From positions 120,937 to 184,936 of the forward strand of contig CAWCCK010000022.1 in the NCBI GenBank assembly GCA_963794025.1: a stretch of 64,000 bases of DNA, in the 5' to 3' direction. The translations under genes were made by a program, and so were the position numbers. The DNA is from Ignavibacteriota bacterium (GTDB lineage Bacteria; Bacteroidota; Ignavibacteria; Palsa-1295). A model generated the notes under the pieces. It was not told the origin of the DNA and searched no databases. It saw nothing but the letters and a program-made list of their open reading frames with translations. This document shows, one piece after another, positions 1 through 64,000 of the stretch. Numbering within the stretch: position 1 is the first letter of the stretch; each line of letters begins with the position of its first letter.

Positions 1-30
1 ATTTGCTCCGCTCGGAATGACATTTTAACT
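1..30 (-). repeat. Partial copy (cut by the window edge) of the GTCATyCyGAGCGGAGC hairpin-element family. Its reverse complement reads ttaaaatgtcattccgagcggagcaaat.
   Basis: Near-identical to the right arm at 29319-29345 (ctccgctcaggatgacatttta) and to the element at 31366-31385. Confidence 0.45.
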
Positions 31-46
31 TAACCGAATCTTCCTC

Positions 47-80
47 TATTCTTAATTCTTACTTCTTAATTCTTAATTAC
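47..80. repeat. Tandem array of the motif TTCTTAATTCTTA (attcttaattcttacttcttaattcttaatt).
   Basis: Related arrays lie at 54794-54824 and, reverse-complemented, at 38560-38583. It sits next to the hairpin element at 1-30, the same composite arrangement seen at 29319-29380 and 31316-31420. Confidence 0.5.
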
Positions 81-93
81 TCCACCCCGTTCC

Positions 94-834
94 TTATTTT
101 TTAAGAAATAGATAAGCTACCCCCGTAAGAAAAGCAATAAATGCCGCGCCGTACCCATAAATTTTCGTCGGATAAATATCGAAGAGCACGCCCGCGCCTT
201 TCAGCAAGCGGAAATAACACCACAATTTTATCGCGATGAGAAGCACGAGCGAGATCGCGGCGGTCGTTTGATCCATATCCATGCGCGGCACGATAAGATC
301 GTAGATCAGAAAAAAACTCAACGGTTGCAGCGACCACACCGCGATATTATAGGTATCCGCAAAATAATATCGCCCGCGAATAAAGATCGCCGCGAAACGC
401 ATCACGCCCGCAAGCAGGACGGTCGCAGAGAACGTGAGCGCCGTGCCGGCAATGATGAGCGTAGTATAACTGAGCGAAATGCCCGTCAGCGGAGCATACA
501 CCGATTGCGGAAGCAGCTTTGCAAAATAGCGTCCGGCATCGGCGTGTCCGTTAAACCCGACGAGCAGCGTAGCCAGAAAAACCCCCAGCGCGCCGGAGCA
601 AATAAACGAAAGCACCGCCGTTTGCGCGTTCGGAATAAGCCGACGGTCGCGAATATCCGAAAAGAAATTGTACGGACGCACGAGCGAGCGCCCCGCATAC
701 TCGCGAAACCGCCGATCGACATTCATCAGCAGAAAAAAAAGCAGGATCAGCCCGAACGTGTACAGCAGCACGCCGAGATAATCGCTCTTCGGATCGCCGG
801 AGGAAACCTCAGCGAGGAGAATAAGGGGATGCAA
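94..834 (-). CDS. Multi-pass integral membrane protein of unknown function.
   Basis: 246-aa ORF with about 7 hydrophobic helices. The overlapping ORFs on other frames or strand (101-337, 268-858, 486-722) are judged spurious. Confidence 0.5.
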   Translation of the reverse strand: MHPLILLAEVSSGDPKSDYLGVLLYTFGLILLFFLLMNVDRRFREYAGRSLVRPYNFFSDIRDRRLIPNAQTAVLSFICSGALGVFLATLLVGFNGHADAGRYFAKLLPQSVYAPLTGISLSYTTLIIAGTALTFSATVLLAGVMRFAAIFIRGRYYFADTYNIAVWSLQPLSFFLIYDLIVPRMDMDQTTAAISLVLLIAIKLWCYFRLLKGAGVLFDIYPTKIYGYGAAFIAFLTGVAYLFLKK

Positions 835-880
835 TGGGGAATTCGTGGTAGGGGATAGAATTGCCTACAAAAATACGGAA

Positions 881-3514
881 CTACAGTGCCGCCTTAATTT
901 TGTCGATTTTTGTTAGCAGGGTACCAATTTCGTTTTGCACCCTAATGTCTGGCAGATGAATCGATTGCATCTCGGCGTATTCTTTGTTGAATGTGGCATT
1001 GTCGCTTTTTGATGAGACAATGTTAAAAAAAAGTGGCTGTAGATGAAAAGCAACGAACCGCATGTTGATTTTACTTTTCCATTCGGGTTTGACCGTCATA
1101 ACATAAGCGTGGTCATTCGTTGCATACGTCTCATTTTTAAAATATTGCATTGACCCAGCATAGCCGTTTCGTGCAATCAATATCGTTTCCCCCGAAAATA
1201 TCTTTAATTTTCTCCCATCTTCGAATGTGGCATTCCTTGAAATGTATCCCATTTCAGTGTCTTCCATTGTAGAACTTGAAAGTATCTTTACTTCGTCATC
1301 TTTGTCAATCGGGCTATTGTGATAAATGAATTCCTCAGTTAAACCGCTATTCCCACCCGTGATCTCGAACATAGTTCCAATGTCTGCGGTTATAGTTGGT
1401 GTGACGGTCAAGGAATATTTATGTATCTCTTGAATGGAATCGGCAATTTTGTGAAAATTTACCGCACCAACCTGATCCAATATCTTTTGGATTTCACTTT
1501 CGAATTTTTGGGTAGTGATTGGTGTCGTTTCAAAGGGTCTCAGATGGAATTCTGATAAAAGATTGAAATAATTTTCCTCATTGATTTCCGATGCGTCCAC
1601 GTATTTGAACTTATAACCATTCAAACCCTCAGCAATCTCTCGCTGGTTCACTTTCCTTTCATATTGGTTCTTGTGGCTTTCATACTTTCGAGCGTCGGAG
1701 ATGAAATTTCGGATATTACTAACAGCGTTTGAAAAGATATTTTCCACCTCTACGATATCATCATGGTATTTAGTTCTGTAACGTTTGTCGCTATTAGCAA
1801 ATCCATCATAGTCTAGAATGTAATGCCATATTGGAAAAGTCTGCATAAAGCCGATTTCTCCTTCTTGCTTTCTTCTCATAAATAAGACGTAAGTTTTTTC
1901 CTTAGTATAAGGTGCAAAAGCAAACTTACTTAAAGAAATAATGGCGTACACATCACAATTGTCTAATAGCTTTTTTCTGAACTCTACGCGCGATGGAGTT
2001 TCAAGAGCGCCGTCATTCAATACAATCGCGATTTCGCCTCCATGTTTTACGGCATTGATAACCTTCTCGACAAACATTAATTCGTATCTTTTTTCGTTTG
2101 TGAAGCTAAAGCTGTCGATGTCAGCGTCGCCATCGTACTTACCCATCGGAGGATTTGTAAGTATATAGTCAAACACTCCCTCATCCCACCCTTGTTTAGC
2201 AACTTGTGTAAGGGAGTCATTCTTATAGATATGAACATGCCCGTCTCCAACTAAAAACATATTCAGCTTAGTTCTGGCGACAGACTCGAAATCGAAATCA
2301 AATCCCCAAAAGATTTCTTCTTTTAATTGTTTTTTTACTTTTTCGTTCAGTTGGGAATTTATAGAGTAGTTGCTTACTAGGGTCTTAAAAGCTTCTGTTA
2401 AAAAGCCACCAGTTCCGCAAGCGGGGTCACACACCCTTAGGTTGCGTACATTGACTTCGTTTCTCAACAAGAGCCGTGCAACTAAGCCCGTAATGTGTCG
2501 GCGCGTATAAAACTCGCCAAATTTCTTTTTCTTGCCCTGCGAAGCAAACTCTTCATAAATAGCACCGAATAGGTCAAAATTTGCTCCATGAAAATTATAT
2601 TGATCTAACTCATTATAGATTTTCACGAAGTGTTCGTGGCGAAGATTGCTTGAGAATTTAATTAGTTCTTTGAAATCTTTATAATTGTTGTTCTTGTAGG
2701 TGTCGTTATTCCAAATATAATTTACCATCGTTTCAAATTCCACCTTCAAGTCGCTGGCAACGGAACCTTTTGCGATATTTCTGAAGTCTCCCCATAATTT
2801 AATAACGGGATCTAATGTTCTCTTCTCTTTTTCATACTCATCAATATATTTAAGTACTACGAAGCTCACCGTAGGATCAATACGTGCATCTCCTTCTTTG
2901 ATGGCGGCCGATCGATAAATATCTGCAAGTGTTTTCAATGAATTCCGGAATTTACTTTCAGCAAAAGGCTGCGTAAGTGTTACCGACTTGTGTCTTACAT
3001 CCGAATTCTCGCTTGTTACCTGCGTCTGTATTTTTTTGAGGACTTCAATGGGAACAAGATGATTCAATAACCTACCATCAAGTGAAATCTCTTCATCATT
3101 ATTTACATTATAGAACCTCGTTTCTGAAACGCAGTTAGTAACGATATAGAAAGCAAGTTTCTGCCCTCTCGCTTTTTTTGCGCCGTGCTCCATTGCATTG
3201 CGCCAATCCATGTCCCCGACATTTGAATTGCGGTGTTTCGCTTCGATCAGGCTGGTGATATTTTTTTCGAAACTCGAATCTTTTTGTTTCGAGGTAGAGA
3301 TCCACACGTCTCCGCGTAAGCTACCCGATTTTTCGGTTGTAACATCCACCTTACAATAATCAACGGTTATACCCACCTCCGCTAATTGGGGCAGAAGGTA
3401 TTGGACTATGTCGTTTGCTTCCTGACGCTTCATGATGTGATTAATACGAACTGCTAAGTTTGGAGAATTTGTTTTTGTAACGGGAAAACGATTCAGGCAA
3501 GAAGAACGTCCCAC
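881..3514 (-). CDS. Type IIG (MmeI/Eco57I-like) restriction-modification enzyme. It fuses an N-terminal PD-(D/E)xK endonuclease, an N6-adenine DNA methyltransferase and a C-terminal target-recognition region. The true start is probably the internal Met near 3433.
   Basis: SAM motif I VCDPACGTGGFL and catalytic motif IV DYILTNPPMG are present. The N-terminus has a PD..ExK-like signature (RGDVWI ... IEAKHRN). The protein is about 850 aa in one polypeptide, and the segment is markedly AT-rich relative to its flanks. Confidence 0.75.
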   Translation of the reverse strand: MGRSSCLNRFPVTKTNSPNLAVRINHIMKRQEANDIVQYLLPQLAEVGITVDYCKVDVTTEKSGSLRGDVWISTSKQKDSSFEKNITSLIEAKHRNSNVGDMDWRNAMEHGAKKARGQKLAFYIVTNCVSETRFYNVNNDEEISLDGRLLNHLVPIEVLKKIQTQVTSENSDVRHKSVTLTQPFAESKFRNSLKTLADIYRSAAIKEGDARIDPTVSFVVLKYIDEYEKEKRTLDPVIKLWGDFRNIAKGSVASDLKVEFETMVNYIWNNDTYKNNNYKDFKELIKFSSNLRHEHFVKIYNELDQYNFHGANFDLFGAIYEEFASQGKKKKFGEFYTRRHITGLVARLLLRNEVNVRNLRVCDPACGTGGFLTEAFKTLVSNYSINSQLNEKVKKQLKEEIFWGFDFDFESVARTKLNMFLVGDGHVHIYKNDSLTQVAKQGWDEGVFDYILTNPPMGKYDGDADIDSFSFTNEKRYELMFVEKVINAVKHGGEIAIVLNDGALETPSRVEFRKKLLDNCDVYAIISLSKFAFAPYTKEKTYVLFMRRKQEGEIGFMQTFPIWHYILDYDGFANSDKRYRTKYHDDIVEVENIFSNAVSNIRNFISDARKYESHKNQYERKVNQREIAEGLNGYKFKYVDASEINEENYFNLLSEFHLRPFETTPITTQKFESEIQKILDQVGAVNFHKIADSIQEIHKYSLTVTPTITADIGTMFEITGGNSGLTEEFIYHNSPIDKDDEVKILSSSTMEDTEMGYISRNATFEDGRKLKIFSGETILIARNGYAGSMQYFKNETYATNDHAYVMTVKPEWKSKINMRFVAFHLQPLFFNIVSSKSDNATFNKEYAEMQSIHLPDIRVQNEIGTLLTKIDKIKAAL

Positions 3515-3675
3515 TCAAATTAGACCCCGAAGGGGAAAAAATAAAGCCAACCTGTTTGTCCGCAATGTGCTCGCGGGGAATATCAAGATTGTTGCGGAAA
3601 TAAAGTTTATTCAAGGGAATAGGTGCCTATCATCTAAACTACAATATACGAAGAAATTGCCGCTCGCCAGGGTGT

Positions 3676-3702
3676 GTCGGGCTGGAAGCGCCGACCTACG
3701 CG
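3676..3702 (+). repeat. Intergenic half-copy of the 27-bp palindromic element GTCGGGCTGGAAGCGCCGACCTACGCG.
   Basis: The same 27-mer occurs (with 1 mismatch) at 32705-32731 and as an inverted dimer at 26460-26510. It contains the internal hairpin GTCGG...CCGAC. Confidence 0.7.
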
Positions 3703-4060
3703 GCAAATTTCAATAAATCTTTCGGAATCACTTGACATTGCCACTTTAAGTTCGTATATTGGGAGTGCGGTGATGGGCACCTATCCGGGGAAATTATGAA
3801 AGATGAAATGGGGGAGGGTGCGAGTTCATTGAAAATTGCGTGGGGCTTGTGGAATGTGGATAAGCTATTAGGAAGTCTGTTGAAATCCACTGTATTGAGC
3901 GAGATTGACTCAAAAAAGCTACAGTTTATGAATTCCTAATGCAAAAAAAAATAATAAGCACCTATTTCAAGTAGCAAGCTATCCATTAATAACCCATCGG
4001 CAAGCTACGGAGCAGAACTCGGCAAAAGCGTGTTTTGTGGCACTCTAAATTTTTTATTAC

Positions 4061-5665
4061 ATGACCAAGACGAAAATACCTGCATTCGAGAACGAGACCT
4101 ACAAAGATTACACTCAGCCCCGCGAGCGCAAGGCGATGGAAGCTGCGCTCCAAAAAACGGGCGATGCGCTGGGCAAAATTTATCCGCATGTCATCGGCGG
4201 CAAGCGCATTGGGACGAGCGAGGCGATCGCTTCGCGCAATCCGGCGCGTCCGAGCGAAGTGATCGGTAACTTTGCGAAGGGCACCACCCAACATGCGGAA
4301 CTTGCGCTGCAAACGGCATCGAAAGCGTTCCTGACGTGGAGCAAAGTTCCGTATGAGAAACGCGCGAACATTGTTTTTAAGGCTGCGAAGATCACAAAGC
4401 GTCGTCGGTACGAAATTAACGCATGGATGGTGCGGGAAGTCGGTAAGAACTGGGCGGAAGCTGATGCCGATACCGCCGAAGCTATCGACTTTCTGGAATT
4501 TTATGCGCGCGAGATGATGCGTTTCGGTGGGCCGCAGCCGTTGCATCAGTTCCCAGGCGAAAAAGATTGGCTGGAATATATTCCGCTGGGCGTCGGTGTT
4601 ATCGTTCCACCGTGGAACTTCCCGTTTGCGATATTGGTGGGGATGTCCGCCGCAGCTATTGTGACGGGCAACACCATAGTTCTCAAGCCCTCCAGCGATT
4701 CGCCGATGATGGGCTGGCTGTTCCATGAGATCATGGAGGAAGCCGGACTTCCGTCCGGCGTGCTGAATTTCCTGACGGCACCGGGCGGCGAAGTGGGAGA
4801 TTATCTGGTGAATAGTACGATCACGCGGTTCATTTCGTTTACGGGTTCTAAGCAAGTGGGATTGCGAGTCGCGCAGAATGCCGCAACACCACGCGAAGGA
4901 CAGAAATGGATCAAGCGCGTCGTTGCAGAAATGGGAGGGAAAGATGCGATCGTCGTTGCGAAGGACGCCGATCTCGATTCGGCAGCGGATGGAATAGTTA
5001 CCAGCGCGTATGGGTTCCAGGGACAGAAATGTTCCGCATGTTCACGCGCGATCATCGAGCAATCGGTGTATCCGAAGATGGTAGAGAAAATTGCAAGTCG
5101 GGTGAAAGCATTAGAGATCGGCGACCCGACGAAGAATGTACGCATCGGGCCAGTCGTGAATGAAAAGGCATTTAATAGCATCATGAGCTATATCGACATT
5201 GGCCGCAAAGAGGGACGCGTTGTTGCCGGCGGCGCGCGATCGGGAACCGAAGGCTACTTCATCCAGCCGACCGTCGTTGCCGATATTGCTCCGAACGCAC
5301 GACTGGCGCAGGAAGAGATTTTCGGTCCGGTGCTAGCGCTTATTCCGGTGAAAAATTTTGACGAAGCTCTCGAAGTGGCGAACAATACCGAATATGGTTT
5401 GACCGGAGCCGTTTATTCAAAGAGCAAGAAGAATATCGAGCGGGCGAAGAAGGAATTTTTCGTTGGTAACCTTTATATCAATCGCAAATGTACCGGCGCG
5501 ATGGTCGGGGCGCATCCATTTGGTGGGTTCAACATGTCCGGTACGGATTCGAAAGCCGGCGGGTATGATTATCTGCTGCATTTTATGCAGGGGAAGAGTA
5601 TTGCGGAGAAGGATATGGCAGTGAAGAAAATCGTGAAACGAAAAATTTCGAAGAAGAAGAAATAA
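4061..5665 (+). CDS. rocA: L-glutamate gamma-semialdehyde (1-pyrroline-5-carboxylate) dehydrogenase, aldehyde dehydrogenase family.
   Basis: Strong collinear similarity to Bacillus RocA from memory: NWAEADADTAEAIDFLEFYAR, VIVPPWNFPFAI, EMGGKDAIVV, FQGQKCSACSRAII, NNTEYGLTGAVYS, GTDSKAGG. There is an unusual poly-Lys C-terminal tail (KRKISKKKK). Confidence 0.9.
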   Translation: MTKTKIPAFENETYKDYTQPRERKAMEAALQKTGDALGKIYPHVIGGKRIGTSEAIASRNPARPSEVIGNFAKGTTQHAELALQTASKAFLTWSKVPYEKRANIVFKAAKITKRRRYEINAWMVREVGKNWAEADADTAEAIDFLEFYAREMMRFGGPQPLHQFPGEKDWLEYIPLGVGVIVPPWNFPFAILVGMSAAAIVTGNTIVLKPSSDSPMMGWLFHEIMEEAGLPSGVLNFLTAPGGEVGDYLVNSTITRFISFTGSKQVGLRVAQNAATPREGQKWIKRVVAEMGGKDAIVVAKDADLDSAADGIVTSAYGFQGQKCSACSRAIIEQSVYPKMVEKIASRVKALEIGDPTKNVRIGPVVNEKAFNSIMSYIDIGRKEGRVVAGGARSGTEGYFIQPTVVADIAPNARLAQEEIFGPVLALIPVKNFDEALEVANNTEYGLTGAVYSKSKKNIERAKKEFFVGNLYINRKCTGAMVGAHPFGGFNMSGTDSKAGGYDYLLHFMQGKSIAEKDMAVKKIVKRKISKKKK

Positions 5666-5667
5666 AA

Positions 5668-6827
5668 TTATCGAATCACAAAATTTTCGGTTACAATAGA
5701 AGTTCCGGAGGAAACGCCATTCGCTTCGAGTTCGCATGTATAATTCCCGGCGGGTATGCCGGCAAGATCGAGCGTTTTGCTCCACGATCCAGCGTTCATT
5801 GAAATTTGATTAAACTCCATTCGAACAATTCTTCCGAGGAGATCGAGAATGCGTATCGTAACGAAGCTATGCTCCGGCAGGGTAAAAAAGAGTTCCACCT
5901 TCGATTGTGCGGGATTGGGAACAATGCTTTCTATTTCGATAAATGGCTCGGACGGGGTTCGCTGTTTGCACGGATATTGATACATTGCTGAATTCCGTGC
6001 CCTCTAACAAAGGCGAATGCTGCCGCCAGGACGCGGGTCGCTCCGCTTGTTAGGTCGTTCTCAAGCGAATCTTGCGGAGCTATCTGATAAGGGTTCGACC
6101 AATCGAACGCATAAAGAATGGTATTGATCGATTGATTGTAAAACGAGATCCCTGCGCCACTATCGGATGGCGTAAGCGGGTGCTTCGCGTAAGAATACGC
6201 TAAATAGTTCACAATAGGCCCAACCTGCGGGGTTTTGATTGCGGGGCTTACTACGTTTGGAGAATCGGATATGATGTAGTCGGCGTAAGTCCAATACGCA
6301 GGCTGCTGCCCTACAATTCCCCCATGATAAATTCCAGTATCGGGCGATTTAGCGACATATTTCACATGCAACCACGATTGCAAAAATTCCGTATCGATCG
6401 AAACGCCATTCGGCATGAGGGAACCATGTTCGTAGGCAATGTTCTGGCCTGCGATGACGAAGGACTTTTTGCAATCCGATGTTCCGGCTTTCAGGAATTT
6501 TTCTACTTCCGCAATTTCCCTGGCGCTGAGTCCGGCTTGTCCGCTTGGCTCTCCAGGAACAACATCCATTGTGGGATCGCCGGACGACCAGATTACGACG
6601 GAATACGGAGTGTAATCTATCGTGTCGCTTCCGGCTTGATTTCGGTCTAACGTATCGAATGTAGGAATTCCGAGGCGGCTAAATGCAAGTTCCACAGAAT
6701 CGCGATTATTTCGCCCGAATTGCGTAAGCCCATTAAAACTTAGCATGATTTTCGGACTTTGAAATTGCGCAAATGCAGCCGGAACTTCGAAAGCACAGAG
6801 GAATGCAGCGATAATCAAGTACTTCAT
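5668..6827 (-). CDS. Secreted protein (signal peptide) with a type IX secretion C-terminal sorting domain. The reading frame is interrupted by an apparent frameshift near 5945-5955.
   Basis: ORF 5931-6827 has an N-terminal signal peptide (MKYLIIAAFLCAFEVPAAFAQ). ORF 5668-5985 encodes a typical T9SS C-terminal domain (IVPNPAQSKVELFFTLPE...GNYTCELEANGVSSG...). The two frames overlap by about 55 nt around the codons for SEP. Confidence 0.6.
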
Positions 6828-6943
6828 GTCGTATCATCCTGACACGGCACGAGGCCCGAAAGTTACATTGACTTTTCAAAATCAAAAATAAAAATATAAC
6901 TCCCAGGCTTCCGCCCGGGAGCTAAAATAATCGGGATCGAATT

Positions 6944-7347
6944 CTACCCCATCATAGCCATCACAGCCCCTGCAATAGCAAGGCCGACCGTCGTATAACC
7001 GGTATCGATGATCCAAAGCAGCGTGGATTTGCCATGCCAATTATAGTTCACCCAAAGGGATCCGCCAGCTATGCCAAGCCCTGCTACCGCGCCGATCTTC
7101 GCAGAGCGCATCATGTCGCCGCCATGCGCATAGTGCAGCAGAAAGCCAGTGCGATAACTGCAAGCAGATTGCCCAAGAAGCTTTTCAGCATCATTTGCAT
7201 CATCGCGGCGCCCTTGGGAGGGTTATCCATTTTGATGCCCGATTCGCGCGCCCATATCTTGCTAAAAAGCACTTGATACCACAACGATCCGAAAAAGAAA
7301 TACACGATCGCAGCCACTAAAACCGACAGCCAGTTGATGTTTGCCAT
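6944..7347 (-). pseudogene. DUF1761-family small membrane protein split by an apparent frameshift near 7110-7150. It is either a pseudogene or a sequencing error.
   Basis: The N-terminal part (MANINWLSVLVAAIVYFFFGSLWYQ...) ends at the stop at 7111-7113. The C-terminal part (...GSLWVNYNWHGKSTLLWIIDTGYTTVGLAIAGAVMAMMG*) continues in another frame to 6944. Together they recreate the DUF1761 pattern. Confidence 0.55.
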
Positions 7348-7700
7348 ACGCGGGAAGTTTAAATTATGAAATGGGAAAAAGCACGTTAATTGAAGCGAAG
7401 ACGGGACGCGCGAGCGATACATGCCAACGATATTTCAGATGATCGTCAACGATGTTAGCTAACATGCCTCCGAATCCGTATGCAAACATACGAAACTTTC
7501 AGGCGAAAGTCAAGTCCTTTCATAAATTAACTGCGTACTACTCTCCGCTCTTCCACGAGGCTTTCCATTCGCCTTTCTTTCTTCTCCATTCATCTTTGGC
7601 TTGCTCGCGTTCTTCCGCAGTCATGTTCTGCCAACGTTCCCATCCACCTTGCCAGGGGCCACAATAGTCCGGACCGGATCCCATGTTCCAGTTCCGTCGC

Positions 7701-7916
7701 TTACCCCATTTCCACGGTGGGCCGCAGCGTTTCCAACTTTCTCCATCCGCGATGCCGGCCTTTAAATCCTACCAGTATTCTGCTGAGCAATAACAGCCCA
7801 ACCGATTGCCAATAGCTCAGCCATGGCCCGTGAAATAGTTCTGGAATGAGCGCATTCCATAACAGCTGGACGATCCAGCCCAATAAAAAAATTGCAATGA
7901 TAAACATAAAATCCAA
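7701..7916 (-). CDS. Small membrane protein immediately downstream of the ECF sigma factor, possibly an anti-sigma factor. A charged, Trp-rich tail continues in another frame to about 7560.
   Basis: 71-aa ORF with two hydrophobic helices, located downstream of the ECF sigma gene on the same strand. The downstream frame encodes WKRCGPPWKWGKRRNW...EEREQAKDEWRRKERR, which suggests another frameshift. Confidence 0.3.
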   Translation of the reverse strand: MDFMFIIAIFLLGWIVQLLWNALIPELFHGPWLSYWQSVGLLLLSRILVGFKGRHRGWRKLETLRPTVEMG

Positions 7917-7988
7917 TAATCCTTTCTTGCCATTGTTTGCAATGGCGTGTACGATCGGTTCCTCGGAACCAATTACCTCAAGTGTGTT

Positions 7989-8525
7989 CTACCTCAAATG
8001 TTTCAACTGCTTTCTGAGCGCGAGCACGGCATACCGTTTTCGCGCCAGCAGCGTGTTCAGATTTTCGCCCGTGATCTCCTGGATCTCACTAAAGGAAAAT
8101 CCTTCGAGTTCGTGCATCACAAAAACATCGCGCTGTTTTTCAGGAAGTTCGGCGAGCGCATGCATCAGCGTTCCCCAAATTTCTTCCCGCATCAGCGTGG
8201 TGTCGCCGCCGGCTCGTTCCGCAACCGCCGTTTGGGCGATCGCGTCCGTCATCGGATCGTGCTTTTTCTTGCGATACCAATCAATGACGCGGTTTCGCGC
8301 GGCATGATACAGCCACGCGCCCATGTCCTCGATCGTCTCGGAAGCATCGACGGCGCGAACGAGCTGAAACAGCACGTCCTGCACGATGTCCTCGGCGGTA
8401 TCGAGATCGCGGACTTTCGAGCGCACGAATTTCAGGATCGATTCCCGGCCATCGGCCAGGATCGCTCCGGCATTCGGCCCGGCAAGATCGTTCACGGTCA
8501 GCGTTGCAGTCATCTTCGGGTACAT
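7989..8525 (-). CDS. ECF-type RNA polymerase sigma factor (sigma-70 regions 2 and 4).
   Basis: Region 2-like segment DIVQDVLFQLVRA...YHAARNRVIDWYRKK and region 4 HTH segment QRDVFVMHELEGFSFSEIQEITGENLNTLLARKRYAVLALRKQL. Confidence 0.8.
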   Translation of the reverse strand: MYPKMTATLTVNDLAGPNAGAILADGRESILKFVRSKVRDLDTAEDIVQDVLFQLVRAVDASETIEDMGAWLYHAARNRVIDWYRKKKHDPMTDAIAQTAVAERAGGDTTLMREEIWGTLMHALAELPEKQRDVFVMHELEGFSFSEIQEITGENLNTLLARKRYAVLALRKQLKHLR

Positions 8526-9029
8526 AGACGAAGGGTGGTGAGGATTATTGTATGATTATTCGTTCAGATTATACGAGTAGAAAAGTCCCTGTTTCAACGG
8601 CTATCAATTTCTTAATAAAACGGGTGCTTTACAAAAACGCATTTGTGCCTCATGAACAGTGGCGTTTCCAAGCTATTTTCGCCGTTGTCTTCCAGCAATT
8701 GGTGCCTTTCTCTCTCTCTTGAATGTTCATTTAATGAACTTATGCAATATTATCTCGACTTTTCATGAATTTATGCAATTTCTTTCATGCCGAAACGCAT
8801 GGTTCCCCATCTTTCATCTTTTATCTTTCATCTTTGCCAAAAGGGGTGCCCATCAAAGCACAAGCAACTTACGAAAATAAAATGCCAATGTCAAGCAATT
8901 CCTAAAAATAATCAAAAATAACCAAACATGTGTATAGAGGCGACGTGTGGCAGTTGAGAAGATATGAAGTACCGGCTATCAAGTGATGTTCAAGGAACGT
9001 GGCCGTAATTAAAAGATGCAACTTTTAGT

Positions 9030-9551
9030 TTGATGGGGCTTATGTTGGAGAATTTACACGACAAGCTCTCACCTAAAGAGAGAGAAATCTTTCATGCTCT
9101 TGAAACGCAGGAGCGCGAAGGACTTGCCGAGATGTATCTTGGCGCTAAAATTTGTTGGCTTGACGAGAATCAACCCGAACGGATGGCTATCACTGCACAC
9201 TGTTTACGGGAATTATGTGAAAAGCTCCGCTGGAACAAAAATCATCAGAGCCTGGGAGATGTGGTTAAACAGATTGTAAGTGATTATTCGAAGATAAAGG
9301 AGCCGCTGATCATGGCACACACACAAAAACAGCATGATGACAATATGGGAACTGCGATTCAAATGTTAGAATCGCTTTCAAGTTATGCTGAAGAAAATTT
9401 AAAATCAAAGGCAAATCAAATTGAAGATTTTGTAAAAAACCATCGAAAAATCGACCTTCCAATTAACAATCGAATCTCGAGTGATTGGAAAAAATCGGAA
9501 GATTATTTTATTAGAGTAGCCCATCATTCCCAAAGAAGTAATCCTAAATGA
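9030..9551 (+). CDS. Hypothetical protein in an AT-rich island.
   Basis: 173-aa ORF with no recognisable motifs. Its GC content is low relative to the flanking DNA. Confidence 0.4.
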   Translation: MMGLMLENLHDKLSPKEREIFHALETQEREGLAEMYLGAKICWLDENQPERMAITAHCLRELCEKLRWNKNHQSLGDVVKQIVSDYSKIKEPLIMAHTQKQHDDNMGTAIQMLESLSSYAEENLKSKANQIEDFVKNHRKIDLPINNRISSDWKKSEDYFIRVAHHSQRSNPK

Positions 9552-9653
9552 AATGGAAGACATTATTAATCATTTGGAAAATCTTCTTTTACCCCTCATA
9601 AAACCGCAAGGGACTGGGAACATTTCTTGAAATGCTTAGAAAAATAAAGGAGG

Positions 9654-10628
9654 TTGAAAATGATCTCAAAAAATGAGCTTGAAGAAATTCTGCCATTGAT
9701 AAATACCCGCGCGGCATATAAAGCTTTTCCTGATGCTTTGGAGAGTCCAGATTGGATTCCAGCCCTGGTCGAAGCTGGTTTATTCTCAAAACCTGCGGAA
9801 CCGGATATTCAAGCTACGGATTTTTTCGGGAAACCTTCCACGTCAATCGGCTTTCCTGAGTGGCCTCCCTCTCGTTACCTTGCAAGAATGGGTTCCACGA
9901 AAGATCCAGTTGTTCTTGATGCCATAAAAGCAATTCCCCAAAACGATAACATTTACATTCACTCCGACTTAATCGATGTGCTGCTTAATTATTCGCTTTC
10001 GGAAACCCGCACGATTGTTGAGAACGAATTAGATTGGATTCAGAGCCAGTCACAACTCTATCTGTACTATCCAGATAAAATCGTAAAATTAATAGAACAC
10101 GTACTTCCGGAGGATCCTTCGTTAGCCATTGAATTAACCGGTGCGGTATTCGCAGTAAATATGAAAGAGGATGAATTTGGTGGACGTCCTACTCGTAGGG
10201 AAGACCTCCTCAAGTTTGACGGATGGGAATACAATGAGCTGCTCAAACGCCTGTCGCTTTCGTTTGTGCAGGCGCAGTCCCTTGATTTTGCGAACTGGGT
10301 AATTAGCCAGCTTGAATTGATCCTGACTTCAATTGCACCAGAAACAAAAATTATTGCAGGTGTCCGAGATGATTTTTCATGGATTTGGCGCCAGACGATT
10401 GAAGAATCGGAAGAACATCATATCGATTGGAATGGACGAAATGCCTTAATTACATCTCTTAGAGAAACAGGTCTCGGATTTACATCATTGACTGGAAACG
10501 CGGCTTTAGGACTTATCAATCTTCTGAAGGAGAGTGAATGGATTATTTTCAAACGTTTTGGACTGTTTTTTGTCTCCACTAATCCAGAACGGTTCCCAGT
10601 TGAAACCCGAGAATATCTCTTAAAGTAG
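9654..10628 (+). CDS. Hypothetical alpha-helical protein. It may be the N-terminal part of a larger disrupted gene running to 12409.
   Basis: 324-aa ORF. The same frame stays open after a single TAG at 10626-10628 for about 109 more codons. A third frame, open from 10772, leads into the 10850 ORF. Confidence 0.4.
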   Translation: MKMISKNELEEILPLINTRAAYKAFPDALESPDWIPALVEAGLFSKPAEPDIQATDFFGKPSTSIGFPEWPPSRYLARMGSTKDPVVLDAIKAIPQNDNIYIHSDLIDVLLNYSLSETRTIVENELDWIQSQSQLYLYYPDKIVKLIEHVLPEDPSLAIELTGAVFAVNMKEDEFGGRPTRREDLLKFDGWEYNELLKRLSLSFVQAQSLDFANWVISQLELILTSIAPETKIIAGVRDDFSWIWRQTIEESEEHHIDWNGRNALITSLRETGLGFTSLTGNAALGLINLLKESEWIIFKRFGLFFVSTNPERFPVETREYLLK

Positions 10629-10849
10629 GAGAACTTTGATGTACCCGCTTTGCGCCATGAAGTACTTGATGCTGATGCGAGAGGGTTATCATCTTCTCGG
10701 CGACGAAGAGCGCATGGTAAATGGGAGTACATTGACGAAACGAAGGATTCAATTAAATATCAATGGTATAACTCGCTCAAGATTTCCGATCACCGCAACG
10801 GCAGGAACAGTTTCTTGCTTTTGCGGAGACCGAATATTCTCAAGAAAAT

Positions 10850-12409
10850 GTGTTTGAATTCCCGTTTGTGTTTAGCACACACATGGGAACTGTTAGCCCT
10901 ATATCCGCTGATGATTTGCTACAAAAATCAGATGATGATCTTATTGCGTACTTAAGAACTTGGCAGAGTGCTGATCAACTGAGAGAGCCAAACGTTGAAG
11001 GCCTTTCCGATGTCTTGGGGACAGCTGCAACAATTGATCCGGGACGAATAGGGAACCTCCTTTTGCAAATTGATGCAATTAACGAGCCGACTTTTCTCAG
11101 TTCTGCACTCCGAGGACTTGTCGAGGCTTTGCGCGGGGCAGCAACATTTGATATTAATTCAATTTTGAGGGCTTGCTTAACAATTGAATTTGGTGATCGT
11201 CAAACTCGATCTCAAACGCCCCAATCGGGGGAAGACCTCGATCGCAACTGGACATGGTCTGCATCTTGCGCTCTCGATTTCGTTCGAACTTCCATAGATG
11301 GCGATAAGCTAAATCATGAAGCATTGCCATTGGCGTTGGATGTGATTGCGAAGCTTATCAATCATCCTAATCCAACTGTGGAGGAAGAGACCAGTCGTTT
11401 GGCTTATGAAGACCCCCTTACAATCGCAATAAATTCGACCAAGGGCAAAGCTACAGATGCACTTCTCGCACTTGCGCGATGGTGTGCCACTAAGAATTTG
11501 CTAGAACAATACCGCGAGACATTTGAAAACATCTTTTCCTTAAATATTTCGGAAGATCAGAAATCTCTCGCTGTCCGCGCGGTTTATGGAATGAATTTAA
11601 TACCGTTGCTTTCTATCTTTCCTGACTGGACAAAAGCTTCTTTGCGTCTGATTTTTCCTGATAATATAGTCGAATTCCTTGCAGCATGGCAAGCGTATAT
11701 TGTTTACTCTAACCCCCAGGTACAATTCCTTGGTGCGTTGAAAATTTATTATGAACGAAACATAGAAATTTACCGAGAAGGACTTAATCCAAATCTTGGG
11801 CGAATGATTGAGGACCCAGGGATGCGTCTGGCAGATCATTTCGCTTCGATATGTATCAATTCGGAATGGGAACTTACGGAACCGCTCCTATCCACTTTTT
11901 TTAATTCCGTTGATTCAAAATATAAGGCTGAATTCTGGCGTTACATCGGTAGAAATTTGTCTACATTCGGTGAAAAGTGGCCAAGGAGTCTATTGGCTCG
12001 CATGGCTAGATTCTGGACATCAAGACGTGAAACGAATGAAATGACTCGTGAGGAGGCATTAACTTTTGGTTGGTGGGTAATTTGCAGATCATTTGATACT
12101 GGATGGGCATTGCAAGAGCTTGAATACGCTTTAACTCGATCTGATGCCTCAGGAATTGAACGTTCGGATCAATGTATCGAGTTTATTGCCAATGCATCCG
12201 CTACGCATCCCGAAAGTTCGCTCTCCGCACTTATAGCGTATCTAAAAACGCTCACAAATGGATATGAGGCTGCTTATCTTTCCGGTCACATAAAAATAAT
12301 TTTGAAGAACTCCTTGCCGAAGTTCGCGGATGAGGTTGACACTGCTGTCGATCTCTTGGTAGGTCTCGGTTTGCTTGAGTTTAAAAGCTATCCAAGTGCT
12401 GCCAACTAA
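10850..12409 (+). CDS. Hypothetical large alpha-helical protein (GTG start), possibly continuous with the 9654 ORF.
   Basis: 519-aa ORF. Its upstream frame reads LAQDFRSPQRQEQFLAFAETEYSQENVFEF..., which also looks like coding sequence. The region is AT-rich. Confidence 0.4.
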   Translation: MFEFPFVFSTHMGTVSPISADDLLQKSDDDLIAYLRTWQSADQLREPNVEGLSDVLGTAATIDPGRIGNLLLQIDAINEPTFLSSALRGLVEALRGAATFDINSILRACLTIEFGDRQTRSQTPQSGEDLDRNWTWSASCALDFVRTSIDGDKLNHEALPLALDVIAKLINHPNPTVEEETSRLAYEDPLTIAINSTKGKATDALLALARWCATKNLLEQYRETFENIFSLNISEDQKSLAVRAVYGMNLIPLLSIFPDWTKASLRLIFPDNIVEFLAAWQAYIVYSNPQVQFLGALKIYYERNIEIYREGLNPNLGRMIEDPGMRLADHFASICINSEWELTEPLLSTFFNSVDSKYKAEFWRYIGRNLSTFGEKWPRSLLARMARFWTSRRETNEMTREEALTFGWWVICRSFDTGWALQELEYALTRSDASGIERSDQCIEFIANASATHPESSLSALIAYLKTLTNGYEAAYLSGHIKIILKNSLPKFADEVDTAVDLLVGLGLLEFKSYPSAAN

Positions 12410-12455
12410 GTCGCAAGCGTGGTGTAACTCCACACGTTTGCATTTCAACGACCCA

Positions 12456-12480
12456 GGACGTGCGCAGCACGTCCCTACGG
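12456..12480 (+). repeat. REP-like hairpin GGACGTGCgcaGCACGTCC followed by CTACGG.
   Basis: Perfect 8-bp stem with a 3-nt loop. A near-identical reverse-complement copy lies at 55061-55085 (cgtagggacgtgctgtgcacgtcc). Confidence 0.55.
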
Positions 12481-12564
12481 TTAAACCCGACGTGCTTCTG
12501 CGCGCCGAAACTTCCCCTCCCCGCTCGCGGTTAAATCCCATGATTCTTCTTTTACACTTTCATC

Positions 12565-13347
12565 ATGAACTTCATTTATACTATTTCTCTTCCGCTGCTT
12601 GCGGCGTTATCGGTTGTCATTGCCGTAGCATTGTCGCTTGGCGGGCTTGCGCTGTTTCACCGCATGGTGAATACCGACGAGCTTCGGGAAAGCCACGATG
12701 TCGCCGGTTTTGTGTATGCTGTCGTCGGCGTGATCTACGCGGTACTGCTGGCGTTCGTGGTGATCGTGGTGTGGGAACAGTTCCGCAATGCGGATGACAT
12801 CGCGGAGAACGAGGCCATGCACATCGGTAATGTCCGTCAGCTTGCGAAAGCGTTCCCGGATTCTGTTTCCAAAGCGATCTCGACCAACGTGGAGGACTAC
12901 GCGCAATCGGTCATCACGCGCGAATGGCCGGCGATGGCCCAGGGCCACTCCGATCGTCAGACGTATGAGTATTCGAAAAAACTGTGGAACACGTTTTACG
13001 AATTTCATCCTTCGCCGACGGAACAGCCGTATTACAACGAAGCCTTGCGGGAACTCACAAGCTTTAACGATGCTCGGCGTTTGCGCATTATCGGTATCGA
13101 TGGAACGATGCCGACGATCATGTGGACGCTGCTCTTAGGCGGTGGAATTATTTGCATCGGGTTCACGTATCTATTTGCTACGCCGCATAAGTTTACGCAA
13201 TACCTCATCACGGGTCTTCTCGCTGCGATGATCGCCGTCACGCTGTTTCTGATCGCGGAGATGAACCATCCCTATCGCGGCGGCATGAGCCTCCAGCCGG
13301 ACGGATTCGAATTCGTGCTGCACGGCCCGGCTGCACTGAAGGAGTGA
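12565..13347 (+). CDS. DUF4239-family (bestrophin-like) membrane protein.
   Basis: Two N-terminal TM helices and two C-terminal TM helices. The motifs GFVYAVVGVIYAVLLAFVVIVVWEQF and EA.HIGNV are typical of DUF4239. Confidence 0.55.
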   Translation: MNFIYTISLPLLAALSVVIAVALSLGGLALFHRMVNTDELRESHDVAGFVYAVVGVIYAVLLAFVVIVVWEQFRNADDIAENEAMHIGNVRQLAKAFPDSVSKAISTNVEDYAQSVITREWPAMAQGHSDRQTYEYSKKLWNTFYEFHPSPTEQPYYNEALRELTSFNDARRLRIIGIDGTMPTIMWTLLLGGGIICIGFTYLFATPHKFTQYLITGLLAAMIAVTLFLIAEMNHPYRGGMSLQPDGFEFVLHGPAALKE

Positions 13348-13359
13348 GGAATCTGTGTT

Positions 13360-13788
13360 TCAGACTGGAACGTTTCTCCAATTACCGATCTCAAGATCGA
13401 AGCCAAGATCGCGTATTCGCTGAAAGTGACGCTCATTTCCGGTGATGAGTGGAAGACGATAGAGGATGGCTGTTGCCGCAATAATTGGATCAATGACGCC
13501 AATCGGAATTCCGCGCCGATCGAGTTCGGCGAGTATCTGTCCGGCAAGCTGGGCTTCTTCTGTTCTTATGGGAAGAATCTCGTGTGCTTCGAATACTTCA
13601 AGTAAGGTTGGAAACGCTTCTGGATGTCGTGTTCGGTGAAGTCCTTTTGAAACTTCGAGCACGGTTGCAGCGGATAACGTCAGAACTCCATGCTCGGACA
13701 AATAAGATTTAGCAACACGTTTTACGGAAAGACATCTGCCTTTAACTACCTCGGAAAAAATATCGGTATCGAGCAGGGACTTATCCAT
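13360..13788 (-). CDS. vapC: PIN-domain ribonuclease toxin VapC.
   Basis: N-terminal LLDTDIFSE with a conserved Asp, PIN-like acidic residues (IDPIIAATA...TGNERHF), about 140 aa, and a small upstream partner gene. Confidence 0.7.
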   Translation of the reverse strand: MDKSLLDTDIFSEVVKGRCLSVKRVAKSYLSEHGVLTLSAATVLEVSKGLHRTRHPEAFPTLLEVFEAHEILPIRTEEAQLAGQILAELDRRGIPIGVIDPIIAATAILYRLPLITGNERHFQRIRDLGFDLEIGNWRNVPV

Positions 13789-13790
13789 TA

Positions 13791-14006
13791 TTATTCATTT
13801 GGTGCGCGAAGCGGGAGGGAACGGGTGTGAATAACGTCAACCATCATCTCGTCAATAATATCTGGCCGGTCGGCAAAGAGACCGATAGGATTTTTAGCCG
13901 ATGGACGTAACGGCTTCTCATGCTCGACAAGATTGCGCACATATTTCTGCGAGCGATAATCGCAATGCTCGCGCTTGGCGTTCTGCGCGATCGAATGTCC
14001 GATCAT
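13791..14006 (-). CDS. Putative VapB-type antitoxin. The start codon is uncertain.
   Basis: Small ORF abutting vapC (3-nt gap). The C-terminal segment NPIGLFADRPDIIDEMM resembles VapB/Phd C-terminal tails. Confidence 0.4.
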   Translation of the reverse strand: MIGHSIAQNAKREHCDYRSQKYVRNLVEHEKPLRPSAKNPIGLFADRPDIIDEMMVDVIHTRSLPLRAPNE

Positions 14007-14159
14007 CTAATTCTACTTGTTTCATTTAATATCTTAAAGGTAAATGTGCAGGATTGGTTTCCACAGCAATTTCTCTGTGCCGTAAAAACGACGGTGCATC
14101 CGAATCAAAATCCCCCTACCACTGTTTCACACCAGCTTTTAACTCAACCCCTAATAAAT

Positions 14160-15557
14160 ATGACTCATAAATGTTTTTGCTGGGCGTGCATACTCGGCGC
14201 GCTTCTCTTAATGGGAATGCTGGTTTCGAGTAATGCCAATGCGCAGACCGCTCCGTTCGTAGAAAAAACGCTGGCGAATGGTTTAGATGTGATCGTCGTC
14301 GAAAACCACATGGTTCCCCTTGTGACGATCGAGCTTGTCGCGAAGAACGGCAGCTTCACCGAGCCGCCGCAATACAACGGCCTCTCGCATTTGTACGAAC
14401 ACATGTTCTTCAAAGCGAATCAGAAATTGCCGTCGCAGGAGCAATTTATGAATGGCTTGGAAGACTTGGGCGGCTCGCTCGGCGTCAGCAACGCAACGAC
14501 GAATCAGGAGCATGTGAACTATTTCATTGTCATTCCGAGCCGGAATATGGATGGGGGAATGGATTTCATGTCCAACGCGATCCGCACGCCGCTCTTCGAT
14601 TCGAATGAATTGAGGAAAGAGACGCACGTCGTGCTCGGCGAGTTCGACCGTAATGAAGCACAGCCGGATTTCAAGCTGCGTTACGCGATGGATTCCGCCG
14701 TGTGGTCGCCGGAATTATTTAGCCGCAAGCAGCAGCTTGGCTTGCGTCCGGCCATTCTTGCCGCCACGCCGGAAATGATGCACACGATCGAGCATCGCTT
14801 TTATATTCCGAACAACATGGCGCTTGTCATTGCAGGCGATGTGAAGCCGGAAGAGGTCTACAAAGAAGCCGAAAAGTATTTCGGACAGGGAATGTGGCCG
14901 AAAGGTCCTGCGCCATTTCCGAAATACGATCCGCCGCCGTTCCCGCCGATCAAAAAGCAGCTGGTTGTCCGCGAAGGAGCGGAGATGCCCTATACGGAGG
15001 TTGACATGACCTGGCAAGGCCCAAGCCTTGGGAAGGATAATGCCGATAGCTATGCCGCAGATGTGTTCCATACTATCATCGGCGAGCGGAATAGTAAGTT
15101 CCAGAAAGACTTAGTCGATAAGCGGTTGGCCTATCAGATAAATTCGGGATGGTTCTCGGAAAAAAATGTCGGCCCGATCATGATTACTGGTTACGTTCCC
15201 ATCAACGCCACAAAGAAAGCGATCAAAGCCATTCAGGATGAGATCACACATTGGACGGATCCCGATTATTTCACCGACGAAGAGCTTGCAACCGCCAAGC
15301 GCATCATGGAAGGCGACCGGATTTACGAAACGGCTTCCGCTACGGAATTTGCAACGAACACGCTCCCATTATGGTGGGCCTCTGCCGGGCTTGATTACTA
15401 TATCCATTATATCGAGAACGCGAAAAAAGTTACCCGCGCCGATATTAATCGTTATCTCAATCGGTGGATCGAAGGAAAACCCTACGTGCTCGGCGTAACC
15501 ACCAACCAAGCTGCACTCGATAAACTTAATCTCAAGCCGGAGGATCTTTTACAATGA
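14160..15557 (+). CDS. M16-family (pitrilysin/insulinase-like) zinc peptidase, the active subunit. It has a signal peptide; the start is chosen at MTHKCF.
   Basis: Inverted zinc-binding motif HLYEHMFFKA (HxxEH) and signal peptide CILGALLLMGMLVSSNANAQ. Confidence 0.8.
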   Translation: MTHKCFCWACILGALLLMGMLVSSNANAQTAPFVEKTLANGLDVIVVENHMVPLVTIELVAKNGSFTEPPQYNGLSHLYEHMFFKANQKLPSQEQFMNGLEDLGGSLGVSNATTNQEHVNYFIVIPSRNMDGGMDFMSNAIRTPLFDSNELRKETHVVLGEFDRNEAQPDFKLRYAMDSAVWSPELFSRKQQLGLRPAILAATPEMMHTIEHRFYIPNNMALVIAGDVKPEEVYKEAEKYFGQGMWPKGPAPFPKYDPPPFPPIKKQLVVREGAEMPYTEVDMTWQGPSLGKDNADSYAADVFHTIIGERNSKFQKDLVDKRLAYQINSGWFSEKNVGPIMITGYVPINATKKAIKAIQDEITHWTDPDYFTDEELATAKRIMEGDRIYETASATEFATNTLPLWWASAGLDYYIHYIENAKKVTRADINRYLNRWIEGKPYVLGVTTNQAALDKLNLKPEDLLQ

Positions 15558-16858
15558 AAACGTTAACACTTCTTATATTTTCCGCGCTCTTTGTTGCCTC
15601 AACCTCTTCGGCGCAATCGCCGAACGACGTGCAGGATTTCACCAGCCACGGCATCCACGTTATTCTTCGCACGACGAACGCCAATCAGGTGATCGGCGCG
15701 GTGCTTGGGTTCCAGGGCGGGCTTGCGTATAAAGAAACGGATAATGCCACCATTGCCAGAGGAACCGCGTCGCTCATCGCTGCAAGCGGGAGCGATAAAT
15801 TCCCGAAATCTGCGTACAACGATTCGCTCGCCGCGCTTTCAACGACGATCGCCGGCACTGGGAGCCTTTATCAGATGTCGTTCACACTGCGGACGATCCG
15901 CCCGAGCTTCAATTCGGCGTGGAATATCTTTGCCGATCTGCTGACGCATCCGCATTACGATTCGCTTGAAACCGATAAGCTGAGAGAACAGGCCATCAAG
16001 GCGATCGAAGGCCGCGACGCCGATCCCGATAGCTATTCGGCATTCTTGGCCGATAGTATCTGGAGGGGAACTTCCCGCTTGAATCGTGTTGCCACTGTGG
16101 ACGAAGTGAATAACTTGAGCATTGCGGATCTCATGCAGTACCGGAATAATCAGTTCCAGCGTTCGCGCATGGTGTTGGTTGTGGTCGGTGATGTTTCGCG
16201 CAAAGAGCTGGAAGAAAAGCTTGCCGCGCTCAATGGATTGCCACAAGGTAATTTCTCGTGGCCGAAGATCGAAAAGCTCAAACCTGTCACCGATGCGTTT
16301 AAATTCGTTCCGAAACCGGCAGATTTCCCGACGACCTATATGAACATGCGTGCCGCTTCGGATAATTTGAGTGAGCAGGGATGGTGGGCCGAGCGCGTGA
16401 TGCTCGAAATCTTCGATGCACGGCTTTTCGATGAAGTTCGCACGAAACGGAATCTTTCCTATTCGCCTGCCGCGTATGCGACGGGGAACTACTCTAATTT
16501 CGCCATCGATGTTTCCTTGCAATCCGTGCTGCCGGATTCAGCGGCGCATGTGATCTTCGACGAGATGCGCAAGTTGCAGAATAACGAGGTCAGCCCAACC
16601 GATCTGCGTCACGCAAAAGAAGGGCGCATCACGACGTTCTATTATGTGGCGCAGGAAAATTTGCGTCAGGCGCAAAGCCTTTATACCGATCAGGTCGAAG
16701 GCGGCGATTGGCGGGTCTTTTTCAAGATCGTTCCCGAGACGGAGAAAGTTACCGCTCCGGAAGTGCAAGCTGCTGCAAAAGAATTCCTGCACGGCCTTAC
16801 GTTCGTGCTGATGGGTCCCGATGGCAAATCGAATCGGGATGTCTATCATTTCGAGTAA
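15554..16858 (+). CDS. M16-family peptidase partner subunit. It lacks the HxxEH motif and has a signal peptide.
   Basis: Overlaps the upstream M16 gene by 4 nt. It has the M16 C-terminal-domain architecture but no HxxEH motif. Confidence 0.65.
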   Translation: MKTLTLLIFSALFVASTSSAQSPNDVQDFTSHGIHVILRTTNANQVIGAVLGFQGGLAYKETDNATIARGTASLIAASGSDKFPKSAYNDSLAALSTTIAGTGSLYQMSFTLRTIRPSFNSAWNIFADLLTHPHYDSLETDKLREQAIKAIEGRDADPDSYSAFLADSIWRGTSRLNRVATVDEVNNLSIADLMQYRNNQFQRSRMVLVVVGDVSRKELEEKLAALNGLPQGNFSWPKIEKLKPVTDAFKFVPKPADFPTTYMNMRAASDNLSEQGWWAERVMLEIFDARLFDEVRTKRNLSYSPAAYATGNYSNFAIDVSLQSVLPDSAAHVIFDEMRKLQNNEVSPTDLRHAKEGRITTFYYVAQENLRQAQSLYTDQVEGGDWRVFFKIVPETEKVTAPEVQAAAKEFLHGLTFVLMGPDGKSNRDVYHFE

Positions 16859-16873
16859 TGTAGCGCAAATAAT

Positions 16874-16897
16874 GTAGCGCAAACTTCAGTTTGCGAT
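16874..16897 (+). repeat. Palindromic repeat GTAGCGCAAACTTCAGTTTGCGAT, preceded by a tandem partial duplication aatgtagcgcaaat.
   Basis: A reverse-complement copy lies at 46775-46800 (atcgcaaactaaagtttgcgctacat). Confidence 0.5.
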
Positions 16898-17134
16898 CCA
16901 CACATTTATCGGCCCGCGAGAAGCGGGCCGATCTGTTTTAAACCCTGTCATTTCTACCGCTCTTGGGTTTCGGATGCGCTTGGAGGCATCGAGAATTTCG
17001 ATACTTACAATGTTTCCATCGGCATCGTAATCGAGGATTACACCCGGCTTGTCCTCATCGCTCTCTGTTTCGCTGAGTTCGATATTAAGAATATCCACTT
17101 CTTGATCGTATGTTACTTTCATTCGGCCCTCCAA
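16886..17134 (-). CDS. DUF2283-family protein, the putative antitoxin partner of DUF4258.
   Basis: 82 aa; the segment VDILNIELSE...ILDYDADGNIVSIEILDAS is typical of DUF2283. Confidence 0.6.
   Translation of the reverse strand: MEGRMKVTYDQEVDILNIELSETESDEDKPGVILDYDADGNIVSIEILDASKRIRNPRAVEMTGFKTDRPASRGPINVWIAN
16911..16940 (+). terminator. Rho-independent terminator after the M16 peptidase pair.
   Basis: GGCCCGCgagaaGCGGGCC stem-loop followed by gatctgtttta. Confidence 0.7.
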
Positions 17135-17157
17135 TATTTTGCAATCTTGCCTGTTCG

Positions 17158-17379
17158 CTAGACCGTCCGCACGGTTGGCGGTACGTCTGCTATATCTACA
17201 ATTACCCGCACCAAATAAGTTCTGCCATTGGAAAAGACCTTTCGCGCCGGATAGCCTTTTCGTCCTCTTCGCTCGGGAACGATCTGCTCGGGATCATCAA
17301 GGGTTTGCTCAACAAACTCTATCGGAATTTGTCGTTTTGCGATCTCCATAAGGGCATGTTCGGTGAATCGGAAGTTCAT
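17158..17379 (-). CDS. DUF4258-family putative toxin. The start is taken at MNFRFTEHAL.
   Basis: The segment FTEHALMEIAKRQI...VPERRGRKGYPARKVFSNGRTYLVRV matches DUF4258, and it sits directly upstream of the DUF2283 gene. Confidence 0.6.
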   Translation of the reverse strand: MNFRFTEHALMEIAKRQIPIEFVEQTLDDPEQIVPERRGRKGYPARKVFSNGRTYLVRVIVDIADVPPTVRTV

Positions 17380-17381
17380 TA

Positions 17382-18581
17382 TTAATCCCGCTCGAACACG
17401 CCCGCAATGCCTTGCCCGACGCCGATGCACATCGTGGCAATGCCGCGCTTTACGTTCTTGCGCTTCATTTCGTAGAGGAGGGTTGCCACAAGCCTGCCAC
17501 CACTTGCGCCAAGCGGGTGACCGATCGCAATGGCTCCGCCATTTGGATTAACAATCGCGGGATCGAGGCCGAGTTCCCGAATCACGGCAAGACTTTGGGA
17601 AGCAAATGCTTCGTTCAATTCGAAGAGGTCGATGTCCTTCACATCAAGCTTTGCTCGCGTAAGCGCCTTGCGGACTGCATAGATCGGCCCCACTCCCATG
17701 CAGCGCGGCGAAAGCCCTTCGACGCCGCTTGCCACGTATCGTCCGAGCGGTTCCACGCCAAGCCGCTTTACAACTGCTTCGCTCACCACGACGACCGCGC
17801 TTGCGCCATCGTTCAAACTGCTGGAGTTCCCAGCTGTCACCGATCCGCCTTTGCGAAATGCCGGTTTCAGCGTTGCAAGCTTTTCTATCGTGGTGTCTGA
17901 GCGCGGTTGTTCATCTTGCGTGACAACCGTTTTTCCTTTTCGATTCTCGATGGTTACTTCGATAAGTTCATCGTTGTAATCGCCCCGTTCCTGCGCGGCA
18001 ATAGCGCGTCGATGCGATTCGAACGCGAACGCATCCTGATCTTCGCGCGCAACCTTCCATTGCTCCGCAACATTTTCCGCCGTCTCGCCCATGGATTCTA
18101 ATGGGAACATTGCTTCGTGGCGTGGATTGGGATAACGCCAGCCGAGCGCGGTGTCATAAGCGGGAATGTTTCCGAACACCGCGCCGCCCGATACATTTTT
18201 CGGCAGTGAATAGGGCGCGCGCGTCATGGATTCCACGCCGCCCGCGATAATAATATCGGCTTCGCCCAACTTGATCGCGCGCGATGCTTGAATGATCGCA
18301 TCCAGCGAAGAACCGCATAGCCGATTGACCGTCACGGCAGGAACCCGTTCCGGGAACCCGGCGAGGAGCACAGCCATGCGCGCTATATTACGATTGTCTT
18401 CACCGGCTTGATTAGCGCAGCCGAAGATGACGTCATCAATTTCTGCAGTGTCAATTCCCGCGCGTTCGGCCGCGGCTTTCATGACAAGCGCGGCCATGTC
18501 GTCGGGACGCAGGTCTTTAAGCGCGCCGCCATATTTCCCAAAGGGTGTGCGGCAGGCGGAGAGGATGTAGGCTTGTGGCAT
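17382..18581 (-). CDS. Acetyl-CoA C-acyltransferase (thiolase).
   Basis: Motifs [12 protein letters not shown] (active Cys), [17 protein letters not shown] and CIGVGQGIA; 399 aa. Confidence 0.85.
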
Positions 18582-18588
18582 TAATTAA

Positions 18589-18614
18589 GAATTACGAATT
18601 TCAAATTACGAATT
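18589..18614. repeat. AATTACGAATT tandem motif (2 units).
   Basis: Member of the dispersed AATTCGTAATT family (19308-19340, 31316-31342, 31933-31995, 37633-37657, 51224-51234). Confidence 0.55.
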
Positions 18615-18621
18615 GTAAAAA

Positions 18622-19308
18622 CTAAACGCTGGAAGGCGCGATAAATTTCATTCCAGCTTCTGCGTGTCTCCGCAAAAGCGTAGCTACGCGGTAACGCTCG
18701 GAACCATATTCTCCGGCGAGTGCGTCAAGGATAGCGACGATCGCTTCTGCGCCGATCTCATCGCACCACGCAAGCGGCCCTTTCGGATAATTCGTTCCGA
18801 GCTTCATCGCGGTGTCGATGTCTGCGGCCGTCGCAACAGATTCTTGTACCGCGAAGGCTGCTTCGTTAATTATCATTGCAAGCGTTCGTGGGAACACGCC
18901 AGCGATGGCATCTTTTATCTCTTCACCCGTCTTACCAAGCAATGTGAGAAACTTCCCGACAGTTTCGTTGTAGTGGCTGGGTTCCCCAGCCCGCACTCCG
19001 AAGGGAAACGAATATTCCACGCTTTTCTGTCGAGCAAAATAATGCGGCAGGATGGGCATCCCAATTATGTGCACACCTTTTTTCACAGCATGTTGCGCGG
19101 TGGTGGCGCTCAAGGTTAGCGTATTGGAAATGATGGGAACGTTGGTCTCGAATTTCGAGAGATATTCCGCTTTTTTCACAGGATCGAGAAACGTGAGGCC
19201 GAGCACAAGGTCGGGTTCGCTTGTTACGAGTTTGACATTCTCCATCCCCGAAAAATAGGATGTGAATGACGGAAGATACAGTTCATCCGCGAACAGTTGG
19301 ATTTTCAA
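18622..19308 (-). CDS. 3-hydroxyacyl-CoA dehydrogenase family protein with a divergent N-terminus lacking an obvious GxGxxG motif.
   Basis: The C-terminal segment AMKLGTNYPKGPLAWCDEIG matches the 3HCDH C-terminal domain, and the gene is adjacent to a thiolase. Confidence 0.5.
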   Translation of the reverse strand: MKIQLFADELYLPSFTSYFSGMENVKLVTSEPDLVLGLTFLDPVKKAEYLSKFETNVPIISNTLTLSATTAQHAVKKGVHIIGMPILPHYFARQKSVEYSFPFGVRAGEPSHYNETVGKFLTLLGKTGEEIKDAIAGVFPRTLAMIINEAAFAVQESVATAADIDTAMKLGTNYPKGPLAWCDEIGAEAIVAILDALAGEYGSERYRVATLLRRHAEAGMKFIAPSSV

Positions 19309-19340
19309 AATTCGTAATTCGTAATTTGAAATTCGTAATT
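19308..19340. repeat. AATTCGTAATT tandem motif (3 units).
   Basis: aaattcgtaattcgtaatttgaaattcgtaatt, in the orientation opposite to the 18589 copy. Confidence 0.55.
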
Positions 19341-19346
19341 AAAAAG

Positions 19347-19835
19347 TTAGGCTTCCAATTTTACGGCAAGCACGGCTTTTGTTTGCGTTTCGCGATAGAC
19401 TTGCAGCTTATCGCGCAGCTTGATATCGCTCAGCGCCAAAATTCCAACGGCGAGCAGTGCTGCATTTTTCGCTCCGGCTTTACCGATAGCAAGCGTACCG
19501 ACGGGAATTCCGCCCGGCATTTGCACCGTCGAAAGCAGCGAATCCATCCCCTTGAGAGCAGGCGATTCGATGGGAACTCCGAGCACGGGAAGGATGGTCT
19601 GCGCGGCAAGTACACCGGCGAGATGCGCCGCGCCGCCAGCCGCGCCGATAATGATCTTCAGTCCGCGCTTTTGTGCTTTCGTTGCGTATTCGGTAACCGC
19701 CGCAGGCGCGCGGTGCGCCGAAAGCACCTTGTACTCATGCGCTACGCCGAATTCTTCTAAAATTTTGTGGGACTCGCGCATCGTATCCCAATCCGACGCG
19801 CTTCCCATGATTATACCGACAATAGGTTTTGCCAT
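19347..19835 (-). CDS. purE: N5-carboxyaminoimidazole ribonucleotide mutase.
   Basis: Motifs VGIIMGSASDW, SAHRAP, IIIGAAGGAAHLAGV and VLGVP; 162 aa. Confidence 0.9.
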   Translation of the reverse strand: MAKPIVGIIMGSASDWDTMRESHKILEEFGVAHEYKVLSAHRAPAAVTEYATKAQKRGLKIIIGAAGGAAHLAGVLAAQTILPVLGVPIESPALKGMDSLLSTVQMPGGIPVGTLAIGKAGAKNAALLAVGILALSDIKLRDKLQVYRETQTKAVLAVKLEA

Positions 19836-19932
19836 TGATTAATTTTTAGAGTGAAGTGCGCTAAACAGCGCGAGAGATGGCGTGGTTTCTATGGAAAATT
19901 CAAAATGAGAGCAATGCATTCTCACAAAATTA

Positions 19933-20229
19933 TTACTCGATTTGTCTCTCAATCCAATATCTGGGTTTCCTGGATTGATGCTCGACGGCAACGACATGGA
20001 CTTCGTCGTTTCTTATGCGATACACAACAGAAAATGGAAATCGTTTAAGCAGCCTAACACGCGCATCATCAATGACGACTGGATACCGCTCAGGATAAAA
20101 GCTAATGGCATCGAAAGCTTCTTCTACTTCACGGATAAATCGCTCGGCGTTTCGAGGGCTATCCTCAGCATAGAAATCCACGGAATGTAAAAACTCCGCT
20201 TCAGCTTCGGGATGAACGCGAATCCTCAC
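19933..20229 (-). CDS. RelE/ParE-family type II toxin.
   Basis: 98 aa; the segment RFPFSVVYRIRNDEVHVVAVEHQSR is the typical RelE/ParE C-terminus. It overlaps the upstream antitoxin ORF by 4 nt. Confidence 0.65.
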   Translation of the reverse strand: MRIRVHPEAEAEFLHSVDFYAEDSPRNAERFIREVEEAFDAISFYPERYPVVIDDARVRLLKRFPFSVVYRIRNDEVHVVAVEHQSRKPRYWIERQIE

Positions 20230-20453
20230 GCGCGAAGGCGTGCTCTTGCGTCTCGAATGACGTCGCTTGCGTCGCGCATTTGAACGTTACCGGTTTCGAT
20301 CTCTTCGATTCGTCGCCGAATTTCTTCGCGCCATGCGGCCTCATGCTCGGGCATTTTATTATTGTTTCCAACAATCTTTTCTGCGATGAGCATCTGACTC
20401 GATGGATCGAGAGAAAGCACCTCGTCAATTACCTCTTCAAATTGTCTGTCCAT
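20226..20453 (-). CDS. Putative addiction-module antitoxin partner of the ParE-like toxin.
   Basis: 75-aa charged helical protein immediately upstream of the toxin with a 4-nt overlap. Confidence 0.5.
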   Translation of the reverse strand: MDRQFEEVIDEVLSLDPSSQMLIAEKIVGNNNKMPEHEAAWREEIRRRIEEIETGNVQMRDASDVIRDARARLRA

Positions 20454-20513
20454 GAAATTCTAACCGGAATTAGATGGGTATAAGTGCCCGATAGCTGTTG
20501 TGAATATAACTGC

Positions 20514-21116
20514 TCACTTCTGTATGATTACGTTATAGAATCGTTCACCATTAGGAAAATCTTCCAGTTCTTCCCAAAGTAATTCAAATCCTATATTCCG
20601 TAACATAGACCGATATTCTTCAGGGCCGAAGTGCGACCAATACATTGTGACACCTTTCCACTCATGAATGATACTTTCTTCGGATTTTGCACCGAGAGTA
20701 AGGAAAGCTACTCCGGAAGCTTTGAGCCATTTCCATATATTCCTGAACAGCTTTTCTTGTTCTGATTGTGGAATATGAATGATTGCGAATGTACTCACAA
20801 TAAGATCGAAACTTGCTTCGTCGAACTGGCATTCCGCCATGTCGCCTCTAATGAAATCACCTTGAGGAAGTTGTCTGCGCGCTATCTCGATCATTTGTTC
20901 GGAAACATCGACGCCAGTAACTTGAAAGCCCTTTCGTGCGAAGTATCCAGTTACAGGTTCCCCACCTCCACAACCTAAATCGAGCATTTTTCCAGACTGC
21001 GGGAAAAATTGTGAAAGAGAATCGAAATATTCGCTCACTACCTCTTTTCGAGTGAGTCTATTGGAATTATATTCAGCAGCAATTTTATCGTAGCCTTTCT
21101 CGACAATTTCTTTCAT
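20514..21116 (-). CDS. Class I SAM-dependent methyltransferase.
   Basis: Motif I MLDLGCGGGEPV; 200 aa. Confidence 0.7.
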   Translation of the reverse strand: MKEIVEKGYDKIAAEYNSNRLTRKEVVSEYFDSLSQFFPQSGKMLDLGCGGGEPVTGYFARKGFQVTGVDVSEQMIEIARRQLPQGDFIRGDMAECQFDEASFDLIVSTFAIIHIPQSEQEKLFRNIWKWLKASGVAFLTLGAKSEESIIHEWKGVTMYWSHFGPEEYRSMLRNIGFELLWEELEDFPNGERFYNVIIQK

Positions 21117-21117
21117 G

Positions 21118-22095
21118 CTACCACCCTGCCGCCTTCAACTCCGCTCTCACACGAAGTGAATTTACAAGATCGGTAACCCGCTCGATCTTCTGCGTAAGCA
21201 TAAATTCAGCGAGACCTTCGGCTACGCGAACGCCGGCATCGGGATAGACGAAATTTGCGGTTCCCACTTGCACCATATCAGCCCCGGCAATGAAAAATTC
21301 CACCGCATCTTCGGCTGTAACGATTCCACCCATGCCAATGACGGGAATGTTGCACGCCTTTCGCGCCTGATACACCTGCGCCAGCGCGATCGGCTTTATC
21401 GCAGGGCCGGATAAGCCTCCTGTTACAGTATTCAATCGCGGTTCCCGCGTGTAAATATCGATCGACATACCGACGAGCGTATTAATAAGGCTGACAGCAT
21501 CAGCGCCCGCGCGCTCGCAGGCTTGCGCGAACGGCGCTACGCTTGTGACGTTCGGCGTGAGCTTTATCATCAGAATGCGATCGGTCGAAGCGCGGAGAAG
21601 CTGCGTCAGTTCTTCCGTTCGTTCTACATTCGTTCCGAAAGAAAGTCCGCCATCTTTTACATTCGGGCAGCTAATGTTAATTTCATATCCTGCGAGATTC
21701 TCGACCGCGTTTGCTTCGATATGTTCGAGCACATCGCGGTATTCTTCCATCGAAGATGCCGCAATGTTCGCGATGATCTTCGTATCGAACTGCGCGAGAT
21801 AGGGTAACTTTTCTTTGACGAACGTATGCACGCCGACATTCGCAAGTCCGATGGAATTCAGCATTCCGCTCGCCGTTTCAATAATACGGTGCGGCGGATT
21901 ACCCATGCGCGGTTTCCAGCTTACGGATTTGGTAACGATTCCGCCTAACTGTTCGATGTCGCACCATTGCTTGGCCTCCGCGCCATAGCCGAAGGTTCCG
22001 CTCGCAACGAGAATGGGATTTTTGAATGTGACGTTGCCAAGTTTCACGCTAAGATCAGGCGTGGCTTTTCCGTTTATTGCAGCAGCGTTTTTCAT
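21118..22095 (-). CDS. pyrD: Dihydroorotate dehydrogenase catalytic subunit (class 1B). The start is taken at MKNAAA, giving an ATGA overlap with pyrK.
   Basis: Motifs NPILVASGTFGYG, GGIVTKSV, NISCPNVKDGG and GGIVTAEDA. The electron-transfer subunit gene is adjacent. Confidence 0.85.
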   Translation of the reverse strand: MKNAAAINGKATPDLSVKLGNVTFKNPILVASGTFGYGAEAKQWCDIEQLGGIVTKSVSWKPRMGNPPHRIIETASGMLNSIGLANVGVHTFVKEKLPYLAQFDTKIIANIAASSMEEYRDVLEHIEANAVENLAGYEINISCPNVKDGGLSFGTNVERTEELTQLLRASTDRILMIKLTPNVTSVAPFAQACERAGADAVSLINTLVGMSIDIYTREPRLNTVTGGLSGPAIKPIALAQVYQARKACNIPVIGMGGIVTAEDAVEFFIAGADMVQVGTANFVYPDAGVRVAEGLAEFMLTQKIERVTDLVNSLRVRAELKAAGW

Positions 22096-22910
22096 AATAC
22101 AATTTCCTTCGCATTGAACGATGGCCCATCGGTGCAGACAAGCTTGAACTTTCGCCCAGTCTGTTGAAAAACAGATTCTTCGTTGAGCACCGGGCATCCC
22201 TGACAGATCCCGATGCCACACGCCATTTCTGTTTCCAAGCTAAGTTCGCAGGGGATTCCGAACTCTGCCGCAAGCGATTGCGCTGCGCGCATCATGGCCG
22301 TTGGGCCGCACGCAAAAATTTTAGGTTTTTCTATACCGCCTGTTTCAAGAAAGGAGCGAAGCAGCATGACATTCGATCCGTGAAAACCTTCGGAACCATC
22401 ATCGGTGGCAATGTGAAGATTGGAAAGACGGTCTCGTGCAATAAGCGAAGCCGCGCGCGCTCCGTAAAATGTTTGGAACGGAATTTCTTCAAGTTCCAGC
22501 GCGCGCGTGAGCATGGGCATCGAAGCTACGCCAACGCCGCCGATCAGAAGAATCGCTGTTTCGTAATCGCCCGACTGATAGTTCCACGGTTTTCCCAGCG
22601 GGCCGAGCACATCGAGATATTCTCCTTCGCGCGTTTCAGCAAGAATTCCGGTTCCGCGCCCATGCGCTTGCACGATAATTTCTGCTTCGCTACCTTTCAC
22701 GGATGAGCGATCATCCGTGGACCAATATACAGAGAACGGTCGCCGGAGCATCGGATCTCCGAAGCCAAGTTTGGGCAGCACATTTACGAATTGTCCGGCG
22801 AGGGTTTCGCGCGCAACTCTTGGATTGTGAAATCGCAGGGTAACAAGTCCCGGCGCGATCACGCGCCGGTGAGTGACGAGGGAGCGTTCGGAAAGAAGTC
22901 GTTCTGGCAT
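22092..22910 (-). CDS. pyrK: Dihydroorotate dehydrogenase electron-transfer subunit (FAD/2Fe-2S).
   Basis: C-terminal cysteine cluster CGIGICQGC with FAD/NAD-binding-fold motifs, located upstream of pyrD. Confidence 0.8.
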   Translation of the reverse strand: MPERLLSERSLVTHRRVIAPGLVTLRFHNPRVARETLAGQFVNVLPKLGFGDPMLRRPFSVYWSTDDRSSVKGSEAEIIVQAHGRGTGILAETREGEYLDVLGPLGKPWNYQSGDYETAILLIGGVGVASMPMLTRALELEEIPFQTFYGARAASLIARDRLSNLHIATDDGSEGFHGSNVMLLRSFLETGGIEKPKIFACGPTAMMRAAQSLAAEFGIPCELSLETEMACGIGICQGCPVLNEESVFQQTGRKFKLVCTDGPSFNAKEIVL

Positions 22911-22914
22911 TACA

Positions 22915-25335
22915 TTAATGGGTTGTATCTGGAATGACCGGTCGCGGCGGTGGTAGTCGGTTTGGCGGTGGCGGAGGTGGCACGAATCCGGGCGGCATCG
23001 GAGGTGCGGGCGGGTTTACCGGCGGCTGCATTCCAGGCGTCCATTTGTTATTACCCTGATTTTGCTGCCCGGGCCGAAGCACCCGAGGCCCCGGCTGCTG
23101 CGTTTGATCTGGAGTTGCAGTGGTATCAGAGGTAGTCGTGGTTGTGGAATTAAGGCGTTGCAACGGCGGTGCATGTGGAAGCCCCGGAGTGTTTGCATCC
23201 GCAAGGCGTGGGCGCAAGGCAAGCGCATACGAAGAATAGGGATACTCTTTCAACACGCGATTGTAATACGCGAGCGCGCTATCGTATCGCGTAGCTTCTT
23301 CATAGCTCACGCCGAGCGCATAGAGCGAGCGCGGAGCAACGTCCTCTTCAGAAAAGTTCACCACGATATTGAGCATTGGCGGCTTTGCGGCATCCAGTCC
23401 ACTGGCTCGAAGCAATTGATACGCGCTGAGATACGCGAGTTCCCCCGGAGAATTTCGAGAGGTAGTAATATAGAGGATTCGCGCTTGCTCCGCATACATG
23501 GTTTGCCCATAATGCGAAAGCAATTCGTGCAACAGCGAATCCGCTACTGCTTGATTTTTCTCCTGCTGTTCGAGTTCCAACCAGGCATAGATCGTTTTTG
23601 CCCGAAGCGCGGTGCGGCCTGTATCCATCGGGCCAATGTTCATCGTGTCGGCCATTTGGTATTCCTGTCGCGCTTCCGGGATTTCACCGAAGGTTTCGTA
23701 GGCGCGTCCGAGCTGATAGTGTGCGGTTCCCGCGCGGAATTGCAAGCTATCGAGGAAGTGCACAGTATCGCCGATCACTAATTTTGCCGGAGCGTTTTTC
23801 TTCAATCGCAATTCGGTTTCTTTTACGCGGTCGGAATCCATCTTCGAGAGCGGCACCGGAAAATTCGGCTTCCAGCGCGTGCCAAGTACTTCCTTCAATG
23901 CCTTCAAATGGATCTCATCGTTGGTTTGGCCCGGAACTTTCACATCGCCGTGGATACGCGAGGGAGCTTTCGACCGGATGTTCGCTTCGAGCGTATCGAT
24001 ATGAACAAGTTCCTTATGCCACTCCGCATAACTTGCAAGCGAATTCGCGCGATCGGACACATACCCATTCATCGCCGACGAGGAAAAATCCTTCGTGCTG
24101 ATGAGCGTAGCCGCAAGGCGCGAAGCAGTATCGTACAGCCCCATTTCACGGAAGATTTCGGCCTGCCGGAACTTTGCGCGTGAGATCATGAGCGCGCTAG
24201 AATTTTTATAGGTGGTATCGATCAGGAAATACTCGTGCTGGATGGGCTGCGCGTAGGTATCGCGGAATGCCGTGGAGCGCAGATCGTTCTGAACGGCTTT
24301 GCGCGCCATCAGTTCATCGGTGTAGGTAAGCTCGTATCGTGCCGCCACAGCGGAGCCGCCGTATTTCACATGCGCGATGACGTAGGCGAGCTTCGTTTTT
24401 GCCGCATCTAAATTCCCTTCTTCGCGAAGCGCGAGCGCATCCGCAACGAGCGCTTCGCCGGCAAGCCAATCGTCGCTTGCAGATTGCGCAGCGAGCTGAA
24501 ATGCCGCTTCTGCCGATACCCAATCGCCATTCAAAAATTCCACAGCGCCTTCTTGATACGCAAGCCGCGCAAGCTCTTCGCCGGTGAGTCCGTTTTCCGC
24601 TTTATGCAGTTCGCTTGCGATCGCCGTGAGAGAATCCGGATTTTTCGCGTAGATCAGTTCCGCCATTGCGCGATGCATACTCGAAAGGGTTGCGAGGTCT
24701 TTGGAATTCGCCGCATCGGCGATCGCGCGTTCTAATGTGATCGACGCCGTATCGATGTCACGATTAACAAGCATCGATCGCGCAAGAAACACCTGCACCT
24801 GCTCGCCATATTTCGTCTGCGGATAATTCGCTAATAATTCCCGAAATTTTCGTTCCGCGCCGATGAAATCGTTCTTGTAAAACAGCGCTTTGCCGACAAG
24901 GAACAGCGCGTCCTCTTTGTATTTCGAAGCTTTTTTATCGGCCAATATCTTCGAGCCGAGAATGACGGCGGAATCGAGATGCACGTTGGTGATGAGCTTC
25001 GTCGCGCTAAGGGATTGCGAGAACGATGGTGTGATCGGCTCCGCGTGTCCCGCACGCAGCCCCACCTGACGCATGAGATATTCCTCGTCGAGCCAGCGAT
25101 GGTTCAGAATGGCAACGGCGCCGTTCGCATTTGGGGGAACGATGGCCCGCTGCTGGGCTTCATACGCATCGATGTGCGTTTGGGTAAGGTACAGTGTATT
25201 GAAATACGTCGAGAAATTGTGCCAAAATACGCAGCCCGAAAACGCGCTTCCGGCAGCAATAAAGGCCAGTGCGAGCGTACACGAGAGGATTATCTTTTGG
25301 CGGCGGAGCATCGTATTTTGGCTAACGCCCTGCAA
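22915..25335 (-). CDS. TPR-repeat protein with an N-terminal membrane anchor and a proline-rich C-terminal tail.
   Basis: 806 aa with repeated TPR-like helical pairs and C-terminal PPAPPMPPGFVPPPPPPNRLPPPRP. Many short overlapping antisense ORFs are judged spurious. Confidence 0.6.
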   Translation of the reverse strand: MQGVSQNTMLRRQKIILSCTLALAFIAAGSAFSGCVFWHNFSTYFNTLYLTQTHIDAYEAQQRAIVPPNANGAVAILNHRWLDEEYLMRQVGLRAGHAEPITPSFSQSLSATKLITNVHLDSAVILGSKILADKKASKYKEDALFLVGKALFYKNDFIGAERKFRELLANYPQTKYGEQVQVFLARSMLVNRDIDTASITLERAIADAANSKDLATLSSMHRAMAELIYAKNPDSLTAIASELHKAENGLTGEELARLAYQEGAVEFLNGDWVSAEAAFQLAAQSASDDWLAGEALVADALALREEGNLDAAKTKLAYVIAHVKYGGSAVAARYELTYTDELMARKAVQNDLRSTAFRDTYAQPIQHEYFLIDTTYKNSSALMISRAKFRQAEIFREMGLYDTASRLAATLISTKDFSSSAMNGYVSDRANSLASYAEWHKELVHIDTLEANIRSKAPSRIHGDVKVPGQTNDEIHLKALKEVLGTRWKPNFPVPLSKMDSDRVKETELRLKKNAPAKLVIGDTVHFLDSLQFRAGTAHYQLGRAYETFGEIPEARQEYQMADTMNIGPMDTGRTALRAKTIYAWLELEQQEKNQAVADSLLHELLSHYGQTMYAEQARILYITTSRNSPGELAYLSAYQLLRASGLDAAKPPMLNIVVNFSEEDVAPRSLYALGVSYEEATRYDSALAYYNRVLKEYPYSSYALALRPRLADANTPGLPHAPPLQRLNSTTTTTSDTTATPDQTQQPGPRVLRPGQQNQGNNKWTPGMQPPVNPPAPPMPPGFVPPPPPPNRLPPPRPVIPDTTH

Positions 25336-25439
25336 AATTACTTGGTTCGTGCAGGGGCGCGTCTGCTTCTCTACGGCGAATCTTCGTAATTGTTGTATTT
25401 TTGTAGCGAATAATTTCTACCCTGTTATTCGATAGAGAT

Positions 25440-28400
25440 TTGAACCCCAAAACACATTCCAACGAACTCCGCCTGTTCGTCTCCTCGACGTTCCGCGACC
25501 TCATGCCCGAACGCGAGCAGTTGGTGAAAAAAATCTTCCCGCGTATCCGCAAAGAGTGCCGCGAACGTGGCATCGAATTCACCGAAATTGACCTGCGCTG
25601 GGGAATAACCGAGGAAGAATCGCGCACCGGCAAAACCATTCGTATCTGCCTGGAAGAGATCGACCGCTGCCGACCGTATTTCATCGGAATTATCGGCTCG
25701 CGCTACGGATGGGTTCCCGGCATCACCGAGATCGAAAAAGACGAAGAAATGCTGAAAGAATTCCCGTGGCTCCGCGACTATGCCGCCAGCGATAAAAGCA
25801 TTATCGAAATGGAATTCGCGCATGGCGCGATCCTACGGAAAAACGACAGCGCGTTCTTTTATGAACAGGGGAACAACGATTCACAGTACTCAAATGACAA
25901 AATGGACTCAAATGACAAGTCCTTTCAGTCCATTTCGTCCCTTGAGTCCCTTAAACATACCCTTCAATCCACCGGAGTTCCCTATCGCCGCTTCACCGAT
26001 CCCGAAGAATTAGGCGAGCAGGTATTTCAGGACATCCTCACCATTCTCGACCGCGATTTTCCGCAAAAGAAAGAGATGACGCCGCTCGATCACGAACGCG
26101 CCGAGCACGAAGCGTATTCGCGGAACCGGCGGCAATCGTATGTTGCAAATCCGGAGTATTACGAGGCATTTGCAAAATATGTGGAGTCCGATGGCCCGCC
26201 GCTTATTATTTGGGGAAGATCGGGTTTGGGCAAGAGCGCGCTCATGGCGTATCTGGCGCATGAATATCAAACGCGGAACCCGAATGCCTTCGTCGTCCAG
26301 CATTTTATCGGCGCAGCCGAAGGCAGCGATCCCGAAGACGTGATGCGTCAGGTGATGATGGAAATAAAAGAACGCTATCAGCTTGCGGACACGATCCCCA
26401 CCGACGAAAACGCGCTCCGGGAAGAATTCCCAGTCTGGCTGGCGAAAGTAGGAGGGGATGGTCAGGCTGAAAGCACTGACCTACGCGTAGGTCGGCGCTT
26501 CCAGCCCGACACCCTCATCCTTTTGATCGATGCGCTCAACCAGCTTACAGGCATTGCGCCGGAAATGCACTGGCTGCCGGATTTCATTCCCGCGAATGTG
26601 CGCCTCATCGTTTCAACAACAACCGAGAGCCTTCCCCTTGCACAATTACGCGAGCGGAAGTGGAATGAATTGGAACTTCAGCCGCTAACCGAACAGCAGC
26701 GCGAAGCTATCGCGCAGGGTTTCCTGAATCGCTTTCACAAATCGCTGCCGCTGAGCGATCTGCACACGCTTTCGGCAAATCCCAAATCGTCGAGTCCGCT
26801 GTTTTTGCGGACGGTGCTGGAAGAGCTTCGCATTTTCGGGCATCACACTACGCTGCACGAAGAGCTTGAGGATTATTTAGCGAGCGCGGATGAAAGAGAA
26901 CTATTCCAGAAAGTGCTCGCCCGCATGGAGCGCGATCATGGCGAAGACGCCGTTCGTAATGTCATGACCGCCATCTGGGCGTCGCGGCACGGGCTGTCGG
27001 AATCCGAACTGATGCAGATCACCGGCAAGCCGCGCATGGAACTATCGGAACTTATGATCGCGATGGAATACCACCTCATGACCCGCGAAGGGTTCCATAC
27101 CTTCTTCCATAATTATTTGCGCGAAGCGGTGGAGATGCGCTACATGCCGGATGAAGTAGCGCGTAAAGCTGCACACGCGAAAATCGGGGAATATTTCTCC
27201 ACAAGAGAATATGGCCATCGACGAAGAGACGAAGAACCCTGGCAATGGACCGAGGCGGGTGAAAAAGAGAGGCTGATCGGATCGCTTGCCGATCTCGCTA
27301 TGCTAAATCTCTTCATACAAAGTCAGAGGACGCACGAGTTAGTTACCCATTGGGTGCATGCCGATATGGATCGTGTTGCAGGGAGTTATGCCGATTCTTA
27401 TGGCAAGTTACCGGATAATGTTGGCAATGCGGAGCGTCAAGAGCAACTGCGGAACATCGGCAAGATATTGCTGGCCGCTTCAAGGCCAATGGACGCGCAG
27501 GGGTACTTAGAGCGATCGCTTGAATTTACGCGAAAGATTCATGGAATTAAAAGCTTTCAAGCAGCGGAGGCGTTAGAAGATCTGGCTGAATTGCAATACG
27601 AACTTGCCGATTTCAATGGCGCAAAAAACTCACTGCAAGAAGCTGTTTCCATTCACGAAGAAGCGAATAGTTCACCGCTGAAAGTAGCGGCGCGCTATAG
27701 TTCCCTCGCTTCCGTTGCGTACCAGCAGCAACAGTATGAAGAGGGATTGATGTTTTGTAATAGTGCGCTTGCGGTTTTGCCCGAAGGCGGATGGGATGAA
27801 GACACATTGCGCGCTGATATTTTCACCAATATGAGCGGTTTGTATTACAGGCAAAAGAAATTGAATGAGGCAATTTCTGCTGCGGAACAGGCTGTTGAAG
27901 CTCAAAGAAATTTGCATGGCGATTCCGACAATCATACGCTGATCGCCATGAACAATCTCGCATCCATTCTCTCAGCAGCCGGTAGATATGTGGAATCGGA
28001 ACAATTGTTTCTATCCCTCATAGTAACCTTGAAAATGAATTTGGGGAAAACCCACCTTAATGTTGCTAGTGCGCTGAAAGGATTTGCTCTTGCTTTAGAA
28101 CGTGCCAATCAAATACCAAGAGCGAAGGCAGCAATTAAAGAAGCGTTAGCAATATTTCTCAAACATCTTCCATCCGATCATCCAGAACTGCTTTCTGGAC
28201 AATTGGCTGTAGGTGCCTATGAATTTCTGGAAGGCAATTTCAGTGAAGCGGAGAAAATATATCGACAATATGAACCACTTCGCGCCACCATTCTCGGCTT
28301 CACTCATCCCACTGTGCTGCGCGGCCGTGAGCGTTATATTGAAATACTTCTCGCTCTCGGCAAAAATAGAAGAAGCCTCCATGCTCAAATTGGAACTGGA

Positions 28401-28535
28401 GGCTGCTTTATAAAGACGATCAGAATTCAGAATAGAATCAAAACTACAAAAATGCTATCATCTTGTACTGCTGTCCGAAATCATTATAACAATCGAGACC
28501 GAAGCCCCGCCATTGGCAGCGTTCATGCTGGCTGA
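25440..28535 (+). CDS. TIR-like (DUF4062/STIR-type) - STAND P-loop NTPase (NACHT/NB-ARC-like) - TPR-repeat protein. This is a bacterial NLR-like candidate antiphage defence protein.
   Basis: The N-terminus RLFVSSTFRDL...ICLEEIDRC matches the TIR beta-strand and the S.WC..E catalytic-Glu motif. Walker A is GRSGLGKSALMAY and Walker B is TLILLIDALNQ. The C-terminal ~400 aa carry TPR_10/12-like repeats. An in-frame insertion of a palindromic repeat lies at 26460-26510. Confidence 0.7.
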   Translation: MNPKTHSNELRLFVSSTFRDLMPEREQLVKKIFPRIRKECRERGIEFTEIDLRWGITEEESRTGKTIRICLEEIDRCRPYFIGIIGSRYGWVPGITEIEKDEEMLKEFPWLRDYAASDKSIIEMEFAHGAILRKNDSAFFYEQGNNDSQYSNDKMDSNDKSFQSISSLESLKHTLQSTGVPYRRFTDPEELGEQVFQDILTILDRDFPQKKEMTPLDHERAEHEAYSRNRRQSYVANPEYYEAFAKYVESDGPPLIIWGRSGLGKSALMAYLAHEYQTRNPNAFVVQHFIGAAEGSDPEDVMRQVMMEIKERYQLADTIPTDENALREEFPVWLAKVGGDGQAESTDLRVGRRFQPDTLILLIDALNQLTGIAPEMHWLPDFIPANVRLIVSTTTESLPLAQLRERKWNELELQPLTEQQREAIAQGFLNRFHKSLPLSDLHTLSANPKSSSPLFLRTVLEELRIFGHHTTLHEELEDYLASADERELFQKVLARMERDHGEDAVRNVMTAIWASRHGLSESELMQITGKPRMELSELMIAMEYHLMTREGFHTFFHNYLREAVEMRYMPDEVARKAAHAKIGEYFSTREYGHRRRDEEPWQWTEAGEKERLIGSLADLAMLNLFIQSQRTHELVTHWVHADMDRVAGSYADSYGKLPDNVGNAERQEQLRNIGKILLAASRPMDAQGYLERSLEFTRKIHGIKSFQAAEALEDLAELQYELADFNGAKNSLQEAVSIHEEANSSPLKVAARYSSLASVAYQQQQYEEGLMFCNSALAVLPEGGWDEDTLRADIFTNMSGLYYRQKKLNEAISAAEQAVEAQRNLHGDSDNHTLIAMNNLASILSAAGRYVESEQLFLSLIVTLKMNLGKTHLNVASALKGFALALERANQIPRAKAAIKEALAIFLKHLPSDHPELLSGQLAVGAYEFLEGNFSEAEKIYRQYEPLRATILGFTHPTVLRGRERYIEILLALGKNRRSLHAQIGTGGCFIKTIRIQNRIKTTKMLSSCTAVRNHYNNRDRSPAIGSVHAG
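26460..26510. repeat. Inverted dimer of the 27-bp element (GGTCAGGCTGAAAGCACTGACCTACGCG / TAGGTCGGCGCTTCCAGCCCGAC), inserted in-frame inside the NLR-like gene.
   Basis: The right arm is the exact reverse complement of 3676-3702. It encodes GQAESTDLRVGRRFQPD, the same frame as the STDLR peptide from copy 32705-32731. Confidence 0.7.
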
Positions 28536-28964
28536 TATTGTGAATTGAGTATTAGTTGAGTTAGCTACAATGGAGGGTGGGATATCCCAACTCGAGAGCG
28601 AGTTATTGTAGATCGAAGTGCCAACAGTTCCAGGCGAGCCGGGCTGCGCAACCAATACCCATGTTTCGGTAACAGACGGCGCCGATTGAGAAAATGATAG
28701 TTCCAGGGTTGTGCCAACAGCAAGACCGCCCCAGCCCATGTCATCCCCACTTAGATTTGCAAGTGGAGTAGGTGCCCATGCCACAACAGGCTGCAAATAA
28801 GAAGTAGCGTCGTTGTTCAACGGCCCCTTGAATGTAATGGCGATATCGAGCGCGCAATTGAATGTTACATTCAGACACTGCGCCGAATTTCTTGCCCAGG
28901 GCGTCGCTGGTGGCTGCGCTGGTGTCATCAGCGCCACGTTGAGTGTAGGATTAGGAACTCCCAT
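28458..28964 (-). CDS. Hypothetical Ser/Thr/Asn/Ala-rich protein on the opposite strand, between the NLR-like gene and the SLOG gene.
   Basis: 168-aa ORF whose end overlaps the last 78 nt of the 25440 ORF. It has no recognisable motifs. Confidence 0.3.
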   Translation of the reverse strand: MGVPNPTLNVALMTPAQPPATPWARNSAQCLNVTFNCALDIAITFKGPLNNDATSYLQPVVAWAPTPLANLSGDDMGWGGLAVGTTLELSFSQSAPSVTETWVLVAQPGSPGTVGTSIYNNSLSSWDIPPSIVANSTNTQFTISASMNAANGGASVSIVIMISDSSTR

Positions 28965-29185
28965 GATAATAAATAAAGTTGATTGAAAAAGCCTTCCGGC
29001 GGATGGTTGAGAAAAACAACACGGTCCGCATCATCCGTCGTCGGGCTAAAAAAACACATTTTTCGCGAATCGCAGTACAAACATACGACATTTTTTCCCA
29101 TTCTGCAAGAAATCGGTTAATGACAATAATTCGGTAATTCATAAATGGCATAGTGGGGCTGAAAAGGGGCAGTCGATGAAATACC

Positions 29186-29343
29186 TGTCATCCTGAGCGG
29201 AGCAAAAGTTAGTCCGCCTCAGCGGACTAACTTTTTGCGGAGTCGAAGGATCTCCGGACATTCACCGCACAGTGCAACTCCATGAGATCCTTCGACTCCG
29301 TTTTTCTCTCCTTGCGTCAAGAAAAACTCCGCTCAGGATGACA
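29186..29343. repeat. Structured palindromic element with 17-bp perfect terminal inverted repeats (TGTCATCCTGAGCGGAG ... CTCCGCTCAGGATGACA) and nested internal hairpins.
   Basis: Internal hairpins are GTTAGTCCGCctcaGCGGACTAAC and GGAGTCGAAGGATCTC...GAGATCCTTCGACTCC. It lies 43 nt upstream of the SLOG gene start. Related copies are at 1-30 and 31366-31420. Confidence 0.65.
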
Positions 29344-29385
29344 TTTTAAATATATTCCGCTCCAATTCTTCGTAACTTCGTAGGA

Positions 29386-30399
29386 ATGGAAACCACCACA
29401 ACATCGCTCGAACAGATTCCCGTACACGCTGACGCCTCTATCGAATCGCCGGTGGAGCAGTTCATCGACGAGGAGCTGATCCACGCGCACCATCATAGCC
29501 ACCACGCGCTTCCGTGGACGGCGCGTCCTGCGAAGGAATCCGGCCCGCTGCCGCTTGTTATCGGCGTTTCCGGCCACCGCGATCTGCGAGATGAGGACAT
29601 CCCCAAGCTAACGGAAGTGGTGCTTGCCGAGTATGCAACGCTCCGAAAAAATTATCCTTCCACGCCGATCACGCTGCTTTCTGCGCTTGCCAATGGCGCG
29701 GATCGTCTGCTTGCGCATCTGGCGCTTAGTTCTGGAATGCGGCTTGCCGTTGTGCTTCCGATGCCCATCGATCTGTATGAAACGGATTTCGATGCGGCGT
29801 CTCTGATAGAATTTCACGAGTTGATTTCAAAGGCAGAATATTTTTCCGATCTGCCGATCATGCCGGGTCTTACGCGGGAGTTAATTAGCGTGCATGGCAT
29901 CGGCCGCGAGATGCAATACGCGCAAGTGGGCGCGTATATCGCGGCGCACAGCGCCATTCTTATCGCGCTGTGGGATGGAGTGGAACTTAATCTGGTCGGC
30001 GGCACGTCGCAGGTGGTGCGGTTCAAGCTCGATGGTATTCCGGAACCGTACGCGCCGCCGCACAGCGAACTCGACGCGCCGGATAGCGGCCCCGTCTATC
30101 ATATTGTGACGCCGCGTGCTATCAATCCCCATCCGGCACATGCGTTCACGGTGCATCGGTTGTATCCCGCCGGGTTCCGTTCCCATGTCGAAGCCGATAA
30201 AGCGTATGACGACGTGTATTCCCGCATGGAAACGTTTAACGAGGATTCTATCAAGTATTCCGAAGATCTGAAAGAACATTTCCGCGCCAGCAAGGAATAT
30301 ATGTTCCCAGCGCACGCGCATCAGTTGGTGGAGCATCATATCATATCATCGCCGGAAAAAGGAGCATGGTGCAAAAGGGAACCATCATCCGGCCAATAA
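29386..30399 (+). CDS. SLOG-superfamily (DprA/LOG-like Rossmannoid) protein, a putative nucleotide-binding sensor.
   Basis: The core LVIGVSGHRDL...LSALANGADRLLAHLALSSGMRLAVVLPMPIDLYETDF...ILIALWDGVELNLVGGTS follows the DprA/LOG pattern (Gly-rich loop after strand 1, the G..G.D..AH motif, then VVLP...YP-like). Gap to the membrane-protein gene is 13 nt. Confidence 0.55.
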   Translation: METTTTSLEQIPVHADASIESPVEQFIDEELIHAHHHSHHALPWTARPAKESGPLPLVIGVSGHRDLRDEDIPKLTEVVLAEYATLRKNYPSTPITLLSALANGADRLLAHLALSSGMRLAVVLPMPIDLYETDFDAASLIEFHELISKAEYFSDLPIMPGLTRELISVHGIGREMQYAQVGAYIAAHSAILIALWDGVELNLVGGTSQVVRFKLDGIPEPYAPPHSELDAPDSGPVYHIVTPRAINPHPAHAFTVHRLYPAGFRSHVEADKAYDDVYSRMETFNEDSIKYSEDLKEHFRASKEYMFPAHAHQLVEHHIISSPEKGAWCKREPSSGQ

Positions 30400-30412
30400 T
30401 GACCCCAATGAA

Positions 30413-31228
30413 TTGCCGCCATTATTAAAAGAAGATCTCGATTTTTACGCCATCGCCGATGTGCTTTCGCAGCGATTTCAAAAGCGCACCAAAACGACGA
30501 TCCAGTTACTGCTGACCTTCGTATTTTTCGCTGCGCTATTCTTCGAACTCTATTCCGGATTGTTCGAAGAGCCGGCGATGCTCGGGCTGTATCTGGGAAT
30601 GTTTCTTTGTTCGTTCCTCGTCTATTATTGGGCCGAGCGGCATGGTTACCAAACCCGGTACTTGGATTACCGCGCCTTAGCCGAAGGACTTCGTGTGCAA
30701 TTTTTCTGGAAATTAGCCGGAGTCGAAGATTCCGTTGCCGATTTTTACATGCGAAAACAGCGCAGCGAACTCGACTGGATCCGCAACGCCATCCGCGCCT
30801 GCATGATCGGGAACTCACAGCACAGCACCAATAAATTGCTCGATGAAGAAGCCCAGCGCGACCGCCTGAACCTTGTGCTTAAACATTGGGTGGAAGACCA
30901 GGCGAAATACTTTGCGAAAGCTGCCCACCGCGAGCACGAGGAGCTGCATGGCCGCGAGCGGATGATCTCACTGCTTTTTGGCGTCACGCTCGCGCTCGCT
31001 GCGGCGCATGTGATTTTGTTCGGTCATAAAAATGAATTTTTGTTGCTTTTAATTGGCGTGCTTCCCGTTGTTGCCGCGCTCTTGCATAGCTATCTGCAAA
31101 AAAATGCCTTTGCCGAACACAAGCGCCAGTACGACCGCATGAGCGTGTTCTATCATCGCGCAACCGTGCATTTGACTAAACTTATCGGTGAAGATCGCCT
31201 TGTGGATGCTCAGAAAATTCGTTGCTGA
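30413..31228 (+). CDS. Four-TM (2TM - helical linker - 2TM) SLATT-like membrane protein, a predicted effector partner of the SLOG protein.
   Basis: Hydrophobic helices at about residues 30-50, 55-75, 175-195 and 200-220, with a charged helical segment between them. It is co-directional with and 13 nt downstream of the SLOG gene. Confidence 0.5.
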   Translation: MPPLLKEDLDFYAIADVLSQRFQKRTKTTIQLLLTFVFFAALFFELYSGLFEEPAMLGLYLGMFLCSFLVYYWAERHGYQTRYLDYRALAEGLRVQFFWKLAGVEDSVADFYMRKQRSELDWIRNAIRACMIGNSQHSTNKLLDEEAQRDRLNLVLKHWVEDQAKYFAKAAHREHEELHGRERMISLLFGVTLALAAAHVILFGHKNEFLLLLIGVLPVVAALLHSYLQKNAFAEHKRQYDRMSVFYHRATVHLTKLIGEDRLVDAQKIRC

Positions 31229-31315
31229 ATTTGGCCGCGAAGCCCTCGTCGAAAACGGCGATTGGATTCTTTTACACCGCGATAGGCCGCTTGAAGTTCC
31301 CAAAGGAGCGTGAAT

Positions 31316-31342
31316 CAATTACGAATTACGAATTACGAATGG
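31316..31342. repeat. AATTACGAATT tandem motif (3 units).
   Basis: caattacgaattacgaattacgaatg, immediately followed by a hairpin element at 31366. Confidence 0.55.
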
Positions 31343-31365
31343 GGAATTCCGATGCAAGTACAAGT

Positions 31366-31420
31366 GTCATTCTGAACGGAGCACTTCTTCGCGGAGCGAA
31401 GAGGTGCGAAGTGAAGAATC
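31366..31420 (+). repeat. Member of the GTCATyCTGAACGGAGC hairpin-element family (tgtcattctgaacggagcacttcttcgcggagcgaagaggtgcgaagtgaagaatc).
   Basis: It shares the GTCATyCyGArCGGAGC terminus with 29186 and 1-30, and has an internal inverted repeat gcacttcttcgc/gcgaagaggtgc. Confidence 0.6.
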
Positions 31421-31447
31421 TTTTCTCGCTATCAATGAACTCCTTTG

Positions 31448-31888
31448 CTAAGTAGTGGTGAAACCTGTGGGTCGTTTACGAAAAATCAATCGAACCAAAA
31501 GAAAGAACCAATATATAAACCACGCTAACCAAAAAAGGCCGATAATTCCATTCGATTTCGTAGCTCCGGCGGCGATCATCGTTCCCAGAAATATCAGCAC
31601 TTTCCACCAATGAAGATGATGGGTGAAATGCGTGGCGGGAGCCTCAGCATTGGCTTCCGAATGTGGCAGCGCGCTTGACGTTTCATCAGAATGCGTTGCA
31701 TTCGGCGGCGAGATACGTCCTCGGTACGAGATGCCGGTTCCGGGAAGTCCGACGTTGCCATACGTGCCGCGTTTCCCAAGCGTAACGCTCGCGCCGCGCA
31801 CACCCACGGACGTGCTAATACCTGACCTGCTGATGTTCAAGTGAACACCAGGGATAATTTTAATGCGGCGTCTGAATCGAAGACCCAT
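31448..31888 (-). CDS. DUF4236-domain protein with a C-terminal membrane anchor.
   Basis: The N-terminus GLRFRRRIKIIPGVHLNISRSGISTSVGVRGASVTLGKRGTYGNVGLPGTGISY is the characteristic DUF4236 repeat. The C-terminus has two hydrophobic helices. Confidence 0.65.
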   Translation of the reverse strand: MGLRFRRRIKIIPGVHLNISRSGISTSVGVRGASVTLGKRGTYGNVGLPGTGISYRGRISPPNATHSDETSSALPHSEANAEAPATHFTHHLHWWKVLIFLGTMIAAGATKSNGIIGLFWLAWFIYWFFLLVRLIFRKRPTGFTTT

Positions 31889-31932
31889 AGTAAAAGCAAA
31901 ACCGAAGTGATCCGCAATAAATTCAGTCCGAA

Positions 31933-31995
31933 AATTACGAATAAGGGAACACTCAGTCCCTATAATTCGTAATTCGTAACTCGTAATTCGTAATT
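31933..31995. repeat. Inverted arrangement of AATTACGAAT / AATTCGTAATT units (1 + 4 units) around a short hairpin.
   Basis: aaattacgaataagggaacactcagtccctataattcgtaattcgtaactcgtaattcgtaatt. Together with 31316-31342 it brackets the DUF4236 gene. Confidence 0.55.
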
Positions 31996-32001
31996 GCCGT
32001 C

Positions 32002-34833
32002 ATGTTTCCAAAGTTCGCTTTTGGTTTCGGATATCTGATCGTGCTGCTCGCAGCAGGGTTGCTCGCGCTTGGGATTTATTTCAAGTCGGGGACCGTGCCG
32101 GAGTATTCCGGCTCGGCCAGCGTTGCTGGTATTTCGGGAACGATCGATATTGACCGCGATGGATTTGCCATCCCGCATATTCACGCTGCCACGGAGCGCG
32201 ATGCGTATTTCGGCTTGGGTTACGCGGAAGCGCAGGATCGGCTCTTCCAAATGGAATTTGCACGACGTGCGGGTGAGGGAAGGTTATCGGAAGTATTTGG
32301 GAACCGGACGCTGCAAATCGATAGATGGTCGCGCACGATAGGGTTTGCGCGTATCGCCGACCAGATGTGGCTGAAGGCCGGTACGCATACGCGCGAAGTG
32401 CTCACGGCTTTTTCCGGCGGAATCAATGCGTATCTTAAAGATCACCGTAAGCATTTAGGATTTGAATTCGATGCGGTTCAACTTGTTCCGGAAAATTGGC
32501 GTCCGCAGGATTGCCTGATGATCGGGCGGCTGATGTCGTGGGAACTGAACTTCTCTGCGTTGACGGATGCCGCCTTCACCGATTTTTCTCAAGTGCTGGA
32601 TTCAGCGCATTTGCATTCGATCTATCCCGTCTATCCCGACGATGGCGCGACGGTGCTCGGTGGCGCAAATCCGAGCACGTTCGTTTCGAATTATCTGGCG
32701 GGGAGTCGGGCTGGAAGCACCGACCTACGCGAAACAGGCGCACGACCAAAGCCACTTGATACTACGAAGAAGCTACAGGTCATTCCCAAAACTTCGCAGC
32801 GAATGGAAGACCCCGATTCTTCGCGGAACGATTTTGCGTCGCTGTTCCAGCAAGCCAGCGATTTCGATAGCGCGGTTGGCGCGTGTATCGGAGTTGGCTC
32901 CAATGCGTTCGCCATTTCGGGTTCCCACACAGCGGATGGCGCGCCCATTCTCGAAAACGACGCACACTTGCAGCTTCAATCGCCTTCGCGGTGGTATCTT
33001 GCGCATCTTGTAAGCGACGATGGATTCGATGTTGCGGGTTTTCTTATTCCTGGTTTGCCCGTCATTATTTCGGGACGTTCGCACGATCTTTCGTGGGGCA
33101 TCACCAACGGCATGACGGACGAGTGCGATTATTTTATCGAACATCTCGATTCGACTGGAACGAAATATATGCTTCCGAATGGAGCGTCGCAAGCGTTTAC
33201 CGTTATTCACGATACGATTCGCGTGCGTGATTCCGCGAGCAAAGATCAATCGCATGCAGTTCCCATCACGGTACGCATGACGATCCACGGGCCTATTGTG
33301 ACAGGAATGCATCCGCAAGCGATCGAAAGTAAATTTTATAATGATGCTCGCGCAGGCGGCATCCCAAATAATTCCATCTTTTTCCGCGATGGAAAACCCG
33401 TTGCGATGATGTGGAACGGAACCTACGCGCTGACGGACGAGCTATCCGGGTTCCTGGAACTTCCGCGCGCGAAGACCGTCACAGAAGCCAAACGCGGTAT
33501 GTCGGGATTTGCTACGCCGTGCCTGAATCTCTGCTTTGCCGATACGCATGGGAACATTGCATATCAATTTATTGGAAGGATACCGCGCCGGAATGGAACG
33601 GAAGCCCGGCAAACGCTTCCGCGCGATGGAACTAATCCTTCCGACGCATGGATGGGATTTGTGAATATGTCCGAGCTTCCAACGGTAACGAATCCTGCGC
33701 GAGGATATATCGTATCTGCCAATAATCCGCCGTTAAAAGACCGTCCGGTTCCCTACGGAATAAATTGGGAACCCTCATCGCGCGCTGACCGCATTGGGGA
33801 ACTGCTTGCCGAGCGCCCGCACCCAGATGCGGGATATGCGCAGAGCATTCAAACGGATATTATCAGTCCCTACGATCTTCAGCGCGTGCTGCCGTATCTG
33901 CTTGCGCTGTATCCCGATCCCAATCCGCCACGACTCACTGCGGATAGTTCTTCCACGTTTAGGATTGACTCTATGCGGCTCGCATGGAAAGAAGATTCCC
34001 TTTATCGTCATACCTCGATTGGCGATAGCGCGATGAAATATGTCCGGAGGAATGATTCCATTTGGATCGCGGAGCACAAGCTGGCGGACGACCGCTTGCG
34101 AATTAAAACCGAGAACGTCGATCCGTTCACTGCGCAAGTTCTCAATTATCTTCGCAACTGGGATGGCGGAATGCGCGCGGAGGAGATCGCTCCCGCGATC
34201 TATTCCGTGTTTCTAAATCGACTGATCTATAATACTTTTTATGAAGGACTGAGCGGGAACGAAACATCTTCTCAACGGTACGACGAATTTATTTTGCTGC
34301 AGAACATTCCGCTCCAAACGCTGGCGCATTTGTTGCCGGATAGTGGGAATGTATGGTGGCATACCAGCTTCGGCAACAATTATGGGCGCGATTCCATCAT
34401 TCAGCTTTCATTCCATCAATCGCTTCGCATCTTAGCGCAAATTTTTGGTTCCGATATGCGCCAGTGGCAATGGGGGAAATTACACTCGCTCACGATTCGT
34501 CATGCGTTCGATAAAGAAAGCCCGCTCCTTGCCAAATTGGTCGATGTCGAAGGCGGGCCAATGCCCGGCGGGCCGACAACGGTGCTACAAGGTTCCTATT
34601 ATATGTGGAACCCGTATCAAATGCAGGTTGGCCCTTCGATGCGTATGGTCGCGGATATGAAGACCGATGAGCTGCTCGCCGTGCTCCCGACTGGGAACTC
34701 CGAAGCGATCTTCGGCGATCATTACCGCGACATGCTGCCTCTGTATCGAGATGGAACCTTAATTAGAGTTCCGTTAAATGAGCCGACAGAACGTGGCTCC
34801 AATTGGAAACGATTTGAACTGAGACCGGAATAA
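32002..34833 (+). CDS. Penicillin/cephalosporin/AHL acylase family Ntn-hydrolase (943 aa) carrying an in-frame palindromic-repeat insertion.
   Basis: Motifs AYFGLGYAEAQDRLFQMEFARR, the GSNAFAISGSHTADGAPILENDAHL Ser-nucleophile region, and an N-terminal TM/signal. A low-complexity insert lies around 32690-32830. Confidence 0.75.
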   Translation: MFPKFAFGFGYLIVLLAAGLLALGIYFKSGTVPEYSGSASVAGISGTIDIDRDGFAIPHIHAATERDAYFGLGYAEAQDRLFQMEFARRAGEGRLSEVFGNRTLQIDRWSRTIGFARIADQMWLKAGTHTREVLTAFSGGINAYLKDHRKHLGFEFDAVQLVPENWRPQDCLMIGRLMSWELNFSALTDAAFTDFSQVLDSAHLHSIYPVYPDDGATVLGGANPSTFVSNYLAGSRAGSTDLRETGARPKPLDTTKKLQVIPKTSQRMEDPDSSRNDFASLFQQASDFDSAVGACIGVGSNAFAISGSHTADGAPILENDAHLQLQSPSRWYLAHLVSDDGFDVAGFLIPGLPVIISGRSHDLSWGITNGMTDECDYFIEHLDSTGTKYMLPNGASQAFTVIHDTIRVRDSASKDQSHAVPITVRMTIHGPIVTGMHPQAIESKFYNDARAGGIPNNSIFFRDGKPVAMMWNGTYALTDELSGFLELPRAKTVTEAKRGMSGFATPCLNLCFADTHGNIAYQFIGRIPRRNGTEARQTLPRDGTNPSDAWMGFVNMSELPTVTNPARGYIVSANNPPLKDRPVPYGINWEPSSRADRIGELLAERPHPDAGYAQSIQTDIISPYDLQRVLPYLLALYPDPNPPRLTADSSSTFRIDSMRLAWKEDSLYRHTSIGDSAMKYVRRNDSIWIAEHKLADDRLRIKTENVDPFTAQVLNYLRNWDGGMRAEEIAPAIYSVFLNRLIYNTFYEGLSGNETSSQRYDEFILLQNIPLQTLAHLLPDSGNVWWHTSFGNNYGRDSIIQLSFHQSLRILAQIFGSDMRQWQWGKLHSLTIRHAFDKESPLLAKLVDVEGGPMPGGPTTVLQGSYYMWNPYQMQVGPSMRMVADMKTDELLAVLPTGNSEAIFGDHYRDMLPLYRDGTLIRVPLNEPTERGSNWKRFELRPE
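32705..32731 (+). repeat. Copy of the 27-bp element (GTCGGGCTGGAAGCACCGACCTACGCG) inside the acylase CDS, in-frame.
   Basis: Differs from 3676-3702 by one base and encodes SRAGSTDLRE. Confidence 0.7.
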
Positions 34834-34843
34834 CAATTGATTA

Positions 34844-36760
34844 TTACAACTTCACATCGATCTGCACTGTTGCCGTGAACGTGGAAGTTCCCGTATAGGC
34901 TGTAGCACCGCTTCCGATCGTGCGGGGAACGTCATATGCGGTGCCGGCAAGGTAGGCCGAAATCGCGAATGCGCGTGTTGCGTGAACCGTCCCGTGAACG
35001 GCAACACGCCAGCCCAGTCCATCGAGCGAATTGATGGTCGCGGTTCCCGGCGATCCTACTTCATACGAGGAGACCGCGGAATTGCTCGTTGCGGTTTGAA
35101 ATCGAGTGAGCGTAGTAGCAAGTTCCGATCCACCATTCGGAATCTTTATCTTAACTTCTTCCGATGCCTGCCAGCCATCTTCCTCAGTCGTCGAGGAGTA
35201 ATGGACATGATCGAATCGCGTTCGGAACGTGGTGCCGCTTCCCGGATTGTAGGCTGCTTCAAGTTGAAGGTTCAGCGTTTGGCCTTGTAACGTTACTGTG
35301 CCGTTATCGGAAACAGTGCTGGCATTTTCTTGATCGCGCGCGGTTGCTTTTAGGTCGAGCGCATTCGTAGCATGGTAGGACGCGGCGACGAGATAATCGT
35401 ATTTCTGTTTTCCGAAAAGATCGCCTAAGGGAATCAGTTCGCTTTCAAATTGCGAATATGCATTGATGCGAAGCCGGTTTGGGATCGGAACAAGTTCCAT
35501 TCCAACATAATATTCATCCAGATTCGAAAGCGAGGATGCTAACGTTCCCGAAATCTCTCCGAACGGAGATTGAAAACCATACGGAATATGCCGATAGTTA
35601 AGAGAAAATGCGACATTCTTCTCCGGATTAAAAATAGTTGAAAAGAGCAGTGCCGTTTCTTGGGAAGTATCGTTGACGGAGTGCGCTGCTTCGGCAATAG
35701 CCGTCCACTCGCCGCTCATGGCGAGAAGATCCGCTCCCGCCAAACTAAGCTCAGAACCGATAAAGGGCGAGCTTGAGGTTCCCACATACGGATGATCGAA
35801 GCGCAATTCACAGGCTGTTGCGCCGCCTTTCACATAAAGATTTGCCGTATCGGCAGTCGCAATTTCTACGCGCGCGCCTACAACGGTTGCCGACGCAGCA
35901 TTCTCTGCCGCAAGCTCACTTTGCGTTCGATGATAGGTGGATGAATAGATCGAATCGATGGTGTCATTCACAACGTTTGCATCGAAAGGGCGGTCGGACG
36001 CGAAGACAATAACGTGGGACGGTCCCGCCTGAAGTTCCAGCGCAGCACCCTGAAGATCTTTCGTCGTTGCATTCACGGTTCCGCGCAATCCGAAGGAACG
36101 TTCCTCGATCCCACTTGCGGCATGAAGCGCTTTTGCGCTGGCAAGTCCGCCGCCAAAGAGAAGTCCGTTCCCAAACGCAAGCGCATAATCGCCAACGACA
36201 GCTTTTTCGAGCGAAAGTGCAGCAACAATGGGAACCGGATTTCGGAGTTCCGCAAAACCGGTGAGATGGTCGGTGAAACGTGGTTCGCCCGATTGCTTTT
36301 GTTCGAGCGCGCTCACTTCCAATACAGATGAACGAGCAAGAATCCTATTATAGAAAGCTGTTGGGCTGCCTAAATACTGGCCATCGGTATAGGCCGGCTG
36401 CTCATTCGGATCGAGGGGGGATGAGACGCGGCTGCGCAGCGAAAAACTTCCGTTCAAATCGCTGCTTGTAAATGGAGCATACTGTTTCGCCTGTAGTTCC
36501 CGACGCGCGTCGCTCCACGACATATCGGCATTTGCGTGGAGCCGCTCCAAATTATTGCCGGTTTGCGTGGCAAGTTCATCGAGATATTCCAACGTTTCAT
36601 CCGGATCGAGACTGGAAGTTCCGGGAACGTCAAAAATGCGCTGTGCCTCAGCATCAATCGTATCGAGGGCCTGAGCGCGAACATTACTTCCGCACATCAT
36701 TAACATAATAATGACGCCAGCACACAGGCACAGCTTCATTACACCATAGATGCATTTCAC
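34844..36760 (-). CDS. Secreted or outer-membrane-associated protein of unknown function (signal peptide, Ser/Thr/Ala/Gly-rich, beta-rich).
   Basis: 638 aa with an N-terminal hydrophobic signal. It overlaps the upstream beta-barrel gene by 4 nt. Confidence 0.4.
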   Translation of the reverse strand: MKCIYGVMKLCLCAGVIIMLMMCGSNVRAQALDTIDAEAQRIFDVPGTSSLDPDETLEYLDELATQTGNNLERLHANADMSWSDARRELQAKQYAPFTSSDLNGSFSLRSRVSSPLDPNEQPAYTDGQYLGSPTAFYNRILARSSVLEVSALEQKQSGEPRFTDHLTGFAELRNPVPIVAALSLEKAVVGDYALAFGNGLLFGGGLASAKALHAASGIEERSFGLRGTVNATTKDLQGAALELQAGPSHVIVFASDRPFDANVVNDTIDSIYSSTYHRTQSELAAENAASATVVGARVEIATADTANLYVKGGATACELRFDHPYVGTSSSPFIGSELSLAGADLLAMSGEWTAIAEAAHSVNDTSQETALLFSTIFNPEKNVAFSLNYRHIPYGFQSPFGEISGTLASSLSNLDEYYVGMELVPIPNRLRINAYSQFESELIPLGDLFGKQKYDYLVAASYHATNALDLKATARDQENASTVSDNGTVTLQGQTLNLQLEAAYNPGSGTTFRTRFDHVHYSSTTEEDGWQASEEVKIKIPNGGSELATTLTRFQTATSNSAVSSYEVGSPGTATINSLDGLGWRVAVHGTVHATRAFAISAYLAGTAYDVPRTIGSGATAYTGTSTFTATVQIDVKL

Positions 36761-37647
36761 AGCGCGAATCCAATTCCAAAGCTGACGGACGTGCCGAGAT
36801 CGGGATGACGAACTGCCGCGAAGTCGGCAGTGAAGTTCCCAGTAGCGACACCAATGCCTCCGGAAATTTCTCCGGTTCCCGTATCCCCGCCCGCGCGAAC
36901 GAAGAGGTGGGAATCAATATCATATTCCGCGCCGACGTGAAAAGCAGCGTTATATTCCGCGCTCGATTCGAACGCGGCGTCCAGCGTAAGATCGTTTGTC
37001 GCACGATATGAAAGTCCAAACCATCCCACGCGATCTTCGACGGAGTCGCCATAATTATTATAGAGGCTGACGAGGTGCGTAACGGCGGCGGCAAGTGTAA
37101 GATTTGGGAACAGATCGAAACTTACGCCCAGATCCACGCCGATGTCATCAAGCGGAAGGTACTCGGAACCAAAAGTTTCCTGCGAATAGCGAATACGGAT
37201 GCCGGCCACGGCATGGCGCCTGGTAGAACTATCGCCGTCGTTAACATTCGTTCCGCCAACGGCAAATGTTCTCGATGCCTGGATGCCAAATGTTTGCCAG
37301 GAATAGGCGTCGGTCCATTGATACCGGCTGAGCGACACACCGGCAAGCCAAAGCGGATCGAGCGGAATATCCCCGGCAAATCCGGCGCTCCAGCTTTCGG
37401 GAAGTCCCAACGGCAGTGGCGAAAGCGTTGCGTGCAGATGAGATGACGTATCGACTGGGAGTGCGGGACTCGGAACCCATTCATCGCGCGCATCGGCTAG
37501 ATCGCTGCCACCGATCGCGAGTGAGCGTGGGGAATCGCTCGTAGCGCCGAAAATCTGCGCGTGCGCGATGGGAACTTCGGTCAGCGCAATAAAAAGAAAA
37601 ACGCAGAACAGGACGCGCATGGGACAAGTACAAATTACGAATGACAA
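36757..37647 (-). CDS. Outer-membrane beta-barrel protein (PorP/SprF-like or OMP_b-brl-like).
   Basis: Signal peptide MRVLFCVFLFIALTEVPIAHAQ, alternating hydrophobic beta-strand pattern, about 296 aa, ending GIGFAL. Confidence 0.45.
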   Translation of the reverse strand: MSFVICTCPMRVLFCVFLFIALTEVPIAHAQIFGATSDSPRSLAIGGSDLADARDEWVPSPALPVDTSSHLHATLSPLPLGLPESWSAGFAGDIPLDPLWLAGVSLSRYQWTDAYSWQTFGIQASRTFAVGGTNVNDGDSSTRRHAVAGIRIRYSQETFGSEYLPLDDIGVDLGVSFDLFPNLTLAAAVTHLVSLYNNYGDSVEDRVGWFGLSYRATNDLTLDAAFESSAEYNAAFHVGAEYDIDSHLFVRAGGDTGTGEISGGIGVATGNFTADFAAVRHPDLGTSVSFGIGFAL

Positions 37648-37657
37648 ATTACGAATG
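37633..37657. repeat. AAATTACGAATGA tandem motif (2 units).
   Basis: aaattacgaatgacaaattacgaatga. Confidence 0.5.
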
Positions 37658-37743
37658 ATATTCGCAATTCAAAGTTCTCAAAACTTTTCGGGGACGAAAA
37701 TACGAAGAAAATCATGATGAGATGCAAGAAGCACTATTTTAAC

Positions 37744-38559
37744 TCAGGGAGTCCGAGATGCCTGTAATTCCTTCGTGATCTTTTCCCAATCGACGATCGG
37801 GGTCATCACCTCGGTGTGCATGTGCGTAGCAACGCCGGGAACCGGCGAAAGGCAGAGTGCGCGGCCTGCATAGCGCGTATGACCGATCATGCTTCGCGCA
37901 AAAAGGTTCTTGCTGAGATAGCCATCGTCCGCGCCAGTAGCAGAATGTTCGAGAATGTTTCGGAACTGTTTTAACGTCGAGACCTCGGCTAAGAATGTGA
38001 AGGTAGTGTTCGCGATCTGCCGCCAATGGCAATACTGAGAAACAAAAAGAAACGATGGATCACGTTCGCGCGGTTTGTATCGGTCGGGATAATCGGGCGG
38101 ATGAATGATGAGCGGCATAGTTTTCAGTCCACGCCGATAGTCCATCGGCATGAGGCGTTTCAGGCTTCTGCGGCTTTTTGTCTCAAGAATCGTTTCTCGA
38201 TGCTTGATGAATTCATCGATCCAAAGGAATGCTTCCGGCGTGTGAAGATAATCATCCTCGCAAAAATACACCCAATCGGTTTCAGCGTAGCCGAACGCCA
38301 AGCGTAAGCTCATGCGGATGGATTCATCGTTCCCGAAGGTTCCCTCCGTCATCGTTACATTGTAGGCTTGAAAGAACTGGCGAAGTTCCTCCGAAATGTT
38401 GTCGGCGATGATGTGAATAGTGTGCTCGAAACCTTCCAAGGATTGCACCAGGCTCCGAAAGCAGATCTCAATCGTCTCCCGTTTATTTAATGCGAACGGA
38501 CGCTTAGCGCCATGCACAGAATGCACGGCATCGCACGTTCGGAAAATAATCCTGTACAT
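37744..38559 (-). CDS. Putative glycosyltransferase (GT-A-like).
   Basis: 271 aa with a DxD-like segment YFCEDDYLH. The assignment is tentative. Confidence 0.35.
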   Translation of the reverse strand: MYRIIFRTCDAVHSVHGAKRPFALNKRETIEICFRSLVQSLEGFEHTIHIIADNISEELRQFFQAYNVTMTEGTFGNDESIRMSLRLAFGYAETDWVYFCEDDYLHTPEAFLWIDEFIKHRETILETKSRRSLKRLMPMDYRRGLKTMPLIIHPPDYPDRYKPRERDPSFLFVSQYCHWRQIANTTFTFLAEVSTLKQFRNILEHSATGADDGYLSKNLFARSMIGHTRYAGRALCLSPVPGVATHMHTEVMTPIVDWEKITKELQASRTP

Positions 38560-38583
38560 TTTTAGCTAAGAATGAAGAAGTAA
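38560..38583. repeat. Reverse-complement copy of the TTCTTAATTCTTACTTCTT motif.
   Basis: gaatgaagaagtaagaattaagag. Confidence 0.5.
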
Positions 38584-38609
38584 GAATTAAGAGTAGGGAA
38601 GGTTAATTT

Positions 38610-40091
38610 TTAATATGCTTTCGCCCACACAGCCTCATGGATTGCAGGCATTCCGCATACGATGCAACGTTCGGGTTTCGTTTCGCTTTGGAATTCCGCG
38701 AACGGAATCACGCGGATCGTTGCCTTCGTTTCTTCTTTGATTTTCGTTTCGCATGTTGCCATGCCGCAGAATCCGGCATAAATAAATCCCGCATCGCGCT
38801 CGAGGAGGGCTTTCATTTCATCGTAACTTGTTACGCCGCGCGTGCTGTTTGCTTCGCGGCGAGCGGTGGCATTTTGCAGAAGTTGATTTTGTAATGCATC
38901 TAACAAATTTGGGATGCGCGTGGCAAGTTCTTCTCGCTTGAGAAATAGTTTCTGCTTGCGATTTGGTTTTGGGGGTTCTTCGCTGTCTAAAAGGACGCGA
39001 GGGACTACAACGACCGAATTGTTTTGCACATCTTTGGGACCTATTTCCATGCGTAATGGCACACCTTTTAGCTCCCAATCGTAAAATTTTGCGCCAGGGC
39101 TGAGGGAATCGCGGTCGTCAAGTTTCACGCGAACGTTTGCGTTCTTCATTTCGCGGAGCACTTCTTCGGCGGCGTTCATCACAACGGCTTTTTCATCGTC
39201 CGTCTTAAAGATGGGAACGATGACAAGCTGTAAGGGCGCCACGCGAGGCGGCGTAACGAGTCCATCGTCATCGGAATGCGTCATGATAAGGCCGCCGACC
39301 ATGCGTGTCGAAACGCCCCAGGACGTATTCCACGCGTATTCCAAGTTCCCTTCGCGGGATTGGAACTGTAATTCGAACGCTTTCGCGAAATTCTGACCGA
39401 GGTTATGGCTGGTGCCGTTTTGCAGGGCTTTGTTATCTTGCATGAGCGCTTCGGTGGAATAGGTGCGGAGTGCGCCGGCGAAGCGCTCGCTATCCGTTTT
39501 CAGCCCGATGATAACAGGCATGGCGAGATATTCCTCCATGAACGTGCGATAGACGCCGAGCATTTTCAGTGCTTCTTCTTCGGCTTGCTGCTCGGTTTCG
39601 TGCGCGGTGTGGCCCTCCTGCCACAAAAATTCCATCGTGCGAAGGAACAGCCGCGTCCGCATTTCCCAGCGGACGACATTCGCCCACTGGTTCATCAAGA
39701 TCGGCAGATCGCGATAGGACTGCACCCATTTCGCGAACATCGAATAAATAATAGTTTCCGATGTCGGGCGCAGGACGAGCGGTTCATCGAGCACTTTGCC
39801 GCCCCCAATCGTTACCACGGCAAGTTCCGGCGCAAAGCCTTCGACATGCTCGGCTTCTTTCGTCATGAACGATTGCGGAATAAGCATGGGAAAGTACGCA
39901 TTCTGATGTCCCGTTTCTTTGAACATGCGGTCGAGCGCCTGCTGCATCAGTTCCCAGATGCCATAGCCGTTGGGGCGAATGACCATGCAGCCGCGCACCG
40001 GCGAATGCTCCGCAAGCTCCGCTCGCTGCACGATCTCGTTATACCACGCGCTAAAATCTTCGCTTCGTTTGGGTAGTTTGTCTTCGGCCAT
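38610..40091 (-). CDS. proS: Prolyl-tRNA synthetase (archaeal/eukaryotic-type class II).
   Basis: 493 aa with class II motifs and a C-terminal zinc-binding-type tail (CIVCGMPAIHEAVWAKAY). It lacks the bacterial-type insertion domain. Confidence 0.85.
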   Translation of the reverse strand: MAEDKLPKRSEDFSAWYNEIVQRAELAEHSPVRGCMVIRPNGYGIWELMQQALDRMFKETGHQNAYFPMLIPQSFMTKEAEHVEGFAPELAVVTIGGGKVLDEPLVLRPTSETIIYSMFAKWVQSYRDLPILMNQWANVVRWEMRTRLFLRTMEFLWQEGHTAHETEQQAEEEALKMLGVYRTFMEEYLAMPVIIGLKTDSERFAGALRTYSTEALMQDNKALQNGTSHNLGQNFAKAFELQFQSREGNLEYAWNTSWGVSTRMVGGLIMTHSDDDGLVTPPRVAPLQLVIVPIFKTDDEKAVVMNAAEEVLREMKNANVRVKLDDRDSLSPGAKFYDWELKGVPLRMEIGPKDVQNNSVVVVPRVLLDSEEPPKPNRKQKLFLKREELATRIPNLLDALQNQLLQNATARREANSTRGVTSYDEMKALLERDAGFIYAGFCGMATCETKIKEETKATIRVIPFAEFQSETKPERCIVCGMPAIHEAVWAKAY

Positions 40092-40094
40092 ATA

Positions 40095-40307
40095 TTATGC
40101 TGCCTCTGCAAGCTGGTGTACGTTCTCATCGAGCCGAGCGATGGCAGTTTGAATGCGCTCGACTTCCGATTCTTCAAAATAGACTTCACCGCACTGTGTG
40201 CATACCCATGCGGGAACTGCTTCCAGCGTAAGGTGGTAGCCATTGCGATCGATGTGAAACGGAGCTACGCCCCGTTCCATTTTACCCTGACAATACATGC
40301 ACTTCAT
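40095..40307 (-). CDS. YgiT/MqsA-type zinc-finger protein, a putative antitoxin.
   Basis: CxxC ... CxxC (MKCMYCQGKM...CTQCGEVYF), 70 aa. It abuts the DUF4258 gene with a 3-nt gap. Confidence 0.55.
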   Translation of the reverse strand: MKCMYCQGKMERGVAPFHIDRNGYHLTLEAVPAWVCTQCGEVYFEESEVERIQTAIARLDENVHQLAEAA

Positions 40308-40309
40308 AA

Positions 40310-40633
40310 TTATCTCCTTATTCTAAAATCTCCGCTCCACTGTTCTCGATTTGGAATATAAGATGTAATAATAGCTAAATAGTCCAACTTGGGAGAACAA
40401 ACCACATGAACGGCACGTCCAGTAGTTCCACGTCCTAGCACCAGGCAGCTATGCCCACGAGCATCCTCAGGATAGTCCTCGATAATGGAACCTTCTTCGA
40501 TGACCCGATGAATTTCTTGGGGCGTTATCATTCTGCTCGGCCTTGACATTTGCAAGATCGCATGAGGCGTGAACAGGATTTTTTTAGTAGCTGCTACCCG
40601 GACAACCTGAAGAAATTCTTCCATTCCAGTCAC
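40310..40633 (-). CDS. DUF4258-family putative toxin (second paralogue in this window).
   Basis: The segment FTPHAILQMSRPSRMITPQEIHRVIEEGSIIEDYPEDARGHSCLVLG matches DUF4258. Confidence 0.55.
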   Translation of the reverse strand: MTGMEEFLQVVRVAATKKILFTPHAILQMSRPSRMITPQEIHRVIEEGSIIEDYPEDARGHSCLVLGRGTTGRAVHVVCSPKLDYLAIITSYIPNREQWSGDFRIRR

Positions 40634-40878
40634 GATGAAAAATCTTTAGTTATCGAATTGAGATACGATGCTTCTTCCAATGCTTTCGTAGAAAGTTCCA
40701 AAGTAACGGAGGGATAGTCCATCGTAAATGCTTCCACCGTTGAACTGCGTTCGAGATATTCCATTAAATACCCGAATGGTACACGCGAGCCAGCGAATAC
40801 CGGCGCGCCGCTAAGTACCTCCCGATCGGAGATGAGATACCTCGAATGATTTTCCATCTTACTATAAACTACGAGCAA
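40630..40878 (-). CDS. DUF433-domain protein (antitoxin-like).
   Basis: 82 aa; the C-terminal segment PFGYLMEYLERSSTVEAFTMDYPSVT matches DUF433. It overlaps the DUF4258 gene by 4 nt. Confidence 0.5.
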   Translation of the reverse strand: MLVVYSKMENHSRYLISDREVLSGAPVFAGSRVPFGYLMEYLERSSTVEAFTMDYPSVTLELSTKALEEASYLNSITKDFSS

Positions 40879-40964
40879 GCGCGTGCGGTTCGGAAGAAAC
40901 GATTTTGATCGTTTGTGTGATTATACGGCCTGAGTTTTCAACTAAAAAATAGGAGTCCACACTT

Positions 40965-41741
40965 ATGCGTACATTATCGATCGGTTTGAACAAGATCAGA
41001 GCAGTCGCGGGAAGCGAGTTTTCTCTGGTTGGCCTTTTTCTTTTTGCGGGAATTTATAGCGTGGCATTTCACGCCACAAATTCGGGGGCGTCAGGAGTAG
41101 CGGAGGCTTCTGTCCTCGGCCCACCCATTTTGCATGTACCGGCCGTCATGTTCATCCTCGGATTAGCGTGGCTCTCGCGGATCACAGAGATTCTTCATCC
41201 TCATCAGATGGAGACGGTCTATATCGGCAGCGACCCTGAGACGGTTTTCGCCGACAGCACCGTTCACGAGAAGCATCATCACGGAAAGCCTGCCGTGGTG
41301 ATCCCGAAGCCACTTCATCCCGAGTGGTTAGCGGCGGATAACATCTATACAGATCTGGCGGATTATCACTGGATCGCTGACGAGCAGAGCATCAGCCAAC
41401 AGGAAGCGATCCATGGCGGGAAATACATCTTTGAACGAAAGTTCCTGTTACCGCATGAACTCGAAAATCTCGTTTCTGCCGAACTATTAGTGTTGGTGGC
41501 TCGGTGGTGCAGACCAACGGTCAACGGGCATGTGCTGGAACGAAAGGGCGGAGTGGTTGATCTCATGACCTGGGACTTGAGCAACTCGTTGCAATCCGGA
41601 GAGAATCATATCTCGTTCGAAGTCGAGCATGAAGCCGTCGAGTGGGTTAACGACGATCCCACGCTTGCCGAAGACCCCCGTTGGAAGGACTGGAATCCCT
41701 ACGGGCTGAAATATCTGATCCGCGTTACGCATCCGGTGTAA
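40965..41741 (+). CDS. Hypothetical membrane-anchored protein.
   Basis: 258 aa with two N-terminal hydrophobic helices. Confidence 0.4.
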   Translation: MRTLSIGLNKIRAVAGSEFSLVGLFLFAGIYSVAFHATNSGASGVAEASVLGPPILHVPAVMFILGLAWLSRITEILHPHQMETVYIGSDPETVFADSTVHEKHHHGKPAVVIPKPLHPEWLAADNIYTDLADYHWIADEQSISQQEAIHGGKYIFERKFLLPHELENLVSAELLVLVARWCRPTVNGHVLERKGGVVDLMTWDLSNSLQSGENHISFEVEHEAVEWVNDDPTLAEDPRWKDWNPYGLKYLIRVTHPV

Positions 41742-41814
41742 AGTTCTCCGGTGTAATGTTCCCGAAACGTCTTCTCGCGCTCACGCTCTTCGCCGCGCTT
41801 GCGGTGAGAGCGTG

Positions 41815-42090
41815 CTATTCACATTGAAGAATTTTATTAAGCTCTTTTGGAGTCTTCCGATAAGCTCCCTCAATCAAGAATAAATAGGGCTTTACATGAA
41901 GCACTTTTGCGATATTGACGAGTTTATATACCGTTATATTGCGTTCCGCTCTTTCAATATAGCCGATATAATTAGGATGGAGCCTTGACTCTTCAGCCAA
42001 ACGAGATTGTGACCATCCACGCTTCGTTCTGAACCCACGGACATTATCGCCAATAATAGAGCTAATCGTCACATGGCGTTTTACTACCAT
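41815..42090 (-). CDS. XRE-family helix-turn-helix transcriptional regulator.
   Basis: HTH_3 pattern GDNVRGFRTKRGWSQSRLAEESRLHPNYIGYIERAERNITVYKLVNIAKVL. Confidence 0.7.
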   Translation of the reverse strand: MVVKRHVTISSIIGDNVRGFRTKRGWSQSRLAEESRLHPNYIGYIERAERNITVYKLVNIAKVLHVKPYLFLIEGAYRKTPKELNKILQCE

Positions 42091-42198
42091 GTTCCGGATG
42101 AATTACATACTATAGTATATTAATTGTCGTATATTTGTATTCCGATCTTGGAGAAAAGCTCGGAGATTGGACTTTTACATTAATTTGGAGACCGAATT

Positions 42199-44910
42199 AT
42201 GATTAACTCGATGTTTTCGAAAAAGCAAGCTCTGATTGCTTGCTTCACATTGATTCTTTCCACTGGCACGCTTCACGCCCAGCCTTATGCCAACAATTGG
42301 ACTGAAATCACCGATGGCGGCGATACCATCTACCATACGTGGCCGCCGTCCGATAGCGTGTGGCTTCATGACCAGATCGTAATTAAGTTCCGAAGGGGAA
42401 TGCTCGATTATGCACAACTCTGTTACAATTGCGACACAATCGTGAGTGGCGGATTAGCTTCCGATTCACCACGGTATTTCCCAACCTGCAAGCAGACCCT
42501 CATGACACAGGAGTTCGATACAAGTGTTGTTATCGACTTAGCGACGAAAATCATTTTACAAACGCATGGCTTGTCCTATCTTCGCCGAATGACTGCTGCG
42601 AATCCATGTGCAGATACTCTTAGCATTACTCGGCTGGGCGATACTATTCCAATGGATCATTACGATTGGATGGTCGCGCAATTCAATAACGATACGAGTG
42701 TGCTCACTACCTTAGCGGCATTGTATGCACCTGGTATGAAAGGAATAGAAATCGCTGAACCGGTCTATCTCATGCAATTAGCGCATTTACCACGCACTCC
42801 AAACGATCCGTGGTGTATCGACACGCCCCACAATCCTTGGCCCTACTTTCAAATTAGTCTCAATGGGATTGATTGGGGCGATGGTCGCTGGGGTATCGGT
42901 ATGCAATCGGCTTGGGGTTACGATGTTGGGAGTACGCCGGGGCATGCTCCACTTGTCGTTTCAGTGATTGATAATGGCATTGATTACTGGCGGTGCGATT
43001 TCGGTGGAGAACCAATTCCAAATAGTAAGGTCAGCGGCGGATGGGATTTTTTAAGAAACAACGACACAACCATCTACTTGGGAACGTGCCCACTTGGCGA
43101 TGATGGTGGCGCAGGTGCTTCTAATCATGGGACACCCATTGCAGGTATCATCGGCGGACTTACGAATAACGAAGGGTGTAATGTATATGCAGGCTTACCC
43201 AATGCGATGGCGGGTATTGCTGGCGGATGGGGCCCACTTTATGGAGCAACCAATCTCGGAACCGGCGTGCAACTTCTTGGATACAATGTCATTGATCCTT
43301 CAACATGCACCCCATTAAGTCAATTTCCTCGCAGCGATTGGGCCGCCAGCGCGATACTGGAATCGGCAGGTAACTCAGTCAACGGTCATTACGGAACCAA
43401 AGCTGACGTCATAAATGCAAGCTGGTACATATCGCCAAATGCATCTTTGCTTGCAATCCGGTCTGCAGTAGCGGAATCATTCCGAAACAAGGTCTCGTTC
43501 GTTGCATGTGCAGGAAATTTAAATAGTGAAGCTCTATTTTGGCCAGCCGGTATTGAACCAGCCAGTGAGGTTACTTCTGTCGGGGCTGCTACTAAAGCAG
43601 CAACGGGATCAGCGGCAGATATTATTTCAAGGGCTGATTATTCAAACTATAACCATTACACCGATCTTGTCGCGCCGGGGGGAGAGCCAGAAAGCGACCG
43701 CGATGGCTTAGATAATAGCGTCTATTCTCTTCAAGATGACACCCTTGATGGCCCAACATACGCATCCAACGATCCTGACAGAGGGAGCTATTTTAGTGGC
43801 ACATCCTTTGCCGCACCTCATGTTGCTGGAGTTGCGGCGTTGATCCGAGACTATCTGCAAACGGGCGGCTATATGAGCGATCCCAATGATCAGTATTATT
43901 TCGAAGACATCGAAGGCATTCTCAAGGCTTCGTCGCTTGATTTTGGGTACAATCCAGCCAGCCCACTTCCACAACCACCCACCGACCCGTGGGCTGCTCC
44001 ATATCACCCTGATCCAGATGGAGTTACAAATTATCAGGTTGGATTCGATGAGGAAGCAGGCTGGGGGTTATTGCAAGCCGATCAGGCATTTTATATGCTC
44101 GATCCCGCTGGCCTCGGGTATCGGCTCTTTCATTACTACGTAAGTTCACTTGATGTGGCCTATGGCGCATGGAGTGCCACACCCCAAAAGATACATATTT
44201 ATAATACAATCGGTGGCCCTACCCCTCTTTATCCTGCAACAGGAACCTATATGGCTGAAGTCAGGGAAGATACCGCAAACATAACGTATGCTGGTATTGA
44301 CACCACACTTCCGGTCTATGCCTGGGGATCTACGACTCCTAAAACTGGTTGGTCAAACACAACAAATGTGGGTGGTCTCGGATGGTCCAATTGGGAAGAA
44401 AACTGGTGTGATGTCAAGATGGACACCCACATACCCTCTCGCGATCATGGCAACGGAATCGTTCCTGGAATTCGTCATGATTATTCCAGAACATTAACAG
44501 CACATACCTATCAGTATAGATTATGGGATTCCACAGGGACAAATTACTTGGGGATTTATCCTGATTCGACCGGGGCTGTCGGCGTGAGTTTGTATGTAAC
44601 TATTTTCGGTGTGCCATGTACAGGGTGCAAAATCGCCGACGGCGGCGATCAGGATACCGTTCCAAAGCAAACTTTTCGTGTCTGGCCACCTGTTGCTAAT
44701 TCGATGGTGACAGTCTTAATCGGTGGCGATCAATTAGCTTCGCAATTTGTTCTCGTGGATGCGCTCGGAAGAATTGTTCGACAGCAGAATATTTCGGAAA
44801 ATACACAGCAATTCGAAATACCTACTTCCGATCTTGCATCGGGGTTATATCTTGCACGGCTTATCTATGGGAATGAAATTGAGCAAGCAAAGTTCGTCGT
44901 TCAGCATTAA
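42199..44910 (+). CDS. Subtilisin-like S8 serine peptidase with a type IX secretion C-terminal domain.
   Basis: Catalytic triad motifs VSVIDNGID, NHGTPIAG and GTSFAAPHVAGVAALI, a signal peptide, and a C-terminal T9SS domain (GLYLARLIYGNEIEQAKFVVQH). Confidence 0.8.
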   Translation: MINSMFSKKQALIACFTLILSTGTLHAQPYANNWTEITDGGDTIYHTWPPSDSVWLHDQIVIKFRRGMLDYAQLCYNCDTIVSGGLASDSPRYFPTCKQTLMTQEFDTSVVIDLATKIILQTHGLSYLRRMTAANPCADTLSITRLGDTIPMDHYDWMVAQFNNDTSVLTTLAALYAPGMKGIEIAEPVYLMQLAHLPRTPNDPWCIDTPHNPWPYFQISLNGIDWGDGRWGIGMQSAWGYDVGSTPGHAPLVVSVIDNGIDYWRCDFGGEPIPNSKVSGGWDFLRNNDTTIYLGTCPLGDDGGAGASNHGTPIAGIIGGLTNNEGCNVYAGLPNAMAGIAGGWGPLYGATNLGTGVQLLGYNVIDPSTCTPLSQFPRSDWAASAILESAGNSVNGHYGTKADVINASWYISPNASLLAIRSAVAESFRNKVSFVACAGNLNSEALFWPAGIEPASEVTSVGAATKAATGSAADIISRADYSNYNHYTDLVAPGGEPESDRDGLDNSVYSLQDDTLDGPTYASNDPDRGSYFSGTSFAAPHVAGVAALIRDYLQTGGYMSDPNDQYYFEDIEGILKASSLDFGYNPASPLPQPPTDPWAAPYHPDPDGVTNYQVGFDEEAGWGLLQADQAFYMLDPAGLGYRLFHYYVSSLDVAYGAWSATPQKIHIYNTIGGPTPLYPATGTYMAEVREDTANITYAGIDTTLPVYAWGSTTPKTGWSNTTNVGGLGWSNWEENWCDVKMDTHIPSRDHGNGIVPGIRHDYSRTLTAHTYQYRLWDSTGTNYLGIYPDSTGAVGVSLYVTIFGVPCTGCKIADGGDQDTVPKQTFRVWPPVANSMVTVLIGGDQLASQFVLVDALGRIVRQQNISENTQQFEIPTSDLASGLYLARLIYGNEIEQAKFVVQH

Positions 44911-44925
44911 GTCAAAGTATTAGTT

Positions 44926-46206
44926 ATGAAACATAAACTCGTTTTCATTGCTTCGCTCTTTTCGTTGGCATTCTTCGCTGCGCTCAACGCAAATGCACAA
45001 TGGATGAAAACGAGTTGCCCCTATGCGAGTTACGTCAATTGTTTTGTCGTGAGCGGTACGAACCTCTTTGCGGGAACTCAAGATAGTGGTGTATATCTTT
45101 CAACCGACAGCGGTATAAGCTGGACAGAAATGAGCAATGGCCTTCCCACCAGTTCTGGCTACTGTCCCGTCGAATGTCTTGTTGTAAGTGGAACTAAAAT
45201 TTTCGCGGGATTGGGGAATGTGGCACCCGGCGGTGTCTTTCGATCAACTGATGGCGGCAAAAGTTGGACGACTGCTAATACTGTTTTAACAAATAATACG
45301 GTCTATGCTCTTGCAGTGAGCGGTAGTAATCTTTTGGCATCGACAGGCCACGTTTTTATATCCACGAATGATGGAACAAGTTGGACGGTGATCGATAGTG
45401 GCTTATCAACGAGCCAGACTGTTTACTCTGTTGCAGTATGTGATTCGAATCTTTTTGCGGGAAGCGGCTCCATAGATAGCGGCAACGTTTTCCGCTCAAC
45501 CAATAACGGCACAACCTGGGTTGCAGTAAGTAATGGCTTGCCAAACGACCTCGGCCCGTTCGAAGCCTTTGCGGTAAGCGGTTCTAATCTCTTTGCAGGA
45601 ATTGCCAATGTGGAGGTAAATACGGGCGACGTGTTCCTCTCGACCAACAGCGGTACAAGCTGGGCGAAAGTAAATAATGGATTGCCAAGTTTCATTGGTG
45701 CGGTCTCTTCCCTTGCGGTGAACGGCTCCAATCTTTTTGCTGGGATACTGGGTGGTGGTGTTTATATGCCAACGAATAATGGTACGAGCTGGATTTCCGT
45801 TAATTCCGGATTGACAGACTCTACTGTCTTTTCACTTGCCGTTTGTGGCCCATATCTCTTTGCGGGGACGGACAGCGGCGTTTGGCGCCGACGGCTTTCA
45901 GATTTCGGCATTAGTTCCGTCGCACAAACGCCAGCGGTAACTCCTTCGAAAATTCAAATCTACCCCAACCCCTTCTCCCAATCCACCGAAATCACCTTCA
46001 CCTCGCCGACGTCAGGATATGCGGAGGTATCCATTGTAAATATGCTTGGCGTGGAGGTAGCGCGGTTGTTTTCGGGGGAGTTGGGTGCGGGGGAGCATTC
46101 CTTCGTGTGGGATGCAGGCAGGGATGCCTGCACCACGGGGGTGTATGAATGCCTCGTCCGCATGAATGGACAGGTGGAGACGCTGCCGGTGGTGTTGATG
46201 CATTAA
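44926..46206 (+). CDS. Beta-propeller repeat protein (repeated SGSNLFAG / ST.nGtSW units) with a T9SS C-terminal sorting domain.
   Basis: Signal peptide, about 7 repeats of SGTNLFAGT...STDsGxSWT, and a C-terminal IQIYPNPFSQSTEITF...GVYECLVRMNGQ. Confidence 0.65.
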   Translation: MKHKLVFIASLFSLAFFAALNANAQWMKTSCPYASYVNCFVVSGTNLFAGTQDSGVYLSTDSGISWTEMSNGLPTSSGYCPVECLVVSGTKIFAGLGNVAPGGVFRSTDGGKSWTTANTVLTNNTVYALAVSGSNLLASTGHVFISTNDGTSWTVIDSGLSTSQTVYSVAVCDSNLFAGSGSIDSGNVFRSTNNGTTWVAVSNGLPNDLGPFEAFAVSGSNLFAGIANVEVNTGDVFLSTNSGTSWAKVNNGLPSFIGAVSSLAVNGSNLFAGILGGGVYMPTNNGTSWISVNSGLTDSTVFSLAVCGPYLFAGTDSGVWRRRLSDFGISSVAQTPAVTPSKIQIYPNPFSQSTEITFTSPTSGYAEVSIVNMLGVEVARLFSGELGAGEHSFVWDAGRDACTTGVYECLVRMNGQVETLPVVLMH

Positions 46207-46774
46207 TCCGAACCGGGATTACGCGGATTGGATGGATTACTCGGATTAGAATGTAGGGGCTAATGGCATTAGACCATTCGTCTCCTGCAAAACGGGTCAA
46301 TGCCATTGACCCCTACAAAAAAATAATATATTTTCGGATTTCCCTTGCTTTTGCTCTCAGAATGTTGTAAGTTCGGTAGTACATTAATGGGCACCAATTT
46401 CTATAAGAATAATATAATTATTAGCTTTCTTTATGAACGAGTTCTCTATGAAAAGTAAACTGCGGATACTTGTTGCAACAAATGGCGAAATTAGTTTGGA
46501 AACGAAGGTGCATCGGGAACTCACAAGAAAGAAAAACGGCACCTATTTCTGGGGGAACATGGATTTGGAATGAAGGAGGTTAAAAGAACTATCTTCAGCT
46601 TCAGCGGGTTTACGGCGCGCTATTTGGCATAGGGCGGATGAAGCAGGGGGTCTGTTTATTCGTCCTGCGGGGAGCAAACATTCGGTTGTTACGGGCCAGA
46701 ATTTCCTCGCAACAATGGTTTGGCAGGAGAGCTTCTAACTACTGCAGAACAACAATATTGTCAAAGGCGCAAAA

Positions 46775-46800
46775 ATCGCAAACTAAAGTTTGCGCTACAT
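46775..46800 (-). repeat. Reverse-complement copy of the GTAGCGCAAACTTyAGTTTGCGAT palindromic repeat, just upstream of rplJ.
   Basis: atcgcaaactaaagtttgcgctacat versus 16874-16897. Confidence 0.5.
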
Positions 46801-46805
46801 TATAA

Positions 46806-47429
46806 ATGACACGCGAAGAAAAAGTGAGTTCAGTCGCTGAACTCCGTGAAGTGATCGACCGATCGACCGGTATGTACTTCACCGACTTCGAAGGAATGAC
46901 CGTCGAGCAGACGACTCGTCTGCGAAACGAACTGCGTAAAGCAGGGCTGACCTTCAAAGTAGGGAAGAACACGCTGATCCGTCGTGCGCTCGATGATTCA
47001 GGACGCTTGACCGATTCCCTTCGGGCGGCGCTTGTTCGTCAGACGGGCGTAGCGTTCGGGTTCGACGATCCAGTCGCACCGGCGCGGATACTTCGTGATT
47101 TTATTGAGAAGAACCAAGATAAGCCAGTGTTGAAACTTGCTTATGTCGAGGGACAAACATTCCCCGGCACGGATCTCAAGAAAGTCGCGGCGTTACCGAC
47201 GAAAAAGGAAGTGATATCGAGCATCTTAGGCAGCTTGAATGCTCCGATGCAGGGTATCGTTGGCGTACTGGGTGCATTACAGCGAGATATAGTCTATCTC
47301 ATCGATGCGATCGAGAAGAAGAAAGCAGAAGCGTGCCGAGTACCGAGTAATGAGTACGAGTTTTATTACTCGTTACACGTTACTCATCCACTCGTTACTA
47401 ATGAGGCAAAAAGCAACAACATTTTTTAA
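46806..47429 (+). CDS. rplJ: 50S ribosomal protein L10 with a C-terminal extension.
   Basis: Motifs EKVSSVAELREVIDRSTGMYFTDFEGMTVEQTTRLRNELRKAG and TFKVGKNTLIRRAL, followed by rplL. Confidence 0.85.
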   Translation: MTREEKVSSVAELREVIDRSTGMYFTDFEGMTVEQTTRLRNELRKAGLTFKVGKNTLIRRALDDSGRLTDSLRAALVRQTGVAFGFDDPVAPARILRDFIEKNQDKPVLKLAYVEGQTFPGTDLKKVAALPTKKEVISSILGSLNAPMQGIVGVLGALQRDIVYLIDAIEKKKAEACRVPSNEYEFYYSLHVTHPLVTNEAKSNNIF

Positions 47430-47452
47430 CCATTTAAAACCGTAATACAACC

Positions 47453-47836
47453 ATGGCAGATATTAATGCAATCGTAGATCAGATCAGCGCGCTTACGCTT
47501 GGCGAAGCCGCCGATCTCAAAAAAGCACTCGAAGATAAATTCGGCGTAACCGCTTCAGCGCCCATGATGATGGGAATGATGCCGGCAGCCGGCGGCGGCG
47601 CTCCTGCGGCAGCTGTTGAAGAGAAGACGGAATTCGATGTCATTCTCGCCGATGGCGGCGCATCGAAGATCAACGTCATCAAGGCAGTCCGCGAAGCGAC
47701 GGGTCTGGGCCTGAAAGAGGCGAAGGACTTGGTTGATGGCGCGCCGAAGCCTGTCAAAGAGGGCATTTCGAAAGCCGACGCCGAAGCTTTGAAGAAGAAG
47801 CTCGAGGATGCCGGCGCGAAAGTCGAACTGAAATAA
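47453..47836 (+). CDS. rplL: 50S ribosomal protein L7/L12.
   Basis: N-terminus [32 protein letters not shown], an Ala/Gly-rich hinge, and C-terminus [30 protein letters not shown]. Confidence 0.95.
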
Positions 47837-47872
47837 GTAATTTCACTTCGAAATTAATTTCGTATTCCGTTC

Positions 47873-47905
47873 GTGGGAATCTCGGTTCTTGATCGAGGTT
47901 CCCAC
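47873..47905 (+). terminator. Putative stem-loop terminator downstream of rplL.
   Basis: GTGGGAATCTCGgttcttgatCGAGGTTCCCAC. The U-tract is weak (acatcgg...aattttt). Confidence 0.4.
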
Positions 47906-48051
47906 ACATCGGAACCAATAAAATTTTTAACGGATGAGCGATCATCCACGGAGACTCTGCGTAGGCCCTTTTTGGTAATGGCTCGGCAGACATCCTCTAA
48001 ACGTTGGCGAGCGGGAGCTCGCCACTACACAATAAAATACTGTAAGAACCA

Positions 48052-48615
48052 ATGGTAAAACTGAGATTAGCACGTCAGGGACGCAAGAAAGTTCCGATCT
48101 ATAAAATTGTAGCCACCGATAGCCGTTCGCGCCGTGATGGGCGTTATTTGGAATCGCTTGGGCAGTATCGCCCATCGAACGAGCCGGGGCAGAAAGTTCA
48201 GATCAAAGAGGATCGCGCGATGTACTGGCTTGGCGTCGGCGCCCAGCCGTCGGATACGGTTCGCTCGCTGCTTTCCGGCGAGGGAATTCTTCTAAAATGG
48301 CATTTAGAGAAGAAGAAGATCGAGCCAGCCCGCGCCTCGGAAATTTTTACGACCTGGAAAGCGAAGCGCGATGAGAAACTTGCGGCCCATGCCGATACCA
48401 AGCAAGCCGCAGCGAATGCTCGTGCAGAAGAGAAACGTAAAGCCGCGCAAAAGAAAATTGCGGACGCTATCGCAGCCGAGGCCGCACAAGCCGAAGCTAC
48501 TGCCGCAGCAGAATTAGCCGCCGCTAACGAAGCTGCACGAGCCGAAGCGCCACAAGCTGTTGAAGAGCCTGCCGCCGCAGAAGCAGTGCAACCTGCCGAG
48601 AACGTCGAGGGTTAA
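48052..48615 (+). CDS. rpsP: 30S ribosomal protein S16 with a long Ala/Glu-rich C-terminal extension.
   Basis: N-terminus MVKLRLARQGRKKVPIYKIVATDSRSRRDGRYLESLGQYRP. The C-terminal ~100 aa are an AAEAAQAEATAAAELAAANEAARAE low-complexity tail. Confidence 0.85.
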   Translation: MVKLRLARQGRKKVPIYKIVATDSRSRRDGRYLESLGQYRPSNEPGQKVQIKEDRAMYWLGVGAQPSDTVRSLLSGEGILLKWHLEKKKIEPARASEIFTTWKAKRDEKLAAHADTKQAAANARAEEKRKAAQKKIADAIAAEAAQAEATAAAELAAANEAARAEAPQAVEEPAAAEAVQPAENVEG

Positions 48616-48636
48616 CTTTTTTCCTATTGTAATGCC

Positions 48637-50019
48637 ATGGATGAAATTGTTGAGTTTCTCCAGAGCGTACCGAGCCTGAACGCGGTTCCGCGTGAGCAGT
48701 TGGAATGGCTCGTTCGTGAATCGGAAATTATCGAGCGAGAGCCGGGAACCTGGAGTCGCCCGGGAGATTCATTCGATCATTTGCTTATACCACTGGAAGG
48801 GCGCATCGAGGCGTATGTCATCCAGAACGGGCAGAAGAAAACGCAAATGTCGAACACGCCGGGCATGATGTCGGGCCTGATTCCCTATTCCAGGATGAAG
48901 ACCTCGCCGGTCTTCACCGAAGTGTTCGGGAATTTTAGATGTCTCGCGCTGCATCGGTCGAAATTTCACGAGTTGATCGCACATTATTATGAATTGACCG
49001 AAGTGATGGTTCACGCGCTGGTCGATCGTGCCCGGCTGTTCACAACGAATCATTTTCAGAATGAGAAGTTGATGGCGCTTGGGAAGCTTTCTGCCGGACT
49101 TGCACACGAATTGAATAACCCTGCGGCGGCCGTATTGCGTAGCGCAGAAGACCTGAAACAGATCGTGGGAACGCTCGGGTCGAGCGTACGTGCTGTTACA
49201 TCGCTTCATTTTACTTCGCAGGAGATTGAAAGCCTGGGGATCATCATTGAGAAAGCTTCCCATAACGGGTCGGTACGGCTTCCACTGCTGGAACGAAAAC
49301 GTCGAGAAGGTGAAATTGCAGATTGGTTTGCCGATCACGGTATGGCGAACGATTGTGAGGTAACATTCACCGACGCCGGTATTACAGCCGATGATCTCGA
49401 TCATTTAAAACAGCATGTTTCAGAACAGGCATTTATTCCGTTCATCAATTGGTTCGGAGCACGGCTTCAGACCGAGAAAACGGTCGATGAGATCGCCGTT
49501 TCTGCGCGAAGAATTTCGGAACTTGTACAATCCGTCAAAAGCTACACGCGCATGGATCAGGCGCAGGCAATGGATTCGGTGTGTATTAACGATGGTATCG
49601 GCAACACGATCACGATGCTCGAATATAAGGCCCGCCGACAGGGCATCGTGATACATTCCGAACTCGAAAACGACCTGCCGCACATCATTGGGTTCCCAGG
49701 CGAGTTAAACCAAGTCTGGACGAATATCATTGACAATGCGATCGACGCGATGAAAGATGGCGGGGAACTGACCGTGAAAACGCACTCGTCGTCAGAGCAA
49801 GTTATTTTTGATGTCATAGATAACGGTCCCGGAATACCTCCCGAAAATCTCGAACGCATTTTCGATCCGTTCTTTACGACGAAAGATGTTGGCGAAGGAA
49901 CCGGCGTTGGTCTTGATCTTGTGCAAAAAGTGGTGCAACAGCATCATGGAAAGATCGAAGTAAATTCCCATCCGGGAAGGACGGAGTTCAGAATTGCTTT
50001 TCCAAAAGCTGCAGTATGA
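48637..50019 (+). CDS. Sensor histidine kinase with an N-terminal cNMP-binding-like domain.
   Basis: H-box [16 protein letters not shown], and HATPase N/G boxes ([28 protein letters not shown]). The N-terminal ~130 aa look like a cyclic-nucleotide-binding beta-barrel. Confidence 0.75.
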
Positions 50020-51675
50020 AACTTCCCATTATCTTCCTCATTGATGATGACCCGCAAGTGCTCCGGGCGCTTGCGAGGGATGTTCGGCAAAAATTTAAAA
50101 AGGAATATCAAATTCTGAGCACCGAAGATCCGCAGGAAGCGCTCGAAAGTTTGAAGGAACTAAAACGGACTGGTGAAGAAGTTGCGCTTTTTATTTCCGA
50201 TCAACGTATGCCGCGCATCACGGGCGTTGAACTGCTCGAACAATCGAAAACATTCTATCCCGAAGCGAAGCGGATGCTGCTCACGGCGTATTCCGATATG
50301 GATACCGCCATCCGCGCGATCAACGAAACCGATCTCGATTACTATCTGCTCAAGCCGTGGGATCCGCCGGAAGAAAAACTGTTCCCGATCATTGACGATA
50401 TGATCGATGAATGGTCGTCGAGCTATAAACCGGAACTTGCTGGGATTCGACTTCTCGGATATCAATTTTCTCCGAAGTCTCACGCGATCAAGGAATTTTT
50501 AGCGGGACATCAAATTCCCTACCAATGGATCGATGTCGAAAGCAATCCGAAAGCTGCTGAGATCATGGCGCTCCATGCGATCGCACTTGTCTCGCTTCCG
50601 GCGCTCATCTTCGAAGACGGCACGCTTAGTATCGATATCGAGATCCACGCTGTTGCAGAAAAACTTGGACTTCGGCCCACCGCAAGTTCCAACATGTACG
50701 ATGTCATCATTATCGGCGCTGGCCCGGCGGGGCTTGCGGCGGCTGTGTATGCAGGCTCGGAGGGACTAAAGACCCTCCTCGTTGAAAAACATTCCCCAGG
50801 CGGTCAGGCCGGTACGAGTTCCCGCATCGAAAACTACCTCGGGTTCCCGAAAGGTGTGAGCGGTTCCGAGCTTACGCGGCGGGCCATCACACAGGCTACT
50901 CGGTTCGGGATCGAATTCCTTACGCCGCAAGAAGTGCTGGCGATCACTTCTGCCGATTCCTACAAGACCGTTCAGCTTGCCGATGGCACCGCGATCCATT
51001 CGCGCAGCATCATCATTACGACGGGCGTAGCCTACCGTCAGTTGGAAACAAAAGGTATTGTGGAACTCACCGGAGCTGGCGTCTATTATGGCGCGGCAAC
51101 CATCGAGGCATTGCAAACGCGCGGTAAGCAAGTATATGTTATCGGCGGTGGGAACTCGGCAGGGCAGGCTGCGCTGCATCTTGCAACGTTCGCTGAACGA
51201 GTACATATCGTAATTCGTAAAGAAAGATCTGTCGGCAACGATGTCCTCCTACCTTATCGATCAGATCGGAAAAACACCGAACGTGACCGTGCTGCCGGAG
51301 ACCGAAGTCATCGAAGCGATCGGCCAGGAGCATCTCGAACAATTAGTGCTGCGAATGTCATCTGGGAAGGAATGCACAGTTGCGGCGGATGGCCTATTTA
51401 TTTTGATCGGTGCGCGGCCTTATACCGATTGGGTCAAATCCGATATTTTGAAGGACGACCGTGGATTTATCATTACCGGTCGTGACCTTCTTGCTCGCGA
51501 TTCGTTCAAAGCCGCATGGCCGCTCAAGCGCGATCCCTATTTGCTCGAAACGTGCAGCCCGGGAATTTTTGCTGCGGGCGATGTTCGTTCCGGAGCGATG
51601 AATCGCGTAGCCAGCGCCGTCGGCGAAGGCGCGATGGCCGTTAGTTTCGTTCACCAATATCTGGCCGAAGTTTGA
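50016..51675 (+). CDS. Response-regulator receiver - Cys-less glutaredoxin-like domain - thioredoxin-reductase-like flavoprotein fusion, with an apparent frameshift at about 51225-51240.
   Basis: REC domain with phospho-accepting D in FISDQRMP. Middle domain SPKSHAIKEFLAGHQIPYQWIDV...LPALIFEDG has a Grx fold but no CxxC. TrxR motifs are YDVIIIGAGPAGLAAAVYA and VIGGGNSAGQAALHL. The C-terminal TrxR part (GDVRSGAMNRVASAVGEGAMAV) continues in ORF 51241-51675 after a frame break inside gtaattcgtaaagaaag. Confidence 0.65.
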
Positions 51676-52193
51676 ATAACGATCTCGTCCTCATCGCTCG
51701 CATCGGAAAGCCGCATGGCATTCGTGGTGAAGTTTCCATCCAAAGTTTCTCCCATGACGACCGGCGCTTCAAAAAGCTGGGTCAGGTCATGCTCCGTCTG
51801 CCTTCCGGCGAGACCCTCGAGCGAACGGTTAGCTCCGTTCGCCTGCTTCCAACGGGAATTCTTCTGACGTTCGTTGGCGTCGATGATCGCGATGCGGCAG
51901 AAACCCTCCGCAATGCCGAGATATTAATTCCCGAACGCGAGCGGCCTAAACTTCCCAAAGGCCGCGCCTATTACGATGAAATTATCGGCATGACCGTCCT
52001 CGATGACGAGACGAATGCTGTGATCGGTAAAGTTATCAATGTGCTCGATATGCCTGCGGGCGATGTCTTCGTGCTCGATCTGAATGGAACCGAGCATCTC
52101 GTCACCAACGCCGGTGAAGAAGTCCGCAAGCTCGATGTTGCGAAGAAAGAGCTTCGCGTTAAGCTACTCGAAACGTATGGCGTTTCTTCTTAA
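51672..52193 (+). CDS. rimM: 16S rRNA processing protein RimM.
   Basis: N-terminus LVLIARIGKPHGIRGEV with a PRC-barrel-like C-terminus; 173 aa. It lies downstream of rpsP as in the conserved rpsP-rimM-trmD-rplS context. Confidence 0.75.
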   Translation: MNNDLVLIARIGKPHGIRGEVSIQSFSHDDRRFKKLGQVMLRLPSGETLERTVSSVRLLPTGILLTFVGVDDRDAAETLRNAEILIPERERPKLPKGRAYYDEIIGMTVLDDETNAVIGKVINVLDMPAGDVFVLDLNGTEHLVTNAGEEVRKLDVAKKELRVKLLETYGVSS

Positions 52194-52570
52194 GCTACCC
52201 CGTTCGTTGTTGGCTCTGCAATTTCGGTTCCCGCAGCGCGTTTCTTTCTCGCACCGGCCATAATGCCCATTGGCACGATCACGCAATAACCGAGCAGCAG
52301 CAAAATTGGACTGACGGTCAGCGCCATATCGCTCATCGTCGGGCTGACATACATTACCACGTAACCCAGCACGATCATGGCAATACCAAGCGCGATAATG
52401 CGCATGTTTTTCGCATCGAACGGCATTTGAAATGCGCGTACCGGCTTGTTATCGCTTTGTTTGGCGCGGGCGCGGCCTGGTACTGGGCGCGTAGGCGTCT
52501 GGCGCGGCGTTGGACGTGCCGCGGATGAGCGATCATTCGGGCGAACGGGAGTTGCAGTCTGTTGAGCCAT
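52190..52570 (-). CDS. Small membrane protein (DUF3098-like) with a Pro/Arg/Thr-rich N-terminus.
   Basis: Two hydrophobic helices (IIALGIAMIVLGYVVMYV and ILLLLGYCVIVPMGIMAG). Confidence 0.4.
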   Translation of the reverse strand: MAQQTATPVRPNDRSSAARPTPRQTPTRPVPGRARAKQSDNKPVRAFQMPFDAKNMRIIALGIAMIVLGYVVMYVSPTMSDMALTVSPILLLLGYCVIVPMGIMAGARKKRAAGTEIAEPTTNGVA

Positions 52571-52638
52571 AATTATATCCTCGAAAGAGTGAGGTTTTCT
52601 TTAACTTTGCGAGGATTCATCTCGTTCCATACTATCGC

Positions 52639-53193
52639 TTATTCGATCGTCGCATTTACGCCGCCGTTTGTGATCGTCATCGTCGAGGGGCCATTTCCTT
52701 TCAGCAATGTGAGCGTACCGTTAAACGTGGCTTGAAGGTTCGTCGCAGAAAGTGAGGTTATGGTAATGTTACCAACGCTAGTGGTTCCGGCAATCGGGGA
52801 TGAATAAGTCCCTGTATCTCCGGAGTTGTTGTTGAAGCCATAGTCCATGGTGGCATAGGTTTCAGCGGTGCCACTAAAAGTGACAGGTCCTACCGCGTAA
52901 GATGTACCCACTGTTGATTCATTTATCAGAGCGAAACCAAGACCTCCTGCCGTTGTTCCATCATTGCCTCCCGCAACTGTAATAGACATTATGCCGGGTA
53001 CAGATGTTTGAACCGCGTAAGCATTGGTATCGGTGTACGTGGTTCCGTTGACTGTGAAGACGATCGTATGGGGTGTGGATGGTACGTTGCCTCCTCCACC
53101 ATTATTATTGCCCGACGTAGTCGAAGTGCTGTTCGATTTACACGAGCCAAAAGCAAACGCTGCTACAAAGAGAATCGCTATATGTAATTTCAT
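52639..53193 (-). CDS. Lipoprotein (lipobox FGSCK), the downstream member of a tandem paralogue pair.
   Basis: Signal peptide plus Cys. The C-terminus ATFNGTLTLLKGNGPSTMTITNGGVNATIE is paralogous to that of the 53321-53842 protein. Confidence 0.6.
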   Translation of the reverse strand: MKLHIAILFVAAFAFGSCKSNSTSTTSGNNNGGGGNVPSTPHTIVFTVNGTTYTDTNAYAVQTSVPGIMSITVAGGNDGTTAGGLGFALINESTVGTSYAVGPVTFSGTAETYATMDYGFNNNSGDTGTYSSPIAGTTSVGNITITSLSATNLQATFNGTLTLLKGNGPSTMTITNGGVNATIE

Positions 53194-53320
53194 GATCGTG
53201 ATAGATTAAATGAATGAAAAAAAATTGAAATCCAATTTCTTCAACAAAGTTACGAAATTATTATGCCCGGTGTGTAAAAAGCAAAGAGCTGTCTTTCTTA
53301 TAGAATGGTCAATGCCAACG

Positions 53321-53842
53321 TTAATCAACAAAATTCGCGTTCACGCCGCCGTTTGCGATGGAGATCGTCGCGGCACCATTCTGTAGCGTCAGTGTCCCGT
53401 TGAACGTAGCCTGAACGGATGTTTTAGAAATCGCAGTTACCGTCAACGTGCCAACAGATTTTGTAGTAAGCGATGGCTGCGTTGGGGAAGTGTACGTTAT
53501 CGCAGTTCCGGATGAATCCCGCGTGCAGCTCATGATGACATAGCCCGGAGGAATCACGCTCACGGAGCCGACCGCGTAGTTCCCGGTACTCGCGAACGTG
53601 GCTATCGCAATGTCGTAATTGATACCGGTGGTTGCATTTGCTCCTACGATAGCAATGCCACTTGCACCGTCATACGTGGTATCCGTTGCGTACGCGGTTA
53701 GCGTATCCGTGACGCCATTAATACTAAGGTACATCGTATTTGCCGCCGTTGGCACATCGCTCGCGGGAGTCGGGCTGGTGCTCATTTTGCACGAAGCAAA
53801 AACAAGCGTCATTAAAAAGAGTATTGCGATTCTAATGTTCAT
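53321..53842 (-). CDS. Lipoprotein (lipobox FASCK), the upstream member of a tandem paralogue pair.
   Basis: C-terminus ATFNGTLTLQNGAATISIANGGVNANFVD. The upstream regions aaagttacgaaatcattatgc and aaagttacgaaattattatgc are duplicated too. Confidence 0.6.
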   Translation of the reverse strand: MNIRIAILFLMTLVFASCKMSTSPTPASDVPTAANTMYLSINGVTDTLTAYATDTTYDGASGIAIVGANATTGINYDIAIATFASTGNYAVGSVSVIPPGYVIMSCTRDSSGTAITYTSPTQPSLTTKSVGTLTVTAISKTSVQATFNGTLTLQNGAATISIANGGVNANFVD

Positions 53843-53928
53843 GTCAGTTTGTAAGCTAAGAAAAAGACTAAATTTTAATTGTTCCGAAAAGTTACGAAAT
53901 CATTATGCTCATGCAAATCCAAATGTGC

Positions 53929-54600
53929 TCACTTTAATTCTCCGTTTTCCATGTGCATCGTCCGGTCCGCTTGAGCGGCTAAGTCGAGATTATGCGTGGC
54001 GATCAGGAATGTCTGCCGATGTTCCCGCGATAGATCCATAATAAGATTGAATAGAATATCGCTGTTGCGCGCATCGAGGTTCCCAGTCGGCTCATCCGCA
54101 AGGATGATCGCCGGTTTCATCATGAACGCTCTGGCAACGGCAACCCGCTGCGATTCCCCGCCTGAAAGCATCGATGGCCGGTGATCTAATCGCTCTTTCA
54201 AACCGGCATTGCCGAGCAACTCCGCCGCCCGGTCACGCGATTCCTCGAATGTTTTCCCCGCGATCATCGCCGGCATCGCTACATTTTCCAGCGCAGTGAA
54301 TTCGGGCAGCAAATGATGAAATTGAAAGATAAAACCGATGCGCTCGTTCCGAAACGCGCTCAGAGCTTTATCTTCCATCTTGGCAACGTTCTGCCCTTCG
54401 ATCGTTACCTCGCCGCCGCTCGGTTTATCTAAAGTGCCGAGCAAATGCAACAGTGTGCTCTTACCCGCTCCCGATGGCCCGATCAGCGCCACGATCTCCC
54501 CCGCGTTCAGCGTAAACGTCAGATCCCGAAATACTTCGACATCCACCCTGCCCCGTACCGCAAACCGCTTCGATAATTTATTCGCTTCTAAGACTGCCAT
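53929..54600 (-). CDS. ABC transporter ATP-binding protein (LolD/MacB/FtsE-like).
   Basis: Walker A GPSGAGKST, signature LSGGESQRVAVARA, Walker B ILADEPTGNLD. Confidence 0.85.
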   Translation of the reverse strand: MAVLEANKLSKRFAVRGRVDVEVFRDLTFTLNAGEIVALIGPSGAGKSTLLHLLGTLDKPSGGEVTIEGQNVAKMEDKALSAFRNERIGFIFQFHHLLPEFTALENVAMPAMIAGKTFEESRDRAAELLGNAGLKERLDHRPSMLSGGESQRVAVARAFMMKPAIILADEPTGNLDARNSDILFNLIMDLSREHRQTFLIATHNLDLAAQADRTMHMENGELK

Positions 54601-54793
54601 GCTGTCACCTTTATTGTTCTATAAGAAATAGGTGCTTTTTTTCTTTCTTGTGAGTTCCCGATTTCCAATCGTAACCCTTCGATTCCGAACCAATTTCCAC
54701 ATTCGTTGCAACAAGTATTCATAATTTCCTTTCATAAAGAACTCGTTCCTAAAGAAACCTAATGCCGAATTGTCAATAGATTCATAAAATCCC

Positions 54794-54824
54794 ATTCTTA
54801 ATTCTTACTTTTTAATTCTTAATT
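54794..54824. repeat. TTCTTAATTCTTA tandem array.
   Basis: attcttaattcttactttttaattcttaatt, similar to 47-80. Confidence 0.5.
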
Positions 54825-54877
54825 GATATAGGTGCCCATCATTGCACTACTAATATAATACATTCCAAACCCGAATG

Positions 54878-54908
54878 CAAGGAAATCCCAAATTATTTTA
54901 AATATCGA
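54878..54908 (+). repeat. Left copy of a ~31-bp direct repeat, GCAAGGAAATCC(C/G)AAATTATTTT(A/G)AATAT.
   Basis: A right copy lies at 55889-55919. Together they flank the palindromes and the mazEF module. Confidence 0.6.
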
Positions 54909-54912
54909 GTGC

Positions 54913-55016
54913 GTGTAGAACAGGCTTTCCAGCCTGTTGGCGGACTTCCAAGTCCGTCCATGTTGTATCCCACACGAGCTAAAAGCTCGCCGACAGGCTG
55001 AAAGCCTGTTCTACAC
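54913..55016. repeat. Approximately 104-nt complex palindrome or structured element: four consecutive hairpins closed by GTGTAG/CTACAC.
   Basis: Hairpins are aacaggctTTCCagcctgtt, ggacttCCaagtcc, cgagctAAAagctcg and acaggctGAAagcctgt. The first and last are mutually complementary. Confidence 0.55.
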
Positions 55017-55060
55017 GGGCGCATCTATATCCCAAAGGAAGCGTTGCGAAAACCTGTGTT

Positions 55061-55085
55061 CGTAGGGACGTGCTGTGCACGTCCG
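55061..55085 (-). repeat. REP-like hairpin (cgtagggacgtgctgtgcacgtcc), the reverse-complement copy of 12456-12480.
   Basis: Near-identical 8-bp stem hairpin with the flanking CGTAGG. Confidence 0.55.
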
Positions 55086-55225
55086 TTTTTCACGACCCCA
55101 CATTCCAGATTACGTATAACTCTTAAATTCGTTGATAATTACCGGCACTGTTTAGAAATCGAAAATTTTAATGATGTAAGCAAACACCGAAGCGTGTATT
55201 TTCAAGCGAACCACCACGCAAAAAA

Positions 55226-55471
55226 ATGGGTTACAAAAACATGATAGAAATGAGGCAAAGTATGAGGATTCCACAAGACCATATTCTACACCTGAACGTT
55301 CCAAACGTCCCGAAAGGCGAAGAGGTGGAAGTGCTCGTCCTTTCGAAAAATGGTAGCGCTCATCCTGAAAAGATAGCGAGAATGGCCGAGGCCGCCAGAG
55401 ACCCACTCTACCGGCAAGACATGAACGACATTGCGAGTGATTTTGCGTTTGTCGATTCGGAACACATTTAA
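55226..55471 (+). CDS. Putative MazE-like antitoxin. The start is uncertain.
   Basis: Small ORF ending 3 nt before the MazF toxin gene. Confidence 0.45.
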   Translation: MGYKNMIEMRQSMRIPQDHILHLNVPNVPKGEEVEVLVLSKNGSAHPEKIARMAEAARDPLYRQDMNDIASDFAFVDSEHI

Positions 55472-55474
55472 GCC

Positions 55475-55822
55475 GTGGAATTCCGGTGGAATGTATTCCT
55501 CGCTAACCTCGATCCCGTCATTGGTTCTGAGCAGGGAAAGACGCGGCCTGTTCTTGTTGTGAGTGATGAGGATGTGAATCAGCTTCTTTCGATCGTGAAT
55601 GTACTGCCGATCACATCCAGAAAAGAGAATCGCAAGATTTATCCGAACGAAGTGCTCCTGAAAGTGGGCGACACAGGTCTTCCACTCGAATCAATTATCT
55701 TATGCCAGCAAATCCGAACGCTCGACAAAAAACGGCTGATAAAACATCTCGGAACGATTGAAGACGAAATGCTCCATGAAGAAATTCTCGAAGCTCTGAG
55801 TTTTCAGTTAGGTATGCAATAA
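55475..55822 (+). CDS. mazF: MazF/PemK-family endoribonuclease toxin.
   Basis: The segment FLANLDPVIGSEQGKTRPVLVVSDEDVN...VNVLPITS is the typical MazF/PemK core. Confidence 0.75.
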   Translation: MEFRWNVFLANLDPVIGSEQGKTRPVLVVSDEDVNQLLSIVNVLPITSRKENRKIYPNEVLLKVGDTGLPLESIILCQQIRTLDKKRLIKHLGTIEDEMLHEEILEALSFQLGMQ

Positions 55823-55888
55823 GTTTTCCCGAAAATAACGCGAATCTTACTGGCTACGTTAAAGTATGAACTTACATCCCAAGCTTAT

Positions 55889-55919
55889 AAGCAAGGAAAT
55901 CCGAAATTATTTTGAATAT
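55889..55919 (+). repeat. Right copy of the ~31-bp direct repeat.
   Basis: agcaaggaaatccgaaattattttgaatat versus 54878-54908. Confidence 0.6.
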
Positions 55920-55941
55920 TTCCGGCTTTTAGCGAAAACCC

Positions 55942-56691
55942 ATGCTAACCACACCAGTTGCCGATCGAATCATCCGCTTCCTCAATAAGCTCCCGATCAC
56001 GGGCGATCGTGAACAGTGGATGAAAGCTATGTTCGAGGCGCTGCATGAATTGTGTCCTGATGCCGATCGCGTCAGTGTCAACATCGAACTTTTTTGTGAT
56101 CCGCTGGGCCGTGGAAAACCCGATGAAGGGTTACCATCAACGGTACAATTTACAAAGGAAGGAGAGAATAAAACGCTTACAATAACGCCCGTTGCATCCG
56201 GCGAACGTACAGCGGAGTTCGAACGCGAATTCTCAAACCTCATCAATCCTTCCAACTATCACCCTCCCAAGTTTTTCCACTATTTTCTCGACAATGGAGA
56301 TTTCATTGCTACTATCACATTGCTCCGCGAGAAACAGAAACCGCCCTTCTCTGAGGAATCGCTTAGGCTTGTAAGTGATCTCGAACCCTTTATGAAATTC
56401 GCCTTTGCCTCGTTTCTTTCCATGCAGAAGGTCGAGGAACCATTCACTGCTGTGTTTCGGGATGCTGTCTATCGAATGCAGAAAGAAGCAAAATTCTCCG
56501 ATCAGGAGCTTAATGTTTTGATACTCAGGCTTACAGGCTACTCCTACAAAATGATCGCAGCCAAGATGAACATCTCGCTCAATACGGCTCGCACACATAT
56601 CAAAGCGATTCACCGAAAGACAGGCACGCGGAGCCACACCGAACTCTTTGCCAAATATTTTACTCCCGTGGCGCGCGAGTTTCTCCCGTAG
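55942..56691 (+). CDS. LuxR-family transcriptional regulator (C-terminal HTH) with an uncharacterised N-terminal domain.
   Basis: The C-terminus ELNVLILRLTGYSYKMIAAKMNISLNTARTHIKAIHRKTG is a LuxR-type HTH. Confidence 0.7.
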   Translation: MLTTPVADRIIRFLNKLPITGDREQWMKAMFEALHELCPDADRVSVNIELFCDPLGRGKPDEGLPSTVQFTKEGENKTLTITPVASGERTAEFEREFSNLINPSNYHPPKFFHYFLDNGDFIATITLLREKQKPPFSEESLRLVSDLEPFMKFAFASFLSMQKVEEPFTAVFRDAVYRMQKEAKFSDQELNVLILRLTGYSYKMIAAKMNISLNTARTHIKAIHRKTGTRSHTELFAKYFTPVAREFLP

Positions 56692-56750
56692 CACAAAGAT
56701 GTGATACCCGCACTTGTAACCTTTGTGTGCTTTGGTGGTCTTATACTTAG

Positions 56751-58850
56751 ATGAATCATTTTTATTCCCCCAAACGAATATGGTTAGCGCTGCTACTCCT
56801 CTCGATTGCAGCGGGTGGTGCGCGTGCGCAATGGAGGATTGTGGCGCCGAATTTAGCAAATTTTGACACCCTAGCTGGCGTAAATTATCAATTTGGCGCC
56901 ATGTGCTTTCGGGACGGCAATCTCTGGATTGCAAATGTCCCGTATCTTTTTCGCTCGACCGATTCCGGCATCACTTGGACGCGGCAAAACCTAGACCAGC
57001 CATACAACACTGAAGATGCATGCGAGCTTGATTTTTTCGATACGGCTAACGGTCTCCTCATTATGCGAACGGGAGTTTTTGTGACGAACAATTCCGGGGC
57101 AAGCTGGACGCAAATTAAATCGGCACGTGGATTCGGAGGATGCTTTATGGATAGCCCAAATCACATTGCATTTACCGGCGATATAGTTCCTGGCGCTATT
57201 ACAACGGAAGGTGGTATTACCACCGATCGAGGAGTAACATGGAACGACGGCCCTCTTATCGAAGATGGGACTTCCGCAAAATACAAGGCCGGAACTGCTT
57301 ATATATTTGGCGGGGATACCACTGGGGGGCGGATTTATACATCCAAAGATAATGGCGCGTCGTGGCAAAAAAGTGCTTCGAGTATCCATTTTGATTGCTG
57401 GTCGTTCGCGATTGATTCCTGCGATCCAAACCGCATGTATGTTGTCAATGAAGAGAACGCTGCTGTAGAGGACCAAGCTTCAACCGACAACCATGCCCAT
57501 TTTTTTGTGACGACAGATTTGGGGACAACCTGGCAATCAACCTTTTCCACATCAATCCCGCCGTGGTTTTTCACGGGATCGATTGCCGAAGGTATACATT
57601 CGCTTTATTGCCAGACTGTTTCCGATGGAGTGTTTCGTTCCATCGATCGCGGGCTGACTTGGATCTCGATTGGCGGTCCATCGATGGACTATAATTATGA
57701 TAGGCGTCTGATTACTGCTATAAATGATAATATCGTATTGGCGGTCGATGGAGAAGGGAACGTTTGGCGAACGGATAATAGCGGCGGTGATTCGATTGCG
57801 CTTCCGCAATCTTCATCCCCTAATAATGCTCTCTTTATACCTTCGCCAAACTCTATCGTCAATCAAAGCCTTTGTACTACGCAAATCGATACCTCCATTC
57901 CAGTAGGTATCTTTGGTTGTGGAACTCTAACCGGAACGCTTGATTCGCTTTGGCTTACCGGCTCGTCCGCATTTCAAATCGCTGATTCTCGCACCGATCC
58001 GAGAACTATTGGGATACTCGATAGCATCCTTGTCAATTACGATGGTACCCAGGGATCAGATACTTCGATATTGCATCTTCAATATAATATCGGCTCCGGT
58101 GTACAGGATACTGCCATTCAACTTATCGGTTCCGCTGCGTTTGCTTCACGCTCAGCGCAACTTCACCGTGAAGCCGCATCCGCATATTTCGGGCAAGTTG
58201 ATTCCCTCACGCTTGGAGTCGATCTTAGCTCGCAGATAAATATCGATTCGCTCTGGCCGTTCATTACGGACATTCAGTTTACGTTCACATGGGATTCCTC
58301 TGTCGTCAGCGAAGATGATTATGTCCCACCTTCGGGTTGGAAGTTAACCTCACTTACGGGTAACGGCAATTCGGAGAGTATCGAGATTCAGAATAAATCT
58401 TCTGTCGCTACGCAGCCATTGAATCTCGGTACCGCGCTGTTTTTACCCGATTCAACGCAGCTTGCGACAGGCTGGGTGGAACTTCCGAGCTTAGTAATTG
58501 ATATTGGCAGTCAGCCGCTTTCGCTCTGCGTGACGGATAACGAAGATAACCATTGGTCGGTGAAAACGCTTGGCGTAATGAGCGGCGTGACAGAAGTTCC
58601 TGTTATTACTCAAGATATTTCGGTTTACCCCAATCCCGCCGAAGATGAACTCTTCGTGCGAAATGCAAACGAGTTCCCGCTTTCGATCGAGATGTACGAT
58701 GCAATCGGCCGGGAAGTTTTATCTGCAACCGGAGCGTCGTCATCGACCACTACACTCGCCACGCAGTCGCTTCAGAATGGCGTCTATTTCTTCCGTGCGA
58801 CGAATGGAACCGGCTTTTCATCTTCGAGCAAGATTGTGATCGTGCGGTAA
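56751..58850 (+). CDS. BNR/Asp-box repeat beta-propeller secreted protein with a T9SS C-terminal sorting domain.
   Basis: Repeated SxDxGxTW motifs (STDSGITWT, TNNSGASWT, TTDRGVTWN, SKDNGASWQ, TTDLGTTWQ, SIDRGLTWI), a signal peptide, and C-terminal VYPNPAEDELFV...NGVYFFRATNG. Confidence 0.75.
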   Translation: MNHFYSPKRIWLALLLLSIAAGGARAQWRIVAPNLANFDTLAGVNYQFGAMCFRDGNLWIANVPYLFRSTDSGITWTRQNLDQPYNTEDACELDFFDTANGLLIMRTGVFVTNNSGASWTQIKSARGFGGCFMDSPNHIAFTGDIVPGAITTEGGITTDRGVTWNDGPLIEDGTSAKYKAGTAYIFGGDTTGGRIYTSKDNGASWQKSASSIHFDCWSFAIDSCDPNRMYVVNEENAAVEDQASTDNHAHFFVTTDLGTTWQSTFSTSIPPWFFTGSIAEGIHSLYCQTVSDGVFRSIDRGLTWISIGGPSMDYNYDRRLITAINDNIVLAVDGEGNVWRTDNSGGDSIALPQSSSPNNALFIPSPNSIVNQSLCTTQIDTSIPVGIFGCGTLTGTLDSLWLTGSSAFQIADSRTDPRTIGILDSILVNYDGTQGSDTSILHLQYNIGSGVQDTAIQLIGSAAFASRSAQLHREAASAYFGQVDSLTLGVDLSSQINIDSLWPFITDIQFTFTWDSSVVSEDDYVPPSGWKLTSLTGNGNSESIEIQNKSSVATQPLNLGTALFLPDSTQLATGWVELPSLVIDIGSQPLSLCVTDNEDNHWSVKTLGVMSGVTEVPVITQDISVYPNPAEDELFVRNANEFPLSIEMYDAIGREVLSATGASSSTTTLATQSLQNGVYFFRATNGTGFSSSSKIVIVR

Positions 58851-58855
58851 AGTTC

Positions 58856-59305
58856 CTACCCTAAACGCGGATCGACGGGCAAATCTTCCACACTCACAAT
58901 TTCAATAGTGCGAGCGTGAGGATGAGAAGGATTAATTACGATATTATCTTCTTCACGAATGATGACGGAGGGAACCCGCATCGCCAGGAACTTAGCTGCG
59001 CGAAGAAAATCATCTCCAATGCGCTGACTGATGGCGGTCTGCGGGCGCTCGTCCCATCCAACGGGTAAATCGGCTAATTCTATTTTTCGGATATGCGCTC
59101 CCTGTGGTAAACGAAGTTTAACGAGCACCAGGTCACTCGGAAGGATCGTCGAATGAGCCAGCACTTCGAGCAGTGCGAGCGAGGGAGAAATAGAAGTATA
59201 GAGCATCGCGCTTCCAGCAGAATTCCATCGGCCTCCATCGAGGCGCGATCCTTTTCCGGTCACGTCATCGGCATACGCCCGTTTGGAAACCCGATAGACG
59301 ATCAT
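58856..59305 (-). CDS. RES-domain toxin (MbcT/Res-like, predicted NAD+-targeting).
   Basis: Conserved R...E...S arrangement (GGRWNSAGSAMLYTS ... LALLEVLAH); 149 aa. The antitoxin gene lies immediately upstream. Confidence 0.65.
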   Translation of the reverse strand: MIVYRVSKRAYADDVTGKGSRLDGGRWNSAGSAMLYTSISPSLALLEVLAHSTILPSDLVLVKLRLPQGAHIRKIELADLPVGWDERPQTAISQRIGDDFLRAAKFLAMRVPSVIIREEDNIVINPSHPHARTIEIVSVEDLPVDPRLG

Positions 59306-59796
59306 TAATACACGCCGTATTCAATGCGTGTCAACTCGGCCTTGACAACCTGCATTCCTGTGGTGGTATCCAGCAGTTCGTTCGGGGAAGTATTTCCTAA
59401 TGAGAAACTCGGAGCGCCGAGCCACATCTTGAATTTTTCTTCGCTTCCAAAAACTTCCCGCCCGCGCTCCACGATCTGAGCTACTAAGAGCGCGCGCTCT
59501 GTCGAGGTAGAATCCATAACCGAATTCTCCTTTCGATACCGTTGGATCGTGCGCGGTGTAATTTGAAGGAACCGCGACCACTCTTCATTCGAAAATTTCG
59601 ACGCCTCCTGAATCTGCTCGAGCTGACGCCCGCGAATACCATGTTTCGATTCCTCGATCATTTCCATCGGACTTAGCGTTGCGGCCCATCGCAGAATATG
59701 CCTGTTGCGCAGCGTCTTTGCATGAGTGGCGATACGTTCTTTTTTCAAAGGAGTGCGTGCTTTGCGTGGAAAGGCGACTGCTTTTTTGGTTAACAT
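59305..59796 (-). CDS. Xre/MbcA-like antitoxin (DUF2384 C-terminal domain) partner of the RES toxin.
   Basis: The C-terminus FKMWLGAPSFSLGNTSPNELLDTTTGMQVVKAELTRIEYGVY matches the DUF2384 pattern. It abuts the RES gene. Confidence 0.6.
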   Translation of the reverse strand: MLTKKAVAFPRKARTPLKKERIATHAKTLRNRHILRWAATLSPMEMIEESKHGIRGRQLEQIQEASKFSNEEWSRFLQITPRTIQRYRKENSVMDSTSTERALLVAQIVERGREVFGSEEKFKMWLGAPSFSLGNTSPNELLDTTTGMQVVKAELTRIEYGVY

Positions 59797-59991
59797 CGTA
59801 TTGTGACATTTGTCGTGAATAATGCGACAAATAATCTAACCGACCCGGTGCGATAACAATTCCTGATAATCCTATTCTTGAGATATACGTTCGTAATTTC
59901 CATAATTAATTTTATGTCAATTAAACCATTCATGCATAGTACATCTCTTACAATAGAACCGATTACCCCTCGGTTGGATTTACCTTCATAG

Positions 59992-60630
59992 ATGTATCGC
60001 CCGGAATACCACGCATTAGAAGATACGGAACTTGTTCGGCTGTTTCAGGCCGGATCGTCTCCGCGTGGAGAAGCGACGCAAGGGGAGCGGGATGCGGCGT
60101 TTACGGAACTTGTTACTCGGTATCAGAAGCGCATCTATTATGGAGCGCGAAAAATGCTGCACGGCAATCACGATGAAGCCGATGAGATTGCGCAGGAGAC
60201 ATTCGTCAAAGCGTACGAGGCGCTTGCAAATTTTCGCGGGGAGTCGCAGCTTTATACGTGGCTCTACCGCATTATGATGAATGCCGTTATTCAGCGTTCG
60301 CGCAAAAGCAAAGTTCGGCAGTTTATCGGATTGGACGATATTCAGGAACTCGCCGAAGAGGGGATGGAGCCAGATAAGGAACTTCTGAAATCGGAAACCA
60401 CGCAACTCATCGAAGCTGCCATCGAAACCCTCCCGCCAAAACAGCAGCGCGTGTTTATGATGCGTTTTTACGATGAACTTCCCTACGAAGACATCGCATC
60501 CATCGTAGGCACGAGCGTTGGCGGCTTGAAAGCTAATTATTTTCACGCGGTGAGGAAAATAGGGGAGTATCTTCAGGCTTCGGGTAAGATCACGTCGCTG
60601 AAAGGTCTCGAATTCGCTGAAATGGAGTAA
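59992..60630 (+). CDS. ECF-type RNA polymerase sigma factor.
   Basis: Region 2 segment FTELVTRYQKRIYYGARKML...ADEIAQETFVKAY and region 4 segment QQRVFMMRFYDELPYEDIASIVGTSVGGLKANYFHAVRKI. Confidence 0.8.
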   Translation: MYRPEYHALEDTELVRLFQAGSSPRGEATQGERDAAFTELVTRYQKRIYYGARKMLHGNHDEADEIAQETFVKAYEALANFRGESQLYTWLYRIMMNAVIQRSRKSKVRQFIGLDDIQELAEEGMEPDKELLKSETTQLIEAAIETLPPKQQRVFMMRFYDELPYEDIASIVGTSVGGLKANYFHAVRKIGEYLQASGKITSLKGLEFAEME

Positions 60631-60686
60631 GTTAAGGATCTATTAAACTTTTCAATACAAAAAGCGTCTATAAAATAGAGACGAAA

Positions 60687-61253
60687 ATGCAAAAGCAGAA
60701 CGAACATATTGCGAAGATCGAAAAGCTCGAGGATGAGATCCGAAAGCTTGCGATTCCGTACGTTTCCGAGGAGCCTGATCCGTTATACTGGGCTAACTTC
60801 CGCGTCCGCGTTATGGAGCGGGTTAGACCAAATGAAGCAAAAGCAGGATTGCTGGATCGAATGCAGCAATTTGTCGCCGGTCATGTTTGGAGCAGCGGCA
60901 TTGCGATTTCGGCTACTGCCCTGCTTGTCGCTGGCGTTATGATATTCCAGCCGTTCGCAGATGCTCCGCAGAAAATTGCTGTTTCTGCGCCAGCGACCGT
61001 GGCACCCTCCGCGCCGGCACCGGTAGCGCAAGCAGCTAAACCTGATCTCGCAGTAGTGCAGGAAAAGCCAACAGCACATGTGACCCATCCGTCGCATGAG
61101 TCGTATGCCGCAAATAACGCGAACACTTCGGCGACCGATCTTGCTTCGGTCGAACCGATGCTGCCATCCGACGATGAGCATCCGGTCAGCCTTGAAGATC
61201 TTTCGAAACCGCAGCTCGAAGCTATCGTGCAAGATTTAGAAAATAACGAATAA
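60687..61253 (+). CDS. Putative single-pass anti-sigma factor.
   Basis: Follows the ECF sigma gene. It has one TM helix (SGIAISATALLVAGVMIFQPF) with a charged N-terminus and an Ala/Pro-rich periplasmic tail. Confidence 0.45.
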   Translation: MQKQNEHIAKIEKLEDEIRKLAIPYVSEEPDPLYWANFRVRVMERVRPNEAKAGLLDRMQQFVAGHVWSSGIAISATALLVAGVMIFQPFADAPQKIAVSAPATVAPSAPAPVAQAAKPDLAVVQEKPTAHVTHPSHESYAANNANTSATDLASVEPMLPSDDEHPVSLEDLSKPQLEAIVQDLENNE

Positions 61254-61256
61254 AAT

Positions 61257-61889
61257 ATGAGGCAGAAAAATAAAAGATTACGCCTCCAAAGTATTATGAA
61301 ATTAACAGTATTATGTATTGGATTGCTCGCCGGCGCGGTAATGACCGCGACGCCTGTGCGCGCCCAATCGGACGCTAATGTCCAGCCGTCTGCGCAGGAT
61401 CAATCCATCCGGCAAACGCTCGTGCAAAAGATCGAGCAGTTGAAGTACGACAAAATTCAAAAGCGGCTGGAACTCGATGACCAGCAGGCGAAGCAATTCT
61501 TCGAAATTTACATTCCTGCCGAAAAAGAAATTCAGGCGCTCGTGAGGGAACGAAATTTAGAGATCAAAGCGCTTGGCGCGGCTACGGAAGCTCATGCCTC
61601 CGATGCGGACATCGCGGCGATGACCCAGAAAATAGCCGATCTCAACAAACAAATTCCCGACCGAGTGCTAAAGCTCGATGGCGATCTCAAACCGCTCCTC
61701 ACGCCGACGCAGCTTGCAAAGCTGCTCGTGTTCGAGCAGGAATTCAACGCCCGCGTCCGCGAGCAGCTCGCAGGTCGGCAAGGCTCGACCGCCAGCGAGC
61801 TTCGCAAACTGCGCCGACAGATACGCCAGGATCGCATCAAAGAACAGCTTCTCAAAAAACGTGCCGCCGAAAAGGCGGCTGGTCATTAA
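61257..61889 (+). CDS. Periplasmic Spy/CpxP-family (LTxxQ motif) protein.
   Basis: Signal peptide and LTxxQ-type motifs (LELDDQQAKQF; LTPTQLAKL). Confidence 0.6.
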   Translation: MRQKNKRLRLQSIMKLTVLCIGLLAGAVMTATPVRAQSDANVQPSAQDQSIRQTLVQKIEQLKYDKIQKRLELDDQQAKQFFEIYIPAEKEIQALVRERNLEIKALGAATEAHASDADIAAMTQKIADLNKQIPDRVLKLDGDLKPLLTPTQLAKLLVFEQEFNARVREQLAGRQGSTASELRKLRRQIRQDRIKEQLLKKRAAEKAAGH

Positions 61890-61928
61890 GCTGTGATGTA
61901 GCGTGAACTTTAGTTCGCGCCACGTTGT

Positions 61929-63103
61929 GTGTGCGTCTGCATGATCTATCTCGATAACGCCGCCACCACCCCGCTTGCGCCAGAAGTGCTGGATGCGATG
62001 CGCCCATTTCTTACAGAGGAATTCGGCAATGCATCCAGCGTCCATCAGCTTGGCGCGCGCGCGCGAGTAGCGATAGAATCTGCACGCGATACCGTTGCCC
62101 GCGCCATCAATGCCGAACCGCGCGAGATCGTATTCACTTCCGGCGGCACCGAAGCCGATAACGCCGCCATCAAAGGCGCGATCTTTAAGCAATATGCCGC
62201 ACTTAAAGATTGGAGTAAAATAAAAATCGTTACCAGCAAAGCAGAACATCTCGCCGTGCTCGAACCCATAGAATGGTTCTGCGGAACTTGGCGCTTCAGT
62301 CACTTACGTCCCTGTAAGTCCTTTTGGTCATGCAAAAGTAGAACGCCAACCAAATAACCGGCGACACTACGCTTGTTTCTCTCATGATGGTGAATAACGA
62401 AACCGGCGCAATAAATCCCATCTCCGAAATTATAAAAATCGTAAAAGCGAATTCCAACGCGCTCGTTCACACGGACGCGGTGCAAGCATTAGGAAAAATT
62501 CCCATTGATGTAAAGGCATTGGGAATTGATCTCCTCTCGCTTTCCGCGCATAAAATTCATGGACCGAAAGGCATCGGCGCGCTCTATATCAAAAGCGGAA
62601 CGCCGTGGGAACCGCTCCTGCATGGCGGATCGCAGGAACGCAACCGCCGCGGCGGAACGGAATCCGTCGCGCTTGCTGTCGGATTCGCGGAAGCAATAAA
62701 GCGATTACCCTCTCCCCACTGGGGGAGAGGGCAGGGTGAGGGGGGTGTTGCTTCACTAAGAACTTATCTTCTAACGAAACTCGCCCAATTTCCTGAAATA
62801 GTTCTTAATTCCGCAACGGACGAAAGTTCCGTCGATTCCATCGTGAACTTCACTTTCACAAACGAAGTGCTTGCGCGCTTGGATGCCGACGCGCTCATCA
62901 TTCGCTTCGATCTTGAAGGAATTGCGGTATCGAACGGCTCGGCCTGCACCTCCGGCAGCCAGCAGCCATCGCATGTCCTGCTCGCAATCGGCAAATCGAA
63001 AGAGGTTGCGAGTAAATCCGTGCGCGTATCGTTTTCCCGCTATAATACGGTGGAGGATATCGACCGGTTGGTTGAGGTGGTCGGGAAAATTATTGGGAAT
63101 TGA
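61929..63103 (+). CDS. Cysteine desulfurase (IscS/NifS family) interrupted by two close +1 frame breaks (about 62283 and about 62345) and carrying an in-frame palindromic-repeat insertion.
   Basis: N-terminal part MIYLDNAATTPL...FTSGGTEADNAAIKG in frame A. The middle LGASVTYVPVSPFGHAKVE is in a second frame. The C-terminal part TGDTTLVSLMMVNNETG...SAHKIHGPKGIGALY...CTSGS is in a third frame. Confidence 0.7.
62708..62746. repeat. Palindromic element CCCTCTCCCCActGGGGGAGAGGGcagggtgagggggg embedded in-frame in the cysteine desulfurase CDS.
   Basis: Encodes PSPHWGRGQGEGG. It resembles widespread CCCTCTCCCC...GGGGAGAGGG-type intergenic repeats. Confidence 0.55.
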
Positions 63104-63112
63104 AGAATTCCA

Positions 63113-64000
63113 TTATTCCTTCACGAATTTCGTACGCGTTATACCATCGCTCACAAAATACACACCTGATGGGAGCGAGGAAATATCGAGAGTGTTTCCG
63201 GTTTGCTTTACTGCATAACTTCTGCCAAGCGGATCAGAAATAGAAATATTTCCTTCGCTCGATGTAATTTGAATTTTGTCCGACGCAGGATTCGGAAACA
63301 AAGCCAAGCTACTATCATTACTTGGAGTGGCTATGCCTGCAGTGACCAACTCAAGGTATGCGAGTGAAGAAGATCCCAAAAAGCCACTATCATCGACAAC
63401 CCCAGCGAGTAAGCGTCCGGAGCCAGTCACAGCAAACGGAACAACACTATGGTAAGGAATTCCGCTGCTTAATGGTACGGTGTCGCACTCCCAATTTACT
63501 CCAGCATCGAAGCTCTGGACGATCCGGCCAACAGAATCATTGCCGGCCATTACCATGTGCCTCCAATCTAACGACATTTGAATAGCGTAAGCTCCGAAGT
63601 AAATACCGTTATTTTGCGGTACCGCCAATTCGTTCCAATTCGTGCCGAAATCCGTGGAGATGGCCATTGCTAATGAAGCATGGTAGTCGGTAAGGTCCTT
63701 CCATCGCCACCCTTCAATGGCAAGCGTATCTCCCGAACCAAAGAAAAAAGCATAAGGATGAAAACTCGTGTCCGCGAGCGGTCCATTGGATGAGATGTAC
63801 GTCGTGTCCCATGTGTTCCAATTATTATGCGTAGTGAAAATCTCGTCGGGAGAGTTAAACAAACGAAACGTGCTATCACCATAAGAACAGCATGTAACAC
63901 CATTATCAAACACCTCCTGTTTCCAATGGTTACCCGAATCGACAGTGGACCAATAGAAGCCAAATGGGGCCTCCACCATGCCTTCGGAGGCATTGGCAAA
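63113..64000 (-). CDS. Secreted protein with a T9SS C-terminal sorting domain. Its 5' end probably lies beyond the window.
   Basis: C-terminus LALFPNPASDKIQITSSEGNISISDPLGRSYAVKQTGNTLDISSLPSGVYFV, with propeller-like W/N-rich repeats upstream. Confidence 0.6.
   Translation of the reverse strand, partial: FANASEGMVEAPFGFYWSTVDSGNHWKQEVFDNGVTCCSYGDSTFRLFNSPDEIFTTHNNWNTWDTTYISSNGPLADTSFHPYAFFFGSGDTLAIEGWRWKDLTDYHASLAMAISTDFGTNWNELAVPQNNGIYFGAYAIQMSLDWRHMVMAGNDSVGRIVQSFDAGVNWECDTVPLSSGIPYHSVVPFAVTGSGRLLAGVVDDSGFLGSSSLAYLELVTAGIATPSNDSSLALFPNPASDKIQITSSEGNISISDPLGRSYAVKQTGNTLDISSLPSGVYFVSDGITRTKFVKE

Follow-up and report, generated by a model that had tools for sequence, protein, structure and literature searches.

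The sensor of Dsr1 (defence-associated sirtuin 1) is homologous to the TPR sensor of Avs7, and it recognises the phage major capsid protein, as shown for SeAvs7 of Salmonella and EcDsr1 of E. coli only (2026 preprint, PMC12803255). [quoted passage not shown] NBC_00271 joins an Avs7/Dsr1-type sensor to another effector (PMC12803255). HEPN-domain toxins and effectors (RnlA/LsoA, HEPN-MNT toxins and the HEPN domain of AbiA) are likewise counted among the closest known systems. Here we compare with these systems an AT-rich segment in a 64,000-nucleotide stretch of contig CAWCCK010000022.1 from an Ignavibacteriota bacterium (the window). We explain the segment as an inactivated anti-phage module of two genes, gained by horizontal transfer, with ORF1 to ORF3 as its fragments and not three genes, and assign this reading a probability of about 0.68.

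The three co-directional open reading frames described by an earlier, sequence-only reading of the window are all present on the forward strand: ORF1 (9030-9551, 173 aa, ending in TGA at 9549-9551), ORF2 (9654-10628, 324 aa, ending in TAG at 10626-10628) and ORF3 (10850-12409, 519 aa). The AT-rich segment that holds them, termed the cassette, is compositionally foreign. Its GC content is 0.424 versus 0.499 in the rest of the window, a value as low in only 3.3% of equally long windows, and its GC3 of 0.365-0.382 compares with 0.54-0.67 for four out of five neighbours that were checked, the remaining one having 0.43. The earlier description of GC "far below the flanks" is thus fair for GC3 but slightly strong for total GC. 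The proposed horizontal acquisition is supported by the low GC3, by the distance to the closest relative (only 46% identical, in a Bacteroidetes MAG), and by the neighbours of related loci, which adjoin integrases, relaxases and restriction-modification genes and lie among defence and mobile genes. A search for signs of insertion around the island found no nearby tRNA, no direct or inverted flanking repeats of note, and no excess of promoter- or terminator-like sites; no RNA family was detected in the window with Rfam. In the search for an empty insertion site, the two nearest contigs with the downstream bestrophin-like gene (76% and 69% identity) proved to share no other flanking gene.

The region 9654-12409 had been suspected to be one broken gene of about 900 aa, and the comparison with an intact 916-aa homologue (P0002) bears this out. 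P0002 aligns colinearly over 9660-12406 at 44-49% identity, which gives the ancestral large protein a length of about 915 aa. The N-terminal part of the gene, within ORF2 (9660-10625, forward strand, 322 codons), is colinear with P0002 residues 1-322 at 44% identity, and the C-terminal part (10778-12409, forward strand, about 543 codons in the third frame) is 49% identical to residues 372-914. An AGGAGG Shine-Dalgarno-like motif, read from the sequence, lies at 9647-9652 on the same strand, 7 nt before the ATG of the large gene at 9660. Most other genes in the window lack such a motif, and we therefore rejected its absence before ORF3 as an argument against translation of ORF3. The source annotation places the start of a 508-aa protein (P0001), 100% identical to the window, at ATG 10883.

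Homologues occur as single long ORFs. The best 150 of the 8,359 family representatives are all single polypeptides spanning the whole profile, and homologues always split at the same boundaries, the pattern named in advance as counting against one large gene, were looked for and not seen. In the GTDB loci free of contig-end cuts, the large gene is a single ORF apart from three loci where it appears interrupted (L036, L052, L063), which makes at least three other family loci with an interrupted-looking large gene. The sensor family comprises thousands of cluster representatives from bacteria and archaea. No relative close enough for dN/dS or nucleotide-level reconstruction was found among 5.8 billion clustered proteins, where the next match is the one at 46% identity, or in a metagenome contig scan with P0001.

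The earlier expectation of a large alpha-helical protein agrees with the AF2 model of P0002, an alpha-solenoid that is almost all-helical (pLDDT 84.8, pTM 0.56). A low-confidence linker at residues 399-408 is compatible with two lobes. On this model, 9660-10625 would encode most of the N-terminal alpha-solenoid, minus its last five helices, and the coding sequence from 10883 on would encode all that lies C-terminal of the linker, a stretch read here as a C-lobe. Foldseek comparison of the model with the PDB returned generic solenoids only, such as karyopherins. A PDB sequence search with the family profile found no solved Dsr1 or Avs7 structure and a single marginal match, RBL4 (E = 0.0017). 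Among the PADLOC models for Dsr1 (PDLC04166, PDLC04167, PDLC02183), PDLC04166 matches ORF3 (E = 2.1e-19, profile positions 722-1007) as well as the intact homologues (E = 3.5e-14 to 5.7e-48, profile positions about 414-1221 of 1227), and the statement that no known domain is recognised has to be withdrawn. Pfam gave nothing significant for ORF1 to ORF3, for the bridging frame or for any of five intact homologues.

ORF1 had been listed as a hypothetical gene; the ORF exists, but it is in fact the conserved partner of the large gene, frameshifted twice at its 3' end. Ancestrally this small gene spanned about 9042-9661 and encoded about 207 aa. Its intact 5' part (9042-9531, forward strand) encodes a HEPN-like helical protein with conserved AH..RE and VAHH motifs, 39% identical to a 207-aa protein (P0100) encoded directly upstream of the intact large homologue. 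The decayed 3' end (9532-9661, forward strand) was traced by tblastn and frameshift-aware alignment against P0100: after a +1 shift near 9532 the homology resumes in the next frame as EVILNEMEDIINHLENLLLPLIKPQGTGNIS, and after a second +1 shift near 9629 as EMLRKIKEVEN, which ends atop the start of the large gene. At locus L001 there is a 4-bp overlap between the pair, the large gene beginning at 10001 and the small one running to 10004.

The small-protein gene lies directly upstream of the sensor gene in 66 of 81 loci, and the small domain is fused to the sensor in at least eight. Some relatives carry an extra DUF4062 domain. The fused relatives are about 1150-1250 aa long. In those from Actinoplanes and Amycolatopsis (L068, L076), the N-terminal domain is a homologue of the window's small protein, and these fusions probably share the architecture of the Streptomyces sp. 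NBC_00271 protein. Because the genes of intact relatives abut, overlap or are fused, the small domain appears to take the place that SIR2 holds in Dsr1. In alignments of 19 and of 69 sequences, R56 and E57 are invariant and H53 and H161 nearly so; E180 and L183, in the conserved C-terminal stretch of about 40 residues, are also nearly invariant. The small protein is helical and appears HEPN-like in fold. The Rx4-6H catalytic motif of the HEPN superfamily was not found in these alignments, where the one Arg that precedes H161, at -8, lacks conservation. With scores of 26.5-26.8, three relatives just pass the Pfam cut-off of 26.3 for PF18165 (pP_pnuc_1, a predicted pPIWI-associating nuclease), but over only about 40 of the 133 profile positions; the window ORF1 and P0100 do not match it.

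The large gene is interrupted by one in-frame TAG (10626-10628, forward strand), in place of a residue that is Arg in most relatives (..xRxLF..), and by three frameshifts near 10663, 10719 and 10778. We resolved the lesion cluster that follows the stop (10629-10777, forward strand) by frameshift-aware alignment to P0002, segment translations and local contexts. After the TAG, the ancestral reading ENFDVPALRHE continues in frame 0, passes by a +1 shift near 10663 into YLMLMREGYHLLGDEERMV and by a -1 shift near 10719 into KWEYIDETKDSIKYQWYNS, and is shifted by -1 once more near 10778. The sequence-only reading had noted that the frame stays open past the TAG, and it does so, reading ...HGKWEYIDETKDSIKYQW... 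as far as 10955; the coding-like third frame that it saw running into the 10850 ORF was likewise recovered, as ...RQEQFLAFAETEYSQENVFEF..., and the single frame switch that it proposed turned out to be three. Conserved residues inside the lesion stretch are intact after frame correction. The remaining 2.6 kb of the gene has an identity to 108 outgroups of 25.1%, versus 24.7% for the intact homologue, and keeps 61 of 84 highly conserved columns versus 63 of 84.

The four large-gene lesions fall within 152 of 2,747 bp (P ~6.5e-4 under uniform placement). This clustering departs from the spread expected of neutral decay and, like the conservation just described, counts against the pseudogene reading; it is a small remaining puzzle.

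Relatives are uninterrupted, the window copy carries a stop and frameshifts, and homology continues across the lesions. With two +1 shifts in the small gene and a TAG plus three shifts in the large gene, the likeliest reading of the module is thus a pair of recent pseudogenes. An ancestral reading that can be followed through all lesions, with its homology preserved, would also suit programmed recoding, in which TAG read-through and ribosomal frameshifting yield the full-length protein. We regard this as barely credible: one read-through and three shifts in both directions would be needed within 152 nt, together with two more shifts in the upstream gene. There is no slippery heptamer at the shift sites examined and no recoding element anywhere in the window (Rfam), and the same arrangement occurs in no relative (GTDB loci; best 150 of 8,359 representatives).

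It is also conceivable, though unlikely, that the organism has both genes intact and that the stop and all five single-base indels were introduced locally when the assembly consensus was called, as could happen in an accessory island with poor coverage or strain variation within a metagenome-derived or long-read assembly. All five indels across the two genes are of one nucleotide, four of them in runs of 2-4 nt (CC, TT, AAA, CC), and the lesions form two tight clusters, improbably tight in the large gene by the P value given above, with the encoded residues and conserved motifs otherwise undamaged. Yet no interruption is seen in the window's other long ORFs, which reach 1031 aa, so that errors would have had to strike only some 250 bp in total, and none of the 19 homopolymers of at least 5 nt in the cassette, one of them a T7, disturbs the frame; on these two grounds we rejected long-read homopolymer errors as a general explanation. 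The TAG, moreover, is a substitution and not an indel, and the interrupted-looking genes of L036, L052 and L063 indicate that decay of the large gene does occur. An independent 1,490-bp contig (run ERR11630394) ends 44 bp past the cassette, as would be expected if coverage were uneven or the assembly graph broke there; it confirms window positions 12453-13942 only. No independent assembly of the cassette came to light when the exact sequences of P0001, ORF2, ORF1, the aldehyde dehydrogenase and the ECF sigma factor were looked up.

The lesions of the large gene all fall in the 152 bp that immediately precede the inter-lobe linker, and this position gives rise to a further reading, which we hold with little confidence. 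The HEPN-like protein and the Dsr1/Avs7-type sensor would form a widespread defence system with effector and sensor as separate polypeptides, and the pieces in the window, above all a complete C-lobe, would still be made and serve a purpose, for instance that of a decoy or stand-alone binder. A rival account, that the module has been split but stays in use, is a poor bet as well. In it, selection would maintain expression of three fragments: the shortened small protein, the first 322 aa of the large one, and a C-lobe piece that begins at 10850 or 10883. Lesions could then gather only in the untranslated stretches between them. The later lesions of each gene do all lie in stretches that would no longer be translated (9552-9659 and 10629-10849), none of the three ORFs has a disabling lesion or diverges faster than the intact homologue, and ORF3 taken from ATG 10883 begins exactly at the modelled linker and would encode everything C-terminal of it. 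Against such a split, about 85 residues would be missing from both large-gene fragments, comprising five N-lobe helices and the conserved RHEY..L.R..F motif, and the small protein would be without its conserved C-terminal stretch with E180 and L183. No relative is split here, either among 80 loci or among the best 150 of the 8,359 representatives. Gaps that had drifted long enough to acquire three indels should also have lost their similarity, whereas similarity is kept.

Under the preferred reading, an inactivated two-gene module, homology and context point to a function in phage defence. The first gene would encode an all-helical HEPN-like protein with conserved His, Arg and Glu residues, and the second a sensor built as an alpha-solenoid, with homology to Dsr1 outside its SIR2 domain. 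If the analogy to Dsr1 and Avs7 applies, the sensor may bind a phage structural protein, and binding would activate its effector partner, presumably a HEPN-type domain with RNase-like action, stopping the infection. For annotation, three "hypothetical proteins" should become two pseudogenes of a defence module. The AT-rich island then becomes a decayed, horizontally acquired immunity cassette, something common and of limited interest. The separate helical protein of about 210 aa, with its conserved H-x2-R-E and H motifs, is a testable effector candidate that covers a large sensor clade without SIR2 and without a Pfam match.

The likeness to Dsr1 lies in the large protein, which is homologous to the C-terminal ~800 residues of Dsr1, its non-SIR2 sensor part, and in the similar overall length of the fused relatives. 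The SIR2 NADase domain, in contrast, is absent from the window ORFs and the intact relatives (Pfam found none in ORF1-ORF3, five intact homologues and the 207-aa partner); in its stead stands the ~210-aa HEPN-like domain, usually as a separate upstream gene. Dsr1 combines effector and sensor in one polypeptide, whereas here and in most loci there are two genes, the fused forms carry a non-SIR2 domain, and the window copy is broken. The STAND NTPase (NOD) that lies between effector and sensor in Avs7 is also missing from the intact homologues in Pfam scans, these proteins beginning directly with the solenoid, and the large protein is therefore not an Avs protein. Relative to the systems of PMC12803255, whose main text makes no mention that we found of a separately encoded effector, the effector-like domain is here and in most loci a gene of its own and not part of a fusion. 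The cassette is most likely a decayed copy of this recently described kind of system.

Three co-directional ORFs, at 9030-9551 (ORF1, 173 aa), 9654-10628 (ORF2, 324 aa) and 10850-12409 (ORF3, 519 aa), make up an AT-rich cassette, as the sequence-only reading had described. The low GC noted there is real: 0.424 against 0.499 in the rest of the window, a value as low occurring in only 3.3% of segments of cassette length, with GC3 of 0.365-0.382 compared with 0.54-0.67 in four of five neighbouring genes checked (0.43 in the fifth). Three-frame translation of 10500-11000 confirmed that a TAG (10626-10628) ends ORF2, that frame 0 remains open beyond it to 10955 (…HGKWEYIDETKDSIKYQW…), and that another frame, reading …RQEQFLAFAETEYSQENVFEF…, runs into ORF3.

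A database search with the conceptual concatenation of the broken large gene returned the annotated 508-aa C-terminal piece itself as top match (P0001, 100% identical), followed by a 916-aa homologue (P0002; 46% identity over 100% of the query) and then by proteins of 926-989 aa. By tblastn, P0002 matches the window in two colinear blocks, residues 1-374 to 9660-10781 in a single frame that passes through the TAG and residues 372-914 to 10781-12406 in a different frame. The colinear homologue and the single-polypeptide relatives bear out one large gene, broken; the anatomy of the cassette is resolved, and the main interpretation of the sequence-only reading is correct.

Homologues divided in the same way, which that reading had named as contrary evidence, did not appear. 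A profile built from five full-length relatives matched 8359 cluster-50 representatives (4000 with E below 1e-30), and each of the best 150 is one unsplit polypeptide (903-1307 aa) that spans profile positions 1-950. The large gene is present in 80 GTDB species loci of bacteria and archaea, and wherever no contig end truncates it the gene forms one ORF, either ~930-990 aa or ~1050-1250 aa long, except in three loci (L036, L052, L063) where it looks interrupted. In L036 the small partner gene is in two pieces, ~1.9 kb from a truncated large gene, and L052 and L063 have shortened ORFs lying inside contigs; decay of the two-gene module may be recurrent. ORFs of ~1600 aa in two further loci look like upstream-gene run-through.

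A frameshift-aware dynamic-programming alignment placed four lesions in the large gene: the in-frame TAG at 10626-10628, a +1 shift near 10663 (downstream of which YLMLMREGYHLLGDEERMV pairs with YIGLVRAAYEFLEPAEKTT of the homologue), a −1 shift near 10719 (KWEYIDETK…) and a −1 shift near 10778. That recoding of the sequence as it stands bridges the TAG and three frameshifts is highly improbable. We favor a pseudogene, at a probability of about 0.68. All four lesions fall within 152 of 2747 bp (P about 6.5e-4), and the conserved LRHEY..L.R..(F/Y) motif in this stretch is intact after frame correction. The N- and C-terminal parts are 25.1% identical to 108 outgroups, compared with 24.7% for intact P0002, and retain 61 of 84 highly conserved columns (63 of 84 in P0002). 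Every indel in the two genes involves a single base, and four of the five are located in runs of 2-4 nt. Such a pattern is compatible with damage that is clustered and very recent, with an error in the local consensus, or with selective retention of the fragments. A local assembly error is unlikely. Other long ORFs in the window, of up to 1031 aa, are uninterrupted, and all 19 cassette homopolymers of at least 5 nt are in frame with no indel inside one, both of which argue against a general assembly problem. An independent Logan contig (L116, run ERR11630394) is 100% identical to window positions 12453-13942 and ends 44 bp past the cassette stop codon; the cassette ORFs were not found in the Logan collection. 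Still less likely is a functional split, with separate fragments kept in use. If initiated at the ATG at 10883, ORF3 starts at the modeled 399-408 linker, and its product would comprise the whole protein beyond that linker, but ~85 residues, including five helices and the conserved motif, would be missing, and the small protein would lose its conserved C-terminus.

ORF1 is the partner gene of the large gene and is likewise broken. On the P0002 contig, the end of a 207-aa gene overlaps the start of the large gene by 4 bp; ORF1 is 39% identical to this 207-aa gene and stops early. The missing tail is readable in successive frames, first at 9553-9627 (MEDIINHLENLLLPLIKPQGTGNIS) and then in the third frame as EMLRKIKEVEN, ending on the large-gene ATG, so two +1 shifts are placed near 9532 and near 9629. 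In 66 of 81 loci, an HMM of the small protein located its gene directly upstream of the large gene and in the same orientation, and the two genes are fused in frame in at least eight of these loci. Six long relatives, among them Actinoplanes and Amycolatopsis loci, carry a different-looking N-terminal domain that matches the small-protein family by hhalign (probability 88.8%, E = 2.5e-6) and has the H..RE and AH(H/R) motifs in common with it. Six small-protein relatives of 341-376 aa have an extra N-terminal DUF4062 (PF13271), which hints at an additional role for the ~210-aa helical domain, as an adaptor to another effector.

Several observations support a horizontal origin of the cassette. 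In addition to the GC3 gap from its neighbours, a perfect AGGAGG lies at 9647-9652, 7 nt before the large-gene ATG, while most other window genes are without a Shine-Dalgarno motif, consistent with a cassette from a different lineage. The nearest relative, in a Bacteroidetes MAG, is only 46% identical, and the large-protein family is scattered across bacterial and archaeal phyla. Relatives occur in mobile-element contexts. One has an integrase, a relaxase and a Metallophos/AAA_15 pair as neighbours, another a methyltransferase and ResIII pair, and P0002 itself lies among toxin-antitoxin pairs. Searches turned up neither a tRNA nor flanking repeats, and no empty site for comparison.

Elsewhere in the window, an 877-aa ORF at 881-3514 (minus strand), with the window's lowest GC (0.39), combines N6_Mtase and type I specificity (Methylase_S) domains in one polypeptide, as in a fused or type IIG restriction-modification enzyme. 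Lying ~5.5 kb from the cassette, it adds another defence-type gene of foreign composition to the window. At 13360-14006, a short way downstream of the cassette, a PIN-domain toxin gene (13360-13788, minus strand) is directly preceded by a 71-aa ORF (13791-14006), an arrangement that looks like a VapBC-type toxin-antitoxin pair. Low-GC ORFs also lie at 20514-21116 (0.41) and 41815-42090 (0.40), both on the minus strand, against a window mean of about 0.50. The heptamer TCGTAAT recurs in short intergenic tandem arrays, mostly directly upstream of start codons (18584-18611, 19305-19339, 31318-31338, 31967-31994 and 37627-37654, with further sites at 64-77, 43159-43172 and 51208-51221). With 18 matches at ≤2 mismatches versus 0.77 expected from shuffles, it could be a dispersed regulatory or 5′-UTR element.

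A Pfam scan of the large protein recognised no domain. The PADLOC models of Dsr1 (defence-associated sirtuin 1) match ORF3 at E = 2.1e-19; for intact relatives, whose matches span profile positions ~414-1221 of 1227, E values range from 3.5e-14 to 5.7e-48. As modeled by AF2, P0002 is an alpha-solenoid (pLDDT 84.8, pTM 0.56) in which residues 399-408 form a low-confidence linker; Foldseek with this model returned only generic solenoids. A 2026 preprint (PMC12803255) reports homology between the Dsr1 sensor and the TPR sensor of Avs7 (antiviral STAND type 7), names phage major capsid protein as the trigger of both, and describes the sensor also without a STAND NTPase, beside effectors of NADase, nuclease and kinase type, one of them a Streptomyces "HEPN-like RNase" protein. 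The cassette is most likely a decayed two-gene member of this Dsr1/Avs7-sensor family, its partner protein being a non-canonical HEPN-like one. For this genome a probably dead defence cassette is an ordinary finding; mildly notable are the separate genes in which the family encodes its two proteins and the clustering of the lesions.

Sensor and small protein are connected by homology, gene linkage and fusions; for the module we infer a trigger, an enzymatic activity and a defence phenotype. A phage protein is the probable ligand of the solenoid sensor in intact relatives; its binding would activate the small HEPN-like domain, which would be either fused to the sensor or translated separately from an overlapping gene coupled to it in translation. 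The module in this window is most likely inactive because both genes are disrupted. The region matched in Dsr1 is all of that protein except its SIR2 part, and SIR2 occupies in Dsr1 the position that the small HEPN-like domain would hold in the intact relatives.

Follow-up and report, generated by a model that had tools for sequence, protein, structure and literature searches.

Organization of the locus

We analyzed a 64,000-nucleotide stretch of DNA from an Ignavibacteriota MAG, referred to throughout as the window. A single uninterrupted ORF of 1031 aa was observed on the plus strand, with an in-frame stop upstream at 25404 (Table 1). The deposited protein (P0001) was 100% identical to the ORF product, but its start had been placed at Met22. 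The bacterial gene is intact, and its product resembles an NLR-type immune sensor in which a TIR-like head, predicted to cleave NAD, is followed by a NACHT switch and a fast-evolving TPR sensor. A pseudogene or chance ORF was ruled out by the intact reading frame, the full-length homologs and a confident structural model. Elsewhere within the window, we found no paralog of the gene, and the window contained no tRNA or Rfam element.

The first-pass annotation of this DNA had proposed a TIR-like (DUF4062/STIR-type) domain, a STAND P-loop NTPase and a TPR array, in that order. This order was borne out by Pfam, where DUF4062, NACHT and TPR_12/TPR_10 all scored above their cut-offs, and the NLR-like reading of the architecture is supported. 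The C-terminal tail was predicted to be disordered, and a BLAST search found no homolog of it. The tail region overlaps a convergent ORF (28458-28964). This end of the protein may simply be read-through with no function of its own.

Table 1. Features of the NLR-like gene, with positions counted from the first nucleotide of the window
Feature	Position	Strand	Details	Basis
NIR(DUF4062)-NACHT-TPR NLR-like gene	25440-28535	+	1031 aa; TTG start; stop 28533-28535	ORF list and translation
TIR-like NADase domain (DUF4062 / NIR / TeTIR; activity predicted)	25464-26057	+	residues 9-206	
RICLEEIDRC, helix alphaB	25641-25670	+	carries C70 (= TEP1 C959, needed for activity) and invariant E73	
Codon GAA, E125, predicted catalytic Glu	25812-25814	+	motif KSIIEMEF (25794-25817)	aligns with TEP1 E1008
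NACHT nucleotide-binding domain	26142-26729	+	residues 235-430	Pfam NACHT; Walker A and B
Walker A, GRSGLGKS	26214-26237	+	residues 259-266; G262, G264, K265 and S266 invariant	
Walker B, LILLID(ALNQ)	26514-26543	+	LILLID = residues 359-364; D364 invariant	
Helical and winged-helix domains of the STAND module	26730-27254	+	residues 431-605, ending at invariant EEPWQW	HTH_NWD1, NPHP3_hel
Hypervariable sensor module	27255-28394	+	residues 606-985; lead-in helices and ~8 KLC-type TPRs (TPR_12/TPR_10)	Pfam, PDB matches
C-terminal tail	28395-28532	+	residues 986-1031 (~46); GC 42%	0 BLAST hits; pLDDT below 50

The N-terminal domain resembles the TIR-like domain of TEP1

Pfam DUF4062 (PF13271) matched residues 11-93 with 53 bits, above the cut-off of 24.7. 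The top sequence match in the PDB was the TIR-like domain of TEP1 (11gz_A; E 6e-22), which aligned to query residues 9-142 with 37.5% identity over 128 residues. Both matches agree with the TIR-like N-terminus that had been proposed. When residues 1-200 were used as a phmmer query, 10,476 cluster representatives were returned at E<=1e-3. The predicted elements were betaA (residues 9-16), alphaA (22-42), betaB (46-50), the RWG loop (51-55), alphaB (66-77), betaC (81-85), inserted helices (95-116), alphaC (121-131), betaD (138-143), alphaD (160-178), betaE (182-185) and alphaE (188-206). The head domain conformed to the alpha/beta arrangement of TIR-like folds, in which five strands run parallel.

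An HMM check against the TIR models, suggested in the first-pass annotation, gave a divided result. DUF4062 scored above its cut-off, but Pfam TIR and TIR_2 were absent from the best 25 of the 26 Pfam matches at E<=1 (weakest listed E 0.17). Published analyses place DUF4062 in a cluster of its own, apart from TIR. The profile matches class the head domain as TIR-like and not as a canonical TIR.

We compared the active site with that of human TEP1, in which mutation of any one of F902, R914, R942, C959, R976 and E1008 abolishes NADase activity. The TEP1 residue offset was verified against 10 published TEP1 residues. In the alignment all six residues were retained, as F13, R25, R53, C70, R88 and E125, respectively. 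Across the bacterial family (~119 homologs), R25, R53, C70 and E125 were invariant, and F13 and R88 were nearly so. E125 sits in alphaC and was invariant in 117 of 117 aligned homologs. The first-pass annotation had read ICLEEID as the catalytic-Glu motif. This assignment was mistaken: ICLEEID belongs to helix alphaB, and TEP1 E1008 maps to E125 in KSIIEMEF. We infer from sequence that the window protein has NADase activity.

A STAND module of the NACHT clade forms the middle region

Pfam NACHT matched residues 255-426 (28.2 bits with the full protein and 31.3 bits with the excised region; cut-off 26.7), and all 12 family members matched this model. The Walker A and Walker B motifs of a NACHT-like ATPase, already noted in the first pass, were confirmed. 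After Walker B, the protein carries D-A-L-N-Q where NACHT has D-G-x-D-E (N367 in 101 and Q368 in 105 of 119 homologs). This replacement may impair ATP hydrolysis. In the AF2 model, the NACHT region showed the strand and helix order of a P-loop fold. HTH_NWD1 was matched by 12 of 12 family members, with the window protein slightly below the cut-off (24-25.5 bits; cut-off 27), and NPHP3_hel was matched by 7 of 12.

The full-length AF2 model had a pLDDT of 87.6. A Foldseek search with this model gave terminase-bound Avs3 (E 6e-10) and Apaf-1 (E ~3e-7) as the best matches, and MalT was also matched. A profile of the NACHT region found only weak matches among PDB sequences (Ras P-loops; SeAvs3 at E 0.023; NLRC4 at 0.058), with no close solved relative. 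The NACHT and Foldseek matches together identify the middle region as a STAND of the NACHT clade. The match to Avs/NLR-like proteins claimed earlier held at the level of fold (Avs3, Apaf-1 and MalT), but no PADLOC Avs model matched.

The TPR sensor has diverged faster than the remaining protein

Both TPR models were above their cut-offs in the sensor (TPR_12, 102 bits; TPR_10, 63.5 bits). The AF2 model showed ~8 helix pairs over residues 663-985, and the sensor matched kinesin light chain TPRs among PDB sequences.

The first ~605 residues were 70-79% identical to those of relatives, whereas the sensor was only 17-28% identical. Identity to relatives was 80-98% through about residue 560 and collapsed at ~605-620, with the break there in 8 of 8 comparisons. 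Divergence is thus far faster in the sensor than elsewhere in the protein. GC3 was 0.41 in the sensor compared to 0.62 upstream, and a within-gene drop in GC3 was observed in all nine genes compared. The sole closer sensor found was a fragment (P0253) that was 48-53% identical. A database search with the TPRs only returned two proteins, and word-index limits on repeats restrict such a search.

A tentative explanation is that a conserved chassis (NADase, NACHT and winged helix; residues 1 to ~605) has been inherited vertically, while the sensor has been swapped repeatedly as a cassette just past EEPWQW. A pool of TPR arrays with lower GC would supply the cassettes, and the divergence would not be gradual. 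We regard this exchange as possible but short of probable. If true, bacteria would have their own version of modular receptor diversification, occurring at a stable chromosomal slot and not in a mobile island. Sensor specificity could be engineered at the sharp boundary between chassis and sensor.

The gene is accessory and lies beside a housekeeping operon

In Ignavibacteriota MAGs, the NLR gene occupies a variable slot adjoining TPR-pyrK-pyrD, an operon that is conserved. The slot held the gene in six loci (the window, L001, L003, L005, L006 and L017) and lacked it in five (L016, with a flanking gene 76% identical, L018, and L013-L015). Because a close relative, and others further removed, have this slot without the gene, it is accessory rather than housekeeping. 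It was syntenic within a subclade of Ignavibacteriota MAGs, and its N-terminal part was conserved about as much as its neighbors. This is the behavior of a chromosomal gene passed on vertically, not of an obviously mobile island. The first-pass annotation had named housekeeping-like conservation in syntenic position across the whole clade as evidence against its own reading. Synteny was indeed found in the subclade, but a close relative had the same slot empty, as did relatives further away.

The left flank was housekeeping, with genes for a TPR protein, PyrK, PyrD, a methyltransferase and a thiolase. On the other side, a SLOG-like domain (YAcAr, E 0.04) and a SLATT domain lie 0.85 kb downstream on the same strand (29386-31228), with Pfam scores at or below the cut-offs. 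A PADLOC scan had been proposed in the first pass; PADLOC-DB 2.0, a 2023 library that predates the DUF4062 papers, gave 0 families at E<=1 for the NLR-like protein, and none of its 10 neighbors matched. The cluster of conflict genes described earlier was therefore weak. NCBIfam contained nothing specific for the NLR-like protein. No recognized defense system was found within about 10 kb of the gene, and the nearest defense-type gene was an RM-type methylase about 22 kb off.

Paralogs were found at unrelated loci, with unrelated upstream genes, no common partner gene and no neighboring defense genes. The lack of a shared partner fits a stand-alone system. Homologs were nearly missing from plasmids (2 distant matches), and none were found in phages. 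The relatives come from MAGs of Ignavibacteriota, Kapabacteria and Bacteroidota, and form an environmentally widespread branch.

Two partnerships were considered and rejected. A multi-gene system was ruled out because the small convergent ORFs downstream were non-homologous across loci (except one L002/L005 pair) and the upstream genes of the paralogs were unrelated. The divergently transcribed 806-aa TPR gene was ruled out as a partner because it is kept with pyrK-pyrD in NLR-less genomes.

Proposed mechanism and alternatives

Four 2026 preprints describe DUF4062 as a TIR-like NADase, both in phage defense (PsAvs2, Swarozyc, Vulcan, Vesta and Evangelion) and in TEP1. They report that DUF4062 proteins deplete NAD+ and give Glu-dependent phage protection by abortive infection, including an Avs-type STAND-TPR fusion. 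DUF4062 fused to NLR-like proteins is also mentioned. Three isolated prokaryotic TeTIR domains had no NADase activity in vitro, and human NWD1, NWD2 and NPHP3, which have the same architecture as the window protein, were inactive or weak as NADases.

[quoted passage not shown] The C-terminal TPR module (~606-985) would bind a trigger, which is most likely a phage protein. Binding would relieve the autoinhibition of the central NACHT NTPase and allow ATP binding and oligomerization. The oligomer would gather the N-terminal DUF4062/NIR/TeTIR domains and open their active sites (RWG/BB loop), and the resulting NAD+ depletion would halt the infected cell. We infer the oligomerization-driven activation, the nature of the trigger and the role of the window protein in defense. 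A defense role is favored because accessory presence/absence and a fast-diverging sensor are the evolutionary signature of immune receptors.

It is unlikely, though worth weighing, that an active NADase of this architecture has a non-antiviral role. The protein would then be a chromosomally fixed STAND switch that responds to an endogenous or environmental cue (stress, development, or kin or toxin conflict) by lowering NAD+ or triggering dormancy or death. The position by pyrD/pyrK/TPR806, which is syntenic in six loci with the N-terminal part conserved like its neighbors, would suit such a switch. So would the lack of nearby defense genes, the empty PADLOC result, the near absence of the family from plasmids and its absence from phages, and eukaryotic TEP1 and NPHP3 of the same architecture are treated as non-immune STANDs. 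However, a replaced or hypervariable sensor (17-28% identity) on a conserved chassis is hard to square with a constant endogenous ligand, and the gene is present or absent at the locus among close relatives. All bacterial DUF4062 proteins tested to date act in phage defense.

The head could also be catalytically silent, acting as an oligomerization or adaptor module that signals by protein-protein contacts, as proposed for NPHP3, NWD1 and most animal TIRs. The absent or weak NADase activity of NWD1, NWD2 and NPHP3 and the inactive prokaryotic TeTIR domains point this way; STAND effector domains, however, are often inactive when isolated, without oligomerization. NPHP3 lacks the catalytic Glu, whereas the window protein retains E125 and the five other residues required in TEP1, invariant or nearly so among ~119 homologs. 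The paralogs have no conserved partner gene, and a silent head would therefore have nothing to signal to. We consider this reading improbable.

Type I Thoeris uses SLOG domains as readers of TIR-made signals. A Thoeris-like two-part system would pair the TIR-like enzyme, as the source of an NAD-derived signal, with the downstream SLOG-like domain as its reader and the fused SLATT domain as a membrane effector that opens. SLOG-SLATT also lies near the NLR gene in L003, L005, L006 and L017, but these co-occurrences all fall within one syntenic lineage and are therefore not independent. The two are also found apart: L016 has SLOG-SLATT without the NLR gene, L001 has the NLR gene without SLOG-SLATT, and four non-syntenic paralog loci have neither SLOG nor SLATT. 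Variable opposite-strand ORFs stand between the NLR gene and SLOG-SLATT, the Pfam matches are no better than the cut-off, and characterized DUF4062 enzymes yield only ADPR and nicotinamide. These points make the two-part system very improbable. We give almost no credence to a canonical TIR-domain Avs (AVAST type 1-5) or a described bNACHT that existing defense HMMs could name, since, despite the similar tripartite layout and Avs3 as the best structural match of the full-length model, no PADLOC model matched at E<=1, TIR/TIR_2 were absent among the best 25 of 26 Pfam matches at E<=1, and the NTPase region reached SeAvs3 only at E 0.023 and matched NACHT, NWD1 and NPHP3 models instead.

As a separate tally, the points we counted against the defense reading were the empty PADLOC result, the housekeeping flank, synteny, plasmid and phage scarcity, the inactive TeTIR/NWD1/NWD2/NPHP3 domains, and D-A-L-N-Q.

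Comparison with known systems

The class of NLR with a DUF4062 head has already been described in the 2026 preprints, and the window protein adds little beyond them. It represents a branch of the newly recognized DUF4062/NIR NADase effectors, joined to a TEP1/NWD1/NPHP3-type NACHT and NPHP3-like TPRs, with the predicted active site intact. As a bacterial full-length look-alike of animal NIR-NACHT-repeat proteins, it could be a tractable model for how the NADase is switched on.

PsAvs2-NIR is an Avs2 of Pseudomonas chlororaphis with an N-terminal DUF4062 (Le Mouellic et al. 2026, bioRxiv 10.64898/2026.09.04.749371). PsAvs2 causes Glu-dependent NAD+ depletion and abortive infection, and NIR was also found in other NLR-like proteins with various repeats (bioRxiv 10.64898/2026.09.04.749371). 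Like PsAvs2-NIR, the window protein is one polypeptide in which an N-terminal DUF4062/NIR domain (NADase predicted in the window protein) and a C-terminal TPR-type sensor flank a central STAND NTPase. Its NTPase, however, is of the NACHT/NWD1/NPHP3 type and not of the Avs2 type, its sensor is a short KLC-type TPR array (~380 aa), and its host is an Ignavibacteriota MAG.

Human TEP1 (DUF4062/TeTIR; PDB 11gz; Osinski et al. 2026; TeTIR preprint 10.64898/2026.09.21.753143) was the best solved-structure match, with F, R, RWG, C, GSRYG and the catalytic Glu common to both proteins. In both, the TIR-like domain lies directly upstream of NACHT. TEP1 differs in its N-terminal TROVE/VWA extension, its WD40 repeats and its vault/telomerase role; the window protein lacks the extension and carries TPRs.

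Eukaryotic NPHP3 and TTC41 share the order DUF4062-like, NACHT, TPR, with KLC-like TPRs. The Pfam models NPHP3_N, NPHP3_hel, TPR_NPHP3 and HTH_NWD1 match the family, and JGI labels homologs 'nephrocystin-3'. For the window protein itself, the NPHP3 models were below cut-off (TPR_NPHP3, 67.1 vs 100; NPHP3_N, 19-20.7 vs 24.8; NPHP3_hel, 14.3 vs 27.9). These scores make the window protein a relative of NPHP3 but place it outside that family. NPHP3 is inactive, lacks the catalytic Glu and has extra N-terminal regions, whereas the window protein retains the Glu.

Swarozyc, Evangelion, Vulcan and Vesta are stand-alone DUF4062 defense proteins that deplete NAD+ upon phage sensing (2026 preprints). 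They share DUF4062 and the catalytic Glu with the window protein. Unlike it, they lack a STAND NTPase and sense through a helical auxiliary domain, through HEAT repeats or through a small ligand-binding domain, and many are on plasmids or in defense islands.

The bNACHT proteins (Kibby et al. 2023), in particular clade 16 (the TEP1 clade), resemble the window protein in their NACHT module, N-terminal effector and C-terminal repeats. No PADLOC bNACHT model matched the window protein. For the TEP1 clade of NACHT, a bacterial origin has been proposed (Kibby et al. 2023).

Architecture and start codon of the NLR-like gene

We observed that translation of the window gives a single unbroken ORF of 1031 codons, with a TTG start, for the NLR-like gene. 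Its DUF4062 head, NACHT switch, and TPR sensor were all in place by Pfam (see table). The first-pass annotation had named these coordinates, this three-part layout, and both Walker motifs, and it was accurate far beyond chance.

Features of the NLR-like gene, its protein, and other genes in the window
Feature	Position	Strand	Evidence or description
NLR-like gene	25440-28535	+	1031 codons
DUF4062	residues 11-93	+	Pfam, 53 bits (cut-off 24.7)
NACHT	residues 255-426	+	Pfam, 28.2 bits (cut-off 26.7)
Walker A GRSGLGKS	residues 259-266	+	sequence
Walker B LILLIDALNQ	residues 359-368; 26514-26543	+	sequence
NWD1-type winged helix	residues 487-543	+	Pfam, slightly below cut-off
TPR_12 and TPR_10	residues ~700-980	+	Pfam, strong matches
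Tail	residues 986-1031; 28395-28535	+	last ~46 residues
Convergent ORF, 168 aa	28458-28964	-	no family match
SLOG-like ORF, 337 aa	29386-30399	+	weak YAcAr match (E 0.04)
SLATT/DUF4231 ORF, 271 aa	30413-31228	+	Pfam hit no better than cut-off
DUF4236 protein	31448-31888	-	adjoins SLATT gene
Methylase, 877 aa	881-3514	-	N6_Mtase and Methylase_S specificity domain; fused restriction-modification type
T9SS-sorted secreted proteins (subtilase, sortilin/BNR)	42199-44910; 56751-58850	+

The deposited protein (P0001) is 100% identical to this ORF but starts at Met22 (ATG at 25503), which drops 25440-25502 and with it strand betaA, including F13, S16, and R19. The TTG at 25440, 36 nt downstream of an in-frame stop, is the only canonical start that retains betaA. 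Because betaA with a short leader before it is present in every homolog, the TTG is a better start than Met22, and 21 residues are probably missing from the public annotation. At the other end, the tail is AT-rich and predicted to be disordered (pLDDT <50), and BLAST found no homolog of it. It overlaps the convergent ORF, and either one may be non-coding.

NACHT and HTH_NWD1 were matched by all 12 family members tested (Pfam). Most of the 12 also matched NPHP3_N, NPHP3_hel, and TPR_NPHP3; the window protein was below the cut-offs of these three models. Along the full-length AF2 model (pLDDT 87.6, pTM 0.74), a P-loop fold was followed by a helical domain, then by a winged helix bearing a beta-hairpin and by ~8 TPR helix pairs. 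Its top PDB matches were the complex of Avs3 with phage terminase (E 6e-10), Apaf-1 (E ~3e-7), and MalT; TPR proteins, kinesin light chain among them, were also matched. D-A-L-N-Q is the family consensus at Walker B, where the acidic pair of the NACHT-typical D-G-x-D-E is missing. This motif may allow ATP to be bound without efficient hydrolysis.

A TIR-like N-terminal domain with a predicted active site

Four 2026 preprints define the DUF4062 domain, also called NIR or TeTIR. Osinski et al. 2026 identified it as a TIR-like NADase in the bacterial defense system Swarozyc and in human TEP1, with E1008 as the TEP1 catalytic residue and R908, R954, and R976 also in the active site. Mutation of F902, R914, R942, C959, R976, or E1008 abolished TEP1 activity (TeTIR preprint, 10.64898/2026.09.21.753143). 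Le Mouellic et al. (10.64898/2026.09.04.749371), who renamed the domain NIR, reported glutamate-dependent NAD+ depletion and phage defense by a NIR-bearing Avs2 and likewise by the Vulcan and Vesta systems; Ibarra-Chavez et al. described the Evangelion systems.

The best solved-structure match of the N-terminal domain was the TEP1 TIR-like domain (11gz_A; E 6e-22), with 37.5% identity over 128 aligned residues. No canonical Pfam TIR model was among the best 25 of 26 Pfam matches (E<=1) of the window protein, and with its homology to TEP1 we class the domain as TIR-like and not as a canonical TIR. Using an offset of 893 between chain and TEP1 numbering, which fit all ten published residue identities, we assigned the window equivalents as F13, S16, R19, R25, R53, W54, K65, C70, R88, and E125. 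Among 55-119 aligned homologs, R25, R53, W54, C70, and E125 never varied, and F13, S16, and R88 hardly did. ICLEEID, previously taken for the catalytic-glutamate motif, instead falls on helix alphaB in the TEP1 alignment, with C70 and an invariant E73. The predicted catalytic glutamate is E125, in the motif KSIIEMEF on alphaC.

A conserved chassis joined to a variable sensor

Soil and mire MAGs assigned to Ignavibacteriota, Kapaibacterium, and Bacteroidota supplied the relatives of the gene. Residues 1 to ~605 (the chassis) were 70-79% identical in every pairwise comparison; beyond ~605, identity was 17-28% in all pairs but two (53% and 55%). The collapse occurred within ~20 residues past an invariant EEPWQW in 8/8 comparisons. 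In the window gene, GC3 fell at the same point, from ~0.62 (codons 1-600) to ~0.41 (sensor and tail, 27255-28535), and a drop of 7-23 points was present in this gene and all eight relatives examined (9/9). These data suggest a conserved effector/switch chassis carrying a fast-evolving or exchanged sensor.

Genomic slot and distribution

In related loci L001, L003, L005, L006, and L017, the gene occupies a window-like position, divergent from an 806-aa TPR gene that is first in a conserved TPR-pyrK-pyrD block (flank 67-94% identical to the window). Housekeeping-like syntenic conservation across the whole clade, which the first-pass annotation had named as an argument against its proposal, was not seen: the block lacks the NLR gene in L016 (TPR gene 76% identical), L018 (62%), and L013, L014, and L015 (54-58%). 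The genome of L013 carries an NLR copy elsewhere, at L009. Paralogs in L002, L004, L007, and L009 have unrelated surroundings and no partner gene in common. Because the gene is missing from the slot in several loci and the paralogs share no partner, the gene is accessory and stand-alone. In L016, a close relative, the slot (2208-7954) contains two T9SS cargo genes where the window has its NLR gene, with SLOG-SLATT on one side and the TPR-pyrK-pyrD block on the other; their products (1540 and 375 aa) carry Por_Secre_tail domains. This makes the slot a hotspot of gene-content variation.

The gene is chromosomal; homologs on plasmids were limited to two distant matches, and a phage search gave no match. 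PADLOC matched neither the gene nor its ten neighbors, and the location does not resemble a recognizable defense island. The methylase, ~22 kb from the NLR gene, was the only recognizable defense-type gene seen in the window. Two genes 3' of the NLR gene are common to non-syntenic L002 (12898-14351) and syntenic L005 (12912-14423) and absent from the window: a protein of unassigned family (236/239 aa, 47% identity) and a Peptidase_C39_2-like protein (241/255 aa, 45% identity). This pair may travel with some NLR copies. The T9SS-sorted proteins in the window are consistent with a Bacteroidota-Ignavibacteriota origin.

Proposed function and relation to known systems

Alongside the architecture, conserved active-site residues, accessory distribution, and sensor hypervariability established here, the best-supported reading is an NLR/Avs-like single-gene system, which we favor with moderate confidence. 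Homology to tested proteins suggests its activity, trigger, and defense role. The TPR sensor would bind a trigger, NACHT would take up ATP and oligomerize, and the clustered NIR domains would then hydrolyze NAD+, leading to cell arrest.

An NAD-depleting switch with a non-antiviral role is a rather unlikely alternative. We consider a catalytically silent scaffold improbable. Some results in the 2026 preprints nevertheless speak against NADase activity: three prokaryotic TeTIR domains tested in isolation showed none, and NWD1, NWD2, and NPHP3 showed little or none. A Thoeris-like pair of the NLR with its SLOG-like/SLATT neighbor is very improbable because each occurs without the other. These neighbors form one fused ORF (633-668 aa) in L003, L005, L006, and L016, and are split in the window by a frameshift in a His/Lys-rich linker (~30340-30415), which could be genuine, mark a pseudogene, or stem from faulty assembly. 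Membership in a catalogued Avs or bNACHT family, when tested, was not supported and is scarcely credible.

The NLR/Avs-like reading places the protein in an already described class, NIR fused to NLR-like proteins. In architecture it comes closest, among tested proteins, to PsAvs2-NIR, in effector sequence to TEP1, and in overall layout to NPHP3 and TTC41; NPHP3 lacks the catalytic glutamate, whereas the window protein has it. What distinguishes the protein is an NTPase of the NACHT/NWD1/NPHP3 type, together with an apparently intact predicted active site alongside NPHP3-like TPRs. The gene itself stands out by its stable chromosomal slot and clean chassis/sensor boundary.

Follow-up and report, generated by a model that had tools for sequence, protein, structure and literature searches.

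The 158-bp element at positions 29186-29343 of the window (the whole 64,000-nt stretch of DNA analyzed here) belongs to a family of small palindromic bacterial repeats that is very widespread, and is intergenic repeat DNA of an ordinary kind. Taken as a whole, it is very probably a tags-outside REP dimer of the CGTC/TGTC-tagged superfamily, the basic module of which is one unit. This unit has a well-supported structure, and a lineage-specific, REPIN-like dimer is built from it. The palindrome says nothing specific on how the defense-like SLOG-SLATT gene was acquired or is regulated, which removes a false lead.

Anatomy of the dimer and of its repeat unit

Perfect 17-bp terminal inverted repeats delimit the element, as the sequence-only reading had reported, with TGTCATCCTGAGCGGAG at 29186-29202 being the exact reverse complement of 29327-29343. 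The two inner hairpins that it had described are also there, i.e., GTTAGTCCGC/GCGGACTAAC as a portion of a 15-bp stem (29202-29238) and GGAGTCGAAGGATCTC/GAGATCCTTCGACTCC with arms at 29240-29255 and 29284-29299, and a third one (TTTTTCTC...GAAAAA) occupies 29300-29327. What had been called a nested palindrome consists instead of two inverted copies of a 56-67-nt unit, placed tail to tail with a 33-nt spacer between them. Full-length alignment with 21 metagenome dimers supports this order of left unit, spacer, and inverted right unit (arms of 67 and 58 nt), which is the complete dimer with tags outside, or "HH," of Di Nocera et al. 2013.

The left unit (29186-29252, + strand) begins with a TGTC tag (29186-29189) and the 5' strand of stem P1, ATCCTGAGC (29190-29198), the 3' strand of which lies at 29242-29251 (G-T bulge-CGAAGGAT); the assignment draws on the architecture of about 500 copies and on P1 covariation. 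Its loop holds a variable hairpin, P2a (29202-29238, + strand), which folds as GC-AAAAGTTAGTCCGC-CTCA-GCGGACTAACTTTTT-GC. The exact P2a sequence of the window has no other occurrence in the metagenome collection, and its relatives in the sampled loci L309, L220, and L292 share the core GTCCGC-CYCA-GCGGAC with flanking bases that are different and mostly complementary. The spacer (29253-29285, + strand) runs from TCCGGACATTCACC to AACTCCATGA; the lineage-specific dimer family keeps both of these ends (consensus TCCGGNNATTCACC...AACTACAYGA), and the first 14 nt of the spacer are identical in L263. The right unit (29286-29343, - strand) reads TGTCATCCTGAGCGGAG-P2b-CGGAGTCGAAGGATC on the - strand, with a P2b hairpin (29300-29327) of the GTTYGTYC...GRACRAAC subfamily. 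The terminal repeat is a perfect 17 bp because both window units are of the CCT/AGG variant.

As a whole, the element folds far more stably than shuffled sequence (z of about -15). Folding energies are -95.3 kcal/mol for the + strand and -106 for the - strand, against -39 and -48 for the respective shuffles (z scores of -14.6 and -15.7), and none of 200 shuffles is as stable. Folded singly, the two arms of the window dimer do not choose P1, which is thermodynamically weak, and RNAalifold run on dimers favors pairing between the arms over P1.

The contexts of the collected copies define the repeated entity as a unit of 26-70 nt, TGTCAT-YCY-GAGCGGAGC-(optional hairpin)-(GGAGTC)GA-RGR-ATC, composed of an unpaired TGTC tag, stem P1, a GGA loop, and a short tail. 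P1 pairs ATYCYGARC with G-Y-(T)-GARGRAT over nine positions, in the order A-T, T-A, three covarying pairs, tandem G.A/A.G, and two G-C pairs. In the short form the loop is the 3-nt GGA, and in long forms, as in this lineage, it has an additional hairpin and reads GGA-GC-(P2)-GC-GGA. The YCY of the head and the RGR of the tail are complementary in 394 of 409 copies across four variants (CCT/AGG, TCT/AGA, CCC/GGG, and TCC/GGA), and another P1 pair covaries as GAGC...GCGA, GAAC...GTGA, and GACC...GGGA. When covariation was checked with 54 distinct haplotypes, each of the three variable P1 pairs proved to have compensatory changes (CG/UA/GC, UA/CG, and GC/AU/CG). A composite alignment of only the two P1 strands, extracted by invariant anchors, scores 0.417 for covariation, against 0.163 for shuffles (0/500 attain 0.417) and no more than 0.145 for slid controls. 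Because A5, T6, and the base opposite T6 are set by the anchors with which copies were collected, the T6 pair cannot vary in this set; A5 has T as its partner in 37 of the 54 haplotypes and faces C in the GGACC variants.

Among 101 copies that do not match the search pattern (the core pattern ignores the tag), the tag is TGTC in 78 and CGTC in 10, and all copies in the window carry TGTC. The tail of the unit reads CTC, CTT, CTG, or CCC, with CCA being rare (e.g., in TGTCATGCTGAGCGAAGCGAAGCATCCA). At the two Y-R pairs of P1, C.A mismatches (14 cases) exceed T.G mismatches (2 cases), and the common GGACC tail adds A.C. This excess of C.A would correspond to wobble pairs on the opposite strand, a hint that the strand ending in ...ATGACA-3' is the functional single strand. 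The hammerhead and other small ribozyme cores were rejected by eye, as the element does not fit CUGANGA and GAAA.

The related copies that had been proposed at 31366-31420 and at the window start were borne out. The window contains four instances of the head motif GTCATYCYGARCGGAGC, at 5-21 (-), 29187 (+), 29326 (-), and 31366 (+), against 0.12 expected, and none of 100 shuffles reaches four; therefore, the copies at 31365-31420 and 1-22 are real. The former (+ strand) is a single unit of the TCT/AGA variant and the GAAC...GTGA form, with a P2 of its own (CACTTCTTCGC-GGA-GCGAAGAGGTG), and is flanked by the 3' ends of the SLOG-SLATT gene and of a convergent DUF4236 gene. Folded singly, it forms exactly P1 plus P2, and it is absent from the relatives L198, L200, and L199. 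The window start truncates a further unit, of which the copy at 1-22 (- strand) is the outer end (TGTCATTCCGAGCGGAGCAAAT...). Two other candidates, TGTCATTCCGAGCCGGAAT at 14528 and CGTCATCCCGATC at 36810, fall within conserved coding sequence and were discarded as chance matches.

Each copy had also been said to adjoin a tandem heptamer array. The arrays of the window are of the (AATTCGT)n and (ATTCTTA)n types. Clear ones do lie 25-26 nt from the 1-22 copy (48-78) and from the 31365 copy (31317-31340), but only degenerate heptamer-like stretches accompany 29186-29343, and six further arrays have no adjacent unit (18583-18614, 19309-19340, 31963-31995, 37630-37658, 38567-38592, and 54794-54824). 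The arrays are kept at orthologous positions in L198, a relative that lacks these units; thus, arrays and units are independent. Most arrays stand directly 5' of start codons in sense orientation (amidase, thiolase, and others), and the DUF4236 gene (arrays at 31316-31348 and 31964-31996) and the gene at 18622-19308 each lie between two arrays in inverted orientation.

Other repeats share the window. A second family with a GTAG tag, CGCGTAGGTCGGYGCTTCCAGCCCGAC, occurs at 3671-3702, 26450-26521, and 32700-32731, as well as at 14293 in L198, 16667 in L200, and 2159 in L199. Its copy at 32700 lies in frame in the penicillin amidase gene, where it specifies GSRAGSTDLR within a linker that varies, and is missing from the orthologues in L199 and L201, and the palindromic dimer at 26450-26521 lies in frame in the NACHT-TPR gene (...AESTDLRVGRRFQPD...). 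The window also has two mutually inverted copies of a segment of about 150 nt, at 46420-46560 and 54615-54763, which are about 83% identical and 8 kb apart. One is located about 245 nt 5' of rplJ (ribosomal protein L10) and the other 15 nt 5' of an ABC-transporter ATPase gene encoded on the other strand. Short motifs related to this segment (...GGGCACCTAT) appear at 3619-3652, 3751-3784, 37456, 46374, and 54828-54857.

Distribution across bacteria and the lineage-specific dimer

At least 15 bacterial phyla, as well as phage-like contigs, contain the exact 18-nt head of the unit. Acidobacteriota, Chloroflexota, Bacteroidota, Ignavibacteriota, Kapaibacterium, Verrucomicrobiota, Planctomycetota, Gemmatimonadota, Firmicutes, Actinobacteria, Proteobacteria, and CPR are represented, among others, and the unit is present in cultured isolates of Hymenobacter, Mucilaginibacter, and Edaphobacter. 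A scan of one genome per species gave at least 120 stretches, and an IMG/VR scan for TGTCATYCYGARCGGAGC gave 77. We presume that the core of the alpha-proteobacterial repeat CGTCATTGCGAGCGAAGCGAAGCAATCC equals that of this unit. A blastn search of the element against plasmids gave no match, a literature search by its sequence strings returned unrelated primers or nothing, and the supplementary files of two REP papers held no matching sequences. In the viral collection, contig IMGVR_UViG_3300031555_011079 (L042 and L061) carries at least five TGTC units, and there are two in each of the related contigs from which L004 and L014 come; the units are found within a longer conserved repeat, aaaacgcaTGTCATTCTGAGCGGAGCTGCACAAAGTGCAGCGGAGTCGAAGAATCTACGCATGATCGTGGTGCTTAGCAGT, as if they belonged to an intergenic regulatory region that is repeated.

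Dimers in the sampled loci have their tags outside in 105 cases and inside in 16. Tandem pairs number 73, many of them being shortened head duplications 17-50 nt apart, and single units are also common. The two arms are of equal variant in 47 of 99 tags-outside dimers, where 32 would be expected if arms were independent, and are not identical in the other 52 of the 99. Of 44 dimers with unlike arms, 40 have arms that are each self-complementary. Therefore, the structural constraint acts on the unit.

The window dimer belongs to a composite that recurs as a whole. A metagenome scan for units with a P2 starting in GCAAAA gave 110 stretches; of 28 loci examined, 26 contain the dimer in full, as an asymmetric dimer of 130-166 bp in Kapabacteria/Ignavibacteria-like metagenome contigs. 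Its left arm carries a P2a of the form GCAAAAC...GTTTTGC or AAAA-NNNN-GTCCGC-CTCA-GCGGAC-NNNN-TTTT. Its right arm is nearly always CCT/AGG, with a P2b of the type GTTCGTCC-TCCCTTCGGTC-GGACGAAC. The 22 full-length dimers (that of the window plus 21) have the left-arm type, the spacer ends, and the right-arm type in common, and every copy sits in different flanks. P2b shows compensatory changes at seven of its eight predicted pairs, in up to 6 of the 22 sequences, and identical units stand in different contexts in the locus pairs L265/L277, L217/L287, and L218/L280. Given these different flanks and the identical units elsewhere, the 158-bp entity represents a genuine family of dispersed elements in this lineage, comparable to REPINs. 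An inverted doublet as the replicated entity was found for this Kapabacteria/Ignavibacteria-like subfamily only.

Possible roles, mode of spread, and the SLOG-SLATT gene

A co-opted role is possible, and we put it forward tentatively: the REP could serve as a two-way transcription barrier or mRNA-end stabilizer, which is compatible with its identity as a REP. Single units are rare between divergent genes (7/70; 20 lie between convergent genes) and are close to gene ends, in line with what PMC3733652 reports on REPs; CTGCTTTT follows many of the acidobacterial copies, TTTT follows the window dimer, and the 31365 copy lies between convergent genes. Against this role, a terminator scan calls nothing at the 29186 dimer or the 31365 unit, and the 29186 dimer is 5' of a gene start, not at a 3' end. 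The copy 5' of the SLOG-SLATT gene would have no function specific to that gene and, if transcribed, its very stable hairpin would act at most as a barrier or stabilizer between neighboring transcription units.

In Kapabacteria/Ignavibacteria-like bacteria, two unlike units and a conserved spacer very probably make up a composite that is copied whole into intergenic DNA in a REPIN-like manner. By analogy with GTAG REPs and RAYT transposases, spread might proceed via a single-stranded DNA hairpin intermediate, with the enzyme supplied in trans. To our knowledge, no mobilizing enzyme has been described for the TGTC/CGTC-tagged REP class. We consider it unlikely, if worth stating, that the exactly conserved 18-nt head in at least 15 phyla, the presence in phage-like contigs, the covarying structure, and the lack of a linked transposase mean that the TGTC/CGTC unit is a single cross-phylum family propagated or kept by an undiscovered machinery, be it a host enzyme that is itself conserved or a small, mobile nuclease that acts in trans; were this true, the window dimer would be the substrate of an undiscovered mobilization system. 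The C.A excess at the Y-R pairs of P1 and a Hymenobacter locus are two hints in this direction. The mode of spread of the repeat class is the sole part of this analysis with real discovery potential. In Hymenobacter glaciei (L113, 4082-4534), a 93-aa ORF that looks GIY-YIG-like by eye is placed between a single TGTC unit and a TGTC dimer; this ORF is a possible, but unsupported, candidate partner for the TGTC repeat class. Genes flanked by inverted units at 350-2600 bp belong to no consistent family in about 200 loci, where one other weak GIY-YIG-like match (L148) was found.

The sequence-only reading had proposed that a MITE-like mobile element delivered, or bounds, a two-gene SLOG-SLATT module. 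This module is one fused gene with two frameshifts (29386-31313): three homologues (576-578 aa) match 29521-30321, 30350-31174, and 31218-31310 in collinear order and in three successive frames, and therefore the window holds a single SLOG-SLATT fusion gene interrupted near 30320-30350 and 31175-31218. Most homologues of the SLOG protein are single proteins, 560-590 aa in length. The window frameshifts are likely long-read assembly errors or the mark of a pseudogene. The window ProRS assigns the organism to Candidatus Kapabacteria, as its closest named homologue is from a Kapabacteria MAG (83% identity). The relatives L198 and L200, which appear to be the same species, carry SLOG-SLATT genes 75-83% identical to that of the window; the gene is intact in L200 (643 aa) and still more fragmented in L198.

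Conservation at these orthologous loci bears directly on the history of the repeats. The leader of the gene is 152 bp long in L198 and L200 versus 421 bp in the window; it contains no unit, only the 20 nt directly before the ATG (AATTCTTCGTAACTTCGTAG) are conserved in it, and no unit follows the gene. Since both relatives have the gene without flanking units, the gene is older than the repeats that flank it in the window. Conversely, L198 and L200 have a 147-bp dimer in the interval that separates the amidase gene from the convergent gene next to it; the corresponding site of the window is a 10-bp gap. No unit is found in the 21 kb of L199 (ProRS 95% identical) or in L201, both loci ending inside the SLOG-SLATT gene. 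Repeats thus seem to come and go at different intergenic sites, insertion not being separable from deletion at about 76-83% protein identity. Synteny with the relatives breaks immediately left of the SLOG-SLATT gene, so that the exact empty site was not recovered. The homologue of the NACHT-TPR protein (P0249) is not syntenic, and no close relative with a matching left flank was thus found that would define the exact insertion junction. None of the relatives examined has a syntenic equivalent of the NACHT region, which gives the left flank of the SLOG-SLATT gene the look of a variable island. Around the locus lie defense-type genes, namely those for an 877-aa N6 DNA methylase fused to a type I specificity domain (881-3514) and for the DUF4062-NACHT-TPR protein (25440-28535). 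The gene between the SLATT end and the amidase also varies, being DUF4236 in the window, BNR/Por_Secre_tail in L198 and L200, and both in L199.

These data make it very improbable that the element is a MITE derived from a DDE-transposase IS, with copies that delivered or delimit a SLOG-SLATT cassette, and this reading is already largely refuted. What stands is a dispersed family that varies in presence among related genomes and, in this lineage, recurs as a complete dimer in many different flanks; it therefore behaves like nonautonomous mobile DNA. The perfect 17-bp terminal inverted repeats starting TG...CA, the related units on either side of the gene, and the synteny breakpoint on its left would also suit a MITE. 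However, a check for target-site duplications in 98 dimers gave none of 4 nt or more beyond chance (flank matches of 4, 5, and 6 nt in 0, 0, and 1 cases versus 0.5, 0.1, and 0.05 in controls). Half-elements, i.e., single units, are common, and many dimers have unlike arms that each keep their own complementarity. No transposase recurs near the repeats: clustering of ORFs from 197 loci plus the window, and then from 236 loci, revealed no recurrent mobile-element gene, the only recurrent neighbors being phage structural genes within IMG/VR contigs and common housekeeping families, and no related autonomous IS with equal ends was found in about 1.7 Mb of sampled loci. The role in cassette delivery fares no better. 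Family copies do bracket the gene, but the tags of the flanking units face it, and the gene is therefore between elements rather than inside one; moreover, L198 and L200 carry it without either unit, and L199 and L201 carry it with no unit after it.

A dedicated cis-regulatory leader RNA for the SLOG-SLATT gene, whether riboswitch-like or attenuator-like, is the other reading that had been offered, and we regard it as extremely unlikely. The element is located 42 nt 5' of the annotated start codon, is extremely structured, and belongs to a family in which P1 and P2 covary. This covariation, however, is common to copies from many phyla that stand beside unrelated genes. Strand bias is absent from single units (25 with the upstream gene versus 18 against it), asymmetric dimers have no significant orientation bias (11 versus 5), and the element is missing from the orthologous leader in L198 and L200. 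Rfam offers no match either, a search with the whole window at the gathering score giving nothing and one with 29100-29420 at an E value of up to 10 giving two matches at noise level. Finally, a chance palindrome or assembly artifact, which the apparent origin of the DNA from a metagenome-assembled genome with frameshifted genes might bring to mind, is already refuted, its likelihood being negligible given the stability relative to shuffles, the hundreds of homologous copies, some of them in cultured isolates, and the systematic compensatory changes. Repeats of this kind create spurious ORFs and can confuse the annotation of MAGs.

Comparison with known repeat systems

Bacterial MITEs such as Correia/NEMIS and Nezha resemble the dimer in their length of about 150 bp, their terminal inverted repeats, and their noncoding, intergenic, multicopy character. 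They differ from it in that the dimer has neither target-site duplication nor parent IS, and in that half-elements stand alone and arms are independent structural modules in this family.

REPIN/RAYT systems and BIMEs, the GTAG-tagged REP doublets of Pseudomonas and E. coli, come closer. There, as here, an inverted doublet plus its spacer is the replicating entity, forms a long hairpin, makes no target-site duplication, and varies in presence between relatives. The tag of our dimer is TGTC, in contrast, not GTAG/GTGG, and its unit sequence is common to many phyla, whereas REPINs are species specific. No RAYT gene stands beside any copy, the single RAYT-like ORF in the sampled loci (L250) being not flanked by units, and no Y1 transposase domain was detected among the 26 window proteins scanned.

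The CGTC-tagged REP superfamily, in which Neisseria dRS3 and Rickettsia RPE-4/RPE-6 are included (Di Nocera, De Gregorio, Rocco 2013, BMC Genomics 14:522; PMC3733652), is the class the text description of which the unit fits, either as one of CGTC-1 to CGTC-4 or as a further family. As described there, the tag is often TGTC (variants TGTC/CCTC), the stem nearly always starts with AT and has 8-9 bp, the loop has 4-5 nt, and an unpaired 3-nt tail is mostly CCA. Tags-outside dimers, often of unlike units, predominate, tags-inside dimers are rare, and tandem ones are negligible. These repeats are intergenic, mostly 3' of genes, without a dedicated transposase, and they were reported from five phyla, Chlorobi and Bacteroidetes among them (PMC3733652). 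Our family shares the unpaired 4-nt CGTC/TGTC tag at one end, the A-T and T-A pairs that open the stem, and the definition of subfamilies by complementary stem changes. Its dimers are likewise mostly tags-outside, often made of unlike units and 20-100 bp apart, and its copies are intergenic, mostly 3' of genes, spread over several phyla, and free of an associated transposase. In contrast, the stem described here contains a tandem G.A/A.G and the core GAGCGGAGCGA is conserved. Its loop has 3 nt or is expanded by a hairpin of 10 to about 60 nt, its tail is only rarely CCA, and tandem head duplications are frequent. The Kapabacteria-like lineage, moreover, repeats a fixed asymmetric dimer with a conserved spacer. 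With at least 15 phyla and phage-like contigs against the five phyla reported, the REP class described in 2013 extends to Kapabacteria, Acidobacteriota, Chloroflexota, CPR, and phage-like contigs.

Follow-up and report, generated by a model that had tools for sequence, protein, structure and literature searches.

Positions 29386–31313 of the window, the whole 64,000-nt stretch of Ignavibacteriota DNA analysed here, encode a single protein of about 640 amino acids, not two. The protein joins a SLOG domain to a SLATT-like module of four transmembrane segments (SLOG-4TM). Its reading frame is broken twice in the assembly, and the copy as sequenced could therefore not yield the full protein. The gene model is thus corrected to that of a fused, putative sensor-effector protein, whose copy in the window may be broken or mis-assembled. 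The gene is an ordinary, possibly defective member of a kind that has already been predicted in the literature.

Gene model and the two frameshifts

The initial annotation reported two open reading frames (ORFs) separated by 13 nt, with characteristic motifs that it quoted, and these are indeed present at 29386–30399 (337 aa) and 30413–31228 (271 aa, TTG start). They were taken for a sensor gene and a separate effector gene. What is found instead is one fused gene with its frame broken twice, which is a single gene in nearly all relatives. Full-length homologues cover the region in three frames (29422–30339, 30335–31213 and 31212–31310, as determined by tblastn). This three-frame track indicates one gene with two frameshifts, the true end of which is the stop codon at 31311–31313 and not position 31228. 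The homologues are single proteins of about 560–590 aa (at least 540 aa in 99 of the best 120). Aligned to related loci, the repaired protein gives one HSP in one frame at 77 of the 80 from genomes and at 76 of the 80 from metagenomes, i.e., at 153 of 160. The loci of its closest relatives, L005, L006 and L007, are intact and share 80, 73 and 71% identity with it, respectively. For the repaired chain, AF2 gives a model with a pLDDT of 88.2 and a pTM of 0.87.

All three frame segments lie on the forward strand. The first (29386–30339) comprises an N-terminal extension that is specific to the clade (about 50 aa), the SLOG domain (around nt 29548–30165) and a helical linker. The first frameshift site (30335–30349, forward strand) is a pentanucleotide repeat, (ATCAT)x3, in the variable His/Lys/Arg-rich linker, with tblastn HSP boundaries at 30339 and 30335; an ATCAT copy number of one or four would restore the frame. 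Frame 2 encodes the peptide YHRRKKEHGAKGNHH, a match to the linker in L005–L007, which are intact. An A5 run at 30356–30360 was considered as the site of this frameshift and dropped in favour of 30335–30349 after comparison with the same linkers. The seven residues touched by the placement fall in a disordered, low-pLDDT linker in the AF2 model.

The second segment (30335–31213) contains linker and the four-TM membrane module, built of two 2TM hairpins. At the second frameshift site (31209–31213, forward strand), a single extra base is present in 'CAGAAAATTCG' (at 31212) as compared to L005, L006 and L007: the DNA alignment shows a single-base gap in all three relatives, and the tblastn frame changes at 31212–31213. 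The third segment (31212–31313) encodes the conserved C-terminal tail FVAEFGREALVENGDWILLHRDRPLEVPKGA and ends with the TGA stop at 31311–31313. The second frameshift removes this highly conserved tail of 33 aa from the downstream ORF as called. In the window gene the tail is 85–91% identical to those of L005–L007, and its residues G616, E618, A619, L620, E622, N623, D625, W626, H630, R631 and R633 are nearly invariant. Programmed frameshifting was ruled out, as the close relatives all read through in a single frame.

The chances are even that the frameshifts arose as errors in the consensus of a metagenome assembled from long reads and that the organism has an intact, functional SLOG-4TM gene. 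A Pyr_redox_2 gene elsewhere in the window is also split (50016–51485/51241–51675), a class-V aminotransferase gene is split by two shifts (61929–63103), and the 3′ end of the neighbouring STAND gene may carry a shift in an A5 run. Several events in the window are single-base gains in A-rich runs, like that at 31212. Moreover, related contigs, seemingly of the same project (ERZ250395xx; 'contig_N' names), are full of split genes, and the close relatives L005–L007 are intact. Assembly error accounts less readily for the contrast between this 1.9-kb gene, with two frameshifts, and some 13.7 kb of further coding sequence that is syntenic with L006 and L007 and has none, and for site 1, which is a pentanucleotide repeat and no homopolymer. 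In addition, other members carry independent inactivating lesions, including a nonsense codon in the short-read scaffold L086, and the family therefore does decay in nature.

The frameshifts may also be real, the gene being a pseudogene of a toxic abortive-infection effector inactivated in this lineage; we put this at a little under an even chance. Such an origin would agree with two independent lesions in a gene whose syntenic neighbours are intact, with the loss of the most conserved segment of the protein through lesion 2, and with the inactivation of further family members at other positions (L063, L086). It agrees less well with the breakage of apparent housekeeping genes in the same assembly and with the state of the gene between the lesions, where there is no more decay: the sequence retains 72–78% amino acid identity to relatives and is stop-free in the correct frames.

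It is very improbable that there are two genes, one for a soluble SLOG sensor and one for a 4TM SLATT effector, whose products work as a two-component module: although the assembly shows two ORFs 13 nt apart and a few database entries are likewise split (P0018+P0122, P0025+P0141, the fragments of P0004), each split case examined has a lesion at a different position, the splits being due either to frameshifts (L001 and L002, long-read contigs prone to error) or to a TAA that lies in frame within TM1 (L086), and, with one unbroken frame at 153 of 160 related loci, a conserved tail that runs on in another frame beyond the second ORF and a fused chain modelled as one compact assembly, this reading is already largely refuted.

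The SLOG domain and the membrane module

The N-terminal part of the protein is a cytoplasmic domain with a SLOG fold of the YpsA-like type. It has a three-layer α/β Rossmannoid fold that can be superposed on known SLOG structures, with a glycine-rich loop behind strand 1 and, C-terminally, a motif resembling GGxGT. The structurally nearest proteins are YpsA and DprA. The first description spoke of a DprA/LOG-type Rossmannoid core in this region; the closest structural relative is YpsA. No SLOG-family HMM reaches its gathering score: YAcAr alone matches the window protein, with an E-value of 0.041 and 14.1 bits vs. a cut-off of 28.2. Across the family, YAcAr matches 9 of 84 members at E ≤ 0.01 (best 6.9e-4). 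A profile search of the family against PDB sequences returned chance-level matches only.

In the 84 sequences, G60, G63 and H64 (GVSGHR), A102, G104 and W196 are invariant. E103 and D106 are nearly invariant (consensus AEGADR; the window protein has ANGADR), and G205, G206 and T207 are conserved (WDG...GGT). The window protein has no Glu at the corresponding position of the LOG motif PGGxGTxxE (it reads GGTSQVV). The missing catalytic Glu of LOG suggests, at the level of sequence, that the SLOG domain is a sensor and not a LOG-type hydrolase.

Four hydrophobic segments were found in the downstream ORF by a hydropathy scan and as AF2 helices (nt 30506–30562, 30575–30631, 30965–31021 and 31040–31096). 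They make up two 2TM hairpins (aa 374–392/397–415 and 527–545/552–570 of the repaired protein) with loops of 4–6 residues and long flanking helices, in agreement with the 2TM-linker-2TM layout initially assigned to this ORF. The conserved C-terminal tail is cytoplasmic and ends the two-hairpin membrane module.

The SLATT-like character of the membrane part, also proposed at the outset, is supported by HMM matches (E from 3e-5 to 2e-3) and by the family. Segment 2 matches the Pfam models DUF4231, SLATT_1 and SLATT_3 with E-values of 3.4e-5, 3.8e-4 and 2e-3, respectively, and the NCBIfam models SLATT_3 and SLATT_1 with about 2–3e-5. DUF4231 is presumably a member of the SLATT clan. Matches at consistent positions occur in 38 (SLATT_1), 29 (SLATT_3) and 26 (DUF4231) of 84 family members. 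When the downstream ORF is searched alone, DUF4231 scores 24.7 bits, which is exactly its cut-off, and SLATT_1 and SLATT_3 score 20.9 and 18.9 bits vs. a cut-off of 26.3. With the whole repaired protein, all SLATT and DUF4231 HMMs stay under the curated threshold (SLATT_1, 19–21 bits vs. 26.3). These below-threshold matches to SLOG and SLATT HMMs suggest that the SLOG-4TM family is a divergent subfamily. Internal duplication of the two 2TM modules gave a weak, unconvincing match (E = 0.0024, probability 12%).

Partner genes, surroundings and proposed function

The SLOG-4TM family has been found in over 560 species genomes and on over 560 contigs from metagenomes, and its full-length members all carry SLOG fused to the SLATT-like module. 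The family is strongly linked to TIR-type genes, NIR genes among them. At 60 of the 163 loci a TIR_2 gene is found no more than 5 kb from the family gene, in most cases at a distance of 350 nt or less and in the same orientation. This applies to 26 of 83 loci of a first set, 20 of those within 1 kb, and to 34 of 80 metagenome loci, 30 of those within 350 nt. Homologues of the DUF4062-NACHT-TPR protein encoded in the window adjoin the family gene at 10 loci from at least five lineages and several phyla (among them L006, L007, L036, L068, L082, L054, L051, L111 and L114). The adjacency is seen in Ignavibacteriota and Gammaproteobacteria, in Binatus, in Kapaibacterium (13–40 nt downstream) and in Natronincola (about 60 nt; L082, N. 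peptidivorans DSM 18979), where the STAND gene follows SLOG-4TM. Operonic TIR_2 pairs occur, for example, at L048, L077 and L079. The suggestion of the initial annotation that the locus may be linked to TIR-derived nucleotides gains support from these TIR_2 and DUF4062-STAND neighbours. The STAND-linked members are dispersed over the family dendrogram, so the family has exchanged its partner repeatedly. No TIR, NIR or RyR partner lies within 5 kb at about half of the 163 loci, among them L005, the nearest of the intact relatives, and the metagenome relatives L087–L093. RyR-domain neighbours hint at further nucleotide-responsive partners.

The neighbour in the window is an Avs-like DUF4062(NIR)-NACHT-TPR STAND gene on the forward strand (25440–28535), with Pfam matches to an N-terminal DUF4062 (4e-14), a central NACHT NTPase (1.9e-6) and a C-terminal TPR_12 sensor region (1.6e-29); the predicted catalytic Glu is conserved. 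Its 3′ end may lie at 28411, after an indel in an A5 run near 28362. DUF4062 spans about aa 11–130 of the protein and includes the motif S120-I-I-E123-M-E125, common to this STAND protein and its homologues at L068, L082 and L054. The domain matches the DUF4062 domain of TEP1 in the PDB at 6.3e-22 by sequence. According to preprints, DUF4062 is a TIR-like NADase, and characterised DUF4062 proteins turn NAD+ to ADPR alone, with no partner needed (10.64898/2026.05.01.722283; 10.64898/2026.09.04.749371). An hhalign comparison of DUF4062 with TIR_2, made here with small alignments, was not significant (probability 0.3%). The product of this STAND gene is a candidate signal generator or an independent NADase defence protein. 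A TIR-STAND gene directly adjacent to the SLOG gene had been described at first. A STAND gene does lie upstream, but its DUF4062 ('NIR') is not a canonical TIR, and it is 850 nt away from the SLOG-4TM gene with an ORF of the opposite strand intervening. In L006 the two genes are 2.8 kb apart. Given these distances and the intervening ORF, the genes are not operonically coupled in this clade.

The surroundings contain two kinds of repeats, both found by repeat-pair search. A nested palindromic intergenic element of 158 nt with arms TGTCATCCTGAGCGGAG occupies 29186–29343, 43 nt before the start codon, and a half copy begins at 31366, downstream of the SLOG-4TM gene. The motif has five matches in the window vs. 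0.37 expected, and the element looks REP/MITE-like. Inverted (AATTACG)n heptamer arrays at 31316–31348 and 31964–31996 delimit the interval 31316–31996, outside the SLOG-4TM gene, and flank a reverse-strand DUF4236 gene (31448–31888; Pfam DUF4236, 3e-25). Such arrays recur at five intergenic sites in the window, including 18586, 19304 and 37629. An earlier statement that the locus is bracketed by mobile-looking repeats is true only loosely, of the palindrome upstream and its half copy downstream; the large inverted repeat brackets the DUF4236 gene. Little speaks for a mobile island: the ORFs inspected near the SLOG-4TM gene yielded neither transposase nor integrase, the repeats are scattered motifs between genes, and the related genomes L005–L007 keep the locus in synteny. 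The mobile-element reading was dropped on these grounds. PADLOC-DB v2 has no match at E ≤ 1 for the two ORFs, the STAND gene and their two neighbours. In the locus, Rfam gave no meaningful match at the E-value threshold, and at gathering scores it had none in the entire window; no tRNA was found, and the promoter/terminator scan performed no better than on shuffled sequence.

We consider it probable that the members of the SLOG-4TM family are membrane effectors of a Thoeris-like kind, gated by a signal derived from NAD. On infection, an NADase of the TIR type, the product of an adjacent gene, would become active. Usually this would be a small TIR_2 protein; some lineages, that of the window among them, would have a DUF4062/NIR-NACHT-TPR STAND protein in its place. 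The NADase would make an NAD-derived nucleotide, e.g., ADPR or cyclic or modified ADPR, to which the SLOG domain would bind. The 4TM module would then oligomerise or open, membrane integrity would collapse, and the infection would be aborted. We infer ligand binding, membrane disruption and anti-phage activity from ThsA, the SLOG domain of which binds 3′cADPR, and from ThsH, a SLATT effector that responds to cADPR (10.64898/2025.12.03.692087). The sub-threshold HMM scores, the lack of a PADLOC match for the genes searched, the partnerless half of the loci, the missing operonic coupling in this clade, the self-sufficiency of characterised DUF4062 proteins, the negative E. coli tests of two 'SLOG and 4TM' systems and the frameshifts in the window copy, which may be non-functional, are points against this reading.

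The proximity of the STAND and SLOG-4TM genes may also be a defence-island or syntenic coincidence, with the STAND protein acting alone as an NAD+-depleting Avs and the SLOG-4TM protein acting alone or with a distant partner. This is a serious possibility, although we lean against it. According to the preprint literature on DUF4062, PsAvs2-type DUF4062-STAND-TPR proteins defend by themselves. In L006, L007 and the window, 0.85–2.8 kb and other ORFs separate the two genes; L005 and L002 have SLOG-4TM at the same chromosomal site without STAND; and half of the loci are partnerless. Coincidence is harder to reconcile with the recurrence of the pairing in unrelated phyla, where gene orders differ and tight same-strand junctions of 13–63 nt occur (L036, L082), with the alternation of STAND and TIR_2 partners inside one protein family, and with the rare and patchy occurrence of DUF4062 in bacteria noted in the same preprint literature.

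Another explanation, which we regard as improbable, is that the SLOG domain is an enzyme making or degrading a nucleotide signal, or that the protein is a housekeeping nucleotide-gated channel and not an immune effector. The LOG clade of SLOG includes N-glycosidases, the polar residues H64, R65, E103, D106, R107 and T207 are highly conserved, the chromosomal position is stable in five Ignavibacteriota genomes, and PADLOC gives no match. Nevertheless, the LOG catalytic Glu is not conserved in the sequence, the nearest structural relative YpsA belongs to a clade tied in the literature to sensing of cADPR variants, and the family shows what is typical for conflict systems: a strong link to TIR genes, a patchy distribution among taxa and frequent inactivation.

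An extension of the Thoeris-like reading, rather unlikely, is that the product of the DUF4062/NIR-NACHT-TPR protein, an NLR-like bacterial sensor headed by a TIR-like NADase, (ADPR or a derivative) serves as a second messenger to a separate SLOG-4TM effector. TIR_2 and NIR-STAND proteins would then be interchangeable generators, and RyR-domain proteins, including K+ channels, would be further responders. Such a relay from an NLR through a small molecule to a membrane-disrupting helper would be analogous to plant TNL–EDS1–ADR1/NRG1 signalling. The recurrent DUF4062/NIR-STAND pairing suggests that this NADase family might signal, beyond depleting NAD+; the same NADase domain occurs in human TEP1, NWD1 and NPHP3.

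Comparison with known systems

Burroughs et al. reportedly predicted in 2015 that SLOG sensors are coupled to SLATT 2TM pore-forming effectors in nucleotide-centred conflict systems, often with TIR; the prediction is said to have been computational and generic. The SLOG-SLATT concept was restated in later papers of the Burroughs group. The initial annotation still called such modules largely untested, which is now outdated. The SLATT effectors of type VII Thoeris have been validated experimentally, and two 'SLOG and 4TM' systems were tested by the Sorek laboratory, with no defence in E. coli and no type number given (10.64898/2025.12.03.692087). In the same preprint, 'TIR + SLOG and 4TM' appears among the putative types of Thoeris (Tables S1 and S2). 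The family described here represents a clear, testable effector class predicted for TIR signalling; the sole reported tests, on systems of this label, were negative and made in a heterologous host.

The 'SLOG and 4TM' systems of the preprint and the window family have in common the architecture label, a TIR gene immediately beside and a predicted signal-activated membrane effector. The likeness is one of label and context. The TIRs of the preprint (Ca. Nitrospira nitrosa, Streptomyces GKU 895) have no close match among the TIRs of the loci studied here. A protein search with them found only TIRs of 55–64% identity, and the one contig examined has a different context. The survey left out Avs- and STAND-embedded TIRs, so the DUF4062-STAND pairing falls outside its coverage (10.64898/2025.12.03.692087).

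The STAND protein of the window has the DUF4062-STAND-TPR architecture of PsAvs2 and keeps the S-x-x-E-x-E motif. The characterised DUF4062/NIR-STAND Avs proteins and their kin (PsAvs2; Swarozyc; human TEP1) act alone through NAD+ depletion, and a SLOG or SLATT partner is not mentioned in the DUF4062 preprints. YpsA (B. subtilis, PDB 2nx2), DprA, ShosA and LOG share only 13–21% sequence identity with the SLOG-4TM protein. Unlike it, they are soluble and without a membrane module, and they serve other purposes (cell division, DNA processing, Shosta defence, cytokinin activation).

ThsA is not among the top PDB structural matches of the SLOG domain. With type I ThsA (SIR2-SLOG), the SLOG-4TM protein shares a SLOG domain that presumably receives an ADPR derivative made by a TIR, and with type VII ThsH (SLATT), it shares a SLATT-type membrane module as the presumed killing device. 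Unlike ThsA and ThsH, it carries both modules in one chain, with two 2TM hairpins and without SIR2.

A SLOG head and a 4TM body in a single polypeptide

The initial annotation proposed a SLOG sensor gene followed by a separate SLATT-like membrane effector gene. The two ORFs are present with the quoted motifs (ORF1, 29386-30399, 337 aa; ORF2, 30413-31228, 271 aa, TTG start; gap of 13 nt). The two-gene model turned out to be wrong: homologues carry both parts in one chain, and the window alignment crosses three frames. Searched against about 5.8 billion proteins, ORF1 gave 220 matches, and 99 of the best 120 are 540-590 aa long, membrane part included. With full-length homologues as tblastn queries, the gene falls into frame segments 29422-30339, 30335-31213 and 31212-31310. 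Past the ORF2 stop, the next frame reads FVAEFGREALVENGDWILLHRDRPLEVPKGA*, a C-terminal tail that is the family's most conserved segment. The GTDB genome scan identified at least 560 stretches encoding a relative; among the best 80 loci, the frame-repaired protein matched as a single HSP in 77, and L063 is the sole locus with a frame change. The same query gave single HSPs in 76/80 loci of the metagenome scan. The closest relatives, loci L005, L006 and L007 of Ignavibacteriota MAGs (80, 73 and 71% identity), have unbroken ORFs of about 620-665 aa. The gene encodes one polypeptide, a SLOG head joined to a 4TM body.

Against Pfam, the only match of ORF1 is a weak one to YAcAr, a SLOG family (E 0.041), and ORF2 matches DUF4231 (E 3.4e-5, aa 19-96), SLATT_1 (3.8e-4, aa 160-242) and SLATT_3 (2e-3). 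A PADLOC scan of the local proteins gave no match. The repaired-frame product of 641 aa was aligned with 83 full-length homologues as input for AlphaFold2, and the model (mean pLDDT 88.2, pTM 0.87) is weak solely at residues 1-43 and 332-338. A Foldseek search of the model supports the SLOG assignment of the N-domain, which therefore has a YpsA/DprA-type SLOG fold. The modelled C-half is wholly helical, with four hydrophobic segments in two hairpins (374-392/397-415 and 527-545/552-570), and shows no likeness to any solved membrane protein. SLATT_1 matches 38/84 family members, SLATT_3 29/84 and DUF4231 26/84, and the NCBIfam SLATT_3 and SLATT_1 models match at about 2-3e-5; the HMM evidence for SLATT, though below threshold, is consistent. 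The domain calls of the initial annotation were right.

Gene decay or assembly error

Frameshift 1 (30335-30349) lies within (ATCAT)x3 in a hypervariable His/Lys/Arg-rich linker. The frame-2 peptide downstream, YHRRKKEHGAKGNHH, agrees with the relatives' linkers, and the pentanucleotide repeat is absent from relatives. Slipped-strand ON/OFF switching is conceivable here, because one or four ATCAT copies would regain the frame. Frameshift 2 (31212) is one extra base relative to L005, L006 and L007.

True decay and assembly error explain these shifts about equally well. No shift occurs in the 13.7 kb of other coding regions that share synteny with L006 and L007, which favours decay and counts against error. 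Pointing the other way, further window genes are broken. A response-regulator plus Pyr_redox_2 (thioredoxin-reductase-like) gene on the plus strand is split into overlapping ORFs (50016-51485 and 51241-51675; profile positions 1-176 and 195-291) by a shift of one base at about 51222, within 'CGTAAAGAAAGATCTG'. A plus-strand class-V aminotransferase gene (cysteine-desulfurase-like; 61929-62357 and 62384-63103; Aminotran_5 positions 1-106 and 146-371) has its missing middle in a third frame, with two shifts within about 80 nt, near 62275-62345. The 3' end of the upstream STAND gene is probably broken too: its last ~60 codons (28359-28535) are not matched in L006 or L007 and extend into the convergent ORF 28458-28964, the +1 frame past an A5 run at 28362 reads KIEEASMLKLELEAAL*, ending at 28411, and an A-run indel is probable there. 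Also in favour of error, the window comes from an Ignavibacteriota MAG whose nearest relatives, likewise Ignavibacteriota MAGs, bear MFD isolate names and 'contig_N' contig names, so that it too probably derives from long-read assembly; L001 and L002, both long-read contigs, have numerous split genes.

Other 'split' database entries, those of L001 and L002 included, carry lesions elsewhere in the gene. In L086 (891-2687), a short-read forest-soil scaffold, an in-frame TAA within TM1 is an inactivating lesion independent of those in the window. The window copy is possibly defective.

Genomic setting and partner genes

The upstream neighbour (25440-28535) encodes DUF4062, NACHT and TPR domains. 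The order TPR protein, DUF4062-STAND, SLOG-4TM (after intervening genes) and penicillin amidase is common to the window, L006 and L007; L005 and L002 have the SLOG-4TM gene at the same site without STAND. Between the window and L007 (4204-7239), the STAND proteins share about 71% identity over DUF4062, NACHT and the helical part (aa 1-676), and their C-terminal TPR regions are unalignable, which fits a rapidly diversifying sensor domain. The window also contains a RES-domain toxin and Xre/MbcA/ParS-type antitoxin pair (58856-59305 and 59305-59796, minus strand), a further NAD+-targeting conflict module.

A mobile island is not supported, because no mobility gene was found among the ORFs examined around the SLOG-4TM gene and relatives show synteny at this locus. 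The repeats comprise a 158-nt palindrome (29186-29343) with a half copy at 31366, small intergenic REP/MITE-like elements, and short tandem arrays of AATTACG and its complement at five intergenic sites (18586-18612, 19304-19337, 31313-31346, 31966-31992 and 37629-37655; 12 matches in the window vs. 0.01 expected). The arrays are often inverted pairs around single genes; the inverted pair at 31316-31348 and 31964-31996 flanks a DUF4236 gene.

Neighbour-ORF clustering and Pfam scans revealed TIR_2-domain proteins directly beside SLOG-4TM genes. With an HMM built from these proteins, TIR neighbours were counted in 26/83 loci (20 within 1 kb) and in 34/80 independent metagenome loci (30 within 350 nt). 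Linkage to TIR-type NADases is tight and recurrent in the family. The TIR link of the initial annotation is supported at the family level. In the window, the STAND gene is not operonic with SLOG-4TM, and the link is therefore weaker than in L036 (Kapaibacterium) or L082 (Natronincola peptidivorans), where a DUF4062-NACHT-TPR homologue lies 13 nt downstream (ORF start) and at about 60 nt, respectively. Such homologues also adjoin SLOG-4TM in L006, L007, L068 (Binatus, divergent orientation) and the Gammaproteobacteria-like L051, L054, L111 and L114. STAND-linked members are interspersed among TIR_2-linked ones in the family dendrogram, so the NADase partner has been exchanged repeatedly.

RyR-domain proteins are the third recurrent neighbour (10/83 loci, at 33-170 nt: L043 (6187-7968), L045, L047, L073, L081, L066, L031, L055, L021 and L024). 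Among them are K+ channels (Ion_trans_2-TrkA_N-RyR) as well as AAA-RyR proteins; TIR genes are sometimes also present. These neighbours are of note given that animal ryanodine receptors are gated by cADPR. Within 5 kb, around half of all loci lack any TIR, DUF4062-STAND or RyR partner. L003 and L023 contain a second, tandem SLOG-4TM copy, with a TIR_2-DUF4190 membrane protein directly upstream; the extra copy in L003 is itself frameshifted, and CHAT-TPR, peptidase C11 and nSTAND genes lie nearby in that locus.

Proposed mechanism and known systems

A phage-triggered NADase partner, in the window DUF4062-STAND, would produce an NAD-derived nucleotide to be bound by the SLOG head, whereupon the 4TM body would oligomerise or open and breach the membrane. 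The absence of the LOG-type catalytic Glu favours a sensor role for the head.

Aravind group papers repeat the 2015 prediction that SLATT is a membrane effector regulated by ADPR derivatives and that SLOGs of the YpsA-like type are sensors of cADPR variants. DUF4062 ('NIR') is reported to be a TIR-like NADase producing ADPR and nicotinamide (three 2026 preprints, including 10.64898/2026.05.01.722283 and 10.64898/2026.09.04.749371); in this work, which mentions neither SLOG nor SLATT, PsAvs2 (DUF4062-STAND-TPR) defends without a partner. In type I Thoeris, 3'cADPR is the ligand of the ThsA SLOG domain, and in type VII the SLATT effector ThsH is activated by canonical cADPR (10.64898/2025.12.03.692087). 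The same preprint, having removed Avs-embedded TIRs from its survey, lists 'SLOG and 4TM' effectors beside TIRs; two such systems, left without a type number, gave no defence in E. coli. The window gene is a divergent, possibly defective member of an already predicted class, TIR-associated SLOG-4TM effectors, and the sole undescribed part appears to be the recurrent pairing with DUF4062/NIR-STAND and RyR-domain proteins.
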